The translations under genes and the position numbers were made by a program. A stretch of 64,000 bases of DNA, from the IMG/VR virus record IMGVR_UViG_3300033074_002003; one strand, written 5' to 3'. The stretch is from a virus. Within the stretch, counting starts at the first letter, position 1. Every line of letters starts with the position of its first letter. This document shows, piece after piece, positions 1 to 64,000 of the stretch. The notes under the pieces are model-generated. The model was not told the origin of the DNA. It searched no databases and was given only the letters and a program-made list of their open reading frames with translations.

Positions 1-2
1 AC

Positions 3-527
3 ATGGTTCGCTACATGCAAGAACATCCTGACGTGGCTGCGATGAAAGCGACACAACTCGCTAGTGGTATGACACCTGAAGTGTACCAGCGGATTGCTGC
101 CTCGGTCCACAAATTCTGGTCTACGTCTCCACTTGCGCCCGAGCTCCGCAAGCGGGCGTCTGATCGCGCGGTAAAGTTACTCGGCGAGAATAAAATTGGC
201 CCGCAAGCCCCGTACAAGCAAGAGAACAAGTTCAACCCATTTACACAACAAGAGGAGCGTATGCATTCGTCGTGGGAGAGTGTGTTCCTTGATACGTGCA
301 TCGAAGACAAGTACCCAGTGACGAAAGATCACAAGATAACGATCCCATACGTTGATGAGAGCGGTATCGAGCGGCAATACATTCCTGACTTCTATGCGTT
401 TGAAGATCGTACTCTGTATGAGATCAAAGGCTTCGCAACAGAACGAGATTTGCTCAAGTGGGAAGCAGCGCGACAGTGGTGTGAACAGCACGGAATACAG
501 TTTGCCGTGCTGGAAGAGATGACATAA
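3..527 (+). CDS. Homing-endonuclease-like protein, possibly 5'-truncated at the window edge. Its C-terminal PD-(D/E)XK-type nuclease motif (PDF...EIKG) resembles the C-terminus of the 13681..14664 paralog.
   Basis: ORF track. The motif YIPDFYAFEDRTLYEIKGF matches the PD-(D/E)XK pattern and resembles FYVPDFIVH...IVEVKP in the 13681..14664 protein. Confidence 0.4.
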   Translation: MVRYMQEHPDVAAMKATQLASGMTPEVYQRIAASVHKFWSTSPLAPELRKRASDRAVKLLGENKIGPQAPYKQENKFNPFTQQEERMHSSWESVFLDTCIEDKYPVTKDHKITIPYVDESGIERQYIPDFYAFEDRTLYEIKGFATERDLLKWEAARQWCEQHGIQFAVLEEMT

Positions 528-549
528 GTCACCGCTTAGACAGCACTGA

Positions 550-569
550 GGGACCAAAAGGTCCCTTTT
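550..569 (+). terminator. Rho-independent terminator: GGGACC-aaaa-GGTCCC followed by TTTT.
   Basis: A perfect 6-bp stem with a 4-nt loop and T-run sits directly after the stop codon of ORF 3..527. Confidence 0.5.
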
Positions 570-643
570 CGCATTTCTGGGAACTTAACTGCCGCGCGCA
601 CAGGTTGTACAATCGCGTGGCAGCTAGTGTCGCGGCGACGCCA

Positions 644-650
644 CTACTTA
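644..650 (+). promoter_or_regulatory. Instance of the recurring ATACTTA-like motif (CTACTTAGACAC), about 30 nt upstream of the 680 start. Candidate late-promoter element.
   Basis: The sequence tacttagacac is also found at 20881 upstream of sheath gene 2. Confidence 0.3.
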
Positions 651-679
651 GACACTGACAGTACTCCCGGAGAAGATAG

Positions 680-2341
680 ATGGCGCTGATTACGGATCCT
701 GACTCGCTGAATGATGGCTCGGTAGACAACGGATCGACAGAGGTATACATCAATACCTCAAACAGGACGATCAAGCTGAACACGACAGGAAACCTGTCGA
801 CAGACGGTGTGACGATGAAAGCGCTGTACTCCTTCCTCAAAGAGGAGTGGAGAAGCGATCCCAACACAAAGAATCTCGCCGCGTTCCCATTCCCGATGGT
901 TCCGATCACCGACGAGTCGTTCGAGGTCGTCGACGGATGGGACTTCTACAACGATGCCGCGCGTTACCTCATCCGAACGAGCGGGTGGACTGTCAAGAAT
1001 ACATCTGCTGCTACGACGCAGAAGTGGTCAGGCATCATCGGTCTAGGATCGATCGAATCAAACGACCAGCTGTACATGGACCAGCTCTCCGGTTCGTTCG
1101 ACGCGCAGCTACAGGGACAGATCAACCAGGCTGTCCTCATCCTCAGCGACTCGAACGGCGACGGCAACTACGACTTCAGCAAGAGGACGAGCTTCAAGAT
1201 CTTCGTCCGCGAGCAGGCACAGACGTACGACGACGCTAACTTGGCTGACATCGGTGTTACGACGCTCGACTCGATCGCTTACCGCTTCCCGATTTCTACC
1301 GCAACTGACCTAAAGGTCACCAACGCAGATTCGGTGATCACCGGAACGAGCCCCTACACAGAGATCAGCGTCAAGTACTTCACGGGTTCTTTTAAACGCG
1401 ATGTTGACACGACAAACCTAGCTCGTCACTTCGGTGTGGTGATCGATGTCGGAACGCACTCGGGTGTCGACGGCGCGTTCACGTCCGGGCAGAGCGTTCT
1501 TACCTCGTCCGCGGGCGGTATCTCGGGTTCTAACTTCACGGGCGGTACGCTCGTAATTCACTCTGGTTCTGCGAAGGGAACGTACAATCTCAGCGCTCCC
1601 GTGGGCGGCGACGGGAATAAGTTCTCGATCACAACGACGTTCCCAGCGACGCAGACGAGCGCGTCCTTCACACTGTACAAGTCGTCGTCACTCGGAGCAA
1701 CAGCGGAAGAGATCTACGAAAAAGTCCAGTATCTTCTGAGACAGAACAGCAACATCAATGCAATTCCGACGGGTTCGTACAACGTTACGGGAAAGACAGC
1801 AGACCTCCTGCTCCGTTTCGTCGGTGATACGCTCGAGGCCGGAACGCTCAGCCCCACAAACCCAGCGTCCGGTTCGACGCGTACGGGTGTTATCATCGAA
1901 GGCTTCGCATCCAGCGATACGAACAGGTTGACCTTCCGCGACAACAACGGAACTGACAGGACATATCCGTACGTTGCCGTGCTGTCGTTGCTCTTTGGTT
2001 CAAACCTCACGGCAGACGCATCTGCCAAGTACTGGGTCTATTTCACGACACTGCCCGGTGCATCAGACGACTTCGGGCAGTCAGGTGCGACGATCGTAAA
2101 CGACAACAGCAGTTTGCCGATGTCAGGAAGCATTTCTGGACAGGCCACGATCGAAAAGTCTTTCAACTACGACGGCAACGTTCAGGGTGGCCGCACGCCG
2201 GCGACTGACGCCGATGTAACGGTCGTCGCGATCGGGTTGAGCACGGGACAGTACGTGCGTGCGGCAGGAACGATCGCACGGTCAACTTCCAACTCGATCA
2301 CACTCGTCGCGCCTCTCGAGAGAAATTACGAGAACCCATAA
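680..2341 (+). CDS. Hypothetical virion structural protein, S/T/G/N-rich and fibre- or decoration-like.
   Basis: A 553-aa ORF with low-complexity, beta-rich Ser/Thr/Gly composition typical of fibre or adhesin proteins. It sits in the structural block and is preceded by the ATACTTA-like motif. Confidence 0.6.
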   Translation: MALITDPDSLNDGSVDNGSTEVYINTSNRTIKLNTTGNLSTDGVTMKALYSFLKEEWRSDPNTKNLAAFPFPMVPITDESFEVVDGWDFYNDAARYLIRTSGWTVKNTSAATTQKWSGIIGLGSIESNDQLYMDQLSGSFDAQLQGQINQAVLILSDSNGDGNYDFSKRTSFKIFVREQAQTYDDANLADIGVTTLDSIAYRFPISTATDLKVTNADSVITGTSPYTEISVKYFTGSFKRDVDTTNLARHFGVVIDVGTHSGVDGAFTSGQSVLTSSAGGISGSNFTGGTLVIHSGSAKGTYNLSAPVGGDGNKFSITTTFPATQTSASFTLYKSSSLGATAEEIYEKVQYLLRQNSNINAIPTGSYNVTGKTADLLLRFVGDTLEAGTLSPTNPASGSTRTGVIIEGFASSDTNRLTFRDNNGTDRTYPYVAVLSLLFGSNLTADASAKYWVYFTTLPGASDDFGQSGATIVNDNSSLPMSGSISGQATIEKSFNYDGNVQGGRTPATDADVTVVAIGLSTGQYVRAAGTIARSTSNSITLVAPLERNYENP

Positions 2342-2406
2342 GGTTCACAGTATAAATCCCACGGCGATTTTTCTCGCCGTGCTGCGTGAAGTGATGAGCG
2401 GAAGAT

Positions 2407-5400
2407 ATGGCGACATTTACAATCACATCATCGATCAATATCGACGCCCTACCGGCGAAGACAGGATCAGACACATACAACATCAACGGTGGATACCTGA
2501 CTGTCGATCAGGACAGTCGCTACGGGTACAACCAACACTTCAGCGGCGTCCTCGGAAACATCACGCTATCACCGACGTTGGGCGGGACGATTGAGTTCAA
2601 CGCAACGATGGTGCGGATCGTCCCATTCATCAACGGCACGGGCAACGTCCCACCCTACAACACGATCATCGTGAGCGGCAGCGCGGCATCTGGAACTCTA
2701 ATCGGCGTCTACCCGAACTTGGGCGTCGCGCCGCTCAACGTCGGCCAGCCGATGTCGGGATCGGGATACATCAAGATCAAGCAGTGGAATAGCCAGAGTT
2801 TCGGCTACGGATCTCTCACGGGAATTTCTGCGTGGTCGTCCGGTACAGACGCGCCGGGCTGGATAGAAGTTGTTGGCCTCAACGCACTGACGTGTACTGT
2901 CAACCGCCTCAACACGTTCAAGGTCAGGGGCGAGTGGTTCGAAATCTCTAGCGGGACGTCGGGAATCAACACAACGACGTACCAGATTCCCAGCAACGGA
3001 AACATCGTTCACAAGCCTGGTGTCTGGGTCGAGACAGACATATCTGGTACGTACGAGTTCTATCCTTGTGCGGGAACTCTAGCTGCACTCACTGCGTCTA
3101 TGGCCACAGACGAAGTTCGTGGGAAGGTGTGCTGGATTTCGACGGCGGGTCTCCTGCGATTCAAGCACGACGGCACGAACTCAACGGGAGGTTACCTTCC
3201 ACCCGCAGGTAGAAGAGTCAGAATTCCGAACGTGTTCTTCAGTACTTGCGCGGGTGGATGGGCGATAAATCAGCAGCCGAACGCTGTCCTTGCTACGAGG
3301 TACGATTTCACGACGACAGGCGGAGGGGTTATCGACATAGACAAAGCGTCTATGAATTGGTATCCGATCTTTCAGCAGCCATTTTCTGTCACTCTTACGA
3401 ATACTGGCATCATGACGCAGCTGCTCGTGTCAGAGATCGCGTCGCCACTCGTGTGGAGCAACGTTGGTGTGGGGCAAGAGGCGGCTAACTCGCAGATCGG
3501 TCTATCGATGGCGACTTGCTTCGCTGGTGGCACGATCACCGATAGCACTTTCACGTGTGCCTCACAGGGCTCTGGCATCTATGGTGCTTCGTTGACTGAC
3601 TTGAGCGGATTTACTTTTACTCGCGTGAAGATGCGCTCGATGATCAAGGCTTCGAACGCCGCGGCTGGGTCTTATACACTTACTCGAGTAGCCAACAGTT
3701 CGTGGGTCGATTGTACGTTCGGTGCCGGCAGAGCACTTATTACAACCTGTAACGATCTGAACTTTAGCGGGACGATCTACTTCGATAACCCAAACGGTTC
3801 TACACTCAGCGCGATCCCAATGTACGTCTGGGACATCGCCTCCAACTGTGCTCGACTGACGTTCAACGGGTTGTCTTTCGGTGGGTTGAACCTCGCACAC
3901 CCATACAGCGGAATCCTCAACGTTGGCGCAGCGGGTTGTACTGACATCAAGCTCAGAAATCTCGGCACGCCCTCTGCGTCTCTTGATATGGGTGCCGCGC
4001 GTGTAGATGATGCTCCCTGGACGCGCGTCACGACGACAGCGACAGTTACTTCGTCAAATCACGGTTTGAAAGCAAACGATATCATCTATGCTGTCGTAAC
4101 AAGTGACCCGGGCACAATTTCTGTCGCGGCAAAAACTGTCGTGTCGGCACTCGATGCAAATAGGTTCACGTTCGCGTGCACAGCTGCATCTTCGTTGACG
4201 GGCAGCATCTGTTACTACCCGACGATGGCGGCAAACCTGTTTGTCTTGGCCGCTGGTGCGGCGGCGAACGACGTAGAGGTGAAGAGGTGCTACACGCCAC
4301 ACCTCCGAACTAACCTATACACCGCTGACAACTCGACGAAGAACGTTCTGATCGAAAATGTCGTGGGTGATTATATCAACGCACCCGTCGTGACGCAGCT
4401 CAACGGGTATCACAAGGGCGTGTTCGCTACGTTGCCAATGACGGCCGGAACGTCTGTCTACGGATCACACTGGTTCGACATTTTCACAGGTGACATACCG
4501 GTGTCGCAGTCTTCTGTGTCGTGGTCCAGGCTCGGTGCTGTGGCGTACATCACGTCATCGGCTCACGCGCTGCGCACGAACGTGCAGATCAACGTAATCA
4601 CTTCTAGCCAGACAGGTACGCTTACGCTCGGCCAGAAGACGATTACAGCGATTAGCTCGTCTGTTTTCACGTTCGCGTGCGTTGCTGGTGGACCGACTGT
4701 CGGAACGCTGTCATTCAATGACTGTAGCGGCAGGATCGGTCTACTGATGAACGAGGCGACGAGCGAGACGTCTTCTTCATACACGCTTGACGCGGGCACG
4801 CCACAGTTCACGTCTGCGGGCCGCCTCTACATGCCGACGATCGGGCAGCAGATCACGTTCGAAACACCGAACTACATCATCGGTCACACGTCTTTCCCGG
4901 TGACAGAGTCGGTGATGGCTGGTGCTGCACAGACGAACTTCACACTGACGTACGCGCTTGACAAGAATGACGGTGCGGGCTACGGCTCTTTCAGAAATCT
5001 GTCTTTCATCACTACGGGTGCGGGTGGTTCTTCTGGCTCTCAGAACGTCACAATGGCTGATACAACGGGTGTTGAGGTTGGCGATTACATCTTCGGAACG
5101 AACATCGCTCCGAACTCGTTCGTCACGAGCATTGTGAACGGAACGACTGTGTCAACGTCGCTCGCAAATACAGGAGTGCCCTCAGGTCTCCTAAGATTCT
5201 GTCACCTGCCGGGAGAGACTGATATCAACTCGTATCTCGGTTTCAAGATGAAGATACGCATCTTGACCCGCGCGACGAACACCACAGCCATCACGTCACT
5301 CTATGTGCTGACGCGCAGCACGCCGAGCAGTAGAGCGTACCAGTATCCACTAGACCTCGTCCCACTCACGATCACAAACCTACGAAATCCGTCTGAGGTC

Positions 5401-5619
5401 CGTGTCTTTCCGGCTGGCGAAACTACTTCCATCGCCGGACAAGAAGATGTGACAAATGGTACTTTCACAACGACGATCGATGCGGGGGCATACCCATACC
5501 TTGATATCGCAGTACTATCACTGGGTTACCAGAACTTGAGATACACGTCACAGGCTCTCGGGTCTGGTCTCACACTTCAGGCTGCGCAGGTGATCGATCG
5601 ACAGTATGACAACTCATGA
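2407..5619 (+). CDS. Large virion structural protein, putative tail fibre or adhesin.
   Basis: A 1070-aa ORF rich in S/T/G/N with an internal duplicated segment (NRFTFACTAASSLTGS and SVFTFACVAGGPTVGT). Its stop overlaps the start of the next gene (ATGA). Confidence 0.65.
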   Translation: MATFTITSSINIDALPAKTGSDTYNINGGYLTVDQDSRYGYNQHFSGVLGNITLSPTLGGTIEFNATMVRIVPFINGTGNVPPYNTIIVSGSAASGTLIGVYPNLGVAPLNVGQPMSGSGYIKIKQWNSQSFGYGSLTGISAWSSGTDAPGWIEVVGLNALTCTVNRLNTFKVRGEWFEISSGTSGINTTTYQIPSNGNIVHKPGVWVETDISGTYEFYPCAGTLAALTASMATDEVRGKVCWISTAGLLRFKHDGTNSTGGYLPPAGRRVRIPNVFFSTCAGGWAINQQPNAVLATRYDFTTTGGGVIDIDKASMNWYPIFQQPFSVTLTNTGIMTQLLVSEIASPLVWSNVGVGQEAANSQIGLSMATCFAGGTITDSTFTCASQGSGIYGASLTDLSGFTFTRVKMRSMIKASNAAAGSYTLTRVANSSWVDCTFGAGRALITTCNDLNFSGTIYFDNPNGSTLSAIPMYVWDIASNCARLTFNGLSFGGLNLAHPYSGILNVGAAGCTDIKLRNLGTPSASLDMGAARVDDAPWTRVTTTATVTSSNHGLKANDIIYAVVTSDPGTISVAAKTVVSALDANRFTFACTAASSLTGSICYYPTMAANLFVLAAGAAANDVEVKRCYTPHLRTNLYTADNSTKNVLIENVVGDYINAPVVTQLNGYHKGVFATLPMTAGTSVYGSHWFDIFTGDIPVSQSSVSWSRLGAVAYITSSAHALRTNVQINVITSSQTGTLTLGQKTITAISSSVFTFACVAGGPTVGTLSFNDCSGRIGLLMNEATSETSSSYTLDAGTPQFTSAGRLYMPTIGQQITFETPNYIIGHTSFPVTESVMAGAAQTNFTLTYALDKNDGAGYGSFRNLSFITTGAGGSSGSQNVTMADTTGVEVGDYIFGTNIAPNSFVTSIVNGTTVSTSLANTGVPSGLLRFCHLPGETDINSYLGFKMKIRILTRATNTTAITSLYVLTRSTPSSRAYQYPLDLVPLTITNLRNPSEVRVFPAGETTSIAGQEDVTNGTFTTTIDAGAYPYLDIAVLSLGYQNLRYTSQALGSGLTLQAAQVIDRQYDNS

Positions 5620-6260
5620 GCTATACCTTTGACGGCGCGAATAAGAGGATCATCATTACAGGGACTGATACGTTCTCTGCGACAGATCTCTATTCGCGCT
5701 GGAAGGATTGGGTTCAGACATCTGACAATTCGAAGTATGATGAGGCATTTCGCGCCGTTGGCGGCGACCCGATCGGTCCTGGACAGACGATTGCGCCGTA
5801 CTTCTTTCTCAACACGACAGACGGTTGGAGGATAAGACCCGACGAATCAGATCACGAGCTGCGCATTACGGGTAACCTGTACTCTGAAGACTCGACACTC
5901 TCGATGTTTGTTCCGACTGTGGGTGGGTATACCGTGACTGTCGTCATCGAGAGGTCTTCTGCGGCTATTGCTGTGACAGTTGGTGGTGTAGACCAAGCGA
6001 CTGTACAGGCGGCGCTCACGGCACAGGGATACACTACGTCTAGGTCTGCAAAGATTGACAACCTTGATGCAACTGTGTCGTCTGTCGCGCTAACCCCCAC
6101 ACAACAGACAATGCTGCTAGAGATGTACAGGCTCCTCGGTCTCGATCCTACGAAGCCCCTCGTGCTAACTGACACATCTCGTTCGGTGGGTGGCGGCGCT
6201 GGGATCGAACAGACGATCACAGAGGGCCCAGCAAATACGTTCACAGTTCAGAGGGTGTGA
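5616..6260 (+). CDS. Hypothetical structural protein.
   Basis: A 214-aa ORF translationally coupled to the upstream fibre-like gene. Confidence 0.55.
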   Translation: MSYTFDGANKRIIITGTDTFSATDLYSRWKDWVQTSDNSKYDEAFRAVGGDPIGPGQTIAPYFFLNTTDGWRIRPDESDHELRITGNLYSEDSTLSMFVPTVGGYTVTVVIERSSAAIAVTVGGVDQATVQAALTAQGYTTSRSAKIDNLDATVSSVALTPTQQTMLLEMYRLLGLDPTKPLVLTDTSRSVGGGAGIEQTITEGPANTFTVQRV

Positions 6261-6640
6261 TGCTTAACGTTCGCTCTGTGGCGGTCGAGGGCATTGGGTT
6301 CGGCCCGCTCGCACTCGCGAAGATGGGATTCATCGACCTACTCGAAGAGGCACCCGCGGACGCCGAGACACAACAGGTACAAGGTCCCTGGCGTCGGTGG
6401 GGATCTTCTGCGAGGTCTCGAAGTGAGAGAGACGAAAATCGCGAAATCTATGTCGTCGTTCGTCTCAATACGAAACTCATAGAGGGCGAAGAACCACTCG
6501 TGGGACGACAGAGAATGAAGATCGACGCGAAACCGATCAAGATATCGACTTCGGGCGTGTCTGTTGAGAGGTCTGAGATCAGCGTCGTCGCAGAGGGACC
6601 GACAGTCACTAGAAAATCGCACGCGAGGAAATTTGTGTGA
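6257..6640 (+). CDS. Hypothetical protein.
   Basis: A 127-aa ORF whose start overlaps the upstream stop (GTGATG). Confidence 0.4.
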   Translation: MMLNVRSVAVEGIGFGPLALAKMGFIDLLEEAPADAETQQVQGPWRRWGSSARSRSERDENREIYVVVRLNTKLIEGEEPLVGRQRMKIDAKPIKISTSGVSVERSEISVVAEGPTVTRKSHARKFV

Positions 6641-6646
6641 TACTTA
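6639..6646 (+). promoter_or_regulatory. ATACTTA motif instance (GATACTTA), 22 nt upstream of the 6668 start.
   Basis: Recurring motif; see findings. Confidence 0.3.
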
Positions 6647-6667
6647 TGCGAAGCGAGAGGGCACAAA

Positions 6668-7204
6668 ATGGAGAGAGTCGAGCTGAAGCTTGATGAAGCT
6701 AGCGACCTGACGTTCAAGGTCATGATCGAGGGGACGAAAGAGTCCGCTTCAGAAATTCGCCTCATCTGCATCGGAGACGACGTTTCGTACGTCTTCAAGG
6801 GTACAATGACAGAAGAGGTGAACGAGGTCCGCGTTGCCGTCCCCTCAATGAAGGACAAGATCAAAGAGGGTCTCTACGAGACGAAGCTGGAAGTCATCAT
6901 CGAGGGGCGGTGCATCTCACCACTCCAGTTCCTCACGAATTTCAAAGAGGGCGTGAAGGTCGTCGCAGAATCCGTGAAGATCGCTGAGAAGCCACACTCG
7001 TCCGGTCCACAGGTCACGGCTTCTGTCGTCGGGAAACCGATCGTTGTCACGAAGAGGGTCGCGCCCGTCGAAGAGCGACCAAAAGAGACTGTCACAAAAG
7101 AAGCGCAAGTAGAGGCAGTTCGACCCGCAGCGGTTGTCACCGAAGAGGCTTCACCACCTGTCACGTTGCGTCAGCTGTATTCGACCAAGAAATCGAAGAA
7201 GTAA
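6668..7204 (+). CDS. Hypothetical protein with a K/E/V-rich C-terminal tail.
   Basis: A 178-aa ORF with an aagg-type RBS upstream. Confidence 0.55.
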   Translation: MERVELKLDEASDLTFKVMIEGTKESASEIRLICIGDDVSYVFKGTMTEEVNEVRVAVPSMKDKIKEGLYETKLEVIIEGRCISPLQFLTNFKEGVKVVAESVKIAEKPHSSGPQVTASVVGKPIVVTKRVAPVEERPKETVTKEAQVEAVRPAAVVTEEASPPVTLRQLYSTKKSKK

Positions 7205-7226
7205 CGCAGGGGTCACCAGATAATTC

Positions 7227-7260
7227 TGCCCGTGTCATACGTAACCATATGACACGGGCA
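7227..7260 (+). promoter_or_regulatory. A 13-bp perfect inverted repeat (TGCCCGTGTCATA - 8 nt - TATGACACGGGCA) whose right arm contains the ATG of the patatin-like gene. Candidate translational attenuator and/or terminator for the upstream gene.
   Basis: Read directly from the sequence. The right arm spans 7248..7260 and the ATG is at 7249..7251. Confidence 0.5.
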
Positions 7261-8118
7261 TTGGTACTTTCTGGGGGTGCTTGCAAGGGAAGCTATCAGG
7301 TCGGCGTGCTCCGCAAGTGGATGCTTGAGGAGCGCCGAGAGTACGACATCTTCTGTGGAGTCTCTGTCGGCGCGCTCAATGTTTCGCTCCTCGCGCACTA
7401 CAGGGACTCGCGCGAGGCACAGTTCGCTCTCGAAAATGTGTGGAGGCATCACGTAAGCAATGACGCGATCTATCGGAGGTGGTTCCCATTTGGGAGGGTC
7501 TCTGGCCTCTGGAAACACTCGCTATTCGACTCGTCTCCCCTCAGAGAGCTCGTCATGTCTCGCATTGATGTGCAGAAGATCAGGGAGTCAGGAAAGAGAC
7601 TGTCTGTCGGAGCTGTCTGTCTTGAGACCGGAGAGAAGGTGTTCGGCACTGAGGAGGACGATAACCTCGCCGAATGGGTCCTTGCGTCAGCGAGCTATCC
7701 GGTTTTTTTCACACCCGTGAACATCGGTGGCAGGTTCTGGTTCGACGGTGCGGTGAAAAACATGACGCCGCTCGGCAGAGCGATCGAGCTCGGCGCGACC
7801 GAAATAGACATGATCGTGTGTAGCAATCCTGATGTGCAGCGTCCGGTTCCGCAGCAACAGAAGTCTTTTCCGCTGTACAGGCAGATTTCGCGCGTCGTTG
7901 ACGTGATGTCGGACCAGGTGCTGCGGACAGACATGCAAATCACGTCACTGAAGAACCAGCTCTCACGAGCCCGCGGCGACCTCAGACCAGTGACAGTCAG
8001 GTACGTCCAACCCGCAGAGCGACTCACAGAAAATTCGTTCGACTTCGATCCTAAGACGATATCCAAGATGATCGAAAAGGGCTATAGAGATGCCTCTGAT
8101 GGAACTCTGATCCTCTGA
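7249..8118 (+). CDS. Patatin-like phospholipase.
   Basis: An oxyanion GGxxKG-like motif (LSGGACKGSYQVGVL), a GxSxG nucleophile (GVSVGA) and a DGA catalytic Asp (FDGAV) appear in canonical patatin order. Confidence 0.8.
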   Translation: MTRALVLSGGACKGSYQVGVLRKWMLEERREYDIFCGVSVGALNVSLLAHYRDSREAQFALENVWRHHVSNDAIYRRWFPFGRVSGLWKHSLFDSSPLRELVMSRIDVQKIRESGKRLSVGAVCLETGEKVFGTEEDDNLAEWVLASASYPVFFTPVNIGGRFWFDGAVKNMTPLGRAIELGATEIDMIVCSNPDVQRPVPQQQKSFPLYRQISRVVDVMSDQVLRTDMQITSLKNQLSRARGDLRPVTVRYVQPAERLTENSFDFDPKTISKMIEKGYRDASDGTLIL

Positions 8119-8154
8119 TGAACATCTTCTGCACATTGTTCTACATTTGCTACA

Positions 8155-8598
8155 ATGATGCGCAAGACACAGGTCACTAGGGCGATCAAGAGGGTCGATC
8201 GCTGGCTGCGACTATCAGGTTGGGATGTTGTGCGGTCTGCAAATGTCGTTGACATGGCAGATTTTGACTCTTGCATCCTCTACAACAAGAAGACACGCAG
8301 TGACGAGTGCATGTTGTATTCTCTGCTTCACGAGTGTGGTCACGTAATCGACGGTGAAGATGCTGTGAGTAGGATTTCTTTCACGGAGCCGAAGAAGAAG
8401 AAGACGAGGAAGTGGCGAGTCGCGGTCGTTGTCGGTGAGATGCGAGCATGGGACTCTGGAGCTCGCCTAGCTTCAACACTTCGAATCAAGATCGACAGGG
8501 AGAAGTTTGACACATACAGGGCGCGCTACCTCGGAAAGTACTTCTACTGGGGCGCTCTCGGAGAAAAAAGCCTATTGAAGAGCGGATATTGTGACTGA
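8155..8598 (+). CDS. Putative HEXXH zinc metallopeptidase-like protein (ImmA/IrrE or SprT-like).
   Basis: The motif LLHECGHVIDG contains HEXXH. The ORF is 147 aa. Confidence 0.4.
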   Translation: MMRKTQVTRAIKRVDRWLRLSGWDVVRSANVVDMADFDSCILYNKKTRSDECMLYSLLHECGHVIDGEDAVSRISFTEPKKKKTRKWRVAVVVGEMRAWDSGARLASTLRIKIDREKFDTYRARYLGKYFYWGALGEKSLLKSGYCD

Positions 8599-8615
8599 GG
8601 AGAATATTTCTAATT

Positions 8616-8689
8616 GGACACGTAGTCTAACTGGCAGCGATGGCCGACTCAAAATCAGCAGTGTGTGGGTTCGAATCCCACCGTGTCCA
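8616..8689 (+). tRNA. tRNA with anticodon CAA. It has type I (short variable arm) geometry, a mismatch in the D-stem and a C-A mismatch in the anticodon stem, so it is non-canonical for tRNA-Leu.
   Basis: Hand-folded. The acceptor pairs GGACACG with CGTGTCC, the T-arm is GTGGG-TTCGAAT-CCCAC, the anticodon loop is CTCAAAA (U33, A37) and the discriminator is A. Confidence 0.5.
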
Positions 8690-8697
8690 CGACAAAT

Positions 8698-8769
8698 AGG
8701 CCCGTGATGTAGCTGGAAGCATTGACGATTCCAAATCGTTACGCGCAGGTTCGAATCCTGCCGGGTCTG
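8698..8769 (+). tRNA. tRNA-Trp (anticodon CCA).
   Basis: Hand-folded. The acceptor pairs AGGCCCG with CGGGTCT (one G-U), the D-arm is ATGT-AGCTGGAA-GCAT, the anticodon arm is GACGA-TTCCAAA-TCGTT and the T-arm is GCAGG-TTCGAAT-CCTGC. Total length is 72 nt. Confidence 0.8.
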
Positions 8770-8776
8770 CGAAAAT

Positions 8777-8848
8777 GTCCCTGTAGCTCAGGAGAAGAGC
8801 GGGCGCCTTCTAAGCGCAAGGTCGGGGGTGCGAATCCTCCCAGGGATG
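8777..8848 (+). tRNA. tRNA-Arg (anticodon TCT). CCA is encoded immediately 3' at 8849..8851.
   Basis: Hand-folded. The acceptor pairs GTCCCTG with CAGGGAT, the D-arm is GCTC-AGGAGAA-GAGC, the anticodon loop is CTTCTAA and the T-arm is GGGGG-TGCGAAT-CCTCC. Confidence 0.75.
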
Positions 8849-8862
8849 CCAAGGAAAGAAAG

Positions 8863-9039
8863 ATGCTAATTTCCCCCACGAAGAAGAAGATCGAAGAGCT
8901 GACACAGAGAATTCGCGAGATCAAGAGCGCGAAGGTCCCAGCAGAAGATGTAGCCGAACTCGAGACAGAGCTCAATCAGCTGAAAGAGCAAGTCGAGCAA
9001 GAGTCACAGTCGCAGGGTTCCGCTCTTCTCAAGGGCTGA
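8863..9039 (+). CDS. Small coiled-coil protein. The track ORF 8722..9039 would overlap the tRNAs, so the likely true start is the internal Met at 8863.
   Basis: An aaggaaag RBS precedes the ATG at 8863. The sequence has a K/E-rich heptad-like pattern. Confidence 0.4.
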   Translation: MLISPTKKKIEELTQRIREIKSAKVPAEDVAELETELNQLKEQVEQESQSQGSALLKG

Positions 9040-9069
9040 TTTTACCTCGTTTACGCTACGGAGTCTAAG

Positions 9070-10071
9070 ATGTCTGAATGGCTGCCCGAGGTTGTCAGGA
9101 TCGGTGAGGTATTTCCTCACCCAAATCGAGATCACGCCGATCCGAAGTTGAAATGTGATACGCTTTCGCTGACGATGGTTCACGGTGGCTATCCCGTGCT
9201 CTTTCGTACGGGCGAGTTCAAAGAGGGAGACCTCGCTGCCTACGTGCCGATCGATTCGGTCGTCCCAGAGAACCACCCGCTCTTTTCTTTCCTGGGTGAC
9301 AGCCGCAGGATCAAGGCGAAGAGGATGCGTGGCGTATTCTCGATGGGAATGCTCGTGAGAGCACCGGACGGTCTCGCGGAGGGTTCTTCTGTCGTCGAGG
9401 CACTGAACCTCACGAAGTACGAGCCCAAAGAAGAGACGCTGAAGATGTCGAGGGGTGTGAGCATCCCGGGACCCTCGGGATGGGAATTTCCGAAGTACAC
9501 AGACATAGAAGGAATTAGGCGCTACAAGCACGTCCTCCTCGAGGGTGAGGAAGTCGTCATCACTGAGAAGATCCACGGGCAGAACGCGCGGTTCTGTTGG
9601 GATCCCGACGACAAGAAGCTGTGGGTCGGATCTCGAACGACGATCAAGAAGCGCGACGCGACCGTGAACTGGTGGCACATCGCAAACAAGCTTGATCTGG
9701 AGGAGAAGCTCGCGAAGTTCCCACTCACGATCTTCTTCGGCGAGGTCTATGGCAAGTCGATTCAGGACCTCGCGTACGGACTCGAGCACAAGGATCTTCT
9801 CATCTTTGACACATTCGACGTGAAGACTGGCACGTACAACGACTGGGACGCGACAGTCGCTCTTGTCAAGGAAGCCGGGCTCAATCTCGTTCCGACGTTG
9901 TATCGCGGCCCGTGGCTCGGGTTTGAGGCACACAAACCCCTCTCGGAAGGAAAGTCTACGATCTGTGATCACATACGCGAAGGGTATGTGGTGAAACCCG
10001 TACACGAGCGCCGGGAACACATGGGACGGGTGATCCTGAAATGCGTGGGTGAAGATTACATGACGAGGTGA
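9070..10071 (+). CDS. RNA ligase 2 (Rnl2)-family ATP-dependent polynucleotide ligase.
   Basis: Motif I is EKIHGQN (KxHG), motif III is FFGEVYG, motif IV is LIFDTFDV and motif V is EGYVVKP. A ggag RBS lies upstream. Confidence 0.8.
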   Translation: MSEWLPEVVRIGEVFPHPNRDHADPKLKCDTLSLTMVHGGYPVLFRTGEFKEGDLAAYVPIDSVVPENHPLFSFLGDSRRIKAKRMRGVFSMGMLVRAPDGLAEGSSVVEALNLTKYEPKEETLKMSRGVSIPGPSGWEFPKYTDIEGIRRYKHVLLEGEEVVITEKIHGQNARFCWDPDDKKLWVGSRTTIKKRDATVNWWHIANKLDLEEKLAKFPLTIFFGEVYGKSIQDLAYGLEHKDLLIFDTFDVKTGTYNDWDATVALVKEAGLNLVPTLYRGPWLGFEAHKPLSEGKSTICDHIREGYVVKPVHERREHMGRVILKCVGEDYMTR

Positions 10072-10086
10072 CCGATACATATAAGA

Positions 10087-10953
10087 ATGACATACGAACG
10101 AAATTGTCCTCAATGTGCTAAGCAGATTACGTATAAAAACAAGCGTGTCTGTGAACGTGCCGAAGAATCAGGAAAACTCTGTGGATCGTGCGCTCGCAAA
10201 GAAGTATGGAATAGAGCTGATAGCTCATTTCGTTCTGATGTCACATGTGCAAAACGCAGCAAAGGGATGAAAGAAGCCTGGAAACGTCCTGATCATGGTA
10301 GAAAAAGCGAAGCATCAAAACGCTCATTCTCCGAGAAACGCAGAGCAATGCGTGAAGATCCCACTGCAGTTTACAACACAAAGAGTTTTCGTGACAAAGT
10401 ATCACAAGGTGTACGTACTGCACTTTCGAGTTCATTGACGAGGATGCTCGCGTCTGATGTTATTGCACGACGAAATGCATCAATAAAAAAGATGTGGACA
10501 GTTGAACGTCGAGATCAACATCGTGAACTGATGACTCGTTTGTGGAGTGTGACAAAAACTCCTTGGGAACACGAAAAAGGTTGTTGTGTTTCACAGTTTG
10601 AATTGAAATTTAAAGACGCTCTGCGAGAAAATGGTTTCTATCACTCTTCCGAACGTTCTGGATCGCTACGATGCATCGATCGATATATTCCTGACTACGT
10701 CGATCATGTGACAAAGCGTGTCGTTGAATTCAATGGCGACTATTGGCACTGTAATCCTAAGCATGAAGTGTTCGGAGATCCGACGTGGTACAACAAGAGT
10801 ATCAAAATGACTTCTCAAGAGAGATGGGAACATGACAAACGCCGCGAAGCAGTGATCTGCGAACATGGGTTTCACGTGATCGTAATTTGGGAAAGTGAAG
10901 CTAGTGATGAAACAAGCGTACTTTTGCGTGTCCAATCATCTGGTTCAATTTGA
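10087..10953 (+). CDS. Free-standing homing-endonuclease-like protein: N-terminal Cys cluster, NUMOD3-like repeats and a C-terminal Vsr-like nuclease domain.
   Basis: The N-terminus carries CPQC...CGSC. Repeats of the S.E.KR..S..G type follow. The C-terminus reads EFNGDYWHCNP...W..K...RWEHDKRREAVICEHGFHVIVIWESE, a Vsr/PD-(D/E)XK signature. GC content is visibly lower than in the flanks. Confidence 0.7.
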   Translation: MTYERNCPQCAKQITYKNKRVCERAEESGKLCGSCARKEVWNRADSSFRSDVTCAKRSKGMKEAWKRPDHGRKSEASKRSFSEKRRAMREDPTAVYNTKSFRDKVSQGVRTALSSSLTRMLASDVIARRNASIKKMWTVERRDQHRELMTRLWSVTKTPWEHEKGCCVSQFELKFKDALRENGFYHSSERSGSLRCIDRYIPDYVDHVTKRVVEFNGDYWHCNPKHEVFGDPTWYNKSIKMTSQERWEHDKRREAVICEHGFHVIVIWESEASDETSVLLRVQSSGSI

Positions 10954-11079
10954 GACAAGTGAAGCTCAACTAAAGACGTCCCAGAAAGTCAAATTGATAG
11001 TAGGTGAACATCTATACTGACCTTGTGTAAGTTCTGAGTGTGGTGAGCTTCAATAGCCACACAAGGAAAGGTACAGAGA

Positions 11080-11340
11080 ATGTCAGTAGAGAAGTATACG
11101 CGCCGCCGCGTCACGAACAAGGACGCGAGGATCGTCACAGAGTACAACAGCGGTGCACGCATCACCCGTACCGCTTTCAGGAGCGAGGGCACGTTGAAGG
11201 TGAGCGTGAAGACGCAGGACAACTTCACCTCGCTCAGGGTTCGCTTCCCCGATGGGTTTCACGAGTACTTCAATGGTCGCGAGGCCCGCACCATCTACCG
11301 CGCTCTGAAGGCGCACTACAGCCAGTTCGGCACCGAGTAG
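11080..11340 (+). CDS. Hypothetical small protein.
   Basis: An 86-aa ORF with an aaggaaagg RBS, followed by a terminator. Confidence 0.5.
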   Translation: MSVEKYTRRRVTNKDARIVTEYNSGARITRTAFRSEGTLKVSVKTQDNFTSLRVRFPDGFHEYFNGREARTIYRALKAHYSQFGTE

Positions 11341-11360
11341 TAGCCGTCAGAAGAAGTAGA

Positions 11361-11387
11361 GAAGGGCCCTTCTGGGCCCTTCTTGTT
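11361..11387. terminator. Bidirectional rho-independent terminator (GAAGGGCCC-ttct-GGGCCCTTC, then TTGTT) between convergent genes.
   Basis: A 9-bp GC-rich perfect stem has A-rich sequence upstream and T-rich sequence downstream. It sits between the + gene 11080..11340 and the - gene 11389..11766. Confidence 0.6.
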
Positions 11388-11388
11388 A

Positions 11389-11766
11389 TCACGTGACTTC
11401 TATCTTTCGTTTCTGCGAACCTTCTTTTTTCGGTATTTTGAGATGTAGCACGCCTGCATCGTATTTTGCTGTCATAGAGCCCACGTCATAGCTTTCGTTC
11501 ACAACGAACGTCTGCGAAATAGACTTGCTTGTCCCGACGCTTTTCTTTGCAGCGACAGAGACATTACGGCCCGTGCACTCTACGGTGATGTCCTCTTTGA
11601 GACACCCGGGAACGTCAAAGAAAATCGTGAGCCCATTTTCGTCAGTGCTCTTTTCGAACTTGTGATATCGATCGTCGTCAGCAAAGAGTTCAGAACGAAA
11701 CAGGCGAGCGAGCTGAAGTTCAGGGTACATGTTTTTCCTCCGTGCTCGCAACGATAAAACACACAC
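11389..11766 (-). CDS. Small heat-shock protein of the Hsp20/alpha-crystallin family. The start may be the internal Met, which would give 11389..11730.
   Basis: The alpha-crystallin domain is recognisable: FDVPGCLKEDITVE...VSV...SQTF..E...D...AKYDAGVLHLKIPK. Confidence 0.8.
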   Translation of the reverse strand: MCVLSLRARRKNMYPELQLARLFRSELFADDDRYHKFEKSTDENGLTIFFDVPGCLKEDITVECTGRNVSVAAKKSVGTSKSISQTFVVNESYDVGSMTAKYDAGVLHLKIPKKEGSQKRKIEVT

Positions 11767-12548
11767 AACGAAGCGTACATACCATGATCACAGAATTTGA
11801 TCGAAAAATGAAGTCTCTCGAGAAGTTTTCTTCACAGAGCGTTCCCAGTGGGACGTCTTTTGTTGTGAGGCTCGACGGTAGGTCATTTTCAAAGATGACA
11901 GAGAAGCACTTCAGGAAGCCATTTGACCCGCTGTTCAGCGCGATCATGGATAGAGTGACTGATAGCCTCGTGCGTGAGTTTGATTGCGTCGCGGCATTCA
12001 CACAGAGCGATGAGATTTCGCTGCTGTTTGCACCCGAGAACAAGCTATTTGCCGGCCGGCTCGAGAAAATTGTGAGCGTCACGGCATCGCACGCGTCCGC
12101 TGTGTTCACGAGGGCGTTCACTGACATCGTTACGTTTGACAGTCGAGTGATCGTTCCCGACAGCATCGGCGACCTGTCTTCTTACTTCACGTGGAGATTT
12201 GTGGACGGGTGCAGAAATGCGCTTAACACTGCGTGCTACTGGAACATGCGACAGTCGGGTGAGTCACGCCGTGCGGTGTCGAGGCGACTCGAGAGTGTCT
12301 CCCAGAACGAGAAGCTAGAACTTCTTGGGCAGAGGTGGGAGGACATCGATGAGAGGTTTCGGTTCGGACGTGTAACCGTGTGGGAACAATTCGAAGTAGT
12401 GGGATACAATCCCGTATTGAAAGAAGAGAGGAAGGCTACGCGCAGAGAGCTCGTGAGCTTTACCGATCCGAAGAAATTCACAGAGCTGCGTCACAAATGG
12501 TTCGCAGCAGAGAAAGAGAAAGAAGATGCGAGCAGCCTGGCTATCTGA
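11742..12548 (+). CDS. Thg1-like protein (tRNA-His guanylyltransferase family, 3'-5' nucleotidyltransferase).
   Basis: VVRLDGRSFSK...KPFD aligns with Thg1 VVRIDGKKFHEF...KPND. TQSDEISLLF aligns with GESDEYSFIL. FDSRVIVP aligns with FDSRCVAYP. WRFVDG aligns with WRYVDT. Confidence 0.9.
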   Translation: MLATIKHTQRSVHTMITEFDRKMKSLEKFSSQSVPSGTSFVVRLDGRSFSKMTEKHFRKPFDPLFSAIMDRVTDSLVREFDCVAAFTQSDEISLLFAPENKLFAGRLEKIVSVTASHASAVFTRAFTDIVTFDSRVIVPDSIGDLSSYFTWRFVDGCRNALNTACYWNMRQSGESRRAVSRRLESVSQNEKLELLGQRWEDIDERFRFGRVTVWEQFEVVGYNPVLKEERKATRRELVSFTDPKKFTELRHKWFAAEKEKEDASSLAI

Positions 12549-13323
12549 CATTCACCTCACTGACATTGCGGAGGACAGGGCTCTCGCCTTCTGTGAGAAG
12601 GTACGTGAGCACGAGTGTGATTCTGTCTTTCTCACCGGAGACATCTCAGAGTCGCCCGTCCTCCTCCAACACCTGAAGCTTCTCGACGCGAACATTCAGA
12701 AGCCGATCTACTTCGTGCTCGGAAATCACGATTTCTGGTATTCTTCTGTCCCACACATCTACAACACACTCCCACAGGCGATCTCTGGCCTGAACTTTGT
12801 GCGCTGGATGACAAATCTCGGGCCGCTGCGTCTAGATGACGGAGTCTGCGTCGTAGGTCACGACGGGTGGTATGACTGTAGGGCGGGAGACGTCCGCAAC
12901 TCTCGTTTCATCATGCCAGAGTGGAGCAAGCAGCAGGACTACCAGGGTTCTCGTACGATCGACGACATCATTGAGAAGTCCCAGGCGATGTCAAATCTCT
13001 CGATTACACATTTCAAGAAAGTATTGCCAGATGCTATCGCAAGGTTTGACAAGATCTATATCCTCACACACGTCCCACCATTTGAGGAAACGCACTATCA
13101 CGGTGGCGTGCAAGGAACACCACATTACCAGCCCTACTTTGTCAACAAGATCCTCGGTGAACTCCTCAGAACCGCCGCAAGCCTGCATCCGCGTAAGCAG
13201 TTCGTCGTCCTCGCTGGTCACAGTCACGGACGCGTGAGCAAGACAATCCTTCCGAATCTGACCGTGCACGTTGCGGGAGCACAGCATGGCGCGCCCGAAA
13301 TTCAGCCATTTGTATTCACGTGA
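12526..13323 (+). CDS. Calcineurin-like metallophosphoesterase.
   Basis: The motifs VFLTGDISE, LGNHDFW and GHSHG match metallophosphoesterase motifs I to V. The start overlaps the end of the Thg1-like gene. Confidence 0.8.
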   Translation: MRAAWLSDIHLTDIAEDRALAFCEKVREHECDSVFLTGDISESPVLLQHLKLLDANIQKPIYFVLGNHDFWYSSVPHIYNTLPQAISGLNFVRWMTNLGPLRLDDGVCVVGHDGWYDCRAGDVRNSRFIMPEWSKQQDYQGSRTIDDIIEKSQAMSNLSITHFKKVLPDAIARFDKIYILTHVPPFEETHYHGGVQGTPHYQPYFVNKILGELLRTAASLHPRKQFVVLAGHSHGRVSKTILPNLTVHVAGAQHGAPEIQPFVFT

Positions 13324-13325
13324 GT

Positions 13326-13333
13326 GATACTTA
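13326..13333 (+). promoter_or_regulatory. ATACTTA motif instance (GATACTTA), only 7 nt upstream of the 13340 ATG.
   Basis: Recurring motif; see findings. Confidence 0.25.
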
Positions 13334-13339
13334 CAGTGC

Positions 13340-13696
13340 ATGATTAGGGACCTCGTTCGAGCGATCATTGTCGAAGAGCTCGAGTCGATGAAGAACGACT
13401 ACGTCGTATCTCAGGACCTCGCACAGAAGAAAATTCGTCCCGTGACGTCTGAAGACGTCAAGATTCGATTCCCTGAGTTTCATACGCGTGTTGCAGAGGC
13501 GCTTTTTGAAGAAGAACGTATTGCTGACCTTCGCGGGATGAAGTGGGCATTCTACGCTAGCTCGTATTCACGGGTGACGCCATTTGCGTATGATCCCGTT
13601 ACGGGGGCCGTGTGTTACTGGCACGCTCCCTCACAGCGCGTCAAGCAGTCCGAAAATTCAGAGATCGACAACGCGATAATTCAGATGTCTCGGTGA
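13340..13696 (+). CDS. Hypothetical protein.
   Basis: A 118-aa ORF. Confidence 0.45.
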   Translation: MIRDLVRAIIVEELESMKNDYVVSQDLAQKKIRPVTSEDVKIRFPEFHTRVAEALFEEERIADLRGMKWAFYASSYSRVTPFAYDPVTGAVCYWHAPSQRVKQSENSEIDNAIIQMSR

Positions 13697-14664
13697 ATTT
13701 CATCGTCTGACATCTTGAAAAGTTCACATATTTGACCATCATCAGGTTCCCAGACAACAAATGACATGTTGTTTTGCTTGCAGTATAGAGCAGCAGCTTC
13801 AAATTTTGGGATATTTTTGTCACGAAGTTTGGCGGGTTTGACTTCTACAATGAACGTCTTCCCTGCGTTCGTGTGTACGATAAAATCGGGAACGTAGAAA
13901 TGCTCCGTGCCGTCAACACCAGTGTATTGAATGCGTAGCGATTCATATTCCCACGCGATAACCGACTCAGTTTCATCGAGCTCAATCATCGCTTTTAGTT
14001 CATATGATGACTTGTAGCGACACAAGTTTTTCACGGATTTGTGAGGCGCGTATTCTCCACGTTGCCAAATTCGTTCATTGTTGATTAGCTTTTTTGACAT
14101 CACTTCTGAGAGATGCTGTCGAGTTTTTTCATACGTTCCACACAACGCTCTAGTGTTGTATGTTTTCTTGCAAGAAGCGTCACGGCGAATCCTAATTTCG
14201 GGATTTTTGGCCCAAAACTCTTTCCAGTTTTCGCTCATTTTTTGTCTGAACTCAACAGACGTTGTTGCTTTACGTACAGCTTCACTACGTCGTCTGAGTA
14301 CATTGTCTGTCAAAAAATCGCGCATACGTTGTGCACGGAGCTTGCCCTCTTCAGCGTGCTCAGCGTAGTAACGTTTCATGTTTTTTGAATTTTTCACACC
14401 AACCAGTCGCTTGGTTTCTTCTGACATGGACACTTCATTGTGACCCCGAACATAGAAGTTGAAAGTACATGTGACATCATGAAATTTGACAGCAATACCA
14501 CATCCACATTTACACACTGGCCGTTTTCCGCCATGTTGTGTTTGGATTGCATACAGTTCCCAATCGAGATCGTGTTCAGATTTAACATGTTTGCGTAATT
14601 TTACGTTTGAATTGCTTTCAAACGCACAGATTGCACATTTTCGAATTTGCCAAGTCACAGTCAT
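13681..14664 (-). CDS. Homing-endonuclease-like protein with a C2H2-like zinc finger, a CKCGCG motif, NUMOD3-like repeats and a PD-(D/E)XK nuclease domain.
   Basis: The N-terminus carries CAICAF...HVKSEH and CKCGCGIAVKF. The C-terminus reads YVPDFIVH...IVEVKP. The gene is on the opposite strand to its neighbours and is AT-richer than the flanks. Confidence 0.7.
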   Translation of the reverse strand: MTVTWQIRKCAICAFESNSNVKLRKHVKSEHDLDWELYAIQTQHGGKRPVCKCGCGIAVKFHDVTCTFNFYVRGHNEVSMSEETKRLVGVKNSKNMKRYYAEHAEEGKLRAQRMRDFLTDNVLRRRSEAVRKATTSVEFRQKMSENWKEFWAKNPEIRIRRDASCKKTYNTRALCGTYEKTRQHLSEVMSKKLINNERIWQRGEYAPHKSVKNLCRYKSSYELKAMIELDETESVIAWEYESLRIQYTGVDGTEHFYVPDFIVHTNAGKTFIVEVKPAKLRDKNIPKFEAAALYCKQNNMSFVVWEPDDGQICELFKMSDDEIHRDI

Positions 14665-14714
14665 AGATATGTCGATGCTTAGACTGTGATACTACATTTG
14701 TAGTAGATGTGTCA

Positions 14715-14722
14715 CATACTTA
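14715..14722 (+). promoter_or_regulatory. ATACTTA motif instance (CATACTTA), 6 nt upstream of the ATG at 14728.
   Basis: Recurring motif; see findings. Confidence 0.25.
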
Positions 14723-14727
14723 ACAGC

Positions 14728-15912
14728 ATGACGCGATTCGTAGACGTGATTAGACCCACGCCATTTTCATTGTTTGACACAGATCCCGACTTCCAGCGTG
14801 AGGCCGATGGGATGGTGACATTCGTCAAGCGAAAGCTCGGAGACGACATCCTCCCAGTTGAGCTCACGTCACGACAGATCTATGCCGCATTTGAAGAGGC
14901 GACCGTAGAGTACGGTGCCACAGTGAACATGTTTCAGATTCGCTCGCAGCTCGCGAGCCTGCTCGGATCGCCCACGGGTAGTTCTGGCAGCATGACAAAC
15001 AAGTACCCGCACAACTCGCTCGATTTTCTGATGAGGCTTGCAGAGCCCTACATCCAAGAGACGGGGTTCGGTGGGTCGCAACCCGTTGACCTGTGCTACA
15101 TAGACATCGAAAATGGCAGGCAGGATTACGATCTCTACAGGGAACTGAAGATCGGTTCTGGCTCTATGAGCGGTTCTCTGTACTTTCCGAACCTTGCGAG
15201 CGGTAGTCACTCGCGTCTGAAAGTCTGGGAGGTGTTTCACTTTGAGCCGATGGCCGCGCAGCACTTCCTGCTGAACGCCTCGAATGTGACAAACTTCTTG
15301 GCGAACGAGTTCAACTACGAATCGTACGTGAACTCGACAGTGTTCTATGTCCTGCCCATCTTTGAAGACGTTCTGCGCCGCGGCATGATGGAAGCAGCTG
15401 CTCGCGTCAGGCGATCAAACTACAGCTACCAGATCACGGGTGGCAAAATTAGAATTTTCCCTGTCCCGACAGAGACGCGCGTAGCTCACACGCTCTGGAT
15501 GCGCGTCTCACCAAGCGTGACGGACGCTCTTCGCCCGCCATTTCAGGACGATTCGGTGTACGGTGTCTCCGGATTCTCAAACGCTCCGTTCTCCAACATT
15601 CCCTACTCGACCGTGAACGACGTGGGCCGGTGGTGGATACGTGAGATGACGTTCGCCATTGCACAGGAGATCCTGGGTAGGGTGAGGTCGAAGTTCAAGA
15701 GCCTACCCATTCCAAACAACGAAGTCGTGCTCAATGGTGAAGAACTCGTCACCCAGGCCCGTGAGAAGCAGGACAAACTGCGAGACACCCTGCGAGAGGA
15801 CCTCGACAAGCTCACTCTTCCCTCTCTGATAAATCAAGAGGCAGACAAGGCTGAAGCCATGTTGAGGATGCTCAGGGTAATTCCTATGCGGTCGCCGATC
15901 ATTATCGGATGA
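14728..15912 (+). CDS. Virion structural protein in the gp13/14/15-like position before the sheath. The track ORF begins at 14707; the start was chosen at MTRFVDV.
   Basis: An ORF of about 394 aa in the structural block. No recognisable catalytic motifs. Confidence 0.55.
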   Translation: MTRFVDVIRPTPFSLFDTDPDFQREADGMVTFVKRKLGDDILPVELTSRQIYAAFEEATVEYGATVNMFQIRSQLASLLGSPTGSSGSMTNKYPHNSLDFLMRLAEPYIQETGFGGSQPVDLCYIDIENGRQDYDLYRELKIGSGSMSGSLYFPNLASGSHSRLKVWEVFHFEPMAAQHFLLNASNVTNFLANEFNYESYVNSTVFYVLPIFEDVLRRGMMEAAARVRRSNYSYQITGGKIRIFPVPTETRVAHTLWMRVSPSVTDALRPPFQDDSVYGVSGFSNAPFSNIPYSTVNDVGRWWIREMTFAIAQEILGRVRSKFKSLPIPNNEVVLNGEELVTQAREKQDKLRDTLREDLDKLTLPSLINQEADKAEAMLRMLRVIPMRSPIIIG

Positions 15913-15923
15913 AAGGGTGACTC

Positions 15924-16580
15924 ATGCCGAGACTATTCGCTTCTGAAAAAGACCTCGCTTTCGTAGCTGATATCACGAAAGAACTGATCAAAGACGTCAT
16001 CGGACAGACAATAAGGTACTTTCACATCTCTGTCACAAATACACCCGCGAATAATCTGTACGGCGAAGCCCGCGACAAGGTGTTCGATGAGCCAGTCGTG
16101 CTTGAAGTTCTGGCGGACAATCCCAAGAACGAGACACACACGGATAGGTTTGGTACGGAAGACGACTACACGATGGAGCTCTACATTCAGTGGAGAGACC
16201 TAGTAGACAAGGGCGTCACGGTCGATGTGGGCGACTTCTACCAGTACGGTGAAAACTTCTACGAGATTCACCAGGTGAACATCATCAAGACGATGTTTGG
16301 TCAGGTGGAGCACAGGGACGGCGTTCGCGTCTGGGCAAAGAAGGCCCGCGACGGGCAGTTCAGAGAAGATCTCGTTGGACCGACAGATATCAGTGACGAA
16401 AACGGAACACAGAAAGAGTTTGTGCAGCAGAGGGGTCTGCCACAGAATCGCCTCGGCGAAACCGGAGACAAGCGCGAACTTCAGGAGCGTGGGTTGCTGG
16501 AACCGCCCCTGTCTGGCGCGAAAGAGGTCGGTCCCCGAGGGAATACGGGCACGGGCCCATCGTTCTACTCTGACGATTGA
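15924..16580 (+). CDS. Virion structural protein, candidate neck or tail-completion protein.
   Basis: A 218-aa ORF tightly packed between structural genes. Confidence 0.5.
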   Translation: MPRLFASEKDLAFVADITKELIKDVIGQTIRYFHISVTNTPANNLYGEARDKVFDEPVVLEVLADNPKNETHTDRFGTEDDYTMELYIQWRDLVDKGVTVDVGDFYQYGENFYEIHQVNIIKTMFGQVEHRDGVRVWAKKARDGQFREDLVGPTDISDENGTQKEFVQQRGLPQNRLGETGDKRELQERGLLEPPLSGAKEVGPRGNTGTGPSFYSDD

Positions 16581-16592
16581 TAGTTATCGAGC

Positions 16593-17777
16593 ATGACTGT
16601 TAGGTGGGGCGCGGGCGACGAGCGTGGCATTCCGTCCGGATATGCCGGCGTAGATGTGCCCGGCGACATCTCGATCCCATCGTGCGGCATTGAAGACGTA
16701 GATCGCGCTCTCTTTCAGACATTTGACAGCGAGATAGGATTTCAGGTCAGTCGGACGACTGACGGTGTCAGGTCGCTCGCAAAGATACCGGTGTTCCTCG
16801 GCGTCGGCGAAAAGTGGGCGCTGAATAAGAAGAGGAAGGGTATCCGCGACAAGTCCGGGACATTGATCCTTCCCCTGATCTCTATTGTCCGTACCTCTAT
16901 CGATCAGAAGGTCGAACAGGACCAGCTGGGCAGGGGCATCAACCAAGCCGTCGGAGACCTCGTTGTGAAGAGGAGAATTTCTTCTGTCGATCGAGAGTAC
17001 CAGAACTTGGTGAACAAGAATTTGATCCCGAACCAAGACAACCTTCCCACGGGTTCTCTGGGATCGCCCGTTTCTTCTGGCAGAGAGGTGGGACTGGATC
17101 GCTGGAATTCGGACGTCCTGAAGGGAAACTTGCTGGCGAACGATCCCAATCGAGCTGTGTGGGAAATCATCACGATTCCGACGCCGCAGTTCTACACGTC
17201 AAACTACGAAGTCACGTTCTGGGCACAGTACACAGAGCAGATGAACGAGATGATCGAGAGGTTGATGGCATCGATGCTACCTCAGCTTCCCGCGCTGAAG
17301 CTGACGACGCCGAAAGGTTACTGGTTTGTGGCGTACCTCAACGGAGACTTCAAATCAACGGCGAACATCGACGACCTGAACGAAAATGAGCGCGTCATGA
17401 AGTACGTGTTCACGCTCAGTGTCAGAGCGTACACAGTCGCGCCGTCACTTCCTGGGATGCCTTCTCCCGTCAGGCGATACGTCTCTTCTCCTGAGGTTTC
17501 ATTTGACGTATCTGGAGAGGTGCAGGGTGCGGGCGGCAGCGAGGTGCAGTCTCCCACGATCGATGGCGCAGACGATCCAACACTCGGATACACACTAGAC
17601 GGTGAGGTCACTCCGCGGCCCACGGCGCAGAGAGGTTCATACTCTGTGCGCGTGACAAAGAACCCTTTCACAAAGGGAAGCAGGGCCGAATACGTAAAAG
17701 TGGTGTCGGTCAATGCCAAGTCAGGGGAGTCGATAGTAAGATCGATCAACCCAGGAATCGAAATTGAACTTGACTGA
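16593..17777 (+). CDS. Virion structural protein, candidate sheath-terminator or neck protein.
   Basis: A 394-aa ORF immediately upstream of the sheath genes. Confidence 0.5.
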   Translation: MTVRWGAGDERGIPSGYAGVDVPGDISIPSCGIEDVDRALFQTFDSEIGFQVSRTTDGVRSLAKIPVFLGVGEKWALNKKRKGIRDKSGTLILPLISIVRTSIDQKVEQDQLGRGINQAVGDLVVKRRISSVDREYQNLVNKNLIPNQDNLPTGSLGSPVSSGREVGLDRWNSDVLKGNLLANDPNRAVWEIITIPTPQFYTSNYEVTFWAQYTEQMNEMIERLMASMLPQLPALKLTTPKGYWFVAYLNGDFKSTANIDDLNENERVMKYVFTLSVRAYTVAPSLPGMPSPVRRYVSSPEVSFDVSGEVQGAGGSEVQSPTIDGADDPTLGYTLDGEVTPRPTAQRGSYSVRVTKNPFTKGSRAEYVKVVSVNAKSGESIVRSINPGIEIELD

Positions 17778-17795
17778 GAACTGTGGGTAAGTCTC

Positions 17796-17803
17796 CATAC
17801 TTA
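17796..17803 (+). promoter_or_regulatory. ATACTTA motif instance (CATACTTA), 45 nt upstream of the sheath 1 start.
   Basis: Recurring motif; see findings. Confidence 0.3.
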
Positions 17804-17847
17804 TGGATACCCGTTTCTGACCCAACACACTGAAGGAGAGAGCACCG

Positions 17848-20800
17848 ATGGCAGAACAGACATTTCGTTCGCCAGGATTTTACGAGTCTGAGATTGATGC
17901 CGGCAACAGTGCAGCTACCCCAACAGGTACTCCAGCTGGTGTCGTTGGCACATCAGACAAGGGTCCTGCGTTCGTTCCGATTACTGTCGGTTCGTTTTCC
18001 GACTTCAAGGCGAAGTTCGGCGGTCTCAATCCCAAGAAGTACGGTCCTTACGCTGTCAAGTCATTTCTCGATAGCAAGAATGCCTGTACGTTCGTCCGCG
18101 TCCTCGGCGCCGGTGCTAACAACCTGGAGTCTGAGATTACGACGACAGAGCTCACCGGAAAGGTAAAGAACGCCGGATTCGTCATTGCTGGCACCGCGGC
18201 AAATGCGGGTGTCGGTGGAACTGACGGTCGTTACAAGGGTGCGGTTCAGCTTCTTACCGCGCGTCACACGCTTCAGACAAATGAGGCGTTCGGCATCCCG
18301 ATGTTCAGTGACTCTGACGCATACCTCGGTGCTTCGTCAGTTCACCTCGTCCGCGCGATGGTCCTTCTCGCTTCTGGCACGAGGATGATGGTTGTCAACG
18401 GTGATGAGCCCGTGACAGGAGTGTTCGGTTCTCTGGTACCCGATGACTACGCGACGGTTGCCTCTGGCAAGTTCAAGCTCATCCTCTCTTCGACGGACGG
18501 AACTGCATTCGGTGTTGCTGATGGCCTCTCTGGCCTCAAAGTTTACACCGCGTCGCTCGATCCCTCGAGCACCGATTACATCGGCAAGCTGCTCAACTCT
18601 GATCCCGATCGCTTTGCTACCGATCAACACCTTCTCTACGCAGATTTTGCCGTCGACAATGAGGTCGCGACAGCTACTGCAGTCGGCGTTGCATCAGGCT
18701 CTTCGAACACATCACAGACGTCCGGAGACACTTCGCTAGCATTCCGCGAGGCTTTCGGTCGCTTCGACACACGCTACACGACTCCGCGTACGACGATGTT
18801 CATCTCGCAGCCGTTCGGAAAGGTCGAGTATGACCTCTTCTACTTCGAGACACTGGACGACGGTGAGTACGCAAATACCCTCTACAAGGTTTCGATCTCT
18901 AACGTAAGAGCGTCTTCCGATCCGTCGAGCCCATGGGGCACGTTCCAAGTGCTCATTCGTTCGTTCGATGATACGGACGCAAATCCGAAGGTCCTCGAGC
19001 GCTTCCCAAACCTGACGCTCGACCCGAACTCTGATCGCTACATTGCGAAGGTGATCGGTGACCGTGAAGTTAGCTACAACTTCGACGCGACCGACATTGC
19101 AGAGCGCCGCCTTGTCGTCTCCGGCAAGTACAAGAACGCTTCGCGCTACTGCCGTGTTATCGTAAGTGATGCCGTTCGCGATGGGCTTGTCCCGCAGAAC
19201 GTGTTGCCTTTCGGCTTCAGGGGCATTCCGGTTCTGAAGACAAATGACAACCTTACCGATGTCGGTTCTTCGAACCCGCGTCGCCTTGGCATGTCTTTCG
19301 GTCTGAACGTGACATCGTCACTCTCTGGTAGCATCGTGCCGCCCGTTCCCTTCCGACTGAAGGTCACAAAGGGAGACGTTGGCACCTCGGGCTTCACAGG
19401 AAATCCCGGTGCAACGGAGATTGTCAACGCTTCATACTACTGGGGCGTGAAATTCGAGAGGAACACGACCCCTCTCAACCCGAACCCTGCGACAGAGAAG
19501 AACACTCTCATCGGATCGTTTGCGAAGTTCCTTGGAATTTCGAAGCTCGATACGCTTCTCACCGGTTCTGGTGCGGATACACAGAACAACAACAAGTTCA
19601 CGCTTGCAAACGTCGCGTTCTTGCAGCAGGCCGTGTCTGAGCTCACGGGTTCTCCTGTTCAGCACATGCGTGATGTTGCGTACATCAGGAACGCGCGCCC
19701 AGATCCGACATCCTACACCGTGAACGACGGTGTGATCACAAGAAGGATCACGTTCGCGACTCTTGCTGCACAGACGTCGTCCGTCGAGTTCAACAGGTTC
19801 ACGGCGTACGCGAAGTTCACGAACTTCTTCTACGGTGGGTTCGATGGTGTGAACATCCTCGACAGGAACGCTCGTCGAATGAACGACAAGGCGAGTTCCT
19901 TCTCGTCGTATGGTGGAGCAGAGTCTTCGTACGTGTCGCCGGGCCTCAGCAGCAACGTAGGTGGAGCGGGCGTGTCAAACAACGTCGTCTACTCCTACAA
20001 GATTGCCGCAACGATCATGACAGATCCGATGACGGTGAACACAAACATCCTCGCTCTTCCTGGCATCAGGGAGTCGTACATCACGGATTACGTCGCCGAG
20101 AGGGCAAAAGAGTACGGTCTTGCACTGTATGTCCTCGATATCCCGTCCTACGACGAGGACAACAACCGCCTGTACGATGATTCTGTCGCGCGTCCGAGCG
20201 TCGACAAGACGGCGAAGAACTTCGAGTCGAGGGCCATCGACAACAGCTACCTCACGACATACTGGCCGGATGTCTCGCTCGATGACACCGACAATAAGCG
20301 TAGGGTCACGACTCCCGCTTCTGTCGCTGCTCTTGCGGCTCTCGGTTTCAATGACAAGGTCGGCTACCCGTGGTTCGCACCCGCTGGCTTCAATCGCGCG
20401 GCACTTGACTTCGTGAAGAATGTTGGCGTGAGACTGTCAAACTCTGACAGGGATCGCCTGCAGGACGCGCGCATCAACCCGATCGCATCGTTCCCGAAAG
20501 AGGGATTCGTCATCTACGGTCAGAAGACGCTTCAGCAGATGCGAAGCGCCCTCGACAGGGTAAACGTGAGGCGCCTCGTCCTCGAGGTGAAGAGGCTCGT
20601 TGTCGAGCGTGCTCGCAAGCTCGTCTTCGAGAACGGTCTCCCAGAAGAGCGCGACAATTTCGTGAAGGACGTTACGACACAACTCGGCCTCATTCAGACA
20701 CAGGCCGGTCTCGAGTCGTTCAGCGTCACAATGGACGACACGAACAACACACAGGCTGACTTGGACGATCACAGGGTGAACGGCTCAATCGTTCTCGTTC

Positions 20801-20868
20801 CGACGAAGACGATCGAGTTCATCAGCATTGACTTTGTGATCGCCAACGGGCAGGTCACGTTCGTCTGA
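17848..20868 (+). CDS. Tail sheath protein, gp18-like, paralog 1.
   Basis: The N-terminus TGTPAGVVGTSDKGPAFVPITVGSFSDFKAKFG matches T4 gp18 STGTAALAGKFQWGPAF...FG. The conserved C-terminal domain is present (NPIASFP...GQKTL...LDRVNVRRL...VPTKTIEFISIDF). Confidence 0.85.
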   Translation: MAEQTFRSPGFYESEIDAGNSAATPTGTPAGVVGTSDKGPAFVPITVGSFSDFKAKFGGLNPKKYGPYAVKSFLDSKNACTFVRVLGAGANNLESEITTTELTGKVKNAGFVIAGTAANAGVGGTDGRYKGAVQLLTARHTLQTNEAFGIPMFSDSDAYLGASSVHLVRAMVLLASGTRMMVVNGDEPVTGVFGSLVPDDYATVASGKFKLILSSTDGTAFGVADGLSGLKVYTASLDPSSTDYIGKLLNSDPDRFATDQHLLYADFAVDNEVATATAVGVASGSSNTSQTSGDTSLAFREAFGRFDTRYTTPRTTMFISQPFGKVEYDLFYFETLDDGEYANTLYKVSISNVRASSDPSSPWGTFQVLIRSFDDTDANPKVLERFPNLTLDPNSDRYIAKVIGDREVSYNFDATDIAERRLVVSGKYKNASRYCRVIVSDAVRDGLVPQNVLPFGFRGIPVLKTNDNLTDVGSSNPRRLGMSFGLNVTSSLSGSIVPPVPFRLKVTKGDVGTSGFTGNPGATEIVNASYYWGVKFERNTTPLNPNPATEKNTLIGSFAKFLGISKLDTLLTGSGADTQNNNKFTLANVAFLQQAVSELTGSPVQHMRDVAYIRNARPDPTSYTVNDGVITRRITFATLAAQTSSVEFNRFTAYAKFTNFFYGGFDGVNILDRNARRMNDKASSFSSYGGAESSYVSPGLSSNVGGAGVSNNVVYSYKIAATIMTDPMTVNTNILALPGIRESYITDYVAERAKEYGLALYVLDIPSYDEDNNRLYDDSVARPSVDKTAKNFESRAIDNSYLTTYWPDVSLDDTDNKRRVTTPASVAALAALGFNDKVGYPWFAPAGFNRAALDFVKNVGVRLSNSDRDRLQDARINPIASFPKEGFVIYGQKTLQQMRSALDRVNVRRLVLEVKRLVVERARKLVFENGLPEERDNFVKDVTTQLGLIQTQAGLESFSVTMDDTNNTQADLDDHRVNGSIVLVPTKTIEFISIDFVIANGQVTFV

Positions 20869-20880
20869 TTACGCAAAGGC

Positions 20881-20888
20881 CGATACTT
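20881..20888 (+). promoter_or_regulatory. ATACTTA motif instance (GATACTTAGACAC), 25 nt upstream of the sheath 2 start.
   Basis: Recurring motif; see findings. Confidence 0.3.
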
Positions 20889-20912
20889 AGACACGATTAG
20901 GGAGTGACATAA

Positions 20913-23900
20913 ATGGCAGGGTCAAAATTCAGCAGTGCCGGTGTTTCCACGACGGAGATCGATCGGTCCGGTCCTCGGACAGTCGAACCGACAGGTACGC
21001 CAGCAGGCGTCATCGGTACCTCTCTGAAGGGCCCAGCCTTCGTTCCTGTGACTGTCGCTGTGGACGATGACTTCTACTCTGTCTTCGGAAAGACTGATGG
21101 AAAGAAGTTCGGACCTCTCGCGATGGTTGAGTGGCTACGTAACTCTCGCGCAGGTACATACCTTCGCGTCCTCGGTGCTGGTAAAGCACAGCGCAGGCTC
21201 ACGAACGGAGCGAACGTTGGCAGCGTCGAAGGTGCGGGGTTCGTTGTGGGAGCTCAGCTTCCAGACTCCAGCACGGGTGCTCTGACAAACAACCCGTACG
21301 CAAACCTCAACGGTCCCCCAGGAAGGATGTACTTCTTGGGCGCGCTCATGTCGGAGTCGCTGAACTCTACGGTGTTCTCGGACGCGGGACTTCAGGGTCC
21401 TGGTGGTAAGGCACTTCACACAACGGCATCAATCCCGATCGTTCGCGGTGTTGTCATGGCCGCTTCTGGCGTTCTCCTGAGGATGTCTTCGTCTCGCGAT
21501 GGCACAAACTCTGCGCCTGCTTCTACACTTGCTGGTACAGACGCCGGTTCGAACGGTCAGATCATTGGCGCGGTGAAGCTCCTCGAGTCGGGTGTTTCGA
21601 AGCAGGAGTTCGTCATTCTCTTGAACGGACACAAGGGAACTGATGCATCATACCCGAACGCCATCACGGCGTCCTTCGATGTGACAGCACCAAACTACTT
21701 CGGTAACGTCCTCAACAAAGATCCCTACAAGATTGCGCAGGCCGGTCACTACCTCTACGCACAGTACGACATTCACGGCGCGCAGGCGGTCGTGACGGGT
21801 ACTGGAATCGTTTCGACTGCTCTCTCCGCTGGCGGTGGTATCGCTACTGGCTTCGAGGAAGCGGCGTTCATCACGTCGGGTTCTGCCGCCCGCAATACGG
21901 GTGCGGCGAACATCCCCAACTACGAAAACTGGGAGGATCGCTACGACACGGGTAAGACGCCGTGGGTGATCTCGCAGAGGTTCGGTGGTTCACCGGCAAA
22001 CCTCTTCAGATTCTGGATGTTTGACGACGGTGCTGACGTCGCAAACAAGATCAAGATCTCGATCGAGAGCATCACGCCCTCGACAGATCCTACGAACAAG
22101 TACGGCACATTCGATGTCGTGATTCGTAGGTGGGAAGACCGCGACACAGACGCGAAGATCCTCGAGTCGTACAGGGGCGTCAACCTCGATCCTTCGTCTG
22201 ACAAGTACATCGCGAAGGCGATCGGTGATCAGAACATCTACTACGACTGGGAACACGTTGACGACGCGCAGAAGCTCGTTGTCCTCGGCAACTTCCCACG
22301 CGTTTCGAACTACGTTCGCGTAGAGGTAGACTCGCAGGTCGACTCCACGGAGATGGACGCGACAGCTCTTCCGATGGGCTTCCGCGGCGCTCCGCACCTC
22401 ATCACTTCTGGTTCTATGCCGCTCACGAAGGGGTCAGATACGGCCTTCGTCTCGACAGCAACGGGATACGTCGGAAGGGCGGTCCAACCACCGGTTCCCA
22501 TGAGGACAAACATCACAGCGGGATCTGGTGCCTCGCGTGTCGTGAACTCGTCGTACTACTGGGGTGTTCAGTTCGAGCAGGTATCGAACCTCGACCTCCC
22601 GAACGCGTCGTCTGTCCAGAACAAGACGGTCACTAACCTCACGAAGTACTTCCCAAACTTCCAGACGGTAAACGCAAATGTTCTCGCCGAGGACAACTCG
22701 GGCGTCGCAGAGTCGACGACCATGGGTGTGCTCGATGTCGATAGGTTCAACAATAACCTGTTCTCTCTCGAGAACCTCCAGGTTGTCACGAACTCCGCGG
22801 GCTACGCAGATGCGTCCCAGTGGGCATCTGCGGCATACGTCAGGAACGGCGCGATCGCGGCGTCCGATTCGGCGAAGACCCGTGCGTTCAGGCTCACAGA
22901 CCTCACACAGCAGTCGAACAGGAAGTTCGCAAAGTTCTCGCTCTTCGTACAGGGTGGGTTTAACGGCGTGAACATCTTTGACAGGGACGCAGCTGAGCTC
23001 ACGAACAACGCAATTGCGTACGAGATGGCGAACTCCTCACGCGGACTCACCGATGGTCCAACGGTGAAGACGTACCGCAAGGCGATCGATATCATGAAGA
23101 GCACGACAGATGTCGATGTGAAGCTCCTCGTGGCTCCTGGCATCAGGAACCCGATTGTCACCGACTACATGATCAGCGCCGTCGAGGATCGCTTCGACGC
23201 CCTCTACATCATGGACATCGAGGAGAACGACACACACAACCTCCTCGTGACATCCTCGGGACAGACACCGAACGTTCAGTACACCGCGGCTCGCCTCGCG
23301 GACCGCGCACTGAACACGTCCTTCGCGGCAGCTTACTACCCCGACGTCATCATGACAGACCCGAACACACTGACGAACGTCGTTGTGCCACCCTCTGTCG
23401 CGGTGCTCGGAGCGTTCGCTGTGAACGACTCGCTCGCACACCCGTGGTTCGCGCCCGCTGGCTTCGCTCGTGGAGCGCTTGCATCGACGCTCGAGGCGAC
23501 GATCAAGCTCAGCAAGGACAACATGGATACGCTGTCCGACGTCGACATCAACCCGATCGTCGCGTTCCCGGGTTCTTCGCCCACGGGTGCGGATCCAAAG
23601 CCGGGCGGCGTCGTGGTGTGGGGACAGAAGACGCTGTACTCGGTCGCCTCGTCGCTTGACAGGGTGAACGTGCGTCGACTCCTCATCGAGATCCGCAGGA
23701 TGGTCAGGGAGATCTCCAACCTGATCGTGTTCGAGCCCAACCGCGAGGCGACGCTGTCCCGCTTCTCAAACCTCGTGAACCCTCGCCTCGCGAAGGTTCA
23801 GGTGCAGGGCGGTGTCACGAAGTTCCTCGTGAAGATCGATACATCGACCACGACACAGAACGACATCGACAACAACACAATTCGCGGTCAGATCTTCGTC

Positions 23901-23963
23901 ATTCCGACGAAGACGATCGAGACGGTCTCCATCGACTTCATCGTGTCAAATCCTGGCACCTGA
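20913..23963 (+). CDS. Tail sheath protein, gp18-like, paralog 2.
   Basis: The same N-terminal motifs (TGTPAGVIGTSLKGPAFVPVTV) and C-terminal motifs (NPIVAFP...WGQKTL...LDRVNVRRL...IPTKTIETVSIDF) as paralog 1. Confidence 0.85.
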   Translation: MAGSKFSSAGVSTTEIDRSGPRTVEPTGTPAGVIGTSLKGPAFVPVTVAVDDDFYSVFGKTDGKKFGPLAMVEWLRNSRAGTYLRVLGAGKAQRRLTNGANVGSVEGAGFVVGAQLPDSSTGALTNNPYANLNGPPGRMYFLGALMSESLNSTVFSDAGLQGPGGKALHTTASIPIVRGVVMAASGVLLRMSSSRDGTNSAPASTLAGTDAGSNGQIIGAVKLLESGVSKQEFVILLNGHKGTDASYPNAITASFDVTAPNYFGNVLNKDPYKIAQAGHYLYAQYDIHGAQAVVTGTGIVSTALSAGGGIATGFEEAAFITSGSAARNTGAANIPNYENWEDRYDTGKTPWVISQRFGGSPANLFRFWMFDDGADVANKIKISIESITPSTDPTNKYGTFDVVIRRWEDRDTDAKILESYRGVNLDPSSDKYIAKAIGDQNIYYDWEHVDDAQKLVVLGNFPRVSNYVRVEVDSQVDSTEMDATALPMGFRGAPHLITSGSMPLTKGSDTAFVSTATGYVGRAVQPPVPMRTNITAGSGASRVVNSSYYWGVQFEQVSNLDLPNASSVQNKTVTNLTKYFPNFQTVNANVLAEDNSGVAESTTMGVLDVDRFNNNLFSLENLQVVTNSAGYADASQWASAAYVRNGAIAASDSAKTRAFRLTDLTQQSNRKFAKFSLFVQGGFNGVNIFDRDAAELTNNAIAYEMANSSRGLTDGPTVKTYRKAIDIMKSTTDVDVKLLVAPGIRNPIVTDYMISAVEDRFDALYIMDIEENDTHNLLVTSSGQTPNVQYTAARLADRALNTSFAAAYYPDVIMTDPNTLTNVVVPPSVAVLGAFAVNDSLAHPWFAPAGFARGALASTLEATIKLSKDNMDTLSDVDINPIVAFPGSSPTGADPKPGGVVVWGQKTLYSVASSLDRVNVRRLLIEIRRMVREISNLIVFEPNREATLSRFSNLVNPRLAKVQVQGGVTKFLVKIDTSTTTQNDIDNNTIRGQIFVIPTKTIETVSIDFIVSNPGT

Positions 23964-24096
23964 TCTTGGGGCGATGTAGATGAGAGGCTGCGAATTCCCT
24001 AGTAATGACGAGCTCCTCTTCGATGATGAAGATCTCGAGGAGGTTGCTCCGTCACACCGGGTCGGGAAGACGAAAAAGAAACACGAGGGAGCGACA

Positions 24097-24531
24097 ATGA
24101 AGATCAAGTGGAATAGTTTGCGACGGCTCATTAGGGAAGAGATCAAGCGTAGTGGGCTCCTCACAGAGGTTGCCTGCCCGGTGTGCGGCACCGAGGGCGC
24201 GTACGTGGGACTCAACAACGTAGAGTGCACAAACAAAAAGTGCAAGCACTACGTACCGTCAGAGGCTGCTCCCGAGGCATCCGCAAAGAGCATCAAATTT
24301 CACCCTTCAAACGATCCATACGTAGTGAATCACTTGATGCCTTACTTTGAGGCGGGAGAAATCACACCATGTCCTGGTGCTGATTATTACGCAACGGGTT
24401 ACGGTTCTCTTGGTGCCTACAACAGTGAGGGCACGTGTGTCGGACAATGGCAGTGTGATACCGAAATACCCGATTGTGAAGCCAACGTCCAGCGGAGTCC
24501 CGATTACAGCGGACAGTGGGGACCCCCGTGA
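24097..24531 (+). CDS. Leader-family small protein 1 with a zinc-ribbon (CPVCGTEGAYVGLNNVEC...KCKHY). The start was chosen at the internal Met.
   Basis: The N-terminus is MKIKWNSLRRLIREEIKRSG. A gaggga RBS lies upstream. Confidence 0.55.
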   Translation: MKIKWNSLRRLIREEIKRSGLLTEVACPVCGTEGAYVGLNNVECTNKKCKHYVPSEAAPEASAKSIKFHPSNDPYVVNHLMPYFEAGEITPCPGADYYATGYGSLGAYNSEGTCVGQWQCDTEIPDCEANVQRSPDYSGQWGPP

Positions 24532-24917
24532 GAATCAGACTCTCAGCTCTGCGACGGCTCATCAAAGAGGAACTGTCACTCTTGACAGAGTCCCGGTGTC
24601 CCGTCTGTGGAACTGAGGGTGCGTACGTAGGACTGAATGACGTAGAGTGTGTCAATCCACGCTGTACGCACTACAAGCGTCCAGAGAATGTCATTGGCAC
24701 TGCTGGTTTCAAACCGGGCGACATCGTTAGATACGATGGGTCATACGACGGTGATGTGCCAGAATTTGGCATGGTTGACGAGGTCGAGGGAAACCTTCTC
24801 ATTGTCACGTCGCTTGACAATCCTGGAGAAGAGCGGGAATGGGACGCCGAGACGTGTCAACTTGTCCCGGAAGACGCGTATCCCGGAAAAAAACCAAGAA
24901 AGAAAAATCGGCCATGA
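24516..24917 (+). CDS. Leader-family small protein 2, a zinc-ribbon paralog of protein 1.
   Basis: The N-terminus is (V)RIRLSALRRLIKEELSLLT with a GTG start. The zinc-ribbon reads CPVCGTEGAYVGLNDVECVNPRCTHY. The gene overlaps the end of the previous gene. Confidence 0.55.
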   Translation: MGTPVRIRLSALRRLIKEELSLLTESRCPVCGTEGAYVGLNDVECVNPRCTHYKRPENVIGTAGFKPGDIVRYDGSYDGDVPEFGMVDEVEGNLLIVTSLDNPGEEREWDAETCQLVPEDAYPGKKPRKKNRP

Positions 24918-25297
24918 GAATCAGACTTAGCCAACTGCGTCAGATTATCAGAGAAGAACTGTCTGCCGTTGTTCCGCCGGGTGACGACTGGGAAGAGATC
25001 ATGGCGAGAGTCAAGAAATACCCAGGTCGCGGCGGTGAGCGGTACGAGGCGGGAACGGGCGGAGATCCGAGCCTGGGCCGCGGACAGCTAGAGCGTGACA
25101 ATCCCGAGGCCTTCGCCGCTCTTGAAGACATGTTCGGTGACACATCTAGCATTAAGGTTTGGGAAGAGATGGGCGCGCTGCACGCAACGGCTCCGGGCGG
25201 GCGGGGTGCGGGTTCTCTTCTCCTCTGGGGTGCGGACGGTCAGTGGCACAGGGCGTACGATCGCAGGAAGCGCGTCCGCGCGTCGGTTGATGGCTAA
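24914..25297 (+). CDS. Leader-family small protein 3.
   Basis: The N-terminus is MRIRLSQLRQIIREELSAVV. The ATGA overlap with the upstream stop suggests translational coupling. Confidence 0.5.
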   Translation: MRIRLSQLRQIIREELSAVVPPGDDWEEIMARVKKYPGRGGERYEAGTGGDPSLGRGQLERDNPEAFAALEDMFGDTSSIKVWEEMGALHATAPGGRGAGSLLLWGADGQWHRAYDRRKRVRASVDG

Positions 25298-25317
25298 ACT
25301 AAGAAAAGTGTAGGACA

Positions 25318-25605
25318 ATGAAAATCAAACTCAGCAAACTGCGTCAAATCATCAGGGAGGAGCTGTCGCCGCCCGAGGGGACGACCCTCGATTCGCGCTC
25401 GCTCGCCGAAGCCACGCTAGAAGACGCGGACGTGCAGGAGTCGATTCGCGATCTAGCGATGAGCGTTACAAGTGCGCTGGGTGAGCTCATGGGACGCAGG
25501 GACATGGGTGAGCTTCACATACACTTTGCCAACGAGTTCTCTGATGCTGTCATCGAGATGATCAATGACGATCTCTTGCAGTTCTACGCAGAGAACCCGG
25601 AGTGA
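25318..25605 (+). CDS. Leader-family small protein 4.
   Basis: The N-terminus is MKIKLSKLRQIIREELSPPE. Confidence 0.55.
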   Translation: MKIKLSKLRQIIREELSPPEGTTLDSRSLAEATLEDADVQESIRDLAMSVTSALGELMGRRDMGELHIHFANEFSDAVIEMINDDLLQFYAENPE

Positions 25606-25607
25606 CG

Positions 25608-26771
25608 TCAGTGCGGACGTGACTTTCGTAGGTTCATCCAATCTGATTCCCACATGGTAACGACGACATAGCCTGCTTCTCGCAGGATACTTTCGCGGTC
25701 TAGCGTATATTGCAAGTGTTGTGACATTGGTGCGCACGACATGTGATTGATTTTGTCGGGTGCCTGTGTCTTCGGATTGCCGTGCCAATAGTCGCCGTAG
25801 TACTCGTAGATCGTGCTGTTGATGAGCCCGTCAACGTTGAAGCGTCGACCTTCTACATGAACCCACCGATTTCGACATTCGGGTGGAATGCTGAGAGAGT
25901 CGAGCCATTCTGTTTCGCCCTTTGAGATAAGAGGCGAACAGATGTCACATCGATCGTTCAACAAACCGACGTAGTCTCGAAGCTTTTCGTTTCCGCAACT
26001 GTTACATCTCATCAGCAATGTCGCGTAGCACGCAGCCACATAGTCGGTTTCACTTCCAACAAATGTCAAGTTTTTGAGCTTTGAAAACGATTCAGAGATC
26101 TGTGACCAGGGGATCCTAATGAGATTGCGATGTCTCTCCATATCGCGACTGTTTGCCCACGTTATCAAGCGAGGCTCTGTCTCTTTCGTTTTTCCCTTTG
26201 ACCAAGCTTGACGCTTCCCAGACGCAAAATCGTCTCGTTGCTGTTGTGCCCACTTAGCAACGCGTTCGTCTGTCTCTTCTGTAAGTCCTTTGTGCCACGC
26301 ATTCCGTTCGCCACTAGCGTACTGCTCTTTGAACATTTCACTCATTGCGGCAACACGTTCGTCTGTCTCCTTTGTTTTGCCTTTTGACCAGATCGTGATT
26401 TCACCAGCGTCCATAAGCGTTTTCCGCGTCTTGCTCACTTTTTTTCCCATTGCCGCGAGGCGTGGATCAGTGTCTTTCGTTTTGCCCTTCCATGGAACTC
26501 CGTGACCATTCACGTACTCACGCTCAAATCCGCGCGCCCACCCATACCATCGCACGTACTTTCCACACCCACACTTGCAAATGGGCCTAGCACCGCCGCA
26601 TTTCGTATCGACGTAGACTTCGATCGGATCAGTAATCCCGTGAGTCGTGCCGTAATGTTCGGTAATTTTTTCGTTCATCCCGGCGCGAGCTGTCACAAAA
26701 TCGCACTTGGCACACTTGATTGGGTTTCTTGCCGACGTCTTCATTTTGTGATGATACAACGCTCTTTTCAC
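25608..26771 (-). CDS. Homing-endonuclease-like protein with a C2H2-like zinc finger, a CKCGCG motif, four NUMOD3-like repeats (GKTKETD/E...) and a Vsr-like nuclease.
   Basis: The N-terminus carries CAKCDF...EHYGTTH and CKCGCGKYV. Repeats read WKGKTKDTDPRLAAM and SKGKTKETDERVAAM. The C-terminus reads EYYGDYWHGNP...VVVTMWESDW. Confidence 0.75.
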   Translation of the reverse strand: MKRALYHHKMKTSARNPIKCAKCDFVTARAGMNEKITEHYGTTHGITDPIEVYVDTKCGGARPICKCGCGKYVRWYGWARGFEREYVNGHGVPWKGKTKDTDPRLAAMGKKVSKTRKTLMDAGEITIWSKGKTKETDERVAAMSEMFKEQYASGERNAWHKGLTEETDERVAKWAQQQRDDFASGKRQAWSKGKTKETEPRLITWANSRDMERHRNLIRIPWSQISESFSKLKNLTFVGSETDYVAACYATLLMRCNSCGNEKLRDYVGLLNDRCDICSPLISKGETEWLDSLSIPPECRNRWVHVEGRRFNVDGLINSTIYEYYGDYWHGNPKTQAPDKINHMSCAPMSQHLQYTLDRESILREAGYVVVTMWESDWMNLRKSRPH

Positions 26772-26856
26772 TTTGTTTATTTAATTTGTCGAAATTGTAA
26801 ACGAGCGCATATCTAGTCCTGTGTGACACTGAGTTGTTTGGTGTCCCAAAAGAAAG

Positions 26857-27357
26857 TTGGATGCGAAAATCGCTGAAGTTCTTGACGTTACAACTCTCCT
26901 TCCAAATAAGTACGAGCCAAAGCGAAAAGGGCGATGGTTGCTTGCGATAGAGGGTATTGACGCCTTCCTCTGCAAGACAGCCCAGAGGCCGCAGATCCAG
27001 ACAGAGCGCCTCGAGATCCCGTTCATGAACTCGCGTCGGTACATCGCGGGCAAGACGACTTTTCAGGAGATGTCAGTGACGCTCATGGACCCAGTCGCTC
27101 CCTCGGGCGCCCAGCAGGTCATGGAGTGGCTGCGCCTGCACTTCGAGTCTGTCTCGGGACGTGCGGGTTACGCAGACTTCTACAAGCGCGACGTGCAGCT
27201 CAAGTTGACAGACCCCACGGGAACGGTCGTCGAACTATGGGACGTGAAAGGCGCTTTCATAACCAACGTCAACTTCGGAGAGCTTACGTACGAAGACCAA
27301 AATGCCATCGAGATTCAGCTGACGTTGTCTTACGACAACGCTGTACTTCAGTTCTGA
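26857..27357 (+). CDS. Tail tube protein, T4 gp19-like.
   Basis: CKTAQRP...EIPFMNSRRYIAGKTTFQEMSVTLMD aligns with T4 gp19 CKATALP...KIPVGFMNRKINVAGDRTFDDWTVTVMND. The C-terminus GAFITNVNFGELTYEDQNAIEIQLTLSYD aligns with GLWPTNVGELQLDWDSNNEIQTFEVTLALDY. Confidence 0.8.
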   Translation: MDAKIAEVLDVTTLLPNKYEPKRKGRWLLAIEGIDAFLCKTAQRPQIQTERLEIPFMNSRRYIAGKTTFQEMSVTLMDPVAPSGAQQVMEWLRLHFESVSGRAGYADFYKRDVQLKLTDPTGTVVELWDVKGAFITNVNFGELTYEDQNAIEIQLTLSYDNAVLQF

Positions 27358-27383
27358 TCTCGACTCTGGATCGTTGCACCGCT

Positions 27384-27420
27384 CGAAAGGCCCTACGATG
27401 GGCCTTTCGACGTTTAATTT
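27384..27420 (+). terminator. Rho-independent terminator (CGAAAGGCCC-tacgat-GGGCCTTTCG, then ACGTTTAATTTT) after the tube gene.
   Basis: A 10-bp perfect stem and a T-rich tail lie immediately downstream of the tube gene stop. Confidence 0.55.
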
Positions 27421-27436
27421 TGTTCTTGTTGGAACG

Positions 27437-29095
27437 ATGAGATACAACTTGATCATGTTCAAATGTCCTCGTTGCGATCGCGAATTCTGTTGGGCTGCCA
27501 AGCTCGAAAAACACATTGTAGCAGAGCATGGACTCGATCCCGAAGCGTTGTACATCGAGACACAGTGTGCTGGGGGAGTACCACAATGCGGGTGCGGGTG
27601 CCTCAGCAAAATCCCGTGGAACGGGTGGAAGCTGGGATTTTCCTCCAAGTTCCTCCGCGGGCACAACGCGTCATCCCAAGGAAATTTCTCCAATCCAGAG
27701 ATTCACGCTGCAGCACAGGCAACCCGTGTGAGCAACATTCGTTCCGGGAAGACGAAAATCTGGAACGCTGGAAAGACGAAAGAGACGGACGAAAGCCTGG
27801 CTCGAGCTTCTATCAAGAAGAGCGCGACAATGCGCGAAGGGTACGCTTCTGGTAGGATCAAAGCGCACTGGCTTGGTAAGACAAAAGAGACGTGCGATGC
27901 GCTCGCGCGCGGGTCTGCTACCAAGAAGCGTAACTTTCTAGAGGGCGTCTCTAAGGTCTGGAATGAGGGTCTTACACGCGAGACGTCAGAAAAGTTAGCT
28001 GGGATTGGCGACAGAATCTCTCACACGCGGGTGACGAATTATGATTCGGCGACGCGATACACGAGAGAAGATGTCACAAAAATAGCGGAAGAAGCGGGAT
28101 TTGAACTGCTATCAAATCCCGATGATTACAGAAACAAGTACCAACTACTTCACGTGAGGTGTCTAGAGAAGGGACACGACTCGCAACGAAATGTGATGAT
28201 GTTGCAAAATACACCGAAATGTCTTATTTGCCACCCGAAAGAATCGTGCGCTCAGCTAGAACTCTCTGCATTTGTCAGGTCGCTCGGCGTCGAGGTGTAC
28301 GAGTCGACGAGACGGGTTATCCCTCCCCGCGAGATCGATGTCTACTGTCCCGCGCACAAGTTTGGAATCGAGTTCAACGGACTGTTCTTCCACACAGACG
28401 CGACGAAGCACCCGCTCTATCACGAAGAGAAGACAGATGCAGCAACCTCTGTGGGTGTCAGACTGTTTCACGTCTTTGAGGACGAGTGGCGCGACAAGCG
28501 ACGGATCGTAGAGTCGATGGTGCGAGCTCGCCTGGGCATCGCGCCGCGGAGAGTCTTCGCTCGCAAGTGTGTCGTGAAGGAAATCACCCCAGAGGTCAGG
28601 CGAGAGTTCTTCGAGAGGACACACATTGATGGTGACGCTAGAGCGACGATCGCGTGGGGATTGTTCTCGGGCGATGAGCTCCTCTCTGTGATCTCACTCA
28701 GAAAACCGATTCGCAAATCTTTGGGTGTCACTGTATTTGAGCTCGCGAGATATTCTAGTGAACTCAACACATCTGTCGTGGGCGGTCTGGGCAAGCTTCT
28801 TGCACAGTGCAAACTCTGGCTCAGGGGTCGCGGCGTCAGAGTGCTGATGACCTACGTTGACAAGCGACACGGTGATGGCCACGGGTACGAGAGGCTCGGA
28901 TTTGCGTGTGTCGGAATCACGGGTTCTCCACGATTCTGGTGGACGGGTGGAGAGGTGGGACCGAACCGCGTCGATAGGCTGACATACAGAGCAGATTCGG
29001 AACGTGGACTCACCGAGAAGCAGGTGGCGGAGGACGCGGGGGTCAATCGGATCTACGGGTGCACGAACAAGGTGTATGAGCTCTCGATCGACTGA
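27437..29095 (+). CDS. Homing-endonuclease-like protein (C2H2 zinc finger, CGCGC motif, NUMOD3-like repeats, Vsr-like nuclease) fused to an extra ~250-aa C-terminal domain of unknown function. The start was chosen at MRYNL, downstream of the terminator.
   Basis: The N-terminus carries CPRCDREF...HIVAEHG and CGCGCLSKIP. Repeats read GKTKIWNAGKTKETDESLA. The nuclease region reads IEFNGLFFHTDATKHP...FHVFEDEW. A C-terminal tail continues to residue 573. Confidence 0.7.
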   Translation: MRYNLIMFKCPRCDREFCWAAKLEKHIVAEHGLDPEALYIETQCAGGVPQCGCGCLSKIPWNGWKLGFSSKFLRGHNASSQGNFSNPEIHAAAQATRVSNIRSGKTKIWNAGKTKETDESLARASIKKSATMREGYASGRIKAHWLGKTKETCDALARGSATKKRNFLEGVSKVWNEGLTRETSEKLAGIGDRISHTRVTNYDSATRYTREDVTKIAEEAGFELLSNPDDYRNKYQLLHVRCLEKGHDSQRNVMMLQNTPKCLICHPKESCAQLELSAFVRSLGVEVYESTRRVIPPREIDVYCPAHKFGIEFNGLFFHTDATKHPLYHEEKTDAATSVGVRLFHVFEDEWRDKRRIVESMVRARLGIAPRRVFARKCVVKEITPEVRREFFERTHIDGDARATIAWGLFSGDELLSVISLRKPIRKSLGVTVFELARYSSELNTSVVGGLGKLLAQCKLWLRGRGVRVLMTYVDKRHGDGHGYERLGFACVGITGSPRFWWTGGEVGPNRVDRLTYRADSERGLTEKQVAEDAGVNRIYGCTNKVYELSID

Positions 29096-29130
29096 GCCGT
29101 TGCTTGTACGCGAGTATCATAATTACTCGC

Positions 29131-29526
29131 ATGAGAATCTCGCTAGATGACCTGCGCCGTGTGATCTCAGAGGAGCTCCATCGCCTCGCCGAAGCGCCCC
29201 AGACGGATCCTGAGGAGCTCGCGGCCTCGCCCGAGTACGCCTCGCTCGAAGACTTTGTCCAGTTCAAGATGGACGAGGACGAATTCGAGTTTAGCTTCAT
29301 AGACCTGCAAGCGTTGAACATGTCGCTGCAGCGTCCCATGTCTTCGATCAGGGCTGAGCTCGAGGGTTACGGCATGAAGCTTTCTGCCCGCGCTCCAGAG
29401 AAGAGGACGCGCGGGTTTACCACGTCTTCGAACGATCGTTGGTTTGGCCCTGGCAGCCTCAAGACTCACGGTGGCGCGGGTATTGACAGCCATACAGGAA
29501 GAGCGACCACGAAGGGTGGGATCTGA
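29131..29526 (+). CDS. Leader-family small protein 5. The start was chosen at the internal Met.
   Basis: The N-terminus is MRISLDDLRRVISEELHRLAE. Confidence 0.5.
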   Translation: MRISLDDLRRVISEELHRLAEAPQTDPEELAASPEYASLEDFVQFKMDEDEFEFSFIDLQALNMSLQRPMSSIRAELEGYGMKLSARAPEKRTRGFTTSSNDRWFGPGSLKTHGGAGIDSHTGRATTKGGI

Positions 29527-30062
29527 TGGGCGCCGGTGACCTCCGGACGCTCGTTCGTGAGGCTGTGATCGATATCACTGGTCGCCTGCAGAAGAAGAAG
29601 TCGGACGCGTTCGCTGACAAGGTGAAAGACCTCGCGAGCTCAATCACGGGTGCGTTTGACCAGCAGCGCGAGCAGGAAGCAGCTGTCAGTGACGCGTTTG
29701 ATGAACTACCCGTGGGTGTGGACAAGATCGTGGGACAGAAGAGGTTTCGACTCGCCTGTCCGCTCGCATTTTCGGGCGACGAGGGGTGGCCACCGGACAC
29801 GTCCGTCTATACGATTGTCTCGCTCTTGCACCCGAGAGATTACTCGTACGAGCAGGTCGCTCGCTATATCGCCGCAAATGCCGATGTTTTTGCCGACTCT
29901 GTGCGGTGGCTCGACGATACCATCACCGGGTTAGAGAAGACGTTCGACGCGATGGACTGGCCCGCACCCTGGCGTCGCTACACGTCGTGGGGCAGTATCA
30001 CGCGTGATGTGCAGCGATACACGGATATCGTTGAGGACATCACGGGACAGGAGATCGTCTGA
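29526..30062 (+). CDS. Leader-family-like protein 6, a divergent member.
   Basis: The N-terminus is MGAGDLRTLVREAVIDI. ATGA overlaps occur at both ends. Confidence 0.45.
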   Translation: MGAGDLRTLVREAVIDITGRLQKKKSDAFADKVKDLASSITGAFDQQREQEAAVSDAFDELPVGVDKIVGQKRFRLACPLAFSGDEGWPPDTSVYTIVSLLHPRDYSYEQVARYIAANADVFADSVRWLDDTITGLEKTFDAMDWPAPWRRYTSWGSITRDVQRYTDIVEDITGQEIV

Positions 30063-30283
30063 TGGATCCGAAGCACACGAGCCTTCGCAGGATAATCCGC
30101 GCGACAATTGTTGGGGCCACAAAGGGTGAAATTGACGAATATCGCAGTGCGGCGGGCGGCGGAGCGAGGTACCCGCGGAGGTTCGACGTTTATCCAGAGG
30201 ACGGTTATGCTCCTGACGAACCAGCGATCGACGATCCCGAAGAATCGGACGGCGAAGGTGATTGCGGGTGCGATAGAACGTGA
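30062..30283 (+). CDS. Leader-family-like small protein 7, a divergent member.
   Basis: The N-terminus is MDPKHTSLRRIIRATIVG. Confidence 0.4.
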   Translation: MDPKHTSLRRIIRATIVGATKGEIDEYRSAAGGGARYPRRFDVYPEDGYAPDEPAIDDPEESDGEGDCGCDRT

Positions 30284-30288
30284 TACTT
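30281..30288 (+). promoter_or_regulatory. ATACTTA motif instance (GATACTTAG), 20 nt upstream of the 30308 start.
   Basis: Recurring motif; see findings. Confidence 0.3.
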
Positions 30289-30307
30289 AGCTGGGAGCTA
30301 GCACCCA

Positions 30308-30691
30308 ATGGCATTTGATAACCCAAGAGCAGGATTTAACGCGACAGCAGAGTTCCAGGTCTCCGCCCTTCCGTGGATGACCTCCTCTGTCGTCACCGGT
30401 GGGACGGTGAAGCGGTACGACTTCACACACTTCACGAAGTTCGTTATCGTGAAGAATACGACCGCAGGAACTGTCGCGCAAGTCGCTGTGAACCTCAACG
30501 GCTTCTCGCGATCGAATTACTTCGAGCTTGTCGGCGGCGAGTCTGTGTCACTTGACTGGCGAATCAGGCAGCTGTTCGTGTCTGGCTCTACTGGATCGCC
30601 TTCTATCTCGGTTGTCGCGGGTCTCACTGGCATCGAGGCGAAGCAGTGGCCCATCATCACGGGCTCTATGGGATTTGAGGGGGTGGGCTGA
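30308..30691 (+). CDS. Hypothetical structural protein.
   Basis: A 127-aa ORF. Confidence 0.5.
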   Translation: MAFDNPRAGFNATAEFQVSALPWMTSSVVTGGTVKRYDFTHFTKFVIVKNTTAGTVAQVAVNLNGFSRSNYFELVGGESVSLDWRIRQLFVSGSTGSPSISVVAGLTGIEAKQWPIITGSMGFEGVG

Positions 30692-31443
30692 TGCCGGGTT
30701 TTGCATACTCTGCTGTATCTGGTTCTGTATCTGCGGGTTCAGGCTCTGACGGTTCAACGGGTACGTCTTCGTCGACGACAGATGCGCGCAACCAAGTGTT
30801 CAACGGAACGGGCTGGGATCGTCTGCGGGGCGGGTTCCCGGTATCTGGTTCTAACGTCACGAGTTCGAATGGCGCGATCACGAACTGGCAGGGTGTCGGA
30901 CACGTGGCACCCTTCGCGAGGTACCACCTCACGAGGAGCGTCATCCCGGAGCTCGGCGGTTCTGTATTCAACTCGAACCAGAGGGGCGACATCACAGTCG
31001 CAGAACAGTTCATCCCGTCGTACGAGGACAATTCAAATGGTCTCGCTCACGTCCAAGAGCGAGCAATGGGCGACTCGTTGGGCGCTTGGACGCTGTACTC
31101 GTCTGGCGCCACGCGAGTGGGCACAGCGGGTGTCTCAATAAAGACAACTGCCGGTCGCCTCCGCAAGATTGGTGCCGTGAGCGTTAACGGTACAACGAAC
31201 TTCTGGATCGTTGTTGTGAACAAAGCTTCGGCACCCGTGAACGGAGACGCGGCTGTCTGGGCATTCCCACTTACACACACTGGTTCTGTATCGATGTCAT
31301 TCGGCGGTTCGCCGGGAATGTCGGTCGACTTCCCTGGGGGCATGTACCTCGGAACGGGAATTGCGTACGCGGTCAGCACTGTCCCTGAGAAAGTCTCACT
31401 TGCCGCCGTGTCAGACTGCACGGTATTCGCGCAGTACGTTTGA
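30691..31443 (+). CDS. Hypothetical structural protein (S/G/T-rich).
   Basis: A 250-aa ORF coupled to the upstream gene (ATGA). Confidence 0.5.
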   Translation: MPGFAYSAVSGSVSAGSGSDGSTGTSSSTTDARNQVFNGTGWDRLRGGFPVSGSNVTSSNGAITNWQGVGHVAPFARYHLTRSVIPELGGSVFNSNQRGDITVAEQFIPSYEDNSNGLAHVQERAMGDSLGAWTLYSSGATRVGTAGVSIKTTAGRLRKIGAVSVNGTTNFWIVVVNKASAPVNGDAAVWAFPLTHTGSVSMSFGGSPGMSVDFPGGMYLGTGIAYAVSTVPEKVSLAAVSDCTVFAQYV

Positions 31444-31452
31444 GGTAAGCAC

Positions 31453-31803
31453 ATGAGATATGAAGTAATTTGGGAGAAATTTGACGAGGACGGTCGCTTC
31501 ACGGGACGCGTTGAGGTCTTCAGCGATGATATGTCGTGGAGGTCTGGCCCGTCTGACGTCATTCTCGAGGCGACGACAAAGAATGGTATCGAGCGAGCGC
31601 TGCGAGACTACGCAGATGCACACGACTATCTCGTCCCGAGCGGGACACCGAAGAAGGTGAAGCCACCGAAGGTGACGCTCACGAAGGGCATCATTGACTC
31701 GAAAACGGGTACAGTTGCGCTTCCACCGAAGGTGCGCGACAAAGAGGGCAAAGAAGTCGTTGAGGGTGTTGGCGGAGCGGTGGCCGAAGCACCGGTGGGG
31801 TGA
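31453..31803 (+). CDS. Hypothetical protein.
   Basis: A 116-aa ORF. Confidence 0.45.
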   Translation: MRYEVIWEKFDEDGRFTGRVEVFSDDMSWRSGPSDVILEATTKNGIERALRDYADAHDYLVPSGTPKKVKPPKVTLTKGIIDSKTGTVALPPKVRDKEGKEVVEGVGGAVAEAPVG

Positions 31804-31809
31804 TCGGCA

Positions 31810-34755
31810 ATGCAGAACCTCGTTCAATGGTCTGAAAATCCTTCGCGGTCATCGTGGACAAGTACAGCGATTACTGTAGCTGCCGTACCGAGCGTCGCGT
31901 CGCCTGACGGTAAGTTTACTGTCTACAGTTTGACAGCGACTGGTGGCGCGGGAAATCACTTTACAGAGAACATAAATTCGGCGATGCCGATTTTTAGTCC
32001 CGTCGCGACGGTCGCCAACCTCAACCGCAACAAGTCTTCTTCGGTGTGGGTGAAGGCAGGGACGACAAACAAAGTTGTCGTAGGCAACGGCCGACACACG
32101 AACTGGTACCGTGCCCTCTTTGACCTCGGAAACGGCGTCGTAAACTTCGAAGAGAACTGTCGCGGGTACATTGAAGTCTACCCAGACGGGTGGTTCCGTT
32201 GTACAGTCGCGTACATAACGCCCTTTGGTGAGGCAAATGCCACACAGGATTCGGTTGTCGTTGCTCCTGTTCCGTCTTCACAGTCAGGAACAGCTGTATT
32301 GTCTTTCACATCTGCAAACGAATCCGTATATGTGTGGGGCGCTCAGCTAGCGTGTGCGTACGGTCCCGTCGCGTACATGAAGACAGAGGGCACGATAATC
32401 GAGTATCCGGCTCCGCGCAGCGCAGCATACCAAAACCTTGTCCCGTCTTCAAACAACATTGCCAACTGGGTGTACTTCCCGTCTTCAAATGCTACACTGA
32501 CGCAGGAAGTCGGTGTCACTTCGCCATCAGGTAACCCAGTGATGCGTCTTACTGAAGACGCGACTGCTGGCGTAGCACACCTCGCGTACCCAAACTGCAA
32601 CTCACTTACACCAGGTCGCGTACACACATTTTCAGTTCTCGTGAAGAAGGGTGCTACCACACGAGACTGGTTTGTCTTGGCACACAGTGGTGGTGGCACG
32701 ACCCGAGCGTACTTCAACCTCACGACGGGCCAAGTCGGAACGCCAGACGCGCCGGTTCTTGCGTGCGACATCATCCCGATGGGAGATGGGTGGTTCCTCT
32801 GTTGGAGTTCTGTTGTCCAGACAAATACGTTCGCTCCGATCTTGTATCCTAGCACAGCAGACGGTACAATAGCCTACAACGGTGACGGAACTAGCTATCT
32901 TTTGCTCGCCGATGCTCAGCTTGTAGAAGGGTTCGGTTATTCTCCCCTCACGAAAACGACCACAATCGGTACTACGGGTGTGAAGGGTAGGGGCCCTCGC
33001 GGGTACGCAGGCAGACAGAACTACATCGTTCAGTCGGAATCAATGGGCGTATCGCCTTGGGTGAACCCAGGATCTTCGGTGACACACAACGCCGTCTCTG
33101 CACCGGCGGGTCTCATGGGAGACGCGATCATAGAGGACGCTTCGACGGGATTTCACGGTGTCTATCAAGTCGGTATCGCTCCCTACGCCCACTTTACCGT
33201 TCACGCGATTGTCAAGGCGGGAACGCGCACTTGGTGCACACTTGCTTCGCTCGCGGCAAACAACGGAAGTTACTTCAACCTAAATGGTGAAGGAGCGTTG
33301 GGCACAGCATTTGGCACTGTGGGCCATCGTGAGATTACTGCCCTTGGTGACGGTTGGTTCCTTATTTCGTTCACAAATATCGGTGGTACACCGACGAGCG
33401 GCAACAGAATATTCGAGTTGTACGCTGCTACCGGAGACATCGGAGGATCGTACACTGGCACAAACGGTAATACAGCGATGTATGTCGCCACGTCGTGGGT
33501 GACTCTTACTTCAGGAAGAGCTCCCTACTTCAGGACGGGTTCTGCCGCGATCAAGGGTAGGACACCCCGCACAGAACATCCCAAACAGAACCTCTTCTTG
33601 CGCTCACAAGAGATGCTGAATACGACTGTGTGGCCTCCCTCCGGAACTGTGACACGCACAGCGTCGTCAAAGATGGCTCCCGACGGAACGATGACAGCTG
33701 TTCAGATCAGCGATCAGAGTGCGGCTGAATTTCGTGGTGTACAACAGTCGATCAGCGTATCACGTGATACGAGGTCTGCTGTCGTTTCTATCTTTGTCGC
33801 GAAGTCTGTTGGGACGACGAACCCGTGTGGGTTCAACGCTACGTTTGTTGGTGGTACATCGGTCGGAATTTCGTTTCGAATCGACACGACTACGGGCGTG
33901 TATTCTACTGGCGGCGCGCAAGGTGGCCTAGAAGACTACGGAGACTGGTGGAGGATCTGGGGTAGGGTCACAAACAACGGAACGAATACGTCGCTAACAT
34001 TCGGCATGTATGCAGCGACTAGCACGACTTTCTTGGCCGGCGACAGCGTTGCTGGTACAGGTGTCGCTGACATCTGGGGAGCACAGATGAATTGGGGCAA
34101 CGGTCCCGCCGAGTATGTGAAGACGGGTGCTGTAGCTGTGAATACCGGCACACCTCGCAGGATCGCTCCCAAGCAGAATATGGCGTACAACTCCGGTATA
34201 GACGGGACGTACTGGTCCCAGAGCAACCTGACGCGTTCAGCCGGTCCAATCTGTCCTTCCGGGCGTGCGTCTGTTCTTCTCACTGAAAACGGACTCAACG
34301 CTGTCCACTTCACTTCTCAGACAATAACTCAACTTCGCCCGGGAAGCATCGCGACGATGTGTTTCTTTGCGAAGCGTCCCAACTCGTCCTCTCGCGGCTG
34401 GATTGCGTGCGCGGGAAACTCTGGCAACGCGGCGCGCTGGTTTGATCTCATCAACGGAGAGAGAAGCACGGCGGGTGGCGGTACGTGCAGCTACACAATC
34501 ACGCCCGCCGGTGACGGATGGTGGTACATCACTATTTCGTGGATCGTAGACGCCGCGACACTGGGCGTAAACATCTACCTGTCAGACGCTTCGAGCAGCG
34601 TCACGTATACGGGTGACGGGGTGTCGGGTCTCTACGTCGCCGATGTAATCATCGCCGAAACGAATGGCATTCCCGAGATGAGACCGACCGTGTCTATCCC
34701 GACGGGAGGACAGTCGTGGGAGTATGATCGCGGTTCGCGCGGCCTCATGGGGTGA
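31810..34755 (+). CDS. Large structural protein built from about five tandem ~180-aa repeats, each with a GDGW(F/W) motif. Putative receptor-binding or fibre protein.
   Basis: The repeats are visible in translation: KGR(G/T)PR...PKQN...GDGWF.......WGAQL. GDGW-type motifs occur at YPDGWFRC, MGDGWFLCW, LGDGWFLISF, YGDWWRIWG and AGDGWWYITI. Confidence 0.65.
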   Translation: MQNLVQWSENPSRSSWTSTAITVAAVPSVASPDGKFTVYSLTATGGAGNHFTENINSAMPIFSPVATVANLNRNKSSSVWVKAGTTNKVVVGNGRHTNWYRALFDLGNGVVNFEENCRGYIEVYPDGWFRCTVAYITPFGEANATQDSVVVAPVPSSQSGTAVLSFTSANESVYVWGAQLACAYGPVAYMKTEGTIIEYPAPRSAAYQNLVPSSNNIANWVYFPSSNATLTQEVGVTSPSGNPVMRLTEDATAGVAHLAYPNCNSLTPGRVHTFSVLVKKGATTRDWFVLAHSGGGTTRAYFNLTTGQVGTPDAPVLACDIIPMGDGWFLCWSSVVQTNTFAPILYPSTADGTIAYNGDGTSYLLLADAQLVEGFGYSPLTKTTTIGTTGVKGRGPRGYAGRQNYIVQSESMGVSPWVNPGSSVTHNAVSAPAGLMGDAIIEDASTGFHGVYQVGIAPYAHFTVHAIVKAGTRTWCTLASLAANNGSYFNLNGEGALGTAFGTVGHREITALGDGWFLISFTNIGGTPTSGNRIFELYAATGDIGGSYTGTNGNTAMYVATSWVTLTSGRAPYFRTGSAAIKGRTPRTEHPKQNLFLRSQEMLNTTVWPPSGTVTRTASSKMAPDGTMTAVQISDQSAAEFRGVQQSISVSRDTRSAVVSIFVAKSVGTTNPCGFNATFVGGTSVGISFRIDTTTGVYSTGGAQGGLEDYGDWWRIWGRVTNNGTNTSLTFGMYAATSTTFLAGDSVAGTGVADIWGAQMNWGNGPAEYVKTGAVAVNTGTPRRIAPKQNMAYNSGIDGTYWSQSNLTRSAGPICPSGRASVLLTENGLNAVHFTSQTITQLRPGSIATMCFFAKRPNSSSRGWIACAGNSGNAARWFDLINGERSTAGGGTCSYTITPAGDGWWYITISWIVDAATLGVNIYLSDASSSVTYTGDGVSGLYVADVIIAETNGIPEMRPTVSIPTGGQSWEYDRGSRGLMG

Positions 34756-34757
34756 TC

Positions 34758-35084
34758 CTACCTCTTCTTTGATCTCTCGGCGACCTCGTGCGCGCTGTGA
34801 GCGATCTTCAGAGACAGCGCGCCACTCACCTCGTAGAGGTCAACTTCAGAGCCATATGTCTTGCGACGCGGATCGCTCGGGAAGAGCTTCTTCAGCACGG
34901 GTGCCTCACCAAAGAGACCGAAACACATCTCGTTGAGAACCTCTTCTGTGAGGTCTAGACTCTCTTTTATCTCGCGAGCGACCTCACCGATGAGCACTGG
35001 CCTCGCGTATTTGTGAACGACCTGGGTGATTTTGTCACGGAGGATCGACTTTTGCTGCATATCAAGCTCATCGAATTTTGCCAT
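34758..35084 (-). CDS. Hypothetical small protein, the only minus-strand gene inside the tail module.
   Basis: A 108-aa ORF. A divergent AT-richer intergenic region lies at 35085..35158. Confidence 0.45.
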   Translation of the reverse strand: MAKFDELDMQQKSILRDKITQVVHKYARPVLIGEVAREIKESLDLTEEVLNEMCFGLFGEAPVLKKLFPSDPRRKTYGSEVDLYEVSGALSLKIAHSAHEVAERSKKR

Positions 35085-35158
35085 GGCTTATAGCTAGTGT
35101 ACGGCGCGCTTTACGATCTGTTCAGCACGTGTAGTATTTCGTACGTATAGGGAGTCAA

Positions 35159-36016
35159 ATGGAAGAGCGAGCGGAGAAGAACCAAGTTTTCGGAATGTCC
35201 GATGTTGTGAGGCAACTCCAAACGGATCAGATCAGAGCACAGATGGGAGCGAACCTACCTGTCAGCACGATCCCGCTGCCGTCCCGAGGGCTCGTTTACC
35301 CGGCTGAGTCTGCGCTACACGGTCTTGAGACCGTCGAGCTGAAAGCGATGACTGTGCAAGAGGAAAACATTCTTACCTCGAAGGCGCTCATCAAGAAGGG
35401 CACTGTCATCACAGAGCTCATCAAGTCGTGTATCGTGAACAAGGCGATCGACGTCGGACAGATGCTGTCGGGCGACAGGAATACGCTCATGGTCGCGATC
35501 CGTTCCGAGGGATACGGTCACCTCTATGACGTCGAGGTGCGCTGCGCAGCGTGCGGAGAGTCTGCCGAGCAACAGTTCAATCTCAACGAATTCGAGCTGA
35601 AGCCTCTGGAGCTCGTGCCGCTCGAGGTGGGCAAGAACGAATTCCCGTTTAAGCTCCCGAAGTGTGGGAAGAATGTGACGTTCAGATTCCTGACGGGACG
35701 CGACGAGGAAGATATCGTTGCGACGCAGGAGAACCGCAAGAAGGGTCTGAAGGGCGGGTCGACGGTGCTCGATGACTCGCTGATCCTGCAGCTCCAGTAC
35801 GCGCTCGTTTCTGTAGAGGGTAACTACAGCAAGAATGACATCTCGAACTTCGTTCGCACGATGTTTGCTCGCGACTCGCAGGAGCTTCGCAAGTATATCC
35901 AGAAGCACCAGCCCGGCATCAACATGGTCCAGAACATCACCTGCCCGCACTGTGAGCACACGGAGAATGGAGTAGCGATGCCAATCGGCATCAACTTCTT
36001 TTGGCCTAACCAGTGA
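35159..36016 (+). CDS. Hypothetical tail-associated protein with a Cys4 cluster (CAACG...CGK...CPHC).
   Basis: A 285-aa ORF upstream of the chaperone/tape-measure region. Confidence 0.55.
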   Translation: MEERAEKNQVFGMSDVVRQLQTDQIRAQMGANLPVSTIPLPSRGLVYPAESALHGLETVELKAMTVQEENILTSKALIKKGTVITELIKSCIVNKAIDVGQMLSGDRNTLMVAIRSEGYGHLYDVEVRCAACGESAEQQFNLNEFELKPLELVPLEVGKNEFPFKLPKCGKNVTFRFLTGRDEEDIVATQENRKKGLKGGSTVLDDSLILQLQYALVSVEGNYSKNDISNFVRTMFARDSQELRKYIQKHQPGINMVQNITCPHCEHTENGVAMPIGINFFWPNQ

Positions 36017-36050
36017 TCCTGAGACGATCGCAAACTACCTCGTAAACTCT

Positions 36051-36290
36051 GTGCTGGAACCCACGTTCCTCCTGCAGTACTACATGGGTTTCTCGTTCAC
36101 AGAAGCGATGAACCTCCCACTCGGCATTCGAAGGTGGTTCATCGAACGCATCCAGCGCGAGCTGTCCAAGACAGGACCGAACGGCGAGAACCCGCCTAAC
36201 CGGACGCTCGAGGGAAATACGGCAGAAGCGCGCACGATGCAGGGAATGCACAATCCAGTAGCTCCGGCGCGCCTGCGTAGATTTACGTAA
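36051..36290 (+). CDS. Small protein, possible tail assembly chaperone (GTG start).
   Basis: The position immediately upstream of the tape measure is the only evidence. Confidence 0.3.
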   Translation: MLEPTFLLQYYMGFSFTEAMNLPLGIRRWFIERIQRELSKTGPNGENPPNRTLEGNTAEARTMQGMHNPVAPARLRRFT

Positions 36291-36309
36291 TCGCATAGTT
36301 AGATGTGAA

Positions 36310-36576
36310 ATGGAAAGATCACCCGAGAGTGTCAGCGGAAAGAGGCTCGTTCGTGCCGCTCTGGCGGCGTGGGCTCGCGGCAGGAAGCCAGCGCTCAGTG
36401 TCCGACTCACGGCAGAACAGGTCGAAGCGCTGTCGGAGGTGCTCGGCGCGACAAAGAGATTTGAGGCGGCACTCGCAGAAGCTCGCAGCGTCGATTCTCT
36501 CATGACACTTCTAGAGGCGAAGCGTCACTCTGCAAGCAATTTTTACCGGGTCACTGGGATCGCCTGGCCCCTCTGA
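36310..36576 (+). CDS. Small Ala/Arg-rich protein, possible second chaperone ORF.
   Basis: Position only. A competing overlapping frame is present. Confidence 0.25.
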   Translation: MERSPESVSGKRLVRAALAAWARGRKPALSVRLTAEQVEALSEVLGATKRFEAALAEARSVDSLMTLLEAKRHSASNFYRVTGIAWPL

Positions 36577-36592
36577 GGAAGAGAGGCCGTAA

Positions 36593-39500
36593 GTGGCAGA
36601 CGACAAGTCACAGCTAAAAGTAGCAGAACAGCTAGCGAAGGTCCTGGAACAGCAGGCTGCTAGGCTTGAGGGCATTACTCGCGAGATCAACGCGCAGTAC
36701 GAGATCACCAAGAAGATCATCGAGACTGTGAAGTCTGCTGGTGATCTAGAGGATCCGCTACAGAAGGCAAAGGACGTAAAGGGCGCGATCAAGGAGATCT
36801 CCGAGGAGACAAGCAAGGGTAAGGACCTAGCGACACAGCATGGCGAAGCGCTGAAGGACGCCATGACCAAGTCAGAGAATTCTTCTCTGTCATTCCTCAA
36901 GGCACTACAGAAAGTCGGCGGACAATTTCCTGTGATGAAGACCGCTGCCATTGCAGCGACGCACGGCATTGTTGAGGGATTCCGAGCGGCGGGTGCTATC
37001 ACGAGCTCTTTTTTGAAGACGACAGCGTCAATCGTCACGGGTATCGGAAAGATCGGTATCGCGATCCTCTCGATCCCGTTCAAGATCTTCCAGGCGTTGA
37101 TCGACAAGGCTGAGTCGGGTGGCGGTGGAAATGAGCTCGCAGCGGCATACGAGAAGGTCAGGAAACAGTTCGGTGACTTCCGACAGGATGCCGCACACAA
37201 CGTCATCAAGACTGCCCACGACATAGACAAGCAGTTCAAGGAGACGGGCCTTAACACGTTCATGGTCTTCGGCAACCTCGCGCAGAGACTCGAAGAGGTG
37301 AACAAGATCGCGACAGCGATGGGCGCGACATGGGACGTTCTTGGCAAAGAGTTCGCAGAGAACTCTGGTCACCTCCTCGCGTACCAGAAGGGTCTTGGTG
37401 TCGCTGAAGAGAACATGAAGGATTTCGCGCAGGCTGCGATTTCCTCTGGGAAGCCAATGCAGGAGGTGATGCGCGAAACGGCATCGCTGTCTCTTTCAAT
37501 GCAGAAGCAGTTTGGCGGTTCTGCGAAGCTCTACTCCCGCGACATGAGCAAGATGATCAACGATGTGAAGCACTTCGGCGGCGTCTCGCAGAAGATCATG
37601 GTTGAGGTCGCCGTCTACACACGAAAGCTGGGCCTCGAGACAGAGAAGCTTCTTGGGATGCTTGACAAGTTCGATACGTTCGATGAGGCGGCTCAGAGCG
37701 CCGCGAAGCTCGCGCAGACATACGGCGCGCAGGTCGACGCATTCAAGCTCATGACGGCTGAATCTCCCGTCGAGCAGCTCGACATGATCCGAAAGGCGAT
37801 GTTCGAGGCGGGCAAGACAGCAGAGACGATGGACAGGAAGGACTTCAAGTACATCGCTTCGCTTACAGCGATGGATGAGGCTTCCGTCAGAGCGGCTCTG
37901 TCCTCAAAGAACATGGGTGTGTCCCTCGACAAGGTGAAAGAGGGATCTGCGAAAGCAGAGAAGCAGCAACTGTCACAGGCAGAGGCGATGGCAAAGCTCG
38001 CGGGTGCCATCGAGCGCATGACGTTCAGCGGACAGGAGAAGTTCGGCGGGTTCATCAAAGCGCTCATCAAGGGATTCAACGACGGCATCGAGTGGTCGCA
38101 AGACTTCATGAAGGTGATGTTCAGCATCCGGCAGGACATGCGCATCATGTACTGGGCGGGCAGAGAGCTCGGTAAGGTGTTCGTTGACTCTTTCCCGGGA
38201 GTAAAAGACATCCTGCAGGGCATCGGGGAGATATTCGATCCAAAAAAGTTCCAGAAGCTTGCGAACGGAATTGTGGAGGTTTTCAAGAAGTTCTTCACAG
38301 ACATGTCTGACAGCCCAAAAACGGCGCTGCCGGAGCTTATGAAGAACCTCAAAGCAAAATTCTTTGACTTCTTCAACTCTGAATCCGCTGCGGGATCGAA
38401 GGTCATTTCTGGTTTTCGCAAGTTCCTCATGGCTCTTGGGCAGATCGCGGGCGGTGTAACGAAGTTCATGCTAGAGAGCCTGCGAGACGGGTTCAAACTC
38501 ATCACAGATCTCATGTCTGGGAAGGGTGCCGCTCAGATCGGGGCTGGAGCGTCGGGCGCGAAGAAGTTCATGATCGAGCTCTTCACACCTATCTTTGAGG
38601 CGATTAGGGACGTCTGGCCCTCTCTAAAAGACGCATTTGTCACGATGATTGAGACAGCCTGGGACAAGATCAAGAAATCTGGTGTCATTGAGAGGGCCTG
38701 GGAAGGTCTCAAGAAGTACATGCTTGTTGTCGGCATGGGTGCGATGGGTGCAGGAGCCGCGAAAGGAATTGGGGCGCTGATCCTCGGTGGGCTCGCGAAG
38801 GGTGTCGGTGGTGCTGTCGCGACGGGTATGGCTGGACTGATCGGAAATGCAGTCAAGAATGCTGGCACAAAAGCCGCAACCGCGGGCGGAACGAACGTTC
38901 TTGGGTCTGCGGCAAAGACACTCGGCGATAAACCCGCTGAAAATGCTTCAAGCCTCACTGGCGCGGCGAAAAAACTAGATGAGGGCGGGAAGTCTGGGAT
39001 CAACTGGAAGGGTATTGGCGGGTTCTTGCTCGGCCTTGCAGGTGTTATTGCTGTCGGTCTCGCGTCTCTGTGGGGTGCGATTAAGATCTTTGGCGATGTA
39101 CCCGTAGACAAGATTCTCAAGGGTCTACTCGTGATCGGAGGCGTGGCGACAGCGCTGCTGCCCGCAGCCGGCGCAGTTGCCCTCATTGGAATCGCGGGAA
39201 GGACGATAGACCCAAAGAGCGCTGCAGTTGGCGTCGGAGCGATTGCCCTAGCTGTGGGCGCGATGTCTCTCGCTATCGGTGCGATTTATGGTGCATTCTC
39301 TCTTCTGAAAGTCGATTTTGGTAGGCTCAAAGATTTCACGTCGACAATCCTCGAGATGTCGAAGGTGTTCATTCTTACAGGTGGCGTCGTTGCTGAGGCG
39401 ATGATAATTGGTGCTGTTATCACAGCAACGGGTGGTGTCGGCGGTGTTGCGGCTCTTGCTGGATTTACTGCGATTGGACTTGGTGTTGCTGCGATGGCAA

Positions 39501-40858
39501 CGTCAGTTACTGGCATCATTAAAGCACTCGCGACGGTTCCTTTCGCGGCCGACATGAAAGACAAGGTCGATGCCTTTGTCAAAGTATTGAGTGCGACAAC
39601 AGAGTTCGCTAAAGTGTACAGCGACATTCTCACTGCTTCACGACCGACATTCATGCAGCTCGTGACGGGAAATTCAAAGTCTGCCAAAGACGATCTTGAC
39701 GCAGTGACGAAATTCGTCAGTACGATGATCGGGCCCCCGGGTGGAATGATCGGTCTCGTCACGACGCTCATGGACGCAATCACGAAGTTGAGTGGAGAAG
39801 ACCAGACTGCACGTAAGGCCGCCGAAACGATGGCCGGTCTCCTTTCCGCGCTCGCGACGATGGCAGGTGCTATCGCACCCCCGAAAGAACTGTTTAGCAA
39901 CGGTTTCAAACTCATCGAGACTGGTGACGCAACACGCAACGCCTTGCAGGGTTCGCAAGACTATGTCTCTACAATGACGTCATCGATTCAATCGTTGATG
40001 GACAAGGTCAAGACATTCATAACGTTCATGAAAACAGGAGGAATCTCCGAAAAGGACCTACAAACAGCTGCTCTGATAGGCCCGCTGTTCCAAGCAATAG
40101 CACAGATCACTGTTGCTTTGAAGCCTACACCCGAACTGATTAATGCTGCGAAAGACGCAAAGGGCGACGTTCAAGGGAACGTAATGGTCCAAATTGGCGA
40201 CCTCATCAGAGCGCAGGGTAACCAGGTGAAAAGCGTCGTAGAATCGATGGCCAATAGCATCATGCCCGCTGCTAAGTCGCTCGGTGGGCTCGACAAAGGG
40301 CAGATCGAAAGTTTGAAAGTCGTCGCGCCGCTGATCGACAGCCTCTTCAAAGCTGTTTCAAATATCACAGGTGCATTCACGACAATCTTGTTGTCAAAGA
40401 ACCTGAACACAGGCATCGACACGAAGAACAACCTCATCAAGGTCATGATGAGCAGCGTCGGGACAATGATCCAGAGCGTGGCCACTGAACTGCCGAGCAT
40501 CTTTACGTCTCTTTCGGCGATGCCGAAGATCGCCGAGAAGGGTGCCATCGAACAGACGAAGACGTCGCTGAAGGTTGTGGGTGACATGATCGCGTCGCTC
40601 AACTCGCTCACTTCGATGCTCTCTGACGGAAACCTCACGAAGCTAGACGTCGCGCCGAAGCTCGAGGCAATGGCGAAGAAGGTCGGCCTCGGTGGCAGCG
40701 GAACCTATACCATCACACACAAACCCATTACGATAACGCTGAACCTCGATATCCACATGGACGCGAAGCAGATCGAGTACGGCATCATCAACCGCAACGG
40801 CCTCGGACAGAAAGTCGTCGTTGTCTACGACGAAGAGAAGCGCAAGAACAACGTATGA
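36593..40858 (+). CDS. Tail tape measure protein.
   Basis: A 1421-aa, alpha-helical, A/G/K-rich protein with periodic motifs and C-terminal hydrophobic G/A-rich segments. It sits in the canonical position after the sheath, tube and chaperone genes. Confidence 0.8.
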   Translation: MADDKSQLKVAEQLAKVLEQQAARLEGITREINAQYEITKKIIETVKSAGDLEDPLQKAKDVKGAIKEISEETSKGKDLATQHGEALKDAMTKSENSSLSFLKALQKVGGQFPVMKTAAIAATHGIVEGFRAAGAITSSFLKTTASIVTGIGKIGIAILSIPFKIFQALIDKAESGGGGNELAAAYEKVRKQFGDFRQDAAHNVIKTAHDIDKQFKETGLNTFMVFGNLAQRLEEVNKIATAMGATWDVLGKEFAENSGHLLAYQKGLGVAEENMKDFAQAAISSGKPMQEVMRETASLSLSMQKQFGGSAKLYSRDMSKMINDVKHFGGVSQKIMVEVAVYTRKLGLETEKLLGMLDKFDTFDEAAQSAAKLAQTYGAQVDAFKLMTAESPVEQLDMIRKAMFEAGKTAETMDRKDFKYIASLTAMDEASVRAALSSKNMGVSLDKVKEGSAKAEKQQLSQAEAMAKLAGAIERMTFSGQEKFGGFIKALIKGFNDGIEWSQDFMKVMFSIRQDMRIMYWAGRELGKVFVDSFPGVKDILQGIGEIFDPKKFQKLANGIVEVFKKFFTDMSDSPKTALPELMKNLKAKFFDFFNSESAAGSKVISGFRKFLMALGQIAGGVTKFMLESLRDGFKLITDLMSGKGAAQIGAGASGAKKFMIELFTPIFEAIRDVWPSLKDAFVTMIETAWDKIKKSGVIERAWEGLKKYMLVVGMGAMGAGAAKGIGALILGGLAKGVGGAVATGMAGLIGNAVKNAGTKAATAGGTNVLGSAAKTLGDKPAENASSLTGAAKKLDEGGKSGINWKGIGGFLLGLAGVIAVGLASLWGAIKIFGDVPVDKILKGLLVIGGVATALLPAAGAVALIGIAGRTIDPKSAAVGVGAIALAVGAMSLAIGAIYGAFSLLKVDFGRLKDFTSTILEMSKVFILTGGVVAEAMIIGAVITATGGVGGVAALAGFTAIGLGVAAMATSVTGIIKALATVPFAADMKDKVDAFVKVLSATTEFAKVYSDILTASRPTFMQLVTGNSKSAKDDLDAVTKFVSTMIGPPGGMIGLVTTLMDAITKLSGEDQTARKAAETMAGLLSALATMAGAIAPPKELFSNGFKLIETGDATRNALQGSQDYVSTMTSSIQSLMDKVKTFITFMKTGGISEKDLQTAALIGPLFQAIAQITVALKPTPELINAAKDAKGDVQGNVMVQIGDLIRAQGNQVKSVVESMANSIMPAAKSLGGLDKGQIESLKVVAPLIDSLFKAVSNITGAFTTILLSKNLNTGIDTKNNLIKVMMSSVGTMIQSVATELPSIFTSLSAMPKIAEKGAIEQTKTSLKVVGDMIASLNSLTSMLSDGNLTKLDVAPKLEAMAKKVGLGGSGTYTITHKPITITLNLDIHMDAKQIEYGIINRNGLGQKVVVVYDEEKRKNNV

Positions 40859-41061
40859 GAGACGACGTGCTAGAACGCCTGAGGGCCCACCCTCTCTACA
40901 AGAAGTCCATTGAGGGACTCTCGGAAGCAGAACGACTGAAGATCGAGGAGACGGTCGAGTCTTTTGTCGATCAGCTATCGTCCGCGTTTGTGTCAGTCGC
41001 CTCGCGAGCAAAAGCGGAGGCAGCGAAGCCAGCGGGAATTTCCGGGTCACTTGGTACTTAG
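40855..41061 (+). CDS. Small hypothetical protein.
   Basis: A 68-aa ORF overlapping the tape measure stop (ATGA). Confidence 0.4.
   Translation: MRDDVLERLRAHPLYKKSIEGLSEAERLKIEETVESFVDQLSSAFVSVASRAKAEAAKPAGISGSLGT
41053..41060 (+). promoter_or_regulatory. ATACTTA-like motif instance (GGTACTTAG) within a short inverted repeat (GGTACT...AGTACC), 18 nt upstream of the 41078 start.
   Basis: Recurring motif; see findings. Confidence 0.25.
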
Positions 41062-41077
41062 CTGACGAGTACCAGAC

Positions 41078-44000
41078 ATGCCAGCGCCTCCGAAGAAGCC
41101 CGTTCAGAAGAACGTTGACGAAATCGATGTAGCGTCAGATCTTTTCTCACCTGAGGGAGACGAGACGAGGACAATCGGAGGTGAGGCCGTTCCGAACTTC
41201 ATTCGCGAGGGGAATGACATTCCACTCAAGAAGAAGAAGACACTCGCGCAATACCTTGCCGCAAAGACGTCGGTGAACGAGTTCCCAGTGACGCCTGACC
41301 TCTACGTCGAGTCGAGCGCGACGGGACCCGATGGACTCCCGACTCCGCTGACAACAAAGTTGCCTGATTTCCAGACGTCCTTCACCAACCCGAACAAGGG
41401 TACCAATCCCTTCACTGGCAATTCGGACCCACAGAACGACCTTGACACTTACTCTAATTCGGGCGCCGGAACGTCTGATGCTGATGCTGTGTCGTGGGTG
41501 CAAGAGAACGTCATGAAGGGCAGGGGCGTCGGGAAGCCCTACAATGGACACACGCTCCTGCGGTACGTACAGGGGCAGGAACAGCAGACAGACGGCAAGT
41601 TTTCTGATCCAAAGTCACAGGACAACGTAGCAAACCACTACACGTCGAAGGTGCTGAGTCACAATAGGTTCACACCCATCGAGCCATTTTCTACACAGCG
41701 AGACTCTGCGGGAAAAATCTCGCTCATGAGGCAGACGAAGTTCGGTGTCTACGATCACAACGCCCCGAAGATTACGCCCGAGGCAGCAGACAAGATCGGT
41801 TCTGTGCTCGCGCTCCGCGCAGCCGGTGAGCTCGGCGCAGAGGACGCTGGCTTCAATCCGCCGAACAAGATGAACCTGCGCACAATCCTTCCCGGGAAGA
41901 CGCAGCTTGGTATTTCGCGCGTCGAGACCGCAGTGTTAGAGGCAGAGAGCGTGCTACGAGACATTGCTGGTGGCGTTCCGACAAAGGTGGGACTTGAGTC
42001 GTCGCTTGTCACCGATGCTCTCTCTGTCGGGCAGATCAACACGTACGCGGATCCTTTCTCTGGACTTCTACCAGCGGGAATGTCAGCTCTCGCAGTAGCG
42101 CTGCTTCTTGCGGCGCAGATCGCTATCGATGTGTTCTCTCTGTTGATGAACACGGTCTCCACCGCGTCCTCTACGTCATCGAAAACAAAGGACCGTCTCG
42201 GGCGCTACATGCCGGGCAAGTCCTACTACAATGATGGTGCAGAGACATCTCGAATCGGATTTCCGCTACCAGCTCGCCTCTTTGGAATCGAGAAGACGCA
42301 GAACGTCTACGGAGAGGCGGTATCGAAGGGCATTGAGGTGTTCTTTTCAGTTGGTTTGGGCAGGACGATTGTAGAGCCCGGCTTCTTCGTTGTCTTCCTC
42401 AGAAGTATCTTGGCTTCGGCACCTACACTCGTGAGGAAGGTCGCGGAGATATTCGGGAGCGGTAACCCGTTCGACATCATCAGTTCTATCACGACGTTCA
42501 TCGAAGCGATCAGATCCTCAAAGCTCCTCGCCGCAATGAACGTCTTTGCACACATTGGTGACCTCGCGCTCTTGGCAGAAGATGCTGGGTACGTCGATAA
42601 TACTCGTATGTCTGACATCGACGCTCTCCCTTCGTACCTCCCGGGTTCTGCGATCGCGAAGAGCAGGGACCAGGACTCGCTGCGCCTCGCGTGGAGAGCT
42701 TCTGCCTCGCCGATGTCAGTCCTGCTTCCTGCCACCCTGCGAGCGGCGGGTTCGGCAAAGGGGCTGTCGAGGAAATTGTCTGGCATCAACAGGGCGTACG
42801 CTGGCATCAATACGATGCACTCACCAGTGGGAACGTCAGAGAACAGGATCCCTCTCGACAAACTGCACGCGCTTGAGGCTCGCCTAGAAGCCGAGTACGT
42901 TCCGTTCTACTTCCACGACACCCGCACGAACGAGATCATTGCGTTCCATGCTTTTCTCACGACGCTCACTGACAACTACACGACAAACCACGACACTGTG
43001 GACGCGTACGGTCGCGTCGATCCGATCAAGATCTACAAGAATACGACCCGCGCGATCAACGTTTCGTTTCATGTCGTCTCTACGAATGAGGACGATTTTG
43101 ATTTCATGTGGGCCAAGATCAACAAGCTCATCACACTCGTCTACCCACAGTGGTCAGAGGGCCTCGTGAAGCGCGACAAGGGAGGCAACTCGTTTACGCA
43201 GCCGTTCTCGCAGGTCCCAGCGGCTTCACCGCTGTTCAGGCTGCGTGTGGGTGATGTGATCAAGTCGAACTACTCTAGGTTCGCGTTGAAGCGTCTCTTC
43301 GGATACGGGTCTAGCAACTTCTCGTACAAGGACGAGAGCACCGGTGAGACCGTCAACGAGCAGTCGCTGCGTGCCGAGGACAAGAAGAGCGCAGACAATT
43401 TTGCCGCGTCCAGAAGAGCACAAGACAATCTAGCGGGTGTGTCGAAGCAGCGTTCCGAGATAGACAGTGTGCGAGTCGGCGACAATTACCTACTTCGCCC
43501 CGCGCCTCTTGGGGGCTACCCTTCTCGTGGGTTGAAGACACTTTCGAAAAATCTGAAGAATCGCATCAACACCCTCGTGAAGGTCAGCGCGATAACGCTC
43601 GACAACGAAGTGTATGTCTCAGACGATTCAGGTGGCACGTTCACAGTTTCTGCATCTGACCTCATTGAGCTGCGAGACGGCGATTCCGCAGAGGTACGCG
43701 GGCAAAATGCCGCGTCAAACAAAGGCAGAACGGACGGGCTCGACAAATCGTTCTTCAGCCCTGGTTCTAACCTGGGCTCTGGTGCAGATCCCAAGGCAAA
43801 TACGATCGTCAGGTCGTTCGAGACAGCGATGTCGCGGGGTCTACCGTGTGTTATCAACTCGATCAACTTCAACTGGCTCGAGGGCACGACTTGGGAGACA
43901 GAGATCTTCGGTTCGCGTGCACCGAAAGTCGTGAAAGTCGACCTCTCGATCACACCATTCCACGACATCACGCCAGGTCTCGATGCGTACGGCGCGAACA

Positions 44001-44110
44001 GAGCGCCGATTTACGGCGTCGGTCAGTTGTCAAACGCTTATGCTGATGATGACATCGATGGGGAGAAGCAGTTCGATCGCCTTCGCACATCGATGCGGAA
44101 GAGGAAGTGA
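41078..44110 (+). CDS. Large tail/baseplate protein, hub-like or baseplate-associated.
   Basis: A 1010-aa ORF immediately after the tape measure. Confidence 0.55.
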   Translation: MPAPPKKPVQKNVDEIDVASDLFSPEGDETRTIGGEAVPNFIREGNDIPLKKKKTLAQYLAAKTSVNEFPVTPDLYVESSATGPDGLPTPLTTKLPDFQTSFTNPNKGTNPFTGNSDPQNDLDTYSNSGAGTSDADAVSWVQENVMKGRGVGKPYNGHTLLRYVQGQEQQTDGKFSDPKSQDNVANHYTSKVLSHNRFTPIEPFSTQRDSAGKISLMRQTKFGVYDHNAPKITPEAADKIGSVLALRAAGELGAEDAGFNPPNKMNLRTILPGKTQLGISRVETAVLEAESVLRDIAGGVPTKVGLESSLVTDALSVGQINTYADPFSGLLPAGMSALAVALLLAAQIAIDVFSLLMNTVSTASSTSSKTKDRLGRYMPGKSYYNDGAETSRIGFPLPARLFGIEKTQNVYGEAVSKGIEVFFSVGLGRTIVEPGFFVVFLRSILASAPTLVRKVAEIFGSGNPFDIISSITTFIEAIRSSKLLAAMNVFAHIGDLALLAEDAGYVDNTRMSDIDALPSYLPGSAIAKSRDQDSLRLAWRASASPMSVLLPATLRAAGSAKGLSRKLSGINRAYAGINTMHSPVGTSENRIPLDKLHALEARLEAEYVPFYFHDTRTNEIIAFHAFLTTLTDNYTTNHDTVDAYGRVDPIKIYKNTTRAINVSFHVVSTNEDDFDFMWAKINKLITLVYPQWSEGLVKRDKGGNSFTQPFSQVPAASPLFRLRVGDVIKSNYSRFALKRLFGYGSSNFSYKDESTGETVNEQSLRAEDKKSADNFAASRRAQDNLAGVSKQRSEIDSVRVGDNYLLRPAPLGGYPSRGLKTLSKNLKNRINTLVKVSAITLDNEVYVSDDSGGTFTVSASDLIELRDGDSAEVRGQNAASNKGRTDGLDKSFFSPGSNLGSGADPKANTIVRSFETAMSRGLPCVINSINFNWLEGTTWETEIFGSRAPKVVKVDLSITPFHDITPGLDAYGANRAPIYGVGQLSNAYADDDIDGEKQFDRLRTSMRKRK

Positions 44111-44113
44111 TAG

Positions 44114-44407
44114 ATGGCATTTGATCGCTACACCGGCGTCGATACGATCGGGTTCGGAGATCGAATCGGAACGTCACGCGCTCACATTTCGATTCGCAAT
44201 GCAGTGAAGAACGGGACCGTTGACTACGAGACGATCACACTGCGCGGCTTCGAGAGGCTGGACACAATTGCCGGCAGGTACTACGGCGATGGGCAGTACT
44301 GGTGGATCATTGCGTCTGCGTCCGAGATTGGGTGGGCACCGCAAGTCCCGCCTGGCACCGTACTATTCATCCCGAACCTTTCGCAGGTAGCTAAGCTGGT
44401 GACCTGA
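44114..44407 (+). CDS. LysM-like small tail/baseplate protein (P2 gpX / T4 gp53-like).
   Basis: The motif DTIAGRYYGDGQYWWIIASAS...PPGTVLFIPNL fits the LysM-like pattern (D.L..IA..YYG....IA..N...L..G..L.IP). Confidence 0.55.
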   Translation: MAFDRYTGVDTIGFGDRIGTSRAHISIRNAVKNGTVDYETITLRGFERLDTIAGRYYGDGQYWWIIASASEIGWAPQVPPGTVLFIPNLSQVAKLVT

Positions 44408-47388
44408 TGGCCGGAACGAAATTCAGTGCAGAGGCGGAGTTCGCCGTACAGAAGCTGCAGACATACTACAGCTTCCTCACGCCGACACAGCTTGTTGAGA
44501 AGTACGCTACGACGAGCGTGAAGAATTCGTCTAACTCCGTTGAGAATGGGCGCGTGACAAAGGTCATCATGGACGCTCTCTTCAATACGTCATTCAAGGG
44601 ACTGTACACGCTACAGGACCTCGCCACAGTGTTCGAAAACAACATCAGACCGAACTCGGGCGGAGCGTCCGGATTTGAACAGCCCACGTCGGAGCTCGTC
44701 GAAGAATTTCACAGGCTCATTACGCTGAGAGCAGACGGTCTGAAACTTTCTAGCGATACAGCAAAACCGGCGCCGCTGTCGAAGCTCATGGCGGTGTCGT
44801 CCAAGAAGACTGACATATACAATCCCGACTTCAAGATCGGCTATATCGCCTGCAACTCACCTCGCATCTCGCTCGCCTCGCGCGACATCACGTCTGTGGC
44901 GGCATTTCTCAACACGATACCCACGATGGAGTTTTCCAGGGCGATCCCATATCTCTCGATAAACTTCAAGACAGGAAGGAACACCGTCACAAATGGGGGC
45001 GGATACATGAACGCGCCCACAATCCTGAGGTTTTTGAGGGGAGCTGACGCCGCTGCACCCGGTACAGTCGACAGGTTGATGCTCGACGCCACGTCAAATT
45101 CTGACGTGGGATCTGCTGGGTTCGATCACATGGGAATGGAGATCTTTACGTCTCCGATCTCAATGACTCCTCTGGCGTCTAAAGCTGATGGTTCTCTGCG
45201 CGCAACAACTATCAACGATCCGAACAGACCTATCATGTCTATCGAATCGCTCACGATAGAGGTCATTCCCACGATCGGCGTCTACCAGTACAAGACAGCG
45301 GCACTGAACATCATACTTCACGACAAGTCGCGGCTTGGTGAAGTAAGCGATCTCGTGAGGCCGGAGGCGTTCGGCGGCGGGAGCAACAAAGCCGGAATCG
45401 AAATAACGTACGGGTGGAGCCACCCAGACGACATTACGACCGGCAACGTCTACGGTGTCCTGCTCAATCGAATGCGCGTCACCGAAGTCTTCTCGATCAT
45501 CAACGCGAAGTTCACGTTCACGAACGAGGGACAGGTGAAGATCAACCTATCTCTCGCGACAAAGGGAGCGTACGATCTTCACCGCGCAAAGATCCTCGAC
45601 AGTGACATCGACAGCGAAGCGCAGCAGCTCGTGAAGCTTACGTCTCGAGTAAAAGAACTTCGAGAGCAACTGGGTCTCAGAGCGACGTCAGACACCATGA
45701 AAGAAGTGAGGGTGTTTCAGGTGCTCGACGCCGCTGAGGCAGCAGAGAGACCCGACCTCAAGGAGTTTTCAAAGAAGCTCGACGAGGCGTTGAAGTCACT
45801 GAAGGCGATCGGAGACAAGTCTGGCAAGGGCTCTGCCGCGAACGCGAAGAAAATTGCGTCTGAGCTCTCTGACACGCTTCTCGAGCTCTACACAAAGAAA
45901 GATTCTGCTGGCGCGGGTGGTGGTCTCCTCGGAAAGATAGACCGCAGTGTTTCGAGCGCGATCGCTGGGAGATTCGATTACCTCTCGAGAGTCGAGGATC
46001 CGTTTCTTACGCCGCTAGAGAAGAGGAAAAATGGGCAGAAACTTCCATGGGACGAGGACCTGAAAAACTTCAACACTGACGCCCCGTCATCACCTTCCGT
46101 GAAGAAGAAGAATTTTCTAGTGAGCCTCGGCGCCCTTCTCATGACATTCGTCGGCCTTCCGATGATGGCCAATGAAGGTGTGCAGGAAGTGCAGTTTGTC
46201 TTTCACACGTTCAACGATTTCGCCGGCCGCGCCGGGGGGCAGAACCTGTCTCTATTCCCGATCGATCTTGAGTATTTCAAGGATATCTTTCAGAAGCTCG
46301 CTCGACAGAGAAGGGACCCGAATTTCACGCTCGAGGAGTTCACGCGGATCATATCAGATCACATCATCAACAATCCCCGCTCTGTGGGATATGGAATGCG
46401 CTCTCTGTACAGCGTCTCTAACGACAAAGAAGACGCCGACGCGTTGCCAAAGATCGAGCTCGCAAAGAACGTTAGCGGCGAGGCAGTCGCGAACCAGATG
46501 ACGAGGATTCTCGATGGGAAGGGCGGGACGTTCAAATTTCCGATCCTCGAGTCGTTCGTCGAGACGCTCCCACGCAGGAAACTAAAGTCAGATGACGAGC
46601 TCCCTGAGATTGATTCGAGCTACAGCATCATGAGGATTCACTTCTACGACAAACAGTGCACTCCTTACGAGCCAGTGTTTGACCTACTTGCCGCCTCGCG
46701 CGGAGAACAGACACAGCAGAAAATCGACGAGACGAAGCAGAAGGGCGACAAAGGAACAGCTGGCACGCTTAGTACTGACGTAATTGTCAGAGCTTTCGCC
46801 GCGTACTGCGCAGAAGTGAAGAAAGCTCCCAACGCCGAAGCAAAGGCGAAAGTCCCAGTCCCGCCCGAACTCACCTCCGCTGGTGCTAAATCGGCATTCA
46901 AGTCGGGTGGAAATATCATTGTGCCCGCAGCTGCGGATCTGGTGAGGAATTTCATCCGCGAGACAGTTCCCACGATAACACACGGATCGAACCTCTCTGC
47001 CGTGAAGTCAGCAGACGTCAGCACGCTGCAGGATGCACAGCAACAGGCAATTTTCATGAAGGGCGCCGCGAGGGGAAATCCCACGCAGCCGAACGGCTCT
47101 GACGTGGGTGGGTTGCCCGTCACCGTCCTCCCGACGACCGTGAACCTCACGACGCTCGGCTGCCCGCTGCTCGCGCTCATGCAGCAGTTTTTCGTTGATT
47201 TTGGCACCGGAACGTCTGTTGACAACGTCTACTACGTTACCGGCCTCTCTCACGATATCCAAGCTGGAAAATTCGAGACAAAGATCAAGATGACGCCCGG
47301 CGAGGCGTACGGCAAGTTCAAGCCGATCAAGGATGCGCTGAAGCAGATGTCAGAGAAACTGAAGATCGACGAGGGCGGAAACACCTAA
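44407..47388 (+). CDS. Large baseplate/tail structural protein.
   Basis: A 993-aa ORF coupled to the upstream LysM-like gene. Confidence 0.55.
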   Translation: MAGTKFSAEAEFAVQKLQTYYSFLTPTQLVEKYATTSVKNSSNSVENGRVTKVIMDALFNTSFKGLYTLQDLATVFENNIRPNSGGASGFEQPTSELVEEFHRLITLRADGLKLSSDTAKPAPLSKLMAVSSKKTDIYNPDFKIGYIACNSPRISLASRDITSVAAFLNTIPTMEFSRAIPYLSINFKTGRNTVTNGGGYMNAPTILRFLRGADAAAPGTVDRLMLDATSNSDVGSAGFDHMGMEIFTSPISMTPLASKADGSLRATTINDPNRPIMSIESLTIEVIPTIGVYQYKTAALNIILHDKSRLGEVSDLVRPEAFGGGSNKAGIEITYGWSHPDDITTGNVYGVLLNRMRVTEVFSIINAKFTFTNEGQVKINLSLATKGAYDLHRAKILDSDIDSEAQQLVKLTSRVKELREQLGLRATSDTMKEVRVFQVLDAAEAAERPDLKEFSKKLDEALKSLKAIGDKSGKGSAANAKKIASELSDTLLELYTKKDSAGAGGGLLGKIDRSVSSAIAGRFDYLSRVEDPFLTPLEKRKNGQKLPWDEDLKNFNTDAPSSPSVKKKNFLVSLGALLMTFVGLPMMANEGVQEVQFVFHTFNDFAGRAGGQNLSLFPIDLEYFKDIFQKLARQRRDPNFTLEEFTRIISDHIINNPRSVGYGMRSLYSVSNDKEDADALPKIELAKNVSGEAVANQMTRILDGKGGTFKFPILESFVETLPRRKLKSDDELPEIDSSYSIMRIHFYDKQCTPYEPVFDLLAASRGEQTQQKIDETKQKGDKGTAGTLSTDVIVRAFAAYCAEVKKAPNAEAKAKVPVPPELTSAGAKSAFKSGGNIIVPAAADLVRNFIRETVPTITHGSNLSAVKSADVSTLQDAQQQAIFMKGAARGNPTQPNGSDVGGLPVTVLPTTVNLTTLGCPLLALMQQFFVDFGTGTSVDNVYYVTGLSHDIQAGKFETKIKMTPGEAYGKFKPIKDALKQMSEKLKIDEGGNT

Positions 47389-47426
47389 TTCTGAACACAG
47401 TGGCACTGAGACAGAACTATTAGGAT

Positions 47427-48674
47427 GTGCGCTTCCTGATTGATTCGCGGTCGCTCGGAACCGCGAAGACGCTGTTGTGTGACGGCGGCAAGCTATCGTG
47501 GGTGGGTTCTGACGAGCCCTCTGACGGCCTGCTTCGCTGGAGGTCGACGGCCGATACTTCTACACGTGATGACCTGAGAACAGCGATGTTACTCTCGGGC
47601 CACGATGTTCCCTGGCAGTTTGACAAGAAGTACATCAACGCGCTGCGCATCACGCTGCCAGACTACGAGTCGCACGACATTCCGTGGCACCTCATCGCCC
47701 CCGCACACGTGATGTCTGCGACGATAAAGTCCATCGTGTCGGGCGTGAAGTCCTGTTGGACTGACATCGATACGACGTTCTACAACAACGTGTTCTCGAC
47801 TCAGACGTCCATGTTCGAGTCGCTTGTGGGACCGACAATCTCGCGCAAGCGCATCGAGAAGTACCTCAAAGAGGACAAGAACCGCTCTACATTCCTTTCT
47901 GGATTCCTGCCCGACGAGGGCGATACGCTTCCGAAGATCACATATCACCGCGTGAAGACCGATAGTCACGGCGGCACAGTGACCGGTCGACTCACTACAG
48001 CGACCGGACCTGACTTCCTGACACTAAACAGGGAATACAGGAATATTCTGAAGTCACGATGGGATAGAGGTACTGTCTGGTACCTCGATTATTCTTCGCT
48101 AGAACCGCGCACGTTCCAAGCTCACATCGGGAGGAAGCTTCCCGAGAACTTTTACTCTGACCTCGCGGAGAATACTCTCGGCGATCGCGGTAGGGTCGCG
48201 GACGCGAAGGCGATGTTTCTCAGAAGATTTTACGGGTCTGGCATCGATTCTCTCCTCGAGCTCGGCGTATCGAGCAGGGAACAGGTCACGAAGTTCGTGA
48301 AGCACGTAGACGAAGACTTTGGCGTCCGTGAGATGTCAAACAGGCTCGTGCGCGAGTTCTCTGAGACTGGGAAAATCAGGAACAGGTACGGACGCGCGGT
48401 GCTGGTCGAGAGGGGCGCGCCACCGCACCTACTGTTCAACAACTGGGTGCAGTCATCGGCGGTTGACGCGGCACTGCTAGGATTCTCGGCGATCACATCA
48501 GCTGTCAAAAGGTCAAACCTCGAGATCGAGCCGCTGTGCGTCATTCACGACGCAATTGTGATAGATGTACACCCCAGATGTCAGAAGTACGTTGAAGTTC
48601 TGAAAAGTGTTGGTGCGCGCATCCCGGGGTTCGAGAACTTTGAATTTGAGATGCACGCGGAAAGAATAACATGA
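47427..48674 (+). CDS. Family A DNA polymerase, polymerase (palm/fingers) domain only. No 3'-5' exonuclease domain is present in this ORF.
   Basis: Motif A is LDYSSLEPR (compare DYSQIELR). A motif B-like element is ADAKAMFLRRFYG (compare RRxAKxxNFGxxYG). Motif C is CVIHDAIVIDV (compare VHDE). Confidence 0.7.
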   Translation: MRFLIDSRSLGTAKTLLCDGGKLSWVGSDEPSDGLLRWRSTADTSTRDDLRTAMLLSGHDVPWQFDKKYINALRITLPDYESHDIPWHLIAPAHVMSATIKSIVSGVKSCWTDIDTTFYNNVFSTQTSMFESLVGPTISRKRIEKYLKEDKNRSTFLSGFLPDEGDTLPKITYHRVKTDSHGGTVTGRLTTATGPDFLTLNREYRNILKSRWDRGTVWYLDYSSLEPRTFQAHIGRKLPENFYSDLAENTLGDRGRVADAKAMFLRRFYGSGIDSLLELGVSSREQVTKFVKHVDEDFGVREMSNRLVREFSETGKIRNRYGRAVLVERGAPPHLLFNNWVQSSAVDAALLGFSAITSAVKRSNLEIEPLCVIHDAIVIDVHPRCQKYVEVLKSVGARIPGFENFEFEMHAERIT

Positions 48675-49285
48675 CAGAAGAGAACGACGATCTCACGAAG
48701 ATCGTGAAGAATTACGAGAAGTTTGTGGCATTTTGTTCGAAGCTCGGCGATCGAACCGCGAGCGTACAGGCTCTCATCGATCACCTCGGCGATCGGCTCG
48801 TTACGTGTCCCGCGTCTTCTCGTGTTGCATTTCACAATGCGTGGCCCGGTGGTCTCGTCGATCACTCGCTGCGTGTCTTGACGCTCGCTGTGAAGCTTAC
48901 GAAGACGTACGAGATGAGCTTCCCGCTGGAGTCGATCATCATCTCTGCACTGTTCCACGACATCGGAAAGGTGGGAGGTCTCACAGAAGATCACTACATC
49001 CCTGCTGATGACTGGCAACAGAAGCGCGGGCAGAAGTACACGTACAACCCAAAGTTGCAGTTCATGTCATCGGCACACCGGGGACTGTACCTGCTCCAAC
49101 ACTTCGGAGTTTCACTTAGTGAGGAAGAGTTCCTCGCGATCTTGCTGAACGATGGCCCTGAGGCGAGCGAAAACGCGCTCTACAGTATGAAAGAGCCAAC
49201 CCTTGCAGTGATCATCCACCAGGCAGACAGGATGGCCTGTGAGCTCGAAAAGAAGATGCAAGAAAGTGGAAAAAGTCAGGGCTAG
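48671..49285 (+). CDS. HD-domain phosphohydrolase.
   Basis: FHNAWPGGLVDHSLRV...SALFHDIGK gives the H...HD metal-binding motifs. Confidence 0.65.
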   Translation: MTEENDDLTKIVKNYEKFVAFCSKLGDRTASVQALIDHLGDRLVTCPASSRVAFHNAWPGGLVDHSLRVLTLAVKLTKTYEMSFPLESIIISALFHDIGKVGGLTEDHYIPADDWQQKRGQKYTYNPKLQFMSSAHRGLYLLQHFGVSLSEEEFLAILLNDGPEASENALYSMKEPTLAVIIHQADRMACELEKKMQESGKSQG

Positions 49286-49546
49286 TCTTGGCGTGAACCA
49301 TATTTATTCATCGTGGAGTCATTGCTCCGTGAATATGTACGAAGCGTAGTTTCTGAGCTAGAATCTAGCGAGGAGCACGAAACAGATGATGTCGATGAGA
49401 TGTCGTCTGCTGGTGCAGCTATCGGTACAATGGCACCACCTACAAGAACAACCAAGAAGCACGTCAAGAAGTAACAACACAAGTTCTGTACACTCGTCAC
49501 ATCAACGTAGAATCATTCAACAACAAGCAACACGGAGACATCTAAC

Positions 49547-50530
49547 ATGGTAGACATCGAAGCAATCAAGCGTAAGTTGGCACAGCTGAACGGTGAGAAG
49601 GGTACGAGCGAGTTCGGAAAGACGTGGTGGAGGCCCAAGGGAATTGGGACGCACAACATCCGGATCGTGCCCTGGCAGGACAACAAGGGCCAGCCGTTCA
49701 AGGAGATGTGGTACTACAAGAACATCGGCGTGAAGGACGCGCGTGGCTACGGCCCGTTCCCTACGCCCACCCGCGAGCAGTTCAAGCTCAAGGACCCGAT
49801 TCAGGAGCTGATCAATCACCTGCGTGCGGATGAGGACGGCGCGACGGCAAACAAGGCGTTGCTGAAGAAGCTCTACCCGAAGATGTCGGCTATCGTTCCC
49901 ATCATTGTCAGGGGCGAGGAGGAGCTCGGCGTGAGGCTCTGGGCGATTCAGGACCTCAAGGGAGTGTATCAGAACCTCCTTTCGTACTTCGTCAAGGATT
50001 CAGTCCTCGAGGAGACGCACGATTACACTGACGTGAAGAAGGGCTTCGATATCGAGGTTACGATCTTCAAGTCTGATCGAGTGTGGAACGGTAAGCCCGT
50101 AAACGAAATGAAGGTCGAGCTCGGTAGGAAGCTCTGCCCGCTCTCGAAGGATGAGAAGCAGATCGAGAAGTGGATCTCGTCGATCCCCGATCTTTCGAGC
50201 ATCGAACCAGTGCTCGAGTACGATCAGTTGAAGAAGCGCCTCGATGACTGGATGAACTCTAGTGACGACGACGCGAAGGCATCTGCTGATTCGACCGAGG
50301 AGCGCGGGAGCACTTCGGGTGCAGATGACCTCGATGCTCTCACTGAGTCTCTTGGCGCGACGGACGATTCTTCAGCTGAGAAGAAGTCGAAGAAGCCCGT
50401 AGAGAAGGCGGCGGCAGCCGAAGAGGAGAAGCCGGCTCCGAAGCCCGCAAAGCCTGCCGCGAAAAAGAAGTCTGATGAGGTCGAGAAGGGCCTCGATCAG
50501 ATGTTTGAAGACCTCGAGAACGGCAACTGA
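49547..50530 (+). CDS. T4 gp32-like single-stranded DNA-binding protein.
   Basis: AQLNGEKGTSE...HNIRIVPWQDNKGQPF aligns with T4 gp32 AKLNGNKGFSS...AVIRFLPSKNDEQAPF. The C-terminal tail is acidic. Confidence 0.75.
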   Translation: MVDIEAIKRKLAQLNGEKGTSEFGKTWWRPKGIGTHNIRIVPWQDNKGQPFKEMWYYKNIGVKDARGYGPFPTPTREQFKLKDPIQELINHLRADEDGATANKALLKKLYPKMSAIVPIIVRGEEELGVRLWAIQDLKGVYQNLLSYFVKDSVLEETHDYTDVKKGFDIEVTIFKSDRVWNGKPVNEMKVELGRKLCPLSKDEKQIEKWISSIPDLSSIEPVLEYDQLKKRLDDWMNSSDDDAKASADSTEERGSTSGADDLDALTESLGATDDSSAEKKSKKPVEKAAAAEEEKPAPKPAKPAAKKKSDEVEKGLDQMFEDLENGN

Positions 50531-50550
50531 AACCAACACCGGAGAAATGA

Positions 50551-51744
50551 ATGGCTGCTCGAAAGAAAAACGAGGGGTCATCGCCTGTCGCCACCGCAAC
50601 CGCGGTGGCGACCGCGTATGACGACTTTGCTGACGAACTCATCGTGTCTCTCAACAAAGAGCACGGTTCTCGAATCGCGTACAATCTAGGTACAGACACC
50701 TCTCCTACACACGTGAAGAGGTGGATCTCGACGGGTTCAGTCTTCCTAGACTACATCATCTCTAACAGGAAGGGTGGAGGCATTCCCGAGGGACGAATCA
50801 TCGAGATTTACGGCCCGCCCTCGACTGGAAAGTCGCACATCGCGACACAGATCGCTCGCTCGACGCAACAGCTCGGTGGCATCGTTGTGTACATCGACAC
50901 AGAGACAGCGACATCACCCGAGAACCTCGGGATGCTCGGCGTCGACGTCTCCAAGAGGTTCATCTACGTTGACGAACACTGCACAGAAGAGGTGTTCAAG
51001 GTCATCGAGTCGACGATCCTGAAGGCGAAGGCGCGCATGAAGGATGTGCCCATCACTATCATCTGGGACTCGGTCGCGGCGACGTCACCGAAAGCCGAGC
51101 TGGACGGAGAGTACGACAAGGACACCATCGGTCTCCAGGCACGCGTCATCTCAAAGGGCATGAGAAAAATCACGGGAATCATATCAGAGAATGATGTGAC
51201 GCTCGTGTGTCTCAATCAGACGCGCACGAAGGTCGGCGTGATGTATGGCGATCCCATGACAACACCAGGTGGCATGGCGATTCCATATCACGCGTCGGTA
51301 CGTCTCAAGATTACGGGCGGACAACACGTGAAGAAGAACGACGGGTCGGTCATCGGGATTGACATCAACGTTACAGCAGTGAAGAACAAGGTCGCACCTC
51401 CATTCAGGCAGGCTTCATTTGCGATTCACTTCGGACGCGGAATTGTCGAGCACGAGGCGCTCTTTGACACGCTTCGAGAGTCGTGTGACAAGGAGAAATT
51501 TGTCATCGACGGGAAGCAGATTTCTATCGAAGGCATGGGATCGTGGAAGGCACTTGTGGTAACAGACGTTGCAACCTCCAAAGAGGTCGTCAACAGGAAG
51601 TTCTACAAGGCCGATTTCATTGAGGTCATCAACGAGCCAGAGACAAAGAAGTACGTCGAAGATCTCATCGAAGCAGTCCTCACCAAGAAGCTCGGCGCGA
51701 AAGTAGAGGATGCCAGCGCCAAAGAAGAGGCGGTGACGTCGTGA
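50551..51744 (+). CDS. UvsX/RecA-family recombinase.
   Basis: GGIPEGRIIEIYGPPSTGKSH matches RecA [21 protein letters not shown] (Walker A). The length is about 397 aa. Confidence 0.9.
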   Translation: MAARKKNEGSSPVATATAVATAYDDFADELIVSLNKEHGSRIAYNLGTDTSPTHVKRWISTGSVFLDYIISNRKGGGIPEGRIIEIYGPPSTGKSHIATQIARSTQQLGGIVVYIDTETATSPENLGMLGVDVSKRFIYVDEHCTEEVFKVIESTILKAKARMKDVPITIIWDSVAATSPKAELDGEYDKDTIGLQARVISKGMRKITGIISENDVTLVCLNQTRTKVGVMYGDPMTTPGGMAIPYHASVRLKITGGQHVKKNDGSVIGIDINVTAVKNKVAPPFRQASFAIHFGRGIVEHEALFDTLRESCDKEKFVIDGKQISIEGMGSWKALVVTDVATSKEVVNRKFYKADFIEVINEPETKKYVEDLIEAVLTKKLGAKVEDASAKEEAVTS

Positions 51745-52178
51745 CATTCTATCTCAAGAAGACGCACGAGGCCGCGATCGAACCCACGACGCGCATAGGA
51801 TCCGACGTGGGTCACGATCTCTACACGGTAGAGAGTGTGAAGCTCTACCAGGGCGTCGTCACGAAGGTCAGGACCGGTCTCACACAGGTGAATGCGGAGG
51901 GACACTCACCTTCATTCTTGAAGATAGAAGGCAGGTCTAGCCTCGCAGCCCGCGGGATTTTTCCAGTCGGTGGGATCATAGATCCGAGTTATCGCGGTGA
52001 AATCATCGCGCTGTTCATGAACATGTCCGGCGAGACGGTCGAATTCCCGAAGGGAGTAAAATTCGCGCAGCTCATTCCATATCGCGTCCACGCAGTCGGA
52101 GACGGGATCAAAATTGTGTCTGACGCTCCGACTCCGACTGTTCGCGGCGCGGGAGGATTTGGGTCCACCAATGAGTGA
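51741..52178 (+). CDS. dut: dUTP pyrophosphatase.
   Basis: Motif 2 is GRSSLAARGI, motif 3 is GIIDPSYRGEI and motif 5 is RGAGGFGSTNE. Confidence 0.9.
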   Translation: MTFYLKKTHEAAIEPTTRIGSDVGHDLYTVESVKLYQGVVTKVRTGLTQVNAEGHSPSFLKIEGRSSLAARGIFPVGGIIDPSYRGEIIALFMNMSGETVEFPKGVKFAQLIPYRVHAVGDGIKIVSDAPTPTVRGAGGFGSTNE

Positions 52179-52500
52179 AGAGAAGCAAACAGACGAACTC
52201 TTCACGTCCGGTATCGGAGATCCCACTCGTGGGTGGGGTGCGACGCGCGTCGAAGATCTCGTACCACACGAGCACACCGAGCCCGTGACATTTTCAGCTA
52301 GTGCAAAGGAATGCAACACGGCACTCGACTGGTACTCTAGACACTGCGTAGAGAAACACAAGATCGAATTTCCTTACGCTGGTGCTTGTGGCGGAGCTCT
52401 TTCGTGGATCTTTACTTCGACGTCTATCGGACAGTGCGTCGGTGTTGTGTGCGGATTTTGCCAAGAGAAGTTTAACGCGACCGACTATGACGAGTGGTGA
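52171..52500 (+). CDS. Cys-rich hypothetical protein. The start was chosen at the internal Met overlapping the dut stop.
   Basis: An ORF from MSEEKQ... to 52500 containing several Cys pairs. Confidence 0.35.
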   Translation: MSEEKQTDELFTSGIGDPTRGWGATRVEDLVPHEHTEPVTFSASAKECNTALDWYSRHCVEKHKIEFPYAGACGGALSWIFTSTSIGQCVGVVCGFCQEKFNATDYDEW

Positions 52501-52829
52501 TCTACATGGCGTCTTCGAAAAAGCTAGTGCGAGCCGCATTCAGACAGTCTGTTTTCGACCGCGATCGACACAAGTGTAAGATGTGTGGTGCTGTCCCAGA
52601 AGACGGCGACGCCGGCCTCGATGCACATCACATTACAGATCGCAATGAGATGCCGAACGGAGGCTACGTCGCCGCGAACGGTATATCGCTGTGCAGACAG
52701 TGTCACAAAGCCGCAGAGGAGTTTCACTCAACGGGCACCGCCGCCCCGGGCTTCTCTCCGGAAGATCTGTACGCAGCTATCGGTTCCTCACACACAGAGG
52801 CAGTAAGCGAGTCACAGAGACTGCGATAG
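52494..52829 (+). CDS. HNH endonuclease.
   Basis: CKMCGAV...LDAHHI.......NG...N...LCRQCH is a canonical HNH motif. Confidence 0.75.
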   Translation: MVIYMASSKKLVRAAFRQSVFDRDRHKCKMCGAVPEDGDAGLDAHHITDRNEMPNGGYVAANGISLCRQCHKAAEEFHSTGTAAPGFSPEDLYAAIGSSHTEAVSESQRLR

Positions 52830-53034
52830 TTATAGAACCCACATGCAAGGCTCCCGTAGGTTTCGCAAGAAAGTGGCGTCTGCGCGGGGAGCATGTGGTC
52901 CCGATTGTAAGGTATGTAATCCAGACATCGACTGGGAGCGTGTCAAGCACAGTGACGCTAAACGTCTACTTTCTGCCCGCGAACAGCTCTGTGAATGTGT
53001 CAGGCACACAGAACCTGAGTAAGATCGCTGTACT

Positions 53035-54045
53035 ATGAAGCAACCGATTCTCATCGTTGATGCGTATAACACATTTACGAGATCGTTTTGTGCATTTCCC
53101 GCGATGGACCCACGTACGGGCGAACACGTTGGAGGTATCGCAGGATTCATAAAGACACTGTCGCGAATCGTCGATGAGATACAACCTTCGCGCGTATTTG
53201 TCATCTGGGAGGGCGGTGGATCTTCGCGTCGCAGATCTCTTTACTCTTCTTACAAAGCCAACAGAAAACCCGGAAAACTGAATAGATTCTACGAAGACGA
53301 CCTCCCAGACACGGACGAGAACAAGCTCACGCAGGTGAAGCACCTCGTTCACACGCTCAAGATTTTGCCCGTGTGTCAGCTGTACGTGAGCGACGTTGAA
53401 GCAGATGATGTCATCGCGTACCTCGTGGGTCGCCATTTCAGGGACTACGACAAGGTGATCCTGTCAACAGACAAGGACATGTACCAACTTCTCGACGAGA
53501 AGACGCGCGTCTATGATCTCAACAAGAAAGCGTACGTGACGCACGAGACGGTTCTGAAGGCGTACAACATCCATCCCAGAAATTTTGCCCTTGCGAAGAC
53601 TCTTTGCGGAGACGGTTCAGACAACATCCCGGGAGTCAAAGGATGCGGTTTCAAGACTGTAGCAAAGAGATTTCCGTTCTTGCTTCAGGACAAGGATGTT
53701 CTCCTGCAAGACGTCATAGACTTCGCTTCCACACGTGTCGATGAAGCGGCAGTATATCGCAACACAGCAAGTTCTGCGGCTGACTTGAAAACTTACTGGA
53801 GACTGATTTACCTTGACGGTTCAATGATACCAGCTCAGAGCATTGAGCGCCTCGAAGTTATCATAAATTCGTATGTGCCCGAGCTTGACAAGCTGGAACT
53901 CTTGAAGAGATCTGTGAAGTTTGGAATCGTGAATCACATTGATATCACGGCAGTGACGAATAGCATGAAGTTTCTCTTCTTCGCCCACGAGGCAGAAGAA
54001 GAAGGAACAGACACCGACGAAAAGGAAGAAGAGCCAAATGAGTGA
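53035..54045 (+). CDS. Flap endonuclease / 5'-3' exonuclease (T4 RNase H or T5 D15-like).
   Basis: The N-terminal nuclease motif is ILIVDAYN. The H3TH motif is LCGDGSDNIPGVKG. ILSTDKDMYQL is also present. Confidence 0.9.
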   Translation: MKQPILIVDAYNTFTRSFCAFPAMDPRTGEHVGGIAGFIKTLSRIVDEIQPSRVFVIWEGGGSSRRRSLYSSYKANRKPGKLNRFYEDDLPDTDENKLTQVKHLVHTLKILPVCQLYVSDVEADDVIAYLVGRHFRDYDKVILSTDKDMYQLLDEKTRVYDLNKKAYVTHETVLKAYNIHPRNFALAKTLCGDGSDNIPGVKGCGFKTVAKRFPFLLQDKDVLLQDVIDFASTRVDEAAVYRNTASSAADLKTYWRLIYLDGSMIPAQSIERLEVIINSYVPELDKLELLKRSVKFGIVNHIDITAVTNSMKFLFFAHEAEEEGTDTDEKEEEPNE

Positions 54046-55441
54046 TGAGTCGACGCCAAGCCTAGCGAAGTTCGGTACATCGTTTCAGGAGAAGACAATG
54101 CAGGCTCTTCTCACCGATCGGAGGTGGGCCGAGCAGATGATGGAAGTGTTCGATCCCGAGTACTTCGATCAGAAATACCTTCAGTACCTCTCTGACAAGG
54201 TTTTTGCGTACGCTCGAAAGTATAAGGACTTTCCGACCCTTCAACTGCTCGTCACGATCATCTCCGACGACCTGAGACAGGCGGGCACAGACGCGGCCCT
54301 TCGCGCGCAGATCGTCGATTACCTGAAGAGGATCAGGGCGAAACCCGAACAGAACGACCTCCCGTTCGTAAAAGAGAAGTCGCTCGAGTTCTGCAAGCGC
54401 CAGGCTTTGAAGGCAGCTCTCGAAAAGTCCGTCGATCTCATCAACACCGAGAGGTACGACTCTGTCGTTGAGGTGATCAAGAAAGCCGTGCTTGCGGGTG
54501 CTAGCACGTCAATTGGCCACGATTTTGACGACGATCGTGAAGCGAGATTCATTCGTACTGCTCGCAACCCGCTCTCAACCGGCCTCCCACACCTCGACGC
54601 GAAAGACGTGATGAACGGCGGTCTCGGCGCCGGCGAGCTCGGCGTTGTGATGGCACCGACAGGCATCGGCAAGTCACACTTCCTCACATTCCTCGGCGCA
54701 AACGCGATGAGAGCGAAGAAGTGCGTGCTTCACTACACGTTCGAGCTCTCCGAGACGAATGTCGGTATCAGGTACGACTCGAACCTGTGTGATATCGTGT
54801 CAAACGAGATCATTGACAGCAAAGACGCCGTAGTGAAGCACTACGCCGAAAACAAGTATGGGAAGCTCATCATCAAAGAGTTCCCGATGCACTACGCGAC
54901 CGTGCAGACGCTTAGGGCACACTACGAGAAGGTGCTGATCACGAAGGGCGTCACGCCTGACCTCATCATCATAGACTACGCTGACATCATGAGGTCCTCG
55001 CGGAAGTACGATGACCTTCGTCACGAGCTGAAACTGATCTACGAAGAGTTGCGTTCATGGGCGTCAGAGATCAAAATCCCGATCTGGACTGCCTCACAGA
55101 CGAACAGAGCGGCGACAGAGAGTGACGTTATCGGCCTCGAATCGATCAGCGAGGCATACGGCAAGGCGATGACATCCGATGTAATCATCTCTCTCTCAAG
55201 GAAGAGAATAGAGAAGGCTGGTGGTTGGGGGCGACTCTTTGTGGCGAAGAACAGAGCAGGTCGCGACGGTCTCCTTTATTCGATCAAGATCGATACCGCG
55301 AAGTCAAACTTCTCGATCGCTGCTGAGGAATCGCAGGAAAGAGTGACAGTCGAGGAGGAGAACGAAATTAAGCGCGCCATCCGTGACAAGATGAAGGAGC
55401 TCGAGGCAAAAGGCGAGCTCAAGGGCCCAGACGACGCGTGA
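54038..55441 (+). CDS. DnaB-like (SF4) replicative DNA helicase.
   Basis: Walker A is GELGVVMAPTGIGKSH. A Walker B / H2-like element is DLIIIDYADIM. A C-terminal RecA-like fold is present. Confidence 0.85.
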   Translation: MSDESTPSLAKFGTSFQEKTMQALLTDRRWAEQMMEVFDPEYFDQKYLQYLSDKVFAYARKYKDFPTLQLLVTIISDDLRQAGTDAALRAQIVDYLKRIRAKPEQNDLPFVKEKSLEFCKRQALKAALEKSVDLINTERYDSVVEVIKKAVLAGASTSIGHDFDDDREARFIRTARNPLSTGLPHLDAKDVMNGGLGAGELGVVMAPTGIGKSHFLTFLGANAMRAKKCVLHYTFELSETNVGIRYDSNLCDIVSNEIIDSKDAVVKHYAENKYGKLIIKEFPMHYATVQTLRAHYEKVLITKGVTPDLIIIDYADIMRSSRKYDDLRHELKLIYEELRSWASEIKIPIWTASQTNRAATESDVIGLESISEAYGKAMTSDVIISLSRKRIEKAGGWGRLFVAKNRAGRDGLLYSIKIDTAKSNFSIAAEESQERVTVEEENEIKRAIRDKMKELEAKGELKGPDDA

Positions 55442-55490
55442 GAAAATAGCTCGTCGTGTGCTGTACAGATAGTTAGAATCCCGCAAAATC

Positions 55491-58400
55491 ATGACACAAG
55501 CACAGCAATCACAGGCAAAGAGTTTCAGCAGTGACGAAGTTGTAGAGAGAACGGCAGAGTATTTCGGCGGCGATAAGATGGCAGGAGCTGTATTCTTGAA
55601 GTACGCTCTGCCTGCAGATGACGGCGGTTTCTTGGAACTGTCGCCGCCTGACATGCACGCTAGACTCGCTAGAGAATTGGCTCGGATAGAGAACAGATAC
55701 TCTAACCCAATGTCCGAGGAAGAAATTCTAGGGTTGCTCAGCAGGCCCTCGCACAGGAAGCTGGGCATGGGTCCCATCATCCCGCAGGGCTCGCCGATGG
55801 CGGGCATCGGAAATACGAAGCAGTTCCAGAGCATCTCAAATTGCTTCGTGATCGACTCTCCTTACGACTCTTTCGGGGGAATCTTCCATACTGACGAGGA
55901 AGAGGCCGAGATCATGAAGAGGCGCGGGGGTGTCGGATTTGACGTCTCGACGCTTCGCCCGAAAGATGTGAAGACCTCGAACGCTGCTGGCACGACAGAC
56001 GGCATCGGTGTGTTCCTCGAGCGCTACAGCGCGACATGTCGCGGCACCGCACAGAACGGACGCCGCGGCGCGCTCATGCTCACGATCTCAATCAGACACC
56101 CCGAGATCGAGACGTTCATCAACATCAAGCGTGACCTGAAGAAGGTGACAGGCGCAAACATCTCAATCCGTGTCACAGACGACTTCATGGTTGCCGTCGA
56201 GAACGATGAATACTTCACGCTGCAGTGGCCGGTAGACGTGCCGCTCTCAGAGGCGAAGATCACTCGAGAAGTCAGAGCTCGTGACATCTGGGACCAGATC
56301 ATCGATGCGGCCTGGAACAGCGCCGAGCCCGGTGTTCTCTTCTGGGATACCGTGAAGAGAAATTCTCCGGCTGACGCATACGCCTCGGTTGGATTTAGTT
56401 CAGTCTCGACAAATCCATGTGTTGTAGGAGACACGTTGATCGCTGTTGCTGACGGTAGAAATGCTGTGTCAATTAGACAATTGGCAGAAGAGGGTCGCGA
56501 CGTACCTGTGTATTCTACTGATATTGCTACAGGAAAGGTTGAGATCAAGTGGGGAAGATCTCCTAGACTGACAAAAGTTCAAGCAGAGGTTTGGAAACTG
56601 ACACTTGATGATGGCACGTGTGTCATTGCGACACCTGATCACAAGATTTTGCTTAGAAATTTGACGTATGTGAATTTGCAGGATCTCAAGTCAGGTGACT
56701 CAATTTTCCCATTTTCGACGTTCGACTCTAATGGATATCGTCAGGTATGCAATACTGGCGTACCCATGACGGGTGGTGCAAGGCGGAACAGACGTCAATA
56801 TCGACTGATTCACGAATTTTTTAACGGGAGCACTGATTCAAAGTTGTTTGCGATTCATCATTGTGATTTTGATTCTAGAAATGACAGAATCGAAAACTTG
56901 AAAGTGATGACGCACGATGAACATCGAGAACTACATTCGCGCCTAATGATTGGTGATAATAATCCGTATCACAGGATGTCATCTGAATGGAAGCTAAAGT
57001 TTGCAAAACATTCTGGCGAATCTAATGGTAGATTTTCGGGCCACACTAACGAGCAGCTTCTAGAAGCTGGGCGTCGTGTATTCGAAGAAAATGGAAAGAT
57101 AACACGAGCTCTTTGGAAAGAATATGCCAAGAAGCACGCGTTCCCGCAATTTCTTGCAAATCAATTTAGATTTGGAAGTTGGCAAAATTTTGCCAACCAA
57201 GTCTCGAGCAATCACAAAGTTGTTTCTGTTGAAAAAATCGGTACAGAAGACGTTTACAACATCACCGTAGATGACAATCACAACTACCACGTCATCACTT
57301 CTTTGGACGAAAATGGTGTTGTCTCTTCTGGTATTTGTGTCAAAAATTGTGGGGAAATTCCTCTTTCGAGTGGGGACTCGTGCCGGCTACTCGTAATCGA
57401 TCTCACACATTTCGTCGTTTCGCCATTTACCCCCGAGGCTCACTTTGATTTCACTGAGTTTGAAAGGGTCGTCGGAAAGGCCCAGCGACTCATGGACGAT
57501 ATCGTTGACCTCGAGGTCGAAGCAGTCGACAGGATCATCGAGAAGATCGAGTCAGATCCAGAACCCGAGTACATCAAGGCACGCGAGCTCTCACTCTGGC
57601 GTCGAATCAGGGACACTGGGTTGAGAGGACGCAGGACCGGATTCGGTGTCACCGCGCTGGGCGACGCCCTCGCTCTTCTTGACCTGAAGTACGGACAGTT
57701 CGATGCGATCTCGATGACCGATCGAATCTATCGTAGCTTGGCACTGGGCGCCTACAGGTCGAGCGTCGACCTCGCGGAAGAGCGGGGCGCGTTCCCGGCA
57801 TACGATCCGAAGCTCGAGGCCGGTCACCCGTTCTTGAGTCGCATCCGCGCCGAAGATCCAGCTCTCGCAGAGAAGATGGATCGCGTCGGGCGTCGAAACA
57901 TCGCGCTCACGACAACTGCGCCGGTCGGTTCTACCTCGATGCTCACGCAGACTACAAGCGGTATCGAGCCGCTGTTCAAGCCGTTCTACGTCCGGAAAAA
58001 GAAGGTCAGCGGCGCGACGGAACCGAACGCAGAGCTGATCGTCGACGAGATGGGCGATAGGTGGCAGAAGTTCAACGTCTACCATCACTACCTCAAAGAG
58101 TGGATGGACATCACTGGGAACTCTAACATTGACGAGTCTCCGTATGCAGGTGCCTCGGCAAACGAAATCGACTGGCTTGGGTCTGTCGCGATGCAGGCCG
58201 CTGCACAGAAGTGGGTGTGTCACAGCATCTCAAAGACGTGCAACCTGCCGAAAGACGTGAGCCATGATGTTGTGTCTGACGTCTACATGAATGCGTGGAA
58301 GACGGGTTGCAAGGGCTTCACGATCTACAGGGACGAATCTAGAGACGGCGTGCTCGTGTCTGAGGACGCTGTGATGTTCGACGTGAAGAAGCGCACAGAT

Positions 58401-59141
58401 GGCGTTCCCACACGTGAGCTCGAGCGACAGGTCGAGATCGGCGAGCGCTTCGCGAAGTACATGCCGTCCGGGTATGTCTCATTCCTGCAACAGGTGAGAG
58501 ACGCGATCGCCGCGCGCAAAAACCCATCGCTCGGGGCCGTCGTAGATCGCGTAGTCGAGACGAAGCTGCACTCAGAGAAGAGGCCCAAGGAACTTCCTTG
58601 CGAAATTCACCGTGTCAACGTGAGGGCGAAAGACGACAGCGGCGACATCACGACACAGACGTACATCGTGCTTCTTGGCTTGTTGAACGGGAAGCCCTAT
58701 GAGATCTTCTGCGGCCTCTCGGAACACGTCGACGTTCCGAAGAAGTGCAAGAATGGCGTGCTCGTGAAGAATGGCAAGAAGGCCGGCGTCGCGACGTACA
58801 ACCTCAGGATCCCGATCGGAGACGATGACGACGCGATCGTGCTGAAGGACGTCGTGAATCTCTTTGAGAACGCCACATACGGTGCTTTCACGAGGATCCT
58901 GTCCCTCGCGCTGCGCCACGAGATTCCGCTGCAATTTGTTGTGGAACAGCTGCAGAAGGACAAGTACTCAGACATGCAGAGTTTTTCTCGTGTCATTGCG
59001 AGGGTCCTGAAGCACCACATTCTAGACGGTACGCCCGTCTCGGGTGAGAAGAAGTGTGATAGCTGCGGGGCCGAGGGGACGCTTGTCTACGAGGAGAAGT
59101 GTACCAAGTGCACCGCGTGCGGGAACGGGAAGTGCGGATAG
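55491..59141 (+). CDS. nrdJ: Class II (adenosylcobalamin-type, NrdJ-like) ribonucleotide reductase interrupted by an intein immediately before the catalytic NPCGE cysteine.
   Basis: ISNCFV, GGVGFDVSTLRP and a C-terminal zinc ribbon (CDSCGAEG...CTKCTACGNGKCG) are present. The extein junction reads STNP|C...N|CGEIPL. Confidence 0.85.
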   Translation: MTQAQQSQAKSFSSDEVVERTAEYFGGDKMAGAVFLKYALPADDGGFLELSPPDMHARLARELARIENRYSNPMSEEEILGLLSRPSHRKLGMGPIIPQGSPMAGIGNTKQFQSISNCFVIDSPYDSFGGIFHTDEEEAEIMKRRGGVGFDVSTLRPKDVKTSNAAGTTDGIGVFLERYSATCRGTAQNGRRGALMLTISIRHPEIETFINIKRDLKKVTGANISIRVTDDFMVAVENDEYFTLQWPVDVPLSEAKITREVRARDIWDQIIDAAWNSAEPGVLFWDTVKRNSPADAYASVGFSSVSTNPCVVGDTLIAVADGRNAVSIRQLAEEGRDVPVYSTDIATGKVEIKWGRSPRLTKVQAEVWKLTLDDGTCVIATPDHKILLRNLTYVNLQDLKSGDSIFPFSTFDSNGYRQVCNTGVPMTGGARRNRRQYRLIHEFFNGSTDSKLFAIHHCDFDSRNDRIENLKVMTHDEHRELHSRLMIGDNNPYHRMSSEWKLKFAKHSGESNGRFSGHTNEQLLEAGRRVFEENGKITRALWKEYAKKHAFPQFLANQFRFGSWQNFANQVSSNHKVVSVEKIGTEDVYNITVDDNHNYHVITSLDENGVVSSGICVKNCGEIPLSSGDSCRLLVIDLTHFVVSPFTPEAHFDFTEFERVVGKAQRLMDDIVDLEVEAVDRIIEKIESDPEPEYIKARELSLWRRIRDTGLRGRRTGFGVTALGDALALLDLKYGQFDAISMTDRIYRSLALGAYRSSVDLAEERGAFPAYDPKLEAGHPFLSRIRAEDPALAEKMDRVGRRNIALTTTAPVGSTSMLTQTTSGIEPLFKPFYVRKKKVSGATEPNAELIVDEMGDRWQKFNVYHHYLKEWMDITGNSNIDESPYAGASANEIDWLGSVAMQAAAQKWVCHSISKTCNLPKDVSHDVVSDVYMNAWKTGCKGFTIYRDESRDGVLVSEDAVMFDVKKRTDGVPTRELERQVEIGERFAKYMPSGYVSFLQQVRDAIAARKNPSLGAVVDRVVETKLHSEKRPKELPCEIHRVNVRAKDDSGDITTQTYIVLLGLLNGKPYEIFCGLSEHVDVPKKCKNGVLVKNGKKAGVATYNLRIPIGDDDDAIVLKDVVNLFENATYGAFTRILSLALRHEIPLQFVVEQLQKDKYSDMQSFSRVIARVLKHHILDGTPVSGEKKCDSCGAEGTLVYEEKCTKCTACGNGKCG
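56418..57347 (+). mobile_element. Intein of 310 aa with an embedded HNH homing-endonuclease domain inside nrdJ.
   Basis: It starts with CVVGDTLIAV (block A) and ends VYNITVDDNHNYHV...NGVVSSGICVKN followed by C (blocks F/G). HNH reads HHCDFDSRNDRIENL...HDEH. The intein is about 42% GC versus about 58% in the flanking extein. Confidence 0.8.
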
Positions 59142-59200
59142 TTCTCTGTAAAAGAGAGCAAAATCTCGGTATAGTCTCACGAAAGAAAGGCACGCTAGAC

Positions 59201-60187
59201 ATGGGACACAGCGCTCGAGTCATCGCTGACTCTCGGACTCAGTGGGGTGAAAGACTAATCTCGCTTGAGGTAAAACTGCCCCGCGTAGTTTTGGCCGAAT
59301 TCAATACTCATCGTGTGTTCTCACGCAACTCTGCGTCATCTCGTGCCATCCCAGTCGAGAAGATGTTGAGGATGGTCAAGGAAGATCCCTACATCCCGAC
59401 ACACTGGGGGCAGAACCAGAAGGGCATGCAGGCAGACGTAGAGCTCGATGAGGCGTACCGGGCGTGGGCCATTTGCGAGTGGATGCGCAATCGAGATGAA
59501 GCGATACGCGGCGCAAACGAGCTGCTCAACCTCGGCGTTCACAAGCAGATCACGAATCGCCTCCTAGAACCGTTCATGTGGCACACTGTCGTCGTGACTG
59601 CCACGGAATGGAGCAACTGGACGCATCTCCGCGACAACAAGATGGCGCACCCAGAGATCCAAGCGCTCGCGGTGTGCATCTCGGACGCGATTCGCGCCTC
59701 GTCTCCGAGATCGCTTCGAGACGGTGAATGGCACCTACCGTTTGTGTCGGAGGACGAGGTCAGCGAGAGAAATGACGTCAACTTCTGGAAGAAGGTTTCG
59801 TCAGGACGGTGTGCGAGGGTGAGTTACCTGACACACGACGGCGTGCGTGACCCGCAGGCAGACGTAGACCTCCACGACAGGTTGCTGACTGCGGGTCACA
59901 TGAGCCCATTTGAGCACGTCGCTAGACCCATGGGACCGATTGAGCGCGAGTGTACGAAGAGGTTCAACGTCTTCTTCGAAGACGGTACGGTGCTAAATCA
60001 GGTCACGCTTCCCACGCGCGAGTTCTGTGACAGTTACGGTCTTGCAACCCCGCGCACGTGGGAGGACTGGACCGGGGTGAAGATCAAGCGCGTGCAGGAG
60101 ACACACTTCTGCGGCAACTTTGACGGGTTCATTCAGTACAGAAAAGAGATCCCTTTCGAGTGGGACATCATGGGAGAGAAATCGTGA
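59201..60187 (+). CDS. ThyX-like (flavin-dependent thymidylate synthase family) protein with a non-canonical signature (THR instead of RHR). The start was chosen at the internal Met after the nrdJ stop.
   Basis: EFNTHRVFSRNSASSRA aligns with the ThyX motif EFxRHRxxSxNxxSxR except that the first Arg is replaced by Thr. Confidence 0.55.
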   Translation: MGHSARVIADSRTQWGERLISLEVKLPRVVLAEFNTHRVFSRNSASSRAIPVEKMLRMVKEDPYIPTHWGQNQKGMQADVELDEAYRAWAICEWMRNRDEAIRGANELLNLGVHKQITNRLLEPFMWHTVVVTATEWSNWTHLRDNKMAHPEIQALAVCISDAIRASSPRSLRDGEWHLPFVSEDEVSERNDVNFWKKVSSGRCARVSYLTHDGVRDPQADVDLHDRLLTAGHMSPFEHVARPMGPIERECTKRFNVFFEDGTVLNQVTLPTREFCDSYGLATPRTWEDWTGVKIKRVQETHFCGNFDGFIQYRKEIPFEWDIMGEKS

Positions 60188-60768
60188 AAGCGCTGATCTC
60201 AATTGAGGGAGGAGATTCAACAGGGAAGGCGACGCAGGCTATGTTTCTCGAGGCGCGCCTGCAGTCAATGGGCGTCTCGGCGATTCGCTTCGAGATCCCT
60301 GCGCACGGACCGATCACGCGCCCGCTCATCTACTTCATGCTCTACGTGAACCTAGCCGGGAGGTTTCCGCGCGTCTTCCACACGTTGCAGTTCATCAACA
60401 AATTCCTGTTCCAGTTCTTCGTTCTGAGGTTGGTCTCGCTCTTCTACGACTGTGTCATCCTCGATCGCTGGCACGGTTCTTACTGGGTGTATGGCATCGA
60501 ATCCGGTCTCGATCGGACGAGCACGCTCATGAAGATGAGCTCGTTGCTAAAAGAGCCGGATCTGATCTTTTGCCTCTCGGGACCCCGTCACGTCGTTGAG
60601 AGGCGAGACGAGTACGAGCGCAACGATGACATGCAGTCTCGCGTCGCTCGTTCGTATGTCGAATGGGCTCGTTCGAAGAACAACTGTCACATCGTGAACT
60701 CAGATCGCGACAAGTTGTCTGTACATCAAGATATTTGGAACGTAGTTTCAGAGAAGACAAACCTTTGA
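60160..60768 (+). CDS. tmk: Thymidylate (dNMP) kinase. The true start is probably the GTG at 60184, which overlaps the ThyX-like stop.
   Basis: The P-loop is ISIEGGDSTGKAT. A DRW motif reads ILDRWHGSYWVYG. The length is about 195 aa. Confidence 0.65.
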   Translation: MGHHGREIVKALISIEGGDSTGKATQAMFLEARLQSMGVSAIRFEIPAHGPITRPLIYFMLYVNLAGRFPRVFHTLQFINKFLFQFFVLRLVSLFYDCVILDRWHGSYWVYGIESGLDRTSTLMKMSSLLKEPDLIFCLSGPRHVVERRDEYERNDDMQSRVARSYVEWARSKNNCHIVNSDRDKLSVHQDIWNVVSEKTNL

Positions 60769-60777
60769 GAGGGTGAA

Positions 60778-61014
60778 ATGGCAAGCGAAGAACTTCAGGT
60801 GAGTGATAGCGTGTGGCAGCGAGTCGTGCAGATCGTTCAGGAGGGCATGCTCACGATGACGGATGTGTCTGACGCGCTGAGGCTCGTCAGGTTGCAGGAA
60901 GTCGATGGGAAGCTCGAGCTCTCAGATTCGTACAAGGGATACGTCGCGACCCTTCACGACAAGCTCGTCGAAGAGGGAAAGAGACTGAGCGCATCGAGGA
61001 CGTCTGATGACTGA
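60778..61014 (+). CDS. Small hypothetical protein.
   Basis: A 78-aa ORF with a gagggtgaa RBS. Confidence 0.4.
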   Translation: MASEELQVSDSVWQRVVQIVQEGMLTMTDVSDALRLVRLQEVDGKLELSDSYKGYVATLHDKLVEEGKRLSASRTSDD

Positions 61015-61459
61015 CAGTGAGTTCAAGGGCGTGCTACGAAAGTGGTCAGACTTTGATCCGAATGATGGTCTGGAAGACGTGCGCACGAGGAGGGGTGATT
61101 TCCTTCTAACGATGTTTGAACAGCAGTCACAGTTCATGCAGCTCCTCGAAGAGAAGCGCTCGTTTCCGAAGTGGCCCGTTGACCTCACGTCGAAGGTGGG
61201 ACAGCAAGCGTGTCGCGATGCATCACTGGGTGGCATCGAAGAGTGGTTCGAGGCGCTGAAACACCTCAAAAATTGGAAATCGCACCGAGCGACAGAGGTG
61301 AAAGACGTCGATCGAGCAGAGTTCCTCGAGGAGATGTCTGACGCGTTGCACTACTTCGTAGAGGTAATCCTGCTCGCAGACATCTCACCGGAAGAGCTCT
61401 ACGACGCATATATGAAGAAAGGTGCCACAAACGTGGCCCGAATCAACGGAGGATACTGA
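61007..61459 (+). CDS. MazG-like all-alpha NTP pyrophosphohydrolase (dCTPase-like).
   Basis: The EExxE/EExxD helical motifs are GIEEWFEALKHLK and EFLEEMSDALHYFVEV. Confidence 0.45.
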   Translation: MTDSEFKGVLRKWSDFDPNDGLEDVRTRRGDFLLTMFEQQSQFMQLLEEKRSFPKWPVDLTSKVGQQACRDASLGGIEEWFEALKHLKNWKSHRATEVKDVDRAEFLEEMSDALHYFVEVILLADISPEELYDAYMKKGATNVARINGGY

Positions 61460-61647
61460 TGTCGTTTCTGAAGGCAATCGGGTGGGTAGTTCTGGGTCTG
61501 TTCGCAATCGAGGTCGCGGGCTGTGCGTGGGTGTTCTCGCAGCACGAAGCCTGTCCGGATGGTTACGATCCCCAGGTACAGGGTTGTAAGGGAATGCCGA
61601 AGGCGGGCGCGTCTTCGTCGGCAACTGACGCAGGGAGTGACGGATGA
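61459..61647 (+). CDS. Small membrane protein with a single predicted transmembrane helix.
   Basis: AIGWVVLGLFAIEVAGCAWVF is a hydrophobic segment. Confidence 0.4.
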   Translation: MSFLKAIGWVVLGLFAIEVAGCAWVFSQHEACPDGYDPQVQGCKGMPKAGASSSATDAGSDG

Positions 61648-62183
61648 TCAACGTTTCATCCACGGCACCCATGTGGACGGGCGGGAATACATTTCCGCTC
61701 GCTAACGGGACAGGTGTTAGACCGCTTACAGTCGATCAGACTGCAAAACCCCTTCGATTCGGAGACGAATCCACGCCAGTGCTTCCGGACATGTGGCCAA
61801 TGCCGTATGAGGTCATACCTACCAAGAAAATCGTGCCAAATCCACCGGCGAGTGAGGAGATCTTGCGGCGGTGGATTTCTATGCAAGGTGAGCACAACAA
61901 TCTCGTTTCTAGCTTTAGGACGGAAACTGTAGGTGAACGTCTCATTGCTGCGATTGACATCCCGGGTGTCAAGAAGGGAACAGTTGATGTATCACTCGAT
62001 GGTGCTGTGATTTCTGTTGTGTGCACGCGAGCTGATATAGGCACGCTTGTCAGCGCGAAATATACAGTCCCGCGCGAGTATTCTGTGTCACCTGACGATA
62101 TCGAGGCGTGGCACGATGACGGTGTTCTCTCGATCGCGTTTATGCGAATTTCGCAGGGACGCGTCAAAATCGGTGTGAAGTAA
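61644..62183 (+). CDS. Hypothetical protein.
   Basis: A 179-aa ORF. Confidence 0.45.
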   Translation: MINVSSTAPMWTGGNTFPLANGTGVRPLTVDQTAKPLRFGDESTPVLPDMWPMPYEVIPTKKIVPNPPASEEILRRWISMQGEHNNLVSSFRTETVGERLIAAIDIPGVKKGTVDVSLDGAVISVVCTRADIGTLVSAKYTVPREYSVSPDDIEAWHDDGVLSIAFMRISQGRVKIGVK

Positions 62184-62199
62184 TTCCTTTCTGAACACA

Positions 62200-62232
62200 C
62201 TGCATGCACTCTGTAATATGAGTGCATGCAGT
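62200..62232 (+). promoter_or_regulatory. A 12-bp inverted repeat (CTGCATGCACTC - 8 nt - GAGTGCATGCAG) whose right arm contains the ATG of the nucleotidyltransferase gene.
   Basis: Read directly from the sequence. This is the same arrangement as the hairpin at 7227..7260. Confidence 0.45.
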
Positions 62233-63308
62233 TTGACGTTTCAGAGCGGACGATTTACCTCGCAGTTCACGGCAGTACCGCGTACGGCACGAATACACCC
62301 GAGTCAGATCTTGATATCAAGGGTGTGTGTGTTCCACCCGCGTGTTACTACACGGGTTTTTCGTATGTCTTCGAGCAGGAAGAGCGTATGGTGTCGAAAG
62401 GTCACTCAGAGGACAGGGTCACCTATTCCGTGGAGAAGTTCTTCTCGCTCGCAGCGGATTGCAATCCCAACATCATCGAGGTGCTGTTCGTTGACGATTC
62501 AGACGTCCTGAAGTGCAATGACCTCGGGAAGCTGATGAGGGAAAATCGCGATCTCTTCCTCTCGAAGAGAGCGAAGCACACATTCAGTGGGTACGCACAC
62601 GCGCAGCTTCACAGGATCCAGACGCATCGCAGGTGGTTGCTCGACGCCTCGAAGTACGAGTCAACGCTTCCAAAGCGCAGCGATTTCGACCTGCCCGAAT
62701 TCGAGTCCAAGAAGGACGCGAACCAGATTCTCACCGCCCTCGCTCTTGTCCAGAAGAGGCTCGACGAGTGGAACGTTGACTTCAGAGAATTTGACAACGC
62801 CGAGAGGATTCGCCTACAGAACAAGCTCGCCCAATTTTTCGTGGAGGCTGGCGTCCTCGGCGATGACCTCTGGTCTCGAGCGGCCCAGGCTGTTTTCGGC
62901 GTGGACGAGAACCTGATCCATCGCCTACAACGCGAACGCGCGTACGCGAATCAGTGCTCTGACTGGGAGAAGTACGCTAACTGGAAGCGTTCGCGCAATC
63001 CGAAGCGCGCTGCTCTCGAGGCGAAGTTTGGGTACGACACGAAGCACGGCGGCCATTTGATCCGTCTCATGAGGATGTGCAAGGAAATCCTCTCAGGACA
63101 GGGCGTCATCGTGAAGCGACCCGATGCCAAGGAGATCCTCGCGATCAGGAACGGCTTGTGGTCGTATGAGAAGCTCATCGAGGAGTCTGAGAAGCTCGAG
63201 GCAGAGTGCAACGCGCTCTACGATACGTCAGCGCTTCCGCACAAGCCGAACGTTGCGCGACTTAATGAGTTGTGTTCGCAGATCGTGACACTTGGGATAG
63301 TGAGGTAG
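62226..63308 (+). CDS. Pol-beta-superfamily nucleotidyltransferase of unknown specificity.
   Basis: VHGSTAYGTNTPESDLDIKGV is a GS-x9-DxD NTase motif. The remaining ~300 aa form a helical C-terminal domain. Confidence 0.65.
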   Translation: MQFDVSERTIYLAVHGSTAYGTNTPESDLDIKGVCVPPACYYTGFSYVFEQEERMVSKGHSEDRVTYSVEKFFSLAADCNPNIIEVLFVDDSDVLKCNDLGKLMRENRDLFLSKRAKHTFSGYAHAQLHRIQTHRRWLLDASKYESTLPKRSDFDLPEFESKKDANQILTALALVQKRLDEWNVDFREFDNAERIRLQNKLAQFFVEAGVLGDDLWSRAAQAVFGVDENLIHRLQRERAYANQCSDWEKYANWKRSRNPKRAALEAKFGYDTKHGGHLIRLMRMCKEILSGQGVIVKRPDAKEILAIRNGLWSYEKLIEESEKLEAECNALYDTSALPHKPNVARLNELCSQIVTLGIVR

Positions 63309-63309
63309 C

Positions 63310-64000
63310 ATGTCACACTTTTCTTGGCCCGAAATTGACGGATTTCACTCGGTGAGGCGAACTCTCGTTCACTACCCGCACCTTTTGGGCGGAAGAAATA
63401 CAGTCACGTACCGTGGGAAGGTGAAGCTTCACGGCACAAACGCGGGGATTTACTTCCGTGCGGGCAGATTCACGGCGCAGAGCAGGACGGCTGTCATTAC
63501 GCCGACGTCTGACAACATGGGATTCGCGAAGTGGGTCGACGAGAGGACAGACGCGCTCGCGGAAGCATACAAGCGCATGGACAGTGACACGGTCATCTTC
63601 GGTGAGTGGTGCGGGCCGAGCGTCCAGCGCGGCGTTGCGCTCTCACAGCTCAAGGAACGCATCTTTGCAGCCTTTGCTGCCTACAAGATCTCCGCTCGCG
63701 GCGAACCGACAGATGCTCTCGTTACTTCTCCCGAAGAACTCGCCAGACTGGTAGGTGGTATCCCGGGAGCGTATGTCCTGCCCTGGCACGGTGACACGTT
63801 CGACGTCCCGTGGCTCGATCCAGCAGAGGAGCTCGAGCCGATCGTTGCGCGCATCAATGACGTTGTCGCTGATGTGGAAACTGTCGACCCGTGGGTGCGC
63901 GATACATTCGGTGTCGAGGGAACGGGAGAGGGACTCGTCTACTACCCTATCTCACACGGCGGGCGCGAGAACTTCACGAACATGTCCTTCAAGGCGAAGG
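63310..64000 (+). CDS. Second Rnl2-family RNA ligase-like protein, 3'-truncated by the window end.
   Basis: Motif I is GKVKLHGTNAGIYF (compare T4 Rnl2 KIHGTN). Motif III is VIFGEWCG. The frame stays open to the last base. Confidence 0.65.
   Translation, partial: MSHFSWPEIDGFHSVRRTLVHYPHLLGGRNTVTYRGKVKLHGTNAGIYFRAGRFTAQSRTAVITPTSDNMGFAKWVDERTDALAEAYKRMDSDTVIFGEWCGPSVQRGVALSQLKERIFAAFAAYKISARGEPTDALVTSPEELARLVGGIPGAYVLPWHGDTFDVPWLDPAEELEPIVARINDVVADVETVDPWVRDTFGVEGTGEGLVYYPISHGGRENFTNMSFKAK

Follow-up and report, generated by a model that had tools for sequence, protein, structure and literature searches.

The phage examined here (IMG/VR record IMGVR_UViG_3300033074_002003, of which a window of 64,000 nucleotides was analysed) encodes a family A DNA polymerase from which the 3'-5' exonuclease domain, active or vestigial, and the 5' nuclease domain are both missing, and this polymerase-only state is ancient and common to the whole family of short PolAs to which the protein belongs. 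We put at about one half the probability that the enzyme is part of a disassembled Pol I used for gap filling, Okazaki-fragment maturation or repair, and not the replicase of the phage. This reading builds on domain content, fold, conservation of catalytic residues, synteny and the co-occurrence of the gene with Pol III alpha in relatives, all observed directly, from which we infer both catalysis and the division of labour.

Table 1. Features discussed in the text, in window coordinates, with their supporting matches or alignments.
Feature	Coordinates	Strand	Match or description
993-aa gene, last of the tail/baseplate block	44407..47388	+	no Pfam or PHROG match
Short family A DNA polymerase gene	47427..48674	+	415 aa, polymerase domain only, GTG start
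N-terminal ~90 residues of the polymerase	47427..47700	+	no sequence-matched counterpart; three short strands and helices; pLDDT 76-93
T-G-R motif, residues 186-188	47982..47990	+	aligned to ...TATGRLSS... of Taq
Motif A, LDYSSLEPR, residues 220-228	48084..48110	+	aligned to LDYSQIELR of Taq
Motif B (O-helix), RVADAKAMFLRRFYG, residues 256-270	48192..48236	+	aligned to RRAAKTINFGVLYG
QSSAVD, residues 342-347	48450..48467	+	aligned to VQGTAAD
Motif C, VIHDAIV, residues 372-378	48540..48560	+	aligned to QVHDELV
HD-domain protein, 204 aa	48671..49285	+	Pfam HD 1.1e-08
T4 gp32-like single-strand DNA-binding protein (SSB)	49547..50530	+	PHROG 1192 and 224
RecA-type recombinase	50551..51744	+	Pfam RecA 3.8e-64; in 74/85 loci
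Stand-alone 5'-3' exonuclease / flap endonuclease (FEN)	53035..54045	+	Pfam 5_3_exonuc_N 3.7e-31
DnaB-type replicative helicase	54038..55441	+	PHROG 19 4.6e-66; Pfam DnaB_C; in 63/85 loci

Gene structure and start codon

The polymerase open reading frame is present as originally predicted, and the observation that it is too short to hold an exonuclease domain is correct and does not reflect an artefact. The in-frame codons ahead of the start read ...N-Y-stop-D-[GTG], so that a stop lies two codons upstream, and short length is conserved family-wide: 164 proteins of the short-PolA family span 346-434 aa (median 404), and the stop-to-stop reading frames in 85 related loci span 326-475 codons, the four below 390 being truncated by the end of the locus. 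The start, at first considered uncertain, can now be assigned, since the GTG at 47427 is the first possible one and the homologues begin 1-3 residues ahead of the same conserved F-x-I-D... N-terminus. The upstream stop and the conserved length likewise dispose of a missed N-terminal extension with exonuclease motifs, concealed by a frameshift, which was looked for and does not exist. An intron or homing endonuclease inside the gene was also considered and rejected, as the reading frame runs uninterrupted and colinear with that of its homologues, and an Rfam scan of the window returned three tRNAs only and no intron.

The 993-aa gene upstream ends 38 nt 5' of the polymerase gene in a different frame and is not part of it; a gene of this type directly precedes the short PolA in 78 of the 85 loci. 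Its surroundings are structural, as had been proposed, with a 97-aa baseplate-wedge homologue and proteins of about 1000 aa kept there in 62-78 of 85 loci.

Family assignment, fold and active site

The protein scores just below the Pfam gathering threshold for DNA_pol_A (PF00476; 32.9 bits against 34.3, profile positions 58-349 of 381), and it matches PHROG 17, 'DNA polymerase', at 5.6e-12. Most of its homologues carry a precomputed PF00476 match, and a profile built from 18 of them finds the Pol I structures of Taq, Klenow and Bst in the PDB, with a best E-value of 3.5e-12 (Taq Pol I). Hence, the sequence is best regarded as a divergent member of PF00476, not as a non-member. An AF2 model of the 415-aa polymerase reaches a pLDDT of 90.6, and its top Foldseek matches are bacterial Pol I large fragments; the right-hand palm, fingers and thumb fold of the Pol I type is present in this predicted structure, with a thumb that is short and lacks a processivity insert.

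Motifs A, B-like and C all lie at the positions first reported for them, and they are joined by two further elements of the family A active site (Table 1). Conservation was counted over 268 distinct relatives. The Arg of the T-G-R motif, R188, corresponds to the primer-terminus contact R668 of Klenow (R573 of Taq) and is kept in 264 relatives. In motif A, D221 is the catalytic Asp (Klenow D705; Asp in 267/268) and E226 the steric-gate Glu (Klenow E710), invariant in all 268. The O-helix keeps K261 (Klenow K758; Lys in 268/268) as well as Y269 and G270 (Klenow Y766 and G767; Tyr in 234 and Phe in 33 relatives, Gly in 267/268), with its Arg four or five residues ahead of the Lys, and carries L265 at the F762 or 'B3' position, where relatives have Leu (154), Ile (101) or Met (12). 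Leu or Ile at B3 is a variant known in marine phage PolAs (PMC10201439). Q342, equivalent to the minor-groove contact Q849 of Klenow, is present in every one of the 268, and motif C retains H374 and D375 (Klenow H881 and D882; His in 259, Asp in 268). The usual Glu that follows (E883) is replaced by A376, and relatives share this peculiarity (Ala in 243, Gly in 13, Asn in 6, Glu in 1). Mutation of E883 in Klenow lowers kcat 26-fold (PMC3241644), and hence the activity of the short PolA may be low or altered.

Both metal-binding Asp, together with R188, Q342, H374 and the Lys and Tyr of the O-helix, are kept in 96-100% of core-family sequences, although these are overall only 25-30% identical. 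Such a pattern marks an active site that is under selection. Judged from sequence, the polymerase is complete and maintained as an enzyme, and it is probably active.

Absence of an exonuclease domain

The region that matches Pol I by sequence starts at about residue 123 and is preceded by only ~120 residues. No conserved acidic exonuclease motif is found within residues 1-175, where none of the 22 acidic residues is invariant and three are at least 60% conserved. The search extends to the surroundings of the gene with the same outcome. Neither a DnaQ/RNase_T nor a DNA_pol_A_exo1 domain is found by Pfam in essentially all reading frames of the window, and the precomputed Pfam lists for the 10-kb flanks contain no 3'-5' exonuclease; a stand-alone DnaQ-like or Pol-A exonuclease gene, whose existence had been suggested, was thus not found in this part of the ~306-kb genome. 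In relatives, no candidate 3'-5' exonuclease gene adjoins the short PolA in any of the 85 loci, and the ~45 kb around it likewise yielded no DnaQ or Pol A exonuclease domain.

The sole exonuclease found in the window or its flanks is the flap nuclease, whose best NCBIfam match is to DNA polymerase I (positions 2-200 of 889, 3.9e-41). It is of the Pol I N-terminal type, as expected of a Pol I equivalent, lies 4.4 kb downstream of the short PolA and is present in 65 of the 85 loci. Since this stand-alone nuclease is of the 5'-3' flap type, any split here is that of a Pol I dismantled into FEN and polymerase. The original prediction had allowed for either a specialised exonuclease-deficient polymerase or a split polA with the exonuclease encoded elsewhere; the former is supported, the protein being a complete, conserved, polymerase-only family A enzyme, and the latter finds no support in the window, the flanks or the 85 loci.

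A conserved cassette

The short PolA stands first in a cassette in which it is followed by the HD protein, the gp32-like SSB, RecA, in some cases a dUTPase, FEN, DnaB and RNR. Its carriers form a large, mostly aquatic lineage of T4-like jumbo phages. The ATG of the HD gene overlaps the polymerase stop (ATGA), and the two genes are directly consecutive in 75/85 loci; orthologues of the SSB carry PF08804 (gp32), and the gene is found in 71. Position at the head of a block of SSB, RecA and helicase would also suit a replicase, and we count it against an accessory role.

The HD protein shows faint similarity to the nuclease-type HD domains of YhaM and MobH, and it was considered as a trans-acting exonuclease. 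This candidate finds no support, as a PDB profile search returned nothing and most members lack a complete set of catalytic residues: the metal residues of the HD family are only partly conserved, with the last Asp in 24 of 60. In some marine relatives the polymerase is followed by a 252-aa gene, which has no PDB match. Genes of nucleotide metabolism are plentiful in the window (two dUTPase types, ThyX, Tmk and RNR). The neighbourhood of the short PolA showed no DNA ligase, primase or clamp, a point against an accessory role.

A second polymerase in relatives

Relatives of this phage encode a DnaE-type Pol III alpha of about 1200 aa with PHP, alpha, finger and HhH domains (Pfam; NCBIfam 575-578 bits), the PHP domain of which looks intact in the marine relatives. 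It occurs on at least 20 IMG/VR contigs that carry a short PolA, roughly 13-25 kb downstream of it, as on contigs of 278, 213 and 92 kb (L044/L217, L050/L219 and L091/L239), and in 14 cases both genes fall within one locus. Of 40 relatives with enough sequence, only 20 have Pol III alpha at most 10 kb from ClpP, and some others have it farther off. A DHH/DHHA1 phosphoesterase lies near Pol III alpha in 38 relatives, and Fpg and HhH-GPD glycosylases sit between the cassette and Pol III alpha, an arrangement consistent with a repair-patch polymerase.

No second polymerase is found in the 84 kb of the 305,889-bp contig that were read (the window and its 10-kb flanks, reaching 25 kb downstream of the gene), and the large proteins of the window without assigned function (553, 1070 and 1421 aa) give no polymerase signal in Pfam, PHROGs or the PDB. 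Used as a query, the PolB of Microcystis phage Mel-JY01 returned only cyanomyovirus-type PolBs, none of them on the fingerprint contigs. The subclade of the window shares only ~30% identity with the Pol III alpha-bearing relatives, which counts against an accessory role, and it is by analogy with these relatives that we infer a second polymerase in this particular phage.

Comparison with known family A polymerases

Clustered at 50% identity, the short PolA family forms at least 612 clusters, all of them of polymerase-only architecture, and its members are unnamed or listed as 'hypothetical protein' in the source databases. A tblastn search of the 415-aa protein against 50,697 phage records gives no match at 1e-5. 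Only profile comparison uncovers the two relatives found in cultured phages, both of them distant: the 441-aa gp001 of Flavobacterium phage vB_FspM_immuto, annotated as 'DNA polymerase family A' (E 2e-5), and the hypothetical 408-aa protein WWT39333.1 of Mel-JY01 (E 2.5e-13). Both have a similar length and occupy the same slot of the cassette, after baseplate genes and before SSB, RecA, FEN and DnaB, but differ in having Y-D-A in motif C and His for the steric-gate Glu. Instead of Pol III alpha, the immuto genome encodes a canonical 777-aa PolA with exonuclease and polymerase domains, and that of Mel-JY01 a PolB with a clamp loader. Another Mel-JY01 neighbour of about 400 aa proved unrelated, and Rhodothermus phage RM378 was discarded as a parallel for a split PolA, since its split polymerase genes (p092 and p024) encode family B proteins, with matches to the Mel-JY01 PolB but none to the short PolA family.

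With the bacterial Pol I large fragments (Klenow, Klentaq and Bst), the short PolA shares the TGR motif, motif A, motif B (K....YG), the Q849 equivalent and the H-D of motif C, in spite of being only 12-15% identical to them. It differs in lacking the whole 3'-5' exonuclease or exonuclease-like domain of ~200 residues, in having the 5' nuclease as a separate gene, in the H-D-A (not H-D-E) of motif C, in the Leu or Ile at the F762 position, in its shorter thumb and in its N-terminal ~90 residues, which are unrelated by sequence. Taq is likewise devoid of proofreading activity, but it keeps a vestigial exonuclease domain and the short PolA does not. The eukaryotic Pol theta and Pol nu, of at least 600 residues, also keep an inactive exonuclease-like domain, and they have characteristic inserts.

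All 19 described PolA subfamilies carry a 3'-5' exonuclease domain, active or vestigial, at the N-terminus. According to the 2023 reclassification of family A, no phage PolA has lost its 3'-5' exonuclease, and PolAs depend on the domain for stability even if it is inactive (PMC10201439). Two cases described there resemble the present one. In the S-SBP1-like cyanopodoviruses, a T7-type PolA is split, and the phage gene product is likewise a polymerase domain only, but the split arose by a recent frameshift, the exonuclease gene is adjacent and its product is predicted to re-associate with the polymerase (Czernecki et al. 2023, PMC10201439). Here, on the other hand, the polymerase-only state is family-wide and none of the 85 loci has an adjacent Pol A-type exonuclease gene, the neighbours being the 993-aa structural gene and the HD protein (75-78/85 loci). 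Nor is the short PolA T7-like, as it has Leu or Ile rather than Tyr at B3 and its best matches are to bacterial Pol I. The second case is CCPol, from staphylococcal SCC elements, a family A enzyme that lacks most of the exonuclease domain, with no complementary exonuclease gene nearby (PMC10201439). CCPol retains three helices of that domain, primes, and has the small beta-barrel protein MP and the helicase Cch2 as binding partners; its stabilisation is proposed to come from something other than an exonuclease domain (PMC10201439). Compared by description, the short PolA differs in having an HD protein as neighbour and a DnaB-type helicase.

Alternative roles of the short polymerase

The short PolA could be the main replicative polymerase, working with DnaB and the gp32-like SSB either without proofreading or with proofreading supplied in trans, a role to be likened to that of the replicative polymerases T7 gp5 and SPO1 PolA. 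Its place ahead of SSB, RecA, FEN, DnaB and RNR, its very strong conservation and its standing as the only polymerase in the 84 kb read all speak for such a role. We nonetheless consider it unlikely, as full-length DnaE-type Pol III alpha accompanies the short PolA on at least 20 related contigs and the distant relatives encode a PolB or a long PolA. A genome of ~306 kb copied by an exonuclease-free replicase would be, to our knowledge, unprecedented. The short thumb without a processivity insert argues in the same direction, and the H-D-A of motif C suggests a slower enzyme (PMC3241644).

Unlikely, too, is the notion of a self-sufficient 'minimal PolA' in which the exonuclease domain has been replaced by the N-terminal mini-domain of ~90 residues, by the HD protein or by both, and which would form an integral second polymerase in a replisome of Pol III alpha and short PolA. 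By analogy with CCPol and MP, such an enzyme might extend or even make lagging-strand primers, a function beyond mere repair.

A specialised, non-standard polymerase appears distinctly unlikely, be it a primase-polymerase with a small partner in the manner of CCPol and MP, a translesion enzyme, or a modified-nucleotide enzyme that, by analogy with DpoZ and DatZ, might act with the adjacent HD phosphohydrolase. Several observations do lean this way: no primase was seen in any region read, the translationally coupled HD neighbour is kept in 75/85 loci, motif C (H-D-A) and B3 (Leu or Ile) are unusual, the window holds two dUTPase types, ThyX, Tmk and RNR, and the other known PolA without most of its exonuclease domain, CCPol, primes with a partner protein (PMC10201439). 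Yet the steric-gate Glu and the dNTP-binding residues of the O-helix are canonical and invariant, the DpoZ model (NCBIfam NF038380, cut-off 500) gives the protein 24.2 bits, the window shows no PurZ-like gene, no base-modification pathway is linked to the gene, and the HD residues are degenerate in most members.

Even less probable is a split proofreading PolA, of which the short PolA would be one half and a distantly encoded 3'-5' exonuclease, docking as in the S-SBP1-like phages, the other. Family A is said to need its exonuclease domain and one phage group does encode it separately (PMC10201439); 84 kb of the ~306-kb genome were read, and the DHH/DHHA1 phosphoesterase near Pol III alpha in 38 relatives and the faint YhaM and MobH likeness of the HD neighbour provide conceivable nucleases. 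Against this stand the absence of any DnaQ or Pol A exonuclease from the window, its flanks and the ~45 kb around the gene in relatives, the incomplete catalytic residues of the HD protein (last Asp in 24/60), and the contrast between the known split, recent and with an adjacent exonuclease, and a polymerase-only state that is ancient and shared by all of at least 612 clusters. Finally, a catalytically dead polymerase-fold protein with a structural or regulatory role, as the lost motif C Glu and the further altered motifs of the Mel-JY01 and immuto homologues (Y-D-A; His for the steric-gate Glu) might suggest, is highly improbable given active-site residues that are 96-100% conserved at 25-30% overall identity.

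Proposed role: a dismantled Pol I

The preferred reading of a disassembled Pol I sees the gene product as a template-dependent family A polymerase reduced to palm, fingers and a short thumb, which would be the Pol I equivalent of the phage, spread over separate genes. The short PolA would extend primers and fill gaps, and the separately encoded flap nuclease (53035-54045), its proposed partner, would take off RNA primers, so that together they might contribute to the maturation of Okazaki fragments, to recombination-dependent synthesis and to repair patches. A different, larger polymerase would carry out bulk synthesis; in the marine relatives this would be the DnaE-type Pol III alpha.

If active, the short PolAs would be the smallest natural Pol I-type polymerases, with some 400 residues and naturally free of exonuclease, and this combination of small size and natural lack of an exonuclease would make them of practical interest as enzymes. 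More generally, a large, ancient and widespread family of PolAs without an exonuclease domain contrasts with the 2023 claim for phage PolAs (PMC10201439), and it points to a bacterial-style division of labour in jumbo phages, in which a DnaE-type replicase would be accompanied by a Pol I dismantled into polymerase and flap-nuclease genes.

A short family A polymerase and its relatives

The short PolA is a 415-residue open reading frame in which motif A (LDYSSLEPR), the B-like motif (RVADAKAMFLRRFYG) and motif C (VIHDAIV) of the original prediction are indeed present, at residues 220-228, 256-270 and 372-378. That prediction considered the start uncertain and allowed for a missed in-frame N-terminal extension. 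The in-frame codons 5' of the gene read N-Y-stop-D-GTG, so that the frame cannot be extended upstream and the GTG at 47427 is the earliest possible start, and homologues begin 1-3 residues ahead of a common conserved N-terminus (F-x-I-D...G), which settles the matter. The gene before the short PolA encodes 993 aa and stops 38 nt short of it, in a different frame.

The short PolA matches Pfam DNA_pol_A with 32.9 bits, just below the gathering score of 34.3 (profile positions 58-349 of 381), and PHROG 17 (DNA polymerase) at 5.6e-12. A profile built from 18 homologues retrieved Taq, Klenow, Bst, Pol nu and Pol theta chains from the PDB (best E 3.5e-12), with matches covering profile positions ~123 to 385. 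The HMMER alignment to Taq equates R188, D221, E226, K261, L265, Y269, Q342, H374, D375 and A376 with Klenow R668, D705, E710, K758, F762, Y766, Q849, H881, D882 and E883, respectively. The AlphaFold2 model obtained from the 18-homologue alignment is confident and lacks disordered segments (pLDDT 90.6, pTM 0.89); Foldseek ranks bacterial Pol I large fragments top in the PDB and, among viral models, finds only longer PolAs with 10-19% identity. The short PolA is thus, as proposed, a family A polymerase, though a divergent one.

A word-indexed search yielded 17 homologues of 346-434 aa, on contigs of up to 242 kb. The exhaustive profile search returned 7,813 proteins at E <= 0.001, a total that takes in ordinary family A polymerases, and, at E <= 1e-30, 612 representatives after clustering at 50% identity; the top 150 of these span 354-430 aa and all align over their full length. 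Across 85 related loci (the window, four metagenome loci and 80 IMG/VR loci), the stop-to-stop frames comprise 326-475 codons, the four below 390 codons being truncated by a locus end. Short length is therefore a trait of the whole family and not an artefact; together with the upstream stop it rules out a longer N-terminus and bears out the view that the frame is too short for a 3'-5' exonuclease domain.

Genomic context

The source is a T4-like jumbo phage. The identical short PolA is found, along with the window's last complete protein, on a 305,889-bp ENA metagenome contig, and a 329,329-bp JGI contig carries a protein from the same 90% cluster. T4-type portal, prohead protease and gp23 capsid genes are found upstream of the window, which itself encodes two sheath paralogues of ~1000 aa, a gp19-type tube and baseplate genes. 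By helicase and sheath, the nearest cultured relatives are Microcystis phage Mel-JY01 and the Flavobacterium phages 'immuto', and a 484-kb uncultured phage ranks with them.

Gene order is conserved across the 85 loci. Structural genes of ~1400 aa, ~1000 aa, 97 aa (baseplate wedge) and ~1000 aa, in keeping with the structural upstream gene originally predicted, are followed by the short PolA and, directly after it in 75/85 loci, an HD-domain protein; then come a gp32-like SSB (71 loci), RecA (74), dUTPase (28), FEN, a Pol I-type 5'-3' flap nuclease (65), DnaB (63) and RNR (53). The HD metal residues are complete only in a minority of sequences (H65 in 47/60, H96 in 59/60, D97 in 40/60, D186 in 24/60), sequence searches found no PDB relative, and the protein faintly resembles the HD domains seen in YhaM and MobH relaxases. 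As a proofreading nuclease the HD protein is unconvincing, but it could be a structural partner of the short PolA.

Selected features (window positions unless a locus is named)
Feature	Position	Strand	Remarks
Short PolA	47427-48674	+	415 residues, GTG start
HD-domain protein	48671-49285	+	Next gene; translationally coupled, ATGA overlap of stop and start
FEN	53035-54045		Pfam 5_3_exonuc_N 3.7e-31; sole exonuclease found
Pol III alpha (example)	L102 (IMG/VR locus) 14172-17750		78 further IMG/VR loci (L179-L257)
RNR large subunit	55491-59141	+	1216 aa; intein with HNH homing endonuclease
tRNA cluster	8616-8851	+	Leu(caa), Trp(cca), Arg(tct)
Tail-sheath paralogues	17848-20868, 20913-23963	+	Adjacent; far longer than typical sheaths
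Endonuclease-type ORFs	3-527 (+), 13681-14664 (-), 25608-26771 (-), 27374-29095 (+), 52494-52829 (+)		Two TnsA-like; two homing-endonuclease/HNH-like in tail module; one HNH between dUTPase and FEN
RNA-repair set	9070-10071, 11742-12548, 62226-63308; locus L008 11085-13592		RNA ligase with PHA02142 OB domain, Thg1-like tRNA-His guanylyltransferase, RlaP nucleotidyltransferase; just past the window, second RNA ligase and PNKP-like kinase/phosphatase
Patatin-like phospholipase	7249-8118	+	Pfam 2e-33; between structural and RNA-repair genes
Nucleotide-metabolism set, dense	51741-52178, 59099-60187, 60160-60768, 61007-61459	+	Trimeric dUTPase, ThyX-like protein, thymidylate kinase, second dimeric-dUTPase/MazG-like protein
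Large conserved proteins	680-2341, 2407-5619	+	553 and 1070 aa; directly after capsid gene

Several other features of the window deserve mention. The scattered endonuclease frames suggest heavy colonisation by mobile nuclease genes. The RNR intein (Intein_splicing at about residues 318-600, HNH_3 at 438-478) is missing from the 814-860 aa orthologues of relatives. Both sheath paralogues match known sheaths only in their C-terminal parts, the ThyX-like protein is unusually long (362 aa) with a weak Thy1 match, and neither the 553-aa nor the 1070-aa protein matches anything in Pfam, PHROGs or PDB sequences.

A second polymerase in related phages

We propose, with a probability of about one half, that the short PolA and FEN make up the phage's 'Pol I', active and non-proofreading, and that a larger polymerase replicates the genome. 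Among NCBIfam models, FEN is most similar to bacterial DNA polymerase I in its N-terminal domain (3.9e-41), ahead of stand-alone 5'-3' exonucleases and Xni. The two proteins would carry out primer removal and gap filling, and serve recombination-dependent synthesis and repair patches; replication would fall to the larger enzyme, of DnaE type in marine relatives.

A downstream walk in IMG/VR by ClpP alignment revealed in relatives a full-length DnaE-type Pol III alpha of ~1200 aa, which combines PHP, Pol III alpha, finger and HhH domains and scores 575-578 bits against NCBIfam DnaE models. It occurs together with the short PolA in 14 loci. A later scan by Pol III alpha alignment placed both genes on one contig at least 20 times, with roughly 13-25 kb between them, including contigs of 278 kb, 213 kb and 92 kb (L044/L217, L050/L219, L091/L239); on several contigs (L103/L197, L105/L198, L155/L195) it lies not within 10 kb of ClpP but farther off. 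Fpg, an HhH-GPD glycosylase, ThyA and a DHH/DHHA1 protein surround it, and no clamp, clamp loader, primase or DnaQ was found within 10 kb. In L239 the gene contains a ~1.5-kb insertion, possibly an intein. Intrinsic proofreading can occur in DnaE enzymes whose PHP site is intact, and all 11 aligned sequences keep the histidines and acidic residues of the N-terminal PHP domain unchanged, which leaves room for proofreading by the putative replicase itself.

Very divergent homologues of the short PolA occupy the same cassette position in Mel-JY01 (WWT39333.1, 408 aa; hhalign probability 98%, E 2.5e-13) and immuto (gp001, 441 aa; E 2e-5, annotated 'DNA polymerase family A'); they differ in a Y-D-A motif C and a His replacing the steric-gate Glu. 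The Mel-JY01 genome encodes a T4/cyanophage-type PolB with clamp loader, and that of immuto a canonical 777-aa exo+pol PolA. Retention of the cassette while the large polymerase varies is consistent with an accessory role, and we consider it unlikely that the short PolA is the main replicase. In the window's phage, no second polymerase was found in the stretch that begins 10 kb upstream of the window and ends 25 kb past the short PolA, nor any polymerase signal in the window's large unannotated proteins; in the 278-kb relative, homologues of the genes at the downstream end of that stretch sit just upstream of Pol III alpha, in a different order. It is from the relatives that we infer a second polymerase, and hence a division of labour, in this phage.

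Comparison with known PolAs

The 2023 reclassification of family A recognises 19 subfamilies, and holds that phage PolAs all seem to retain 3'-5' exonuclease activity and that the exonuclease domain, inactive or not, is structurally needed (PMC10201439). Its exceptions are the S-SBP1-like T7-type enzymes, whose exonuclease became an adjacent gene following a recent frameshift, and staphylococcal CCPol, described there as keeping three exonuclease helices, binding the small partner MP and priming (PMC10201439). In contrast to the former, the short-PolA family has no adjoining exonuclease gene; in contrast to the latter as described, it has no exonuclease remnant detectable by sequence. It matches neither, and its polymerase-only state is ancient and universal within the family. 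That the short PolA primes as CCPol does, or is a translesion or modified-nucleotide enzyme, seems to us somewhat less likely still than a replicase role.

No DnaQ/RNase_T or Pol A exonuclease domain was found in the window (Pfam on essentially every plausible frame, PHROGs on many), in the precomputed Pfam lists for 10 kb on each side, or in those for the neighbourhoods of three relatives. Positions 1-175 of the short PolA hold no invariant acidic residue and only three that are conserved as acidic at >= 60%, so a DEDD-type exonuclease site is absent. Rfam detects no intron in the window, its only matches being the three tRNAs. Of the possibilities raised originally, a specialised exonuclease-deficient polymerase holds; a group I intron or HEG splitting the gene and a polA split from its exonuclease find no support, and a true split with a distant exonuclease is improbable. 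Rhodothermus phage RM378 was rejected as a split-PolA analogue, since its split polymerase belongs to family B.

Active-site conservation and significance

Among 268 distinct family members, E226, K261, Q342 and D375 are invariant, D221 and G270 are each present in 267, R188 in 264 and H374 in 259, and position 269 is Tyr in 234 and Phe in 33. As distant members share only 25-30% identity overall, such conservation is typical of an active site kept by selection, and a dead enzyme is very improbable. Two hallmarks set the family apart: the residue following the motif C Asp is Ala (243), Gly (13), Asn (6) or Glu (1), and the F762 position holds Leu, Ile or Met and in no case Phe or Tyr. When Klenow E883 is mutated, kcat is reported to fall 26-fold (PMC3241644); the short PolA might thus be slower than canonical Pol I, not necessarily inactive.

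A tblastn search of 50,697 phage genomes gave no match at 1e-5, no published description of the family was found, and its members are named 'hypothetical protein' or unnamed in the source databases. We hence judge it an unrecognised PolA subfamily, not a categorically new one. It represents a widespread natural PolA without an exonuclease domain, which contradicts a recent generalisation, and the replication system of this phage resembles a bacterial one taken apart.

Follow-up and report, generated by a model that had tools for sequence, protein, structure and literature searches.

An inverted repeat interleaved with a promoter-like sequence at the start of a putative RNA-repair operon in a huge uncultivated phage

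[quoted passage not shown] In jumbo phages, RlaP is the commonest such NTase and tracks RNA ligases (PMC7824862). At the locus described here, an RlaP gene carries a hairpin over its start codon, and the closest precedents for this hairpin are those of T4 gene e and I-TevI and the PeSL terminator-promoter cassettes. In T4 gene e (lysozyme) and I-TevI, a hairpin masks the translation start in early read-through RNA, and the promoter lies within the hairpin; transcripts from this internal promoter do not contain the 5' arm and undergo translation (PMC3014915). The PeSL cassettes of T4-like phages consist of a short intergenic stem-loop, with a relatively conserved motif, adjacent to a consensus sigma-70-like promoter. 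They occur together with inserted accessory genes, and their presumed role is to halt transcription from upstream and to start it anew (PMC2839356, PMC4122927).

The DNA analysed here, hereafter the window, is a stretch of 64,000 nucleotides from a virus. We consider it rather probable that an uncultivated huge phage has here an RNA-repair operon, of which the region from 62185 to the window end forms the first part, and that the inverted repeat over the start of the first gene is a composite insulator-promoter joint. The operon is of an ordinary, previously described kind for phages. Its sole unusual feature is that the hairpin over its start codon is built into a conserved putative promoter, with the predicted mRNA start exactly at the ATG. 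A blastn search with 61600–64000 against deposited phages returned nothing. The features of the locus are listed in Table 1.

Table 1. Positions of the features discussed in the text (window numbering unless otherwise given)
Feature	Position	Strand	Remarks
Patatin-gene hairpin	7227–7260	+	13-bp stem 7227–7239 / 7248–7260, 8-nt loop, ATG 7249 in 3' arm
Upstream gene, 179 aa, weakly Hsp20/alpha-crystallin-like	61644–62183	+	Pfam HSP20 E = 0.012, below family cut-off
Extended RNA stem-loop	62185–62250	+	outer helix 62185–62197 with 62234–62250 around inner hairpin
-35-like hexamer TGAACA (CTGAACA from 62191)	62192–62197	+	conserved in clade
Hairpin 5' arm	62199–62211	+	perfect 13-bp stem; fills promoter spacer
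Hairpin loop TGTAATAT, 8 nt	62212–62219	+	holds -10-like hexamer TAATAT (62214–62219)
Hairpin 3' arm	62220–62232	+	6-nt discriminator, then ATG (62226–62228), then 4 nt
RlaP-family Pol-beta nucleotidyltransferase, 360 aa	62226–63308	+	PF10127, phrog_388, motifs
Shine-Dalgarno GAGG for ligase	63302–63305	+	within last RlaP codons
Rnl2-like ATP-dependent RNA ligase	63310–64000	+	PF09414 4.6e-15; first 230 of 334 aa in window
T4-type polynucleotide kinase-phosphatase (Pnkp)	L004 12663–13592, outside window		AAA_33 6e-16, HAD_PNKP 1.7e-51

The sequence of 62199–62232 is ACTGCATGCACTC-TGTAATAT-GAGTGCATGCAGT. An earlier note on this DNA had described a 12-bp inverted repeat containing the ATG of the NTase gene; the location is correct, and the length should read 13 perfect base pairs, which extend to 16 bp at 94% complementarity. 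Folded as RNA, the 66-nt hairpin region gave a minimum free energy of -34.7 kcal/mol (z = -7.07), which none of 200 shuffles equalled, and the hairpin was kept in a 136-nt context (z = -4.34). Perfect short-loop hairpins of at least 13 bp occur twice in the window and never in 200 dinucleotide shuffles, and those of at least 11 bp occur four times against a shuffle mean of 0.125. The 151-nt hairpin region is identical in six contigs with six different sample accessions, indicating that the hairpin is not an assembly artefact. Its outer helix begins 2 nt and its inner stem 16 nt past the upstream stop codon. The ATG has no Shine-Dalgarno sequence, and the pairing probability of the AUG was predicted to be 1.00 in the context of a read-through RNA. 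An Rfam search for known RNA families found only sub-threshold look-alikes of miRNA precursors.

The description of the hairpin as sequestering the start codon is correct, though not the whole account, because a conserved putative promoter is interleaved with it. The layout at RlaP is TGAACA-N16-TAATAT-6 nt-ATG, which is sigma-70-like. Among nine clade members, TGAACA is found at -34/-35 from the RlaP ATG in seven, and TAnnnT at -12 to -7 or -13 to -8 likewise in seven; the 6-nt distance from the -10 element to the ATG is conserved in the clade, and the remaining spacer is unalignable. The pattern TGAACA-N15-17-TAnnnT was observed four times in the window, with 0.76 occurrences expected, and all four matches sit 6–11 nt upstream of ORF starts. 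One of them belongs to a minus-strand gene, which by its orientation must have a promoter of its own. A consensus promoter scan of 60000–64000 did not flag the RlaP promoter, since its strict TTGACA/TATAAT rule missed TGAACA/TAATAT. Promoters of the same class are found without a hairpin at 8155 and 11040 in the window and ahead of RlaP in the relatives L091, L095, and L096. As most such promoters have no hairpin, the hairpin is optional for the promoter class.

The predicted transcription start lies at or beside A62226. RNA beginning at 62226 folded with -12.6 kcal/mol (z = 0.02), that is, with no more structure than shuffled sequence, and an mRNA started at this promoter would be leaderless and hairpin-free. 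Hairpins of the same layout and with unrelated stems, in which the loop or the beginning of the 3' arm carries the -10 element, are also found ahead of RlaP in L092 and L093 and ahead of the ligase gene in L090, L091, and L095. The hairpin arms are in register with the -35 and -10 boxes in six independent cases, and four of the recurring hairpins together contain six G.U pairs on the sense strand. In relatives with a gene for 150–159 aa inserted before the ligase gene, a stem-loop/promoter module stands ahead of the ligase.

From this layout we infer leaderless translation and an insulating effect of the hairpin as follows. Transcripts from TGAACA-N16-TAATAT would have the A of the AUG as their first nucleotide and no 5' arm, and the RlaP message from this promoter would be translated as a leaderless mRNA. 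Read-through RNA from the Hsp20-like gene would carry the whole hairpin with the AUG hidden. Only such RNA would fold in this way, and the AUG that it hides has no Shine-Dalgarno sequence. The hairpin may also attenuate or terminate read-through transcripts.

The arrangement resembles that of T4 gene e and I-TevI in that the start is predicted to be paired in RNA initiated upstream. It differs in that the predicted promoter is sigma-70-like instead of the T4 late TATAAATA, and in that the AUG itself of a predicted leaderless mRNA is masked, whereas the Shine-Dalgarno sequence is masked in T4. With the PeSL cassettes it shares the intergenic stem-loop and sigma-70-like promoter, but here stem and promoter are interleaved and the 3' arm reaches the AUG. 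Nor does it resemble the repeated, sequence-conserved recombination element of the PeSL type, as different copies and different phages have stems of unrelated sequence and only the short promoter boxes are shared.

The hairpin is confined to the close clade. No hairpin of at least 13 bp was found at the RlaP start in any of 80 IMG/VR loci or in LR745208.1 (33–51% identity), and a feature of the RlaP family as a whole was discarded as an explanation on the grounds that the starts of distant homologues have no comparable hairpin. The idea that a protein recognises a GUA motif common to the loops was also considered, from the first few hairpins, and dropped, as hairpins found later have the unrelated tetraloops UCUU, GCGA, and GAAG. 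Translational coupling through a ribosome stopping upstream is unlikely, because the inner stems lie 16–26 nt past the stop codons (16 nt at RlaP, 23 nt at the patatin gene, and 26 nt at the 27383 hairpin).

A different reading is that the hairpin is purely a cis-acting translational gate, that there is no internal promoter, and that the upstream transcript is the sole source of RlaP. Such a gate might be opened by temperature, by an RNA helicase, by RNase III processing, or by a phage protein. The perfect and very stable stem, the AUG inside it, and the missing Shine-Dalgarno sequence would suit this reading, as would the size of the stem plus outer helix (~25 bp), which is that of an RNase III substrate, and the equivalent hairpin of the patatin gene, which is without a recognisable promoter. 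The conservation pattern speaks against it: TGAACA/TAnnnT is fixed relative to the ATG while the other spacer sequence diverges, the same promoter motif stands ahead of other genes, one of them on the minus strand, and several relatives retain the promoter without the hairpin. We therefore regard the gate, together with the proposed ways of opening it, as unlikely.

The patatin gene had been described as having the same arrangement. The geometry is indeed the same, and the hairpin is stable as RNA (z = -6.5), but the TGAACA/TAnnnT promoter is not there. We rejected the same promoter device at this gene, since TAnnnT and TGAACA are missing at the matching positions and the hairpin is missing in relatives; two relatives have a separate terminator plus GGAGG at the patatin locus instead of a hairpin. 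The RlaP and patatin hairpins need not have one function in common. Elsewhere in the window, a hairpin at 11359–11384 lies between convergent genes, and another at 27383–27410 follows the tail-tube gene and has a T-rich tail; both are terminator-like. A hairpin at 50577–50622 was examined as a possible start-codon trap and rejected: it lies within a coding region, and its 3' arm holds an ATG that is out of frame.

The RlaP hairpin might also serve the Hsp20-like gene, as its intrinsic terminator or as a stabiliser of its 3' end, and overlap the RlaP start codon only because the genes are tightly packed. It starts 2–16 nt past the upstream stop codon, the other strong hairpins of the window (11359–11384 and 27383–27410) are terminator-like, the ligase hairpin of L091 is followed by TTTTTT, and the PeSL stem-loops of T4-like phages terminate (PMC2839356). 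On the other hand, the tail after the RlaP hairpin is TTTGACGTTT, no canonical U-tract comes after the stem, and a terminator scan of 60000–64000 did not call the hairpin. Moreover, the hairpin is placed near the promoter and not immediately past the stop codon, and in the six independent cases the arms are in register with the -35 and -10 boxes. This reading overlaps the composite joint and does not exclude it; as the explanation of the hairpin we hold it to be improbable. It is very improbable that the inverted repeat acts as DNA, as the operator of a dimeric repressor or a cruciform over the -10 element that controls the RlaP promoter: the centre of the palindrome is the -10 hexamer and the half-sites are 21 bp (two helical turns) apart centre to centre, but each repeat differs in sequence even inside one clade, so that there is no common operator, the G.U pairs in four relatives are mismatches in DNA and in the antisense strand, and operators seldom have perfect 13-bp arms.

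The composite joint leads us to a wider proposal, which we put forward tentatively and as having somewhat less than an even chance. The huge-phage clade may use dedicated leaderless promoters (TGAACA-N16/17-TAnnnT-6/7 nt-AUG) that are repeatedly overlaid by sequence-variable, in-register hairpins. If this is true, these would be portable insulator-restart joints, by which expression of the downstream gene depends on its own promoter alone and read-through RNA cannot be translated. Such joints would appear to accompany gene insertions, for example at the ligase in the relatives with the extra gene, and the regulatory grammar would be new for jumbo phages. Transcript mapping found no leaderless mRNAs in phiKZ, and the 5' UTRs of AR9 are 26–491 nt (PMC8244752, PMC5312081). 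The promoter-embedded hairpin, if confirmed, would provide a compact, sequence-independent rule for gene insulation in dense phage genomes and a first hint that some huge phages rely on leaderless mRNA.

The protein encoded from the masked ATG matches PF10127 (RlaP) with 69.4 bits (cut-off 23, E = 4.9e-19) over residues 8–133 only, and phrog_388, a phage NTase group, over its full length (2e-64). Its family, which the earlier note had left for classification, is accordingly RlaP by Pfam, and PF10127 is present in 120 of 120 homologues among the matches listed. The GS-x9-DxD motif that had been reported is there as far as GS and DxD are concerned, and the spacing is x10 (G16-S17-x10-D28-x-D30); none of 36 sequences departs from G16, S17, D28, and D30, and candidates for the third carboxylate are D63 (at least 90% conserved) and E85 (invariant). 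T4 nrdC.11 matched the NTase with 4e-8 and ~31% identity over the N-terminal 120 residues only. The predicted structure (pLDDT 93.3) consists of an alpha/beta NTase domain followed by helices (residues 116–359), a domain order that agrees with the PfRlaP crystal structure as far as its published description goes (PMC12776372). A PDB sequence search with the NTase gave no match at E <= 1, and no RlaP structure was found by sequence search or Foldseek in the PDB copies searched. The Foldseek matches in the PDB were marginal and included kanamycin NTase, HalB, and MNT, with E >= 2e-3 and TM 0.2–0.28 over the NTase core only. No Pfam, PADLOC, or NCBIfam match to a CCA-adding, CD-NTase, or defence-system model was obtained; the NCBIfam MntA score was 17.6 bits (cut-off 60), and the Pfam NTP_transf_2 match is generic and covers 20 residues. 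The earlier suggestions of a CCA-adding, MNT-like, signalling, or anti-defence NTase thus found no support in these scans, and the only likeness to aminoglycoside NTases is structural, marginal (E = 2e-3, TM 0.2–0.27), and confined to the NTase core that they share.

The stop codon of RlaP (TAG, 63306–63308) and the ATG of the ligase gene are separated by 1 nt, and the Shine-Dalgarno GAGG of the ligase lies within the last RlaP codons, which is consistent with translational coupling of the ligase to RlaP. The C-terminal remainder of the ligase was taken from identical contigs (L006/L004 11085–12089). Completed in this way with the downstream sequence, the protein has 334 aa, a full set of motifs, and an all-helical C-terminal domain. 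The assignment to the Rnl2 type from KLHGTN and FGEWCG agrees well with these results, since both motifs are there and the architecture is Rnl2-like. Motifs I (K39-L-H-G-T-N), Ia (S58-R59), III (F-G98-E99-W), IV (E207-G-L-V210), and V (K228-A-K230) are all present, and K39/H41/G42/N44, S58/R59, G98/E99, E207/G208/V210, and K228/K230 are invariant in 35 sequences. In the predicted structure (pLDDT 94.3), residues 252–333 are exclusively helical and there is no OB fold, so that an ATP-dependent DNA ligase with an OB domain, the alternative that had been considered, does not describe the full-length protein. The top Foldseek matches were full-length T4 Rnl2, 2hvr and 2hvq (2.7e-11), the best PDB sequence match was T4 Rnl2 2hvq (1.1e-5), and phrog_548 was matched with full-length coverage. 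As the score against the NCBIfam Rnl2 equivalog TIGR02307 (28.5 bits) is far under the cut-off of 197, we file the ligase as Rnl2-like by its architecture and not as a T4 Rnl2 equivalog. It had also been called the second Rnl2-like ligase of the window. There is another PF09414 ligase, at 9070–10071, but that one is DraRnl-like with an N-terminal OB domain and was found only via Pfam; neither phmmer nor a motif regex detected a second homologue of the 63310 ligase in the window.

The genes are in the order RlaP, Rnl2-like ligase, a conserved 185-aa protein (beyond the window), and Pnkp. The Pnkp matches phrog_505 over its full length (3.7e-83) and has a kinase domain plus a HAD-type phosphatase domain, with the P-loop GIPASGKS and DLDGT. 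The protein between ligase and Pnkp is conserved and has 142–185 aa across phages. Clade relatives (57–66% identity) keep the order RlaP-ligase(-Pnkp), and the Hsp20-like gene also precedes RlaP in L091, L093, L095, and L096. In more distant phages, RlaP adjoins Pnkp but not a homologue of the Rnl2-like ligase. PADLOC models matched none of the NTase, the ligase, p185, and Pnkp.

The proposal that the NTase and ligase form a second cassette for RNA 3'-end repair is supported by the RlaP family membership, the Rnl2-like ligase, and the Pnkp two genes downstream. From these family memberships we infer the probable activities. Pnkp would turn 2',3'-cyclic phosphate and 5'-OH ends into ligatable ones, RlaP would add one or two NMPs to the RNA 3'-OH before ligation, and the Rnl2-like ligase would join the 3'-OH to the 5'-phosphate. 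The operon probably serves to reverse cuts made by host anticodon nucleases or other ribotoxins in tRNA or other translation RNAs; these enzymes would include "smart" nucleases that also remove one nucleotide.

Other RlaP modules (T4 NrdC.11, Pseudomonas RtcB-RlaP-RtcA, and jumbo-phage RlaP) are alike in belonging to the same family, with GS/DxD and, judging by the predicted structure here, helices after the NTase domain, and in having an adjacent RNA ligase and linked end-healing enzymes (PMC12776372, PMC7824862). Unlike in Pseudomonas RtcB-RlaP-RtcA, the partners here are a 5'-phosphate ligase (Rnl2-like) and Pnkp instead of RtcB and RtcA, which removes the end-chemistry mismatch of the RtcB system; with these partners, the end chemistry fits without extra assumptions. 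As in the tRNA repair of T4 by Pnkp with Rnl1/Rnl2, the phage encodes a kinase-phosphatase and an ATP-dependent ligase together, but the ligase belongs to a divergent clade, RlaP heads the operon, and the 142–185-aa protein lies between ligase and Pnkp.

That the pair does not serve RNA repair, and consists of a signalling, anti-defence, or antibiotic-type NTase with a ligase sealing nicks in DNA, is most unlikely in our view. The best matches of the NTase among solved structures are kanamycin NTase and the Hailong defence NTase HalB, and Rnl2-type enzymes are able to act on nicked duplexes. But the structure matches are marginal and restricted to the NTase core (E >= 2e-3, TM 0.2–0.28), PADLOC was blank, and the matches to the RlaP HMM and, over the full length, to the phage NTase PHROG are strong. 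Furthermore, a Pnkp is in the same gene string, the C-terminal domain of the ligase is helical as in the Rnl2 type and has no OB fold, and RlaP enzymes are inactive on DNA or protein in vitro (PMC12776372).

The gene pair is a further example of large phages repairing nuclease-cut translation RNAs with RlaP, an RNA ligase, and Pnkp, and the cassette suits tests of the proposed role of RlaP against nucleotide-excising nucleases. The phage carries two RNA-repair clusters; the other one, at 8.6–13.3 kb, contains tRNA genes, the DraRnl-like ligase, a Thg1-like enzyme, and a phosphoesterase.

The nucleotidyltransferase (NTase) starting at 62226 matched the Pfam RlaP family (PF10127) over residues 8–133 with 69.4 bits (gathering score 23) and, along its entire length, the phage NTase family phrog_388 (2e-64). 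The earlier note had described a 360-aa NTase with a GS-x9-DxD motif; the length and both motif elements stand, but the spacing is x10. G16, S17, D28, and D30 do not vary across the 36 aligned homologues; the third carboxylate may be D63 (conserved to at least 90%) or E85 (invariant). In the AlphaFold model (pLDDT 93.3), an alpha/beta NTase domain is followed by a long helical domain, an architecture that has been described for the PfRlaP crystal structure (PMC12776372). Our PDB search found no RlaP structure, and the best matches among solved structures were kanamycin NTase, Hailong HalB, and MNT (E ≥ 2e-3, TM 0.2–0.28), marginal similarities to the common NTase core. Among predicted viral structures, the protein matched phage NTases, e.g., Bacillus phage G gp218 (1.4e-15). 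A tblastn search found homologues in 1,707 phage records, Lak megaphages among them, and T4 nrdC.11 aligned over residues 8–127 with 31.5% identity (4e-8). The PADLOC models gave no match, and NCBIfam gave only MntA with 17.6 bits, below the cut-off of 60. RlaP, which owes its name to linkage with the genes of RNA ligases, has been reported to add one or two NMPs to RNA 3'-OH ends, with a preference for mimics of broken tRNA, and to be inactive on DNA and protein (PMC12776372). It is described as the most prevalent such NTase in jumbo phages, where its distribution mirrors that of RNA ligases (PMC7824862).

The ligase gene follows the NTase with a GAGG Shine-Dalgarno sequence within the last NTase codons. 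The window holds residues 1–230, and the sequence past its end was read from two matching public contigs, L004 and L006. The completed protein matches PF09414 and, over its full length, phrog_548. All five covalent nucleotidyltransferase motifs of a ligase (K39-L-H-G-T-N, S58-R59, F-G98-E99-W, E207-G-L-V210, and K228-A-K230) are invariant among 35 homologues. The best solved relative by sequence is T4 Rnl2 (2hvq, 1.1e-5), and the ligase model (pLDDT 94.3) contains only helices after residue 252. In the Foldseek search, full-length T4 Rnl2 ranked first (2hvr, 2.7e-11), followed by trypanosome editing ligase and Naegleria RNA ligase, with DNA ligases much lower. The helical C-terminus and the top fold match rule out the OB-containing DNA ligase against which the earlier note had proposed to check the complete sequence. 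Since the score against the NCBIfam Rnl2 equivalog model (28.5 bits) is far under the cut-off of 197, the enzyme is Rnl2-like in architecture and not a T4 Rnl2 equivalog. It is indeed the second ligase of the window, as had been noticed, but the two differ in architecture: the first has, besides PF09414, a PHA02142 OB-fold domain at its N-terminus, and its alignment to the DraRnl model TIGR02306 covers the full length (127 bits, cut-off 151).

The cassette continues with a 185-aa protein (p185) and a polynucleotide kinase-phosphatase (Pnkp), the latter possessing the P-loop GIPASGKS and the HAD motif DLDGT. Relatives with 57–66% identical RlaP, all of them metagenome assemblies, keep the same region in the order ribonucleotide reductase, ThyX, thymidylate kinase, small genes, Hsp20-like, RlaP, ligase, small genes, Pnkp, and ClpP, with an extra gene of 150–159 aa between RlaP and ligase in three of them (L090, L091, and L095). 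In distant IMG/VR phages (33–51% identity), Pnkp lies 0.1–2.5 kb downstream of RlaP at about 18 of 80 loci, and no homologue of this ligase was found near RlaP or Pnkp there. The three families and their conservation bear out the proposal that the NTase and RNA ligase pair serves RNA repair, and we regard the identity of the cassette as RNA-repair (RlaP, Rnl2-like ligase, and Pnkp) as very probable. By analogy with characterised family members, Pnkp would heal the ends, RlaP would replace lost 3' nucleotides, and the ligase would seal; the likely purpose would be to undo the cuts that host nucleases make in tRNA or other translation RNAs. Such a combination is a kind of system already described (PMC12776372, PMC7824862).

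The NTase protein is present residue-for-residue on the 21 public contigs examined. L006 is identical to the window across the shared 11.8 kb, and L004 (305,889 bp) shows 16 differences, all within the ribonucleotide reductase intein; the source is therefore a huge uncultivated phage. Three tRNA genes and genes for tail sheath and tail tube are also in the window. The 16 substitutions (57800–58076) are all that distinguishes contigs of different samples, which are otherwise identical. In p185, Pro, Ala, Ser, and Thr are abundant in the N-terminal part, and the C-terminal domain includes ...IATLA...C.PGDKFDRKVGRNIAEGRA; L091 (149 aa) and L092 (142 aa) have homologues in the same place, and family matches are weak only (Rv2632c-like, E = 0.075; phrog_17910, 9e-4). 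The closest GenBank relative is a 485-kb uncultured phage (LR745208.1, 44.6% identity). No ligase is adjacent to its RlaP, which is flanked on both sides by ORFs of about 250 aa (5226–6008 and 7160–7900). Long near-identical stretches shared by their translations, as read by eye, make these ORFs look like duplicated mobile endonuclease genes.

Features of the window, its extension, and related contigs (window coordinates unless a contig is named)
Feature	Position	Strand	Remarks
TnsA-like endonuclease N-terminal domain ORF	3–527		3.2e-9
TnsA-like endonuclease N-terminal domain ORF	13681–14664	-	1.4e-14
Patatin hairpin	7227–7239 / 7248–7260		13 bp perfect, 8-nt loop, ATG 7249 in 3' arm
tRNA-Leu(CAA), tRNA-Trp(CCA), tRNA-Arg(TCT)	8616–8851		
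First ligase	9070–10071		333 aa
Thg1-like 3'-5' nucleotidyltransferase	11742–12548		
Calcineurin-like phosphoesterase	12526–13323		
Hairpin, GGGCCC stem, tetraloop	11359–11384		between end of ORF 11040–11396 and converging minus-strand ORFs
Hairpin, 11 bp, GC-rich, T-rich tail	27383–27410		directly after tail-tube (gp19-like) gene 26857–27357
Ribonucleotide reductase large subunit	55491–59141		intein with HNH-type endonuclease
Upstream gene, weakly Hsp20-like	61644–62183		179 aa
RlaP hairpin, 5' arm	62199–62211		ACTGCATGCACTC
RlaP hairpin, loop	between 62211 and 62220		8 nt, TGTAATAT
RlaP hairpin, 3' arm	62220–62232		GAGTGCATGCAGT
Cassette gene 1, NTase	starts 62226	+	360 aa
Cassette gene 2, ligase	1 nt after NTase stop	+	334 aa
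Cassette gene 3, p185	L004 12096–12653		185 aa
Cassette gene 4, Pnkp	beyond window end		309 aa; AAA_33 6e-16, HAD_PNKP 1.7e-51, phrog_505 3.7e-83
Promoter-like motif, ORF start 8155	8119–8147	+	-10 box to start codon 7 nt
Promoter-like motif, ORF start 11040	11005–11033	+	-10 box to start codon 6 nt
Promoter-like motif, ORF start 35084	35096–35124	-	-10 box to start codon 11 nt
Promoter-like motif, RlaP start 62226		+	-10 box to start codon 6 nt
Motif beyond window	upstream of 71281 of L004-extended window (= L004 19056)		
Hairpin in L092	at RlaP		14-bp stem; ATG at end of 3' arm
Hairpin in L093	at RlaP		15-bp stem; TATGTT in loop
Promoter and hairpin in L090	at ligase		TGAACA-N16-TAGAGT-7-ATG; 12-bp stem
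Promoter and hairpin in L091	at ligase		TGTTCA-N17-TAGGAT-6-ATG; 16-bp stem, then TTTTTT
Promoter and hairpin in L095	at ligase		TGAACA-N17-TAGATT-7-ATG; 13-bp stem

The RlaP start codon (62226–62228) lies inside the 3' arm of an inverted repeat, in agreement with the earlier note; the repeat, given there as 12 bp, has one pair more (13 bp, perfect) and reaches 16 bp at 94% complementarity when extended. The ATG is preceded by no Shine-Dalgarno sequence, and 42 nt separate it from the stop codon of the upstream gene. The 66-nt RNA 62185–62250 has a folding energy of -34.7 kcal/mol (z = -7.07; 0 of 200 shuffles as stable), with the inner stem enclosed by an outer helix. Short-loop hairpins with a perfect stem of 13 bp or more occur twice in the window and never in 200 dinucleotide-preserving shuffles, and perfect short-loop stems of at least 11 bp occur four times against a shuffle mean of 0.125. 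The 151-nt hairpin region is identical in six contigs listed under six different sample accessions and is therefore not an assembly artefact. A canonical U-tract after the hairpin is absent, the terminator scan made no call, and the Rfam search returned no family for the element.

A promoter-like sequence is interleaved with this hairpin. When the 60 nt before the RlaP ATG were aligned for nine clade members, two boxes stood out as conserved, and the remaining sequence could not be aligned: TGAACA at -34/-35 from the ATG, and TAnnnT at -12/-13 (TAATAT, TAAATT, TAAAGT, TAGAAT, TATGTT, TAGTAT, and TACTGT), with a gap of 6 or 7 nt to the ATG. Both boxes were found in seven members. TGAACA-N15–17-TAnnnT occurs four times in the window against 0.76 expected, a count that the shuffles never reach, and every copy is immediately 5' of an ORF start. 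Copies with one mismatch precede the minus-strand gene start 26744 and an MT-A70 gene just past the window. The promoter reading is supported by the minus-strand genes, because these must have their own promoters in a mostly plus-strand genome. In a relative, L100, the motif likewise precedes the homologous position behind patatin. At sigma-70-type promoters, transcription begins about 7 nt past the -10 hexamer, with a purine preferred. This spacing predicts A62226 as the start, so that the RlaP mRNA would be leaderless and probably translated as such, which would account for the absent Shine-Dalgarno sequence; the downstream operon genes carry GAGG, GAGG, and AGGAG. The motif copies suggest that some transcripts of this phage form a leaderless or near-leaderless class.

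The 5' arm of the hairpin is the promoter spacer, the loop holds the -10-like TAATAT, and the 3' arm consists of the discriminator, the AUG, and four further nucleotides. RNA from 62226, which lacks the 5' arm, is structured at the shuffled level (-12.6 kcal/mol, z = 0.02). Read-through RNA from the upstream gene contains the full hairpin, and its AUG has a predicted pairing probability of 1.00. As the most likely mechanism we propose a composite insulator-promoter joint, which would neutralise incoming transcription from the upstream nucleotide-metabolism genes by masking the AUG, possibly with attenuation, and would let the repair operon be expressed anew from a leaderless mRNA.

The promoter-hairpin layout recurs in relatives with unrelated stem sequences. 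At the ligase, it is present in each of the three relatives that have the extra gene between RlaP and ligase; where the ligase directly follows RlaP (the window, L094, and L096), a Shine-Dalgarno sequence is present and the promoter is absent. The inserted Gly/Ala/Ser-rich ORF (L090 7138–7617, L091 7169–7630, and L095 2835–3287) looks like an accessory-gene cassette bringing or requiring a restart signal. The argument is limited by several promoters of the TGAACA/TAnnnT class that lack a hairpin, by the missing U-tract, terminator call, and Rfam family, by the promoterless patatin hairpin, and by the hairpin at 27383–27410, which overlaps an ATG and looks like an ordinary terminator. A common DNA-binding protein is argued against because every stem differs. 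Four of these hairpins have G.U pairs, six altogether and in every case on the sense strand; they would be mismatches in DNA or antisense RNA, so that a structure in the mRNA is favoured over an operator. We give the promoter-hairpin mechanism a little better than an even chance, and consider the combined statement, an RNA-repair cassette under this mechanism, moderately probable.

In T4 gene e and I-TevI, the start is hidden in read-through transcripts and an internal promoter yields translatable RNA (PMC3014915), a logic that matches the RlaP element. The PeSL cassettes of T4-like phages are stem-loop and promoter composites (PMC2839356, PMC4122927), an idea common to the RlaP element. The RlaP element differs from these known systems in that stem and promoter are interleaved, the mRNA is predicted to be leaderless, and the stem sequences are not conserved. 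PeSLs have a relatively conserved stem-loop motif, which offers homology for recombination; with its dissimilar stems, the RlaP element does not share this feature. In phiKZ, mapping of transcripts detected none that were leaderless (PMC8244752), and in AR9 it gave 5' UTRs of 26–491 nt (PMC5312081). If the prediction is true, such a class of leaderless promoters would be mildly new for a huge phage. The gene pair is biologically ordinary and the regulatory element modestly interesting; the observation in the earlier note is real and its main line of interpretation correct.

The same arrangement had been claimed for the patatin gene, and there we found the second 13-bp hairpin of the window. 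The gene (7249–8118) encodes a patatin-like phospholipase (PF01734 Patatin, 2e-33). The patatin hairpin has no TGAACA/TAnnnT or other recognisable promoter and no Shine-Dalgarno sequence, and is absent from relatives at 51–59% identity; two of the patatin relatives have a separate GC-rich terminator and GGAGG, and the gene of a third overlaps the upstream gene. A third strong hairpin, after the tail-tube gene and with the in-frame ATG of the next ORF (27398) at its loop/3'-arm junction, looks like an ordinary intrinsic terminator, and that at 11359–11384 like a bidirectional one. The three tRNA genes, the first ligase, the Thg1-like enzyme, and the phosphoesterase make up a first RNA-repair or tRNA cluster of the window (8616–13323), and the minus-strand TnsA-like ORF is in the RNA-repair/tRNA region. 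A further strong hairpin at 50577–50622, with a perfect 11-bp core (21 nt at 81%; -38 kcal/mol in context), lies within the 5' end of ORF 50551–51744 and codes for an Ala/Thr-rich stretch.
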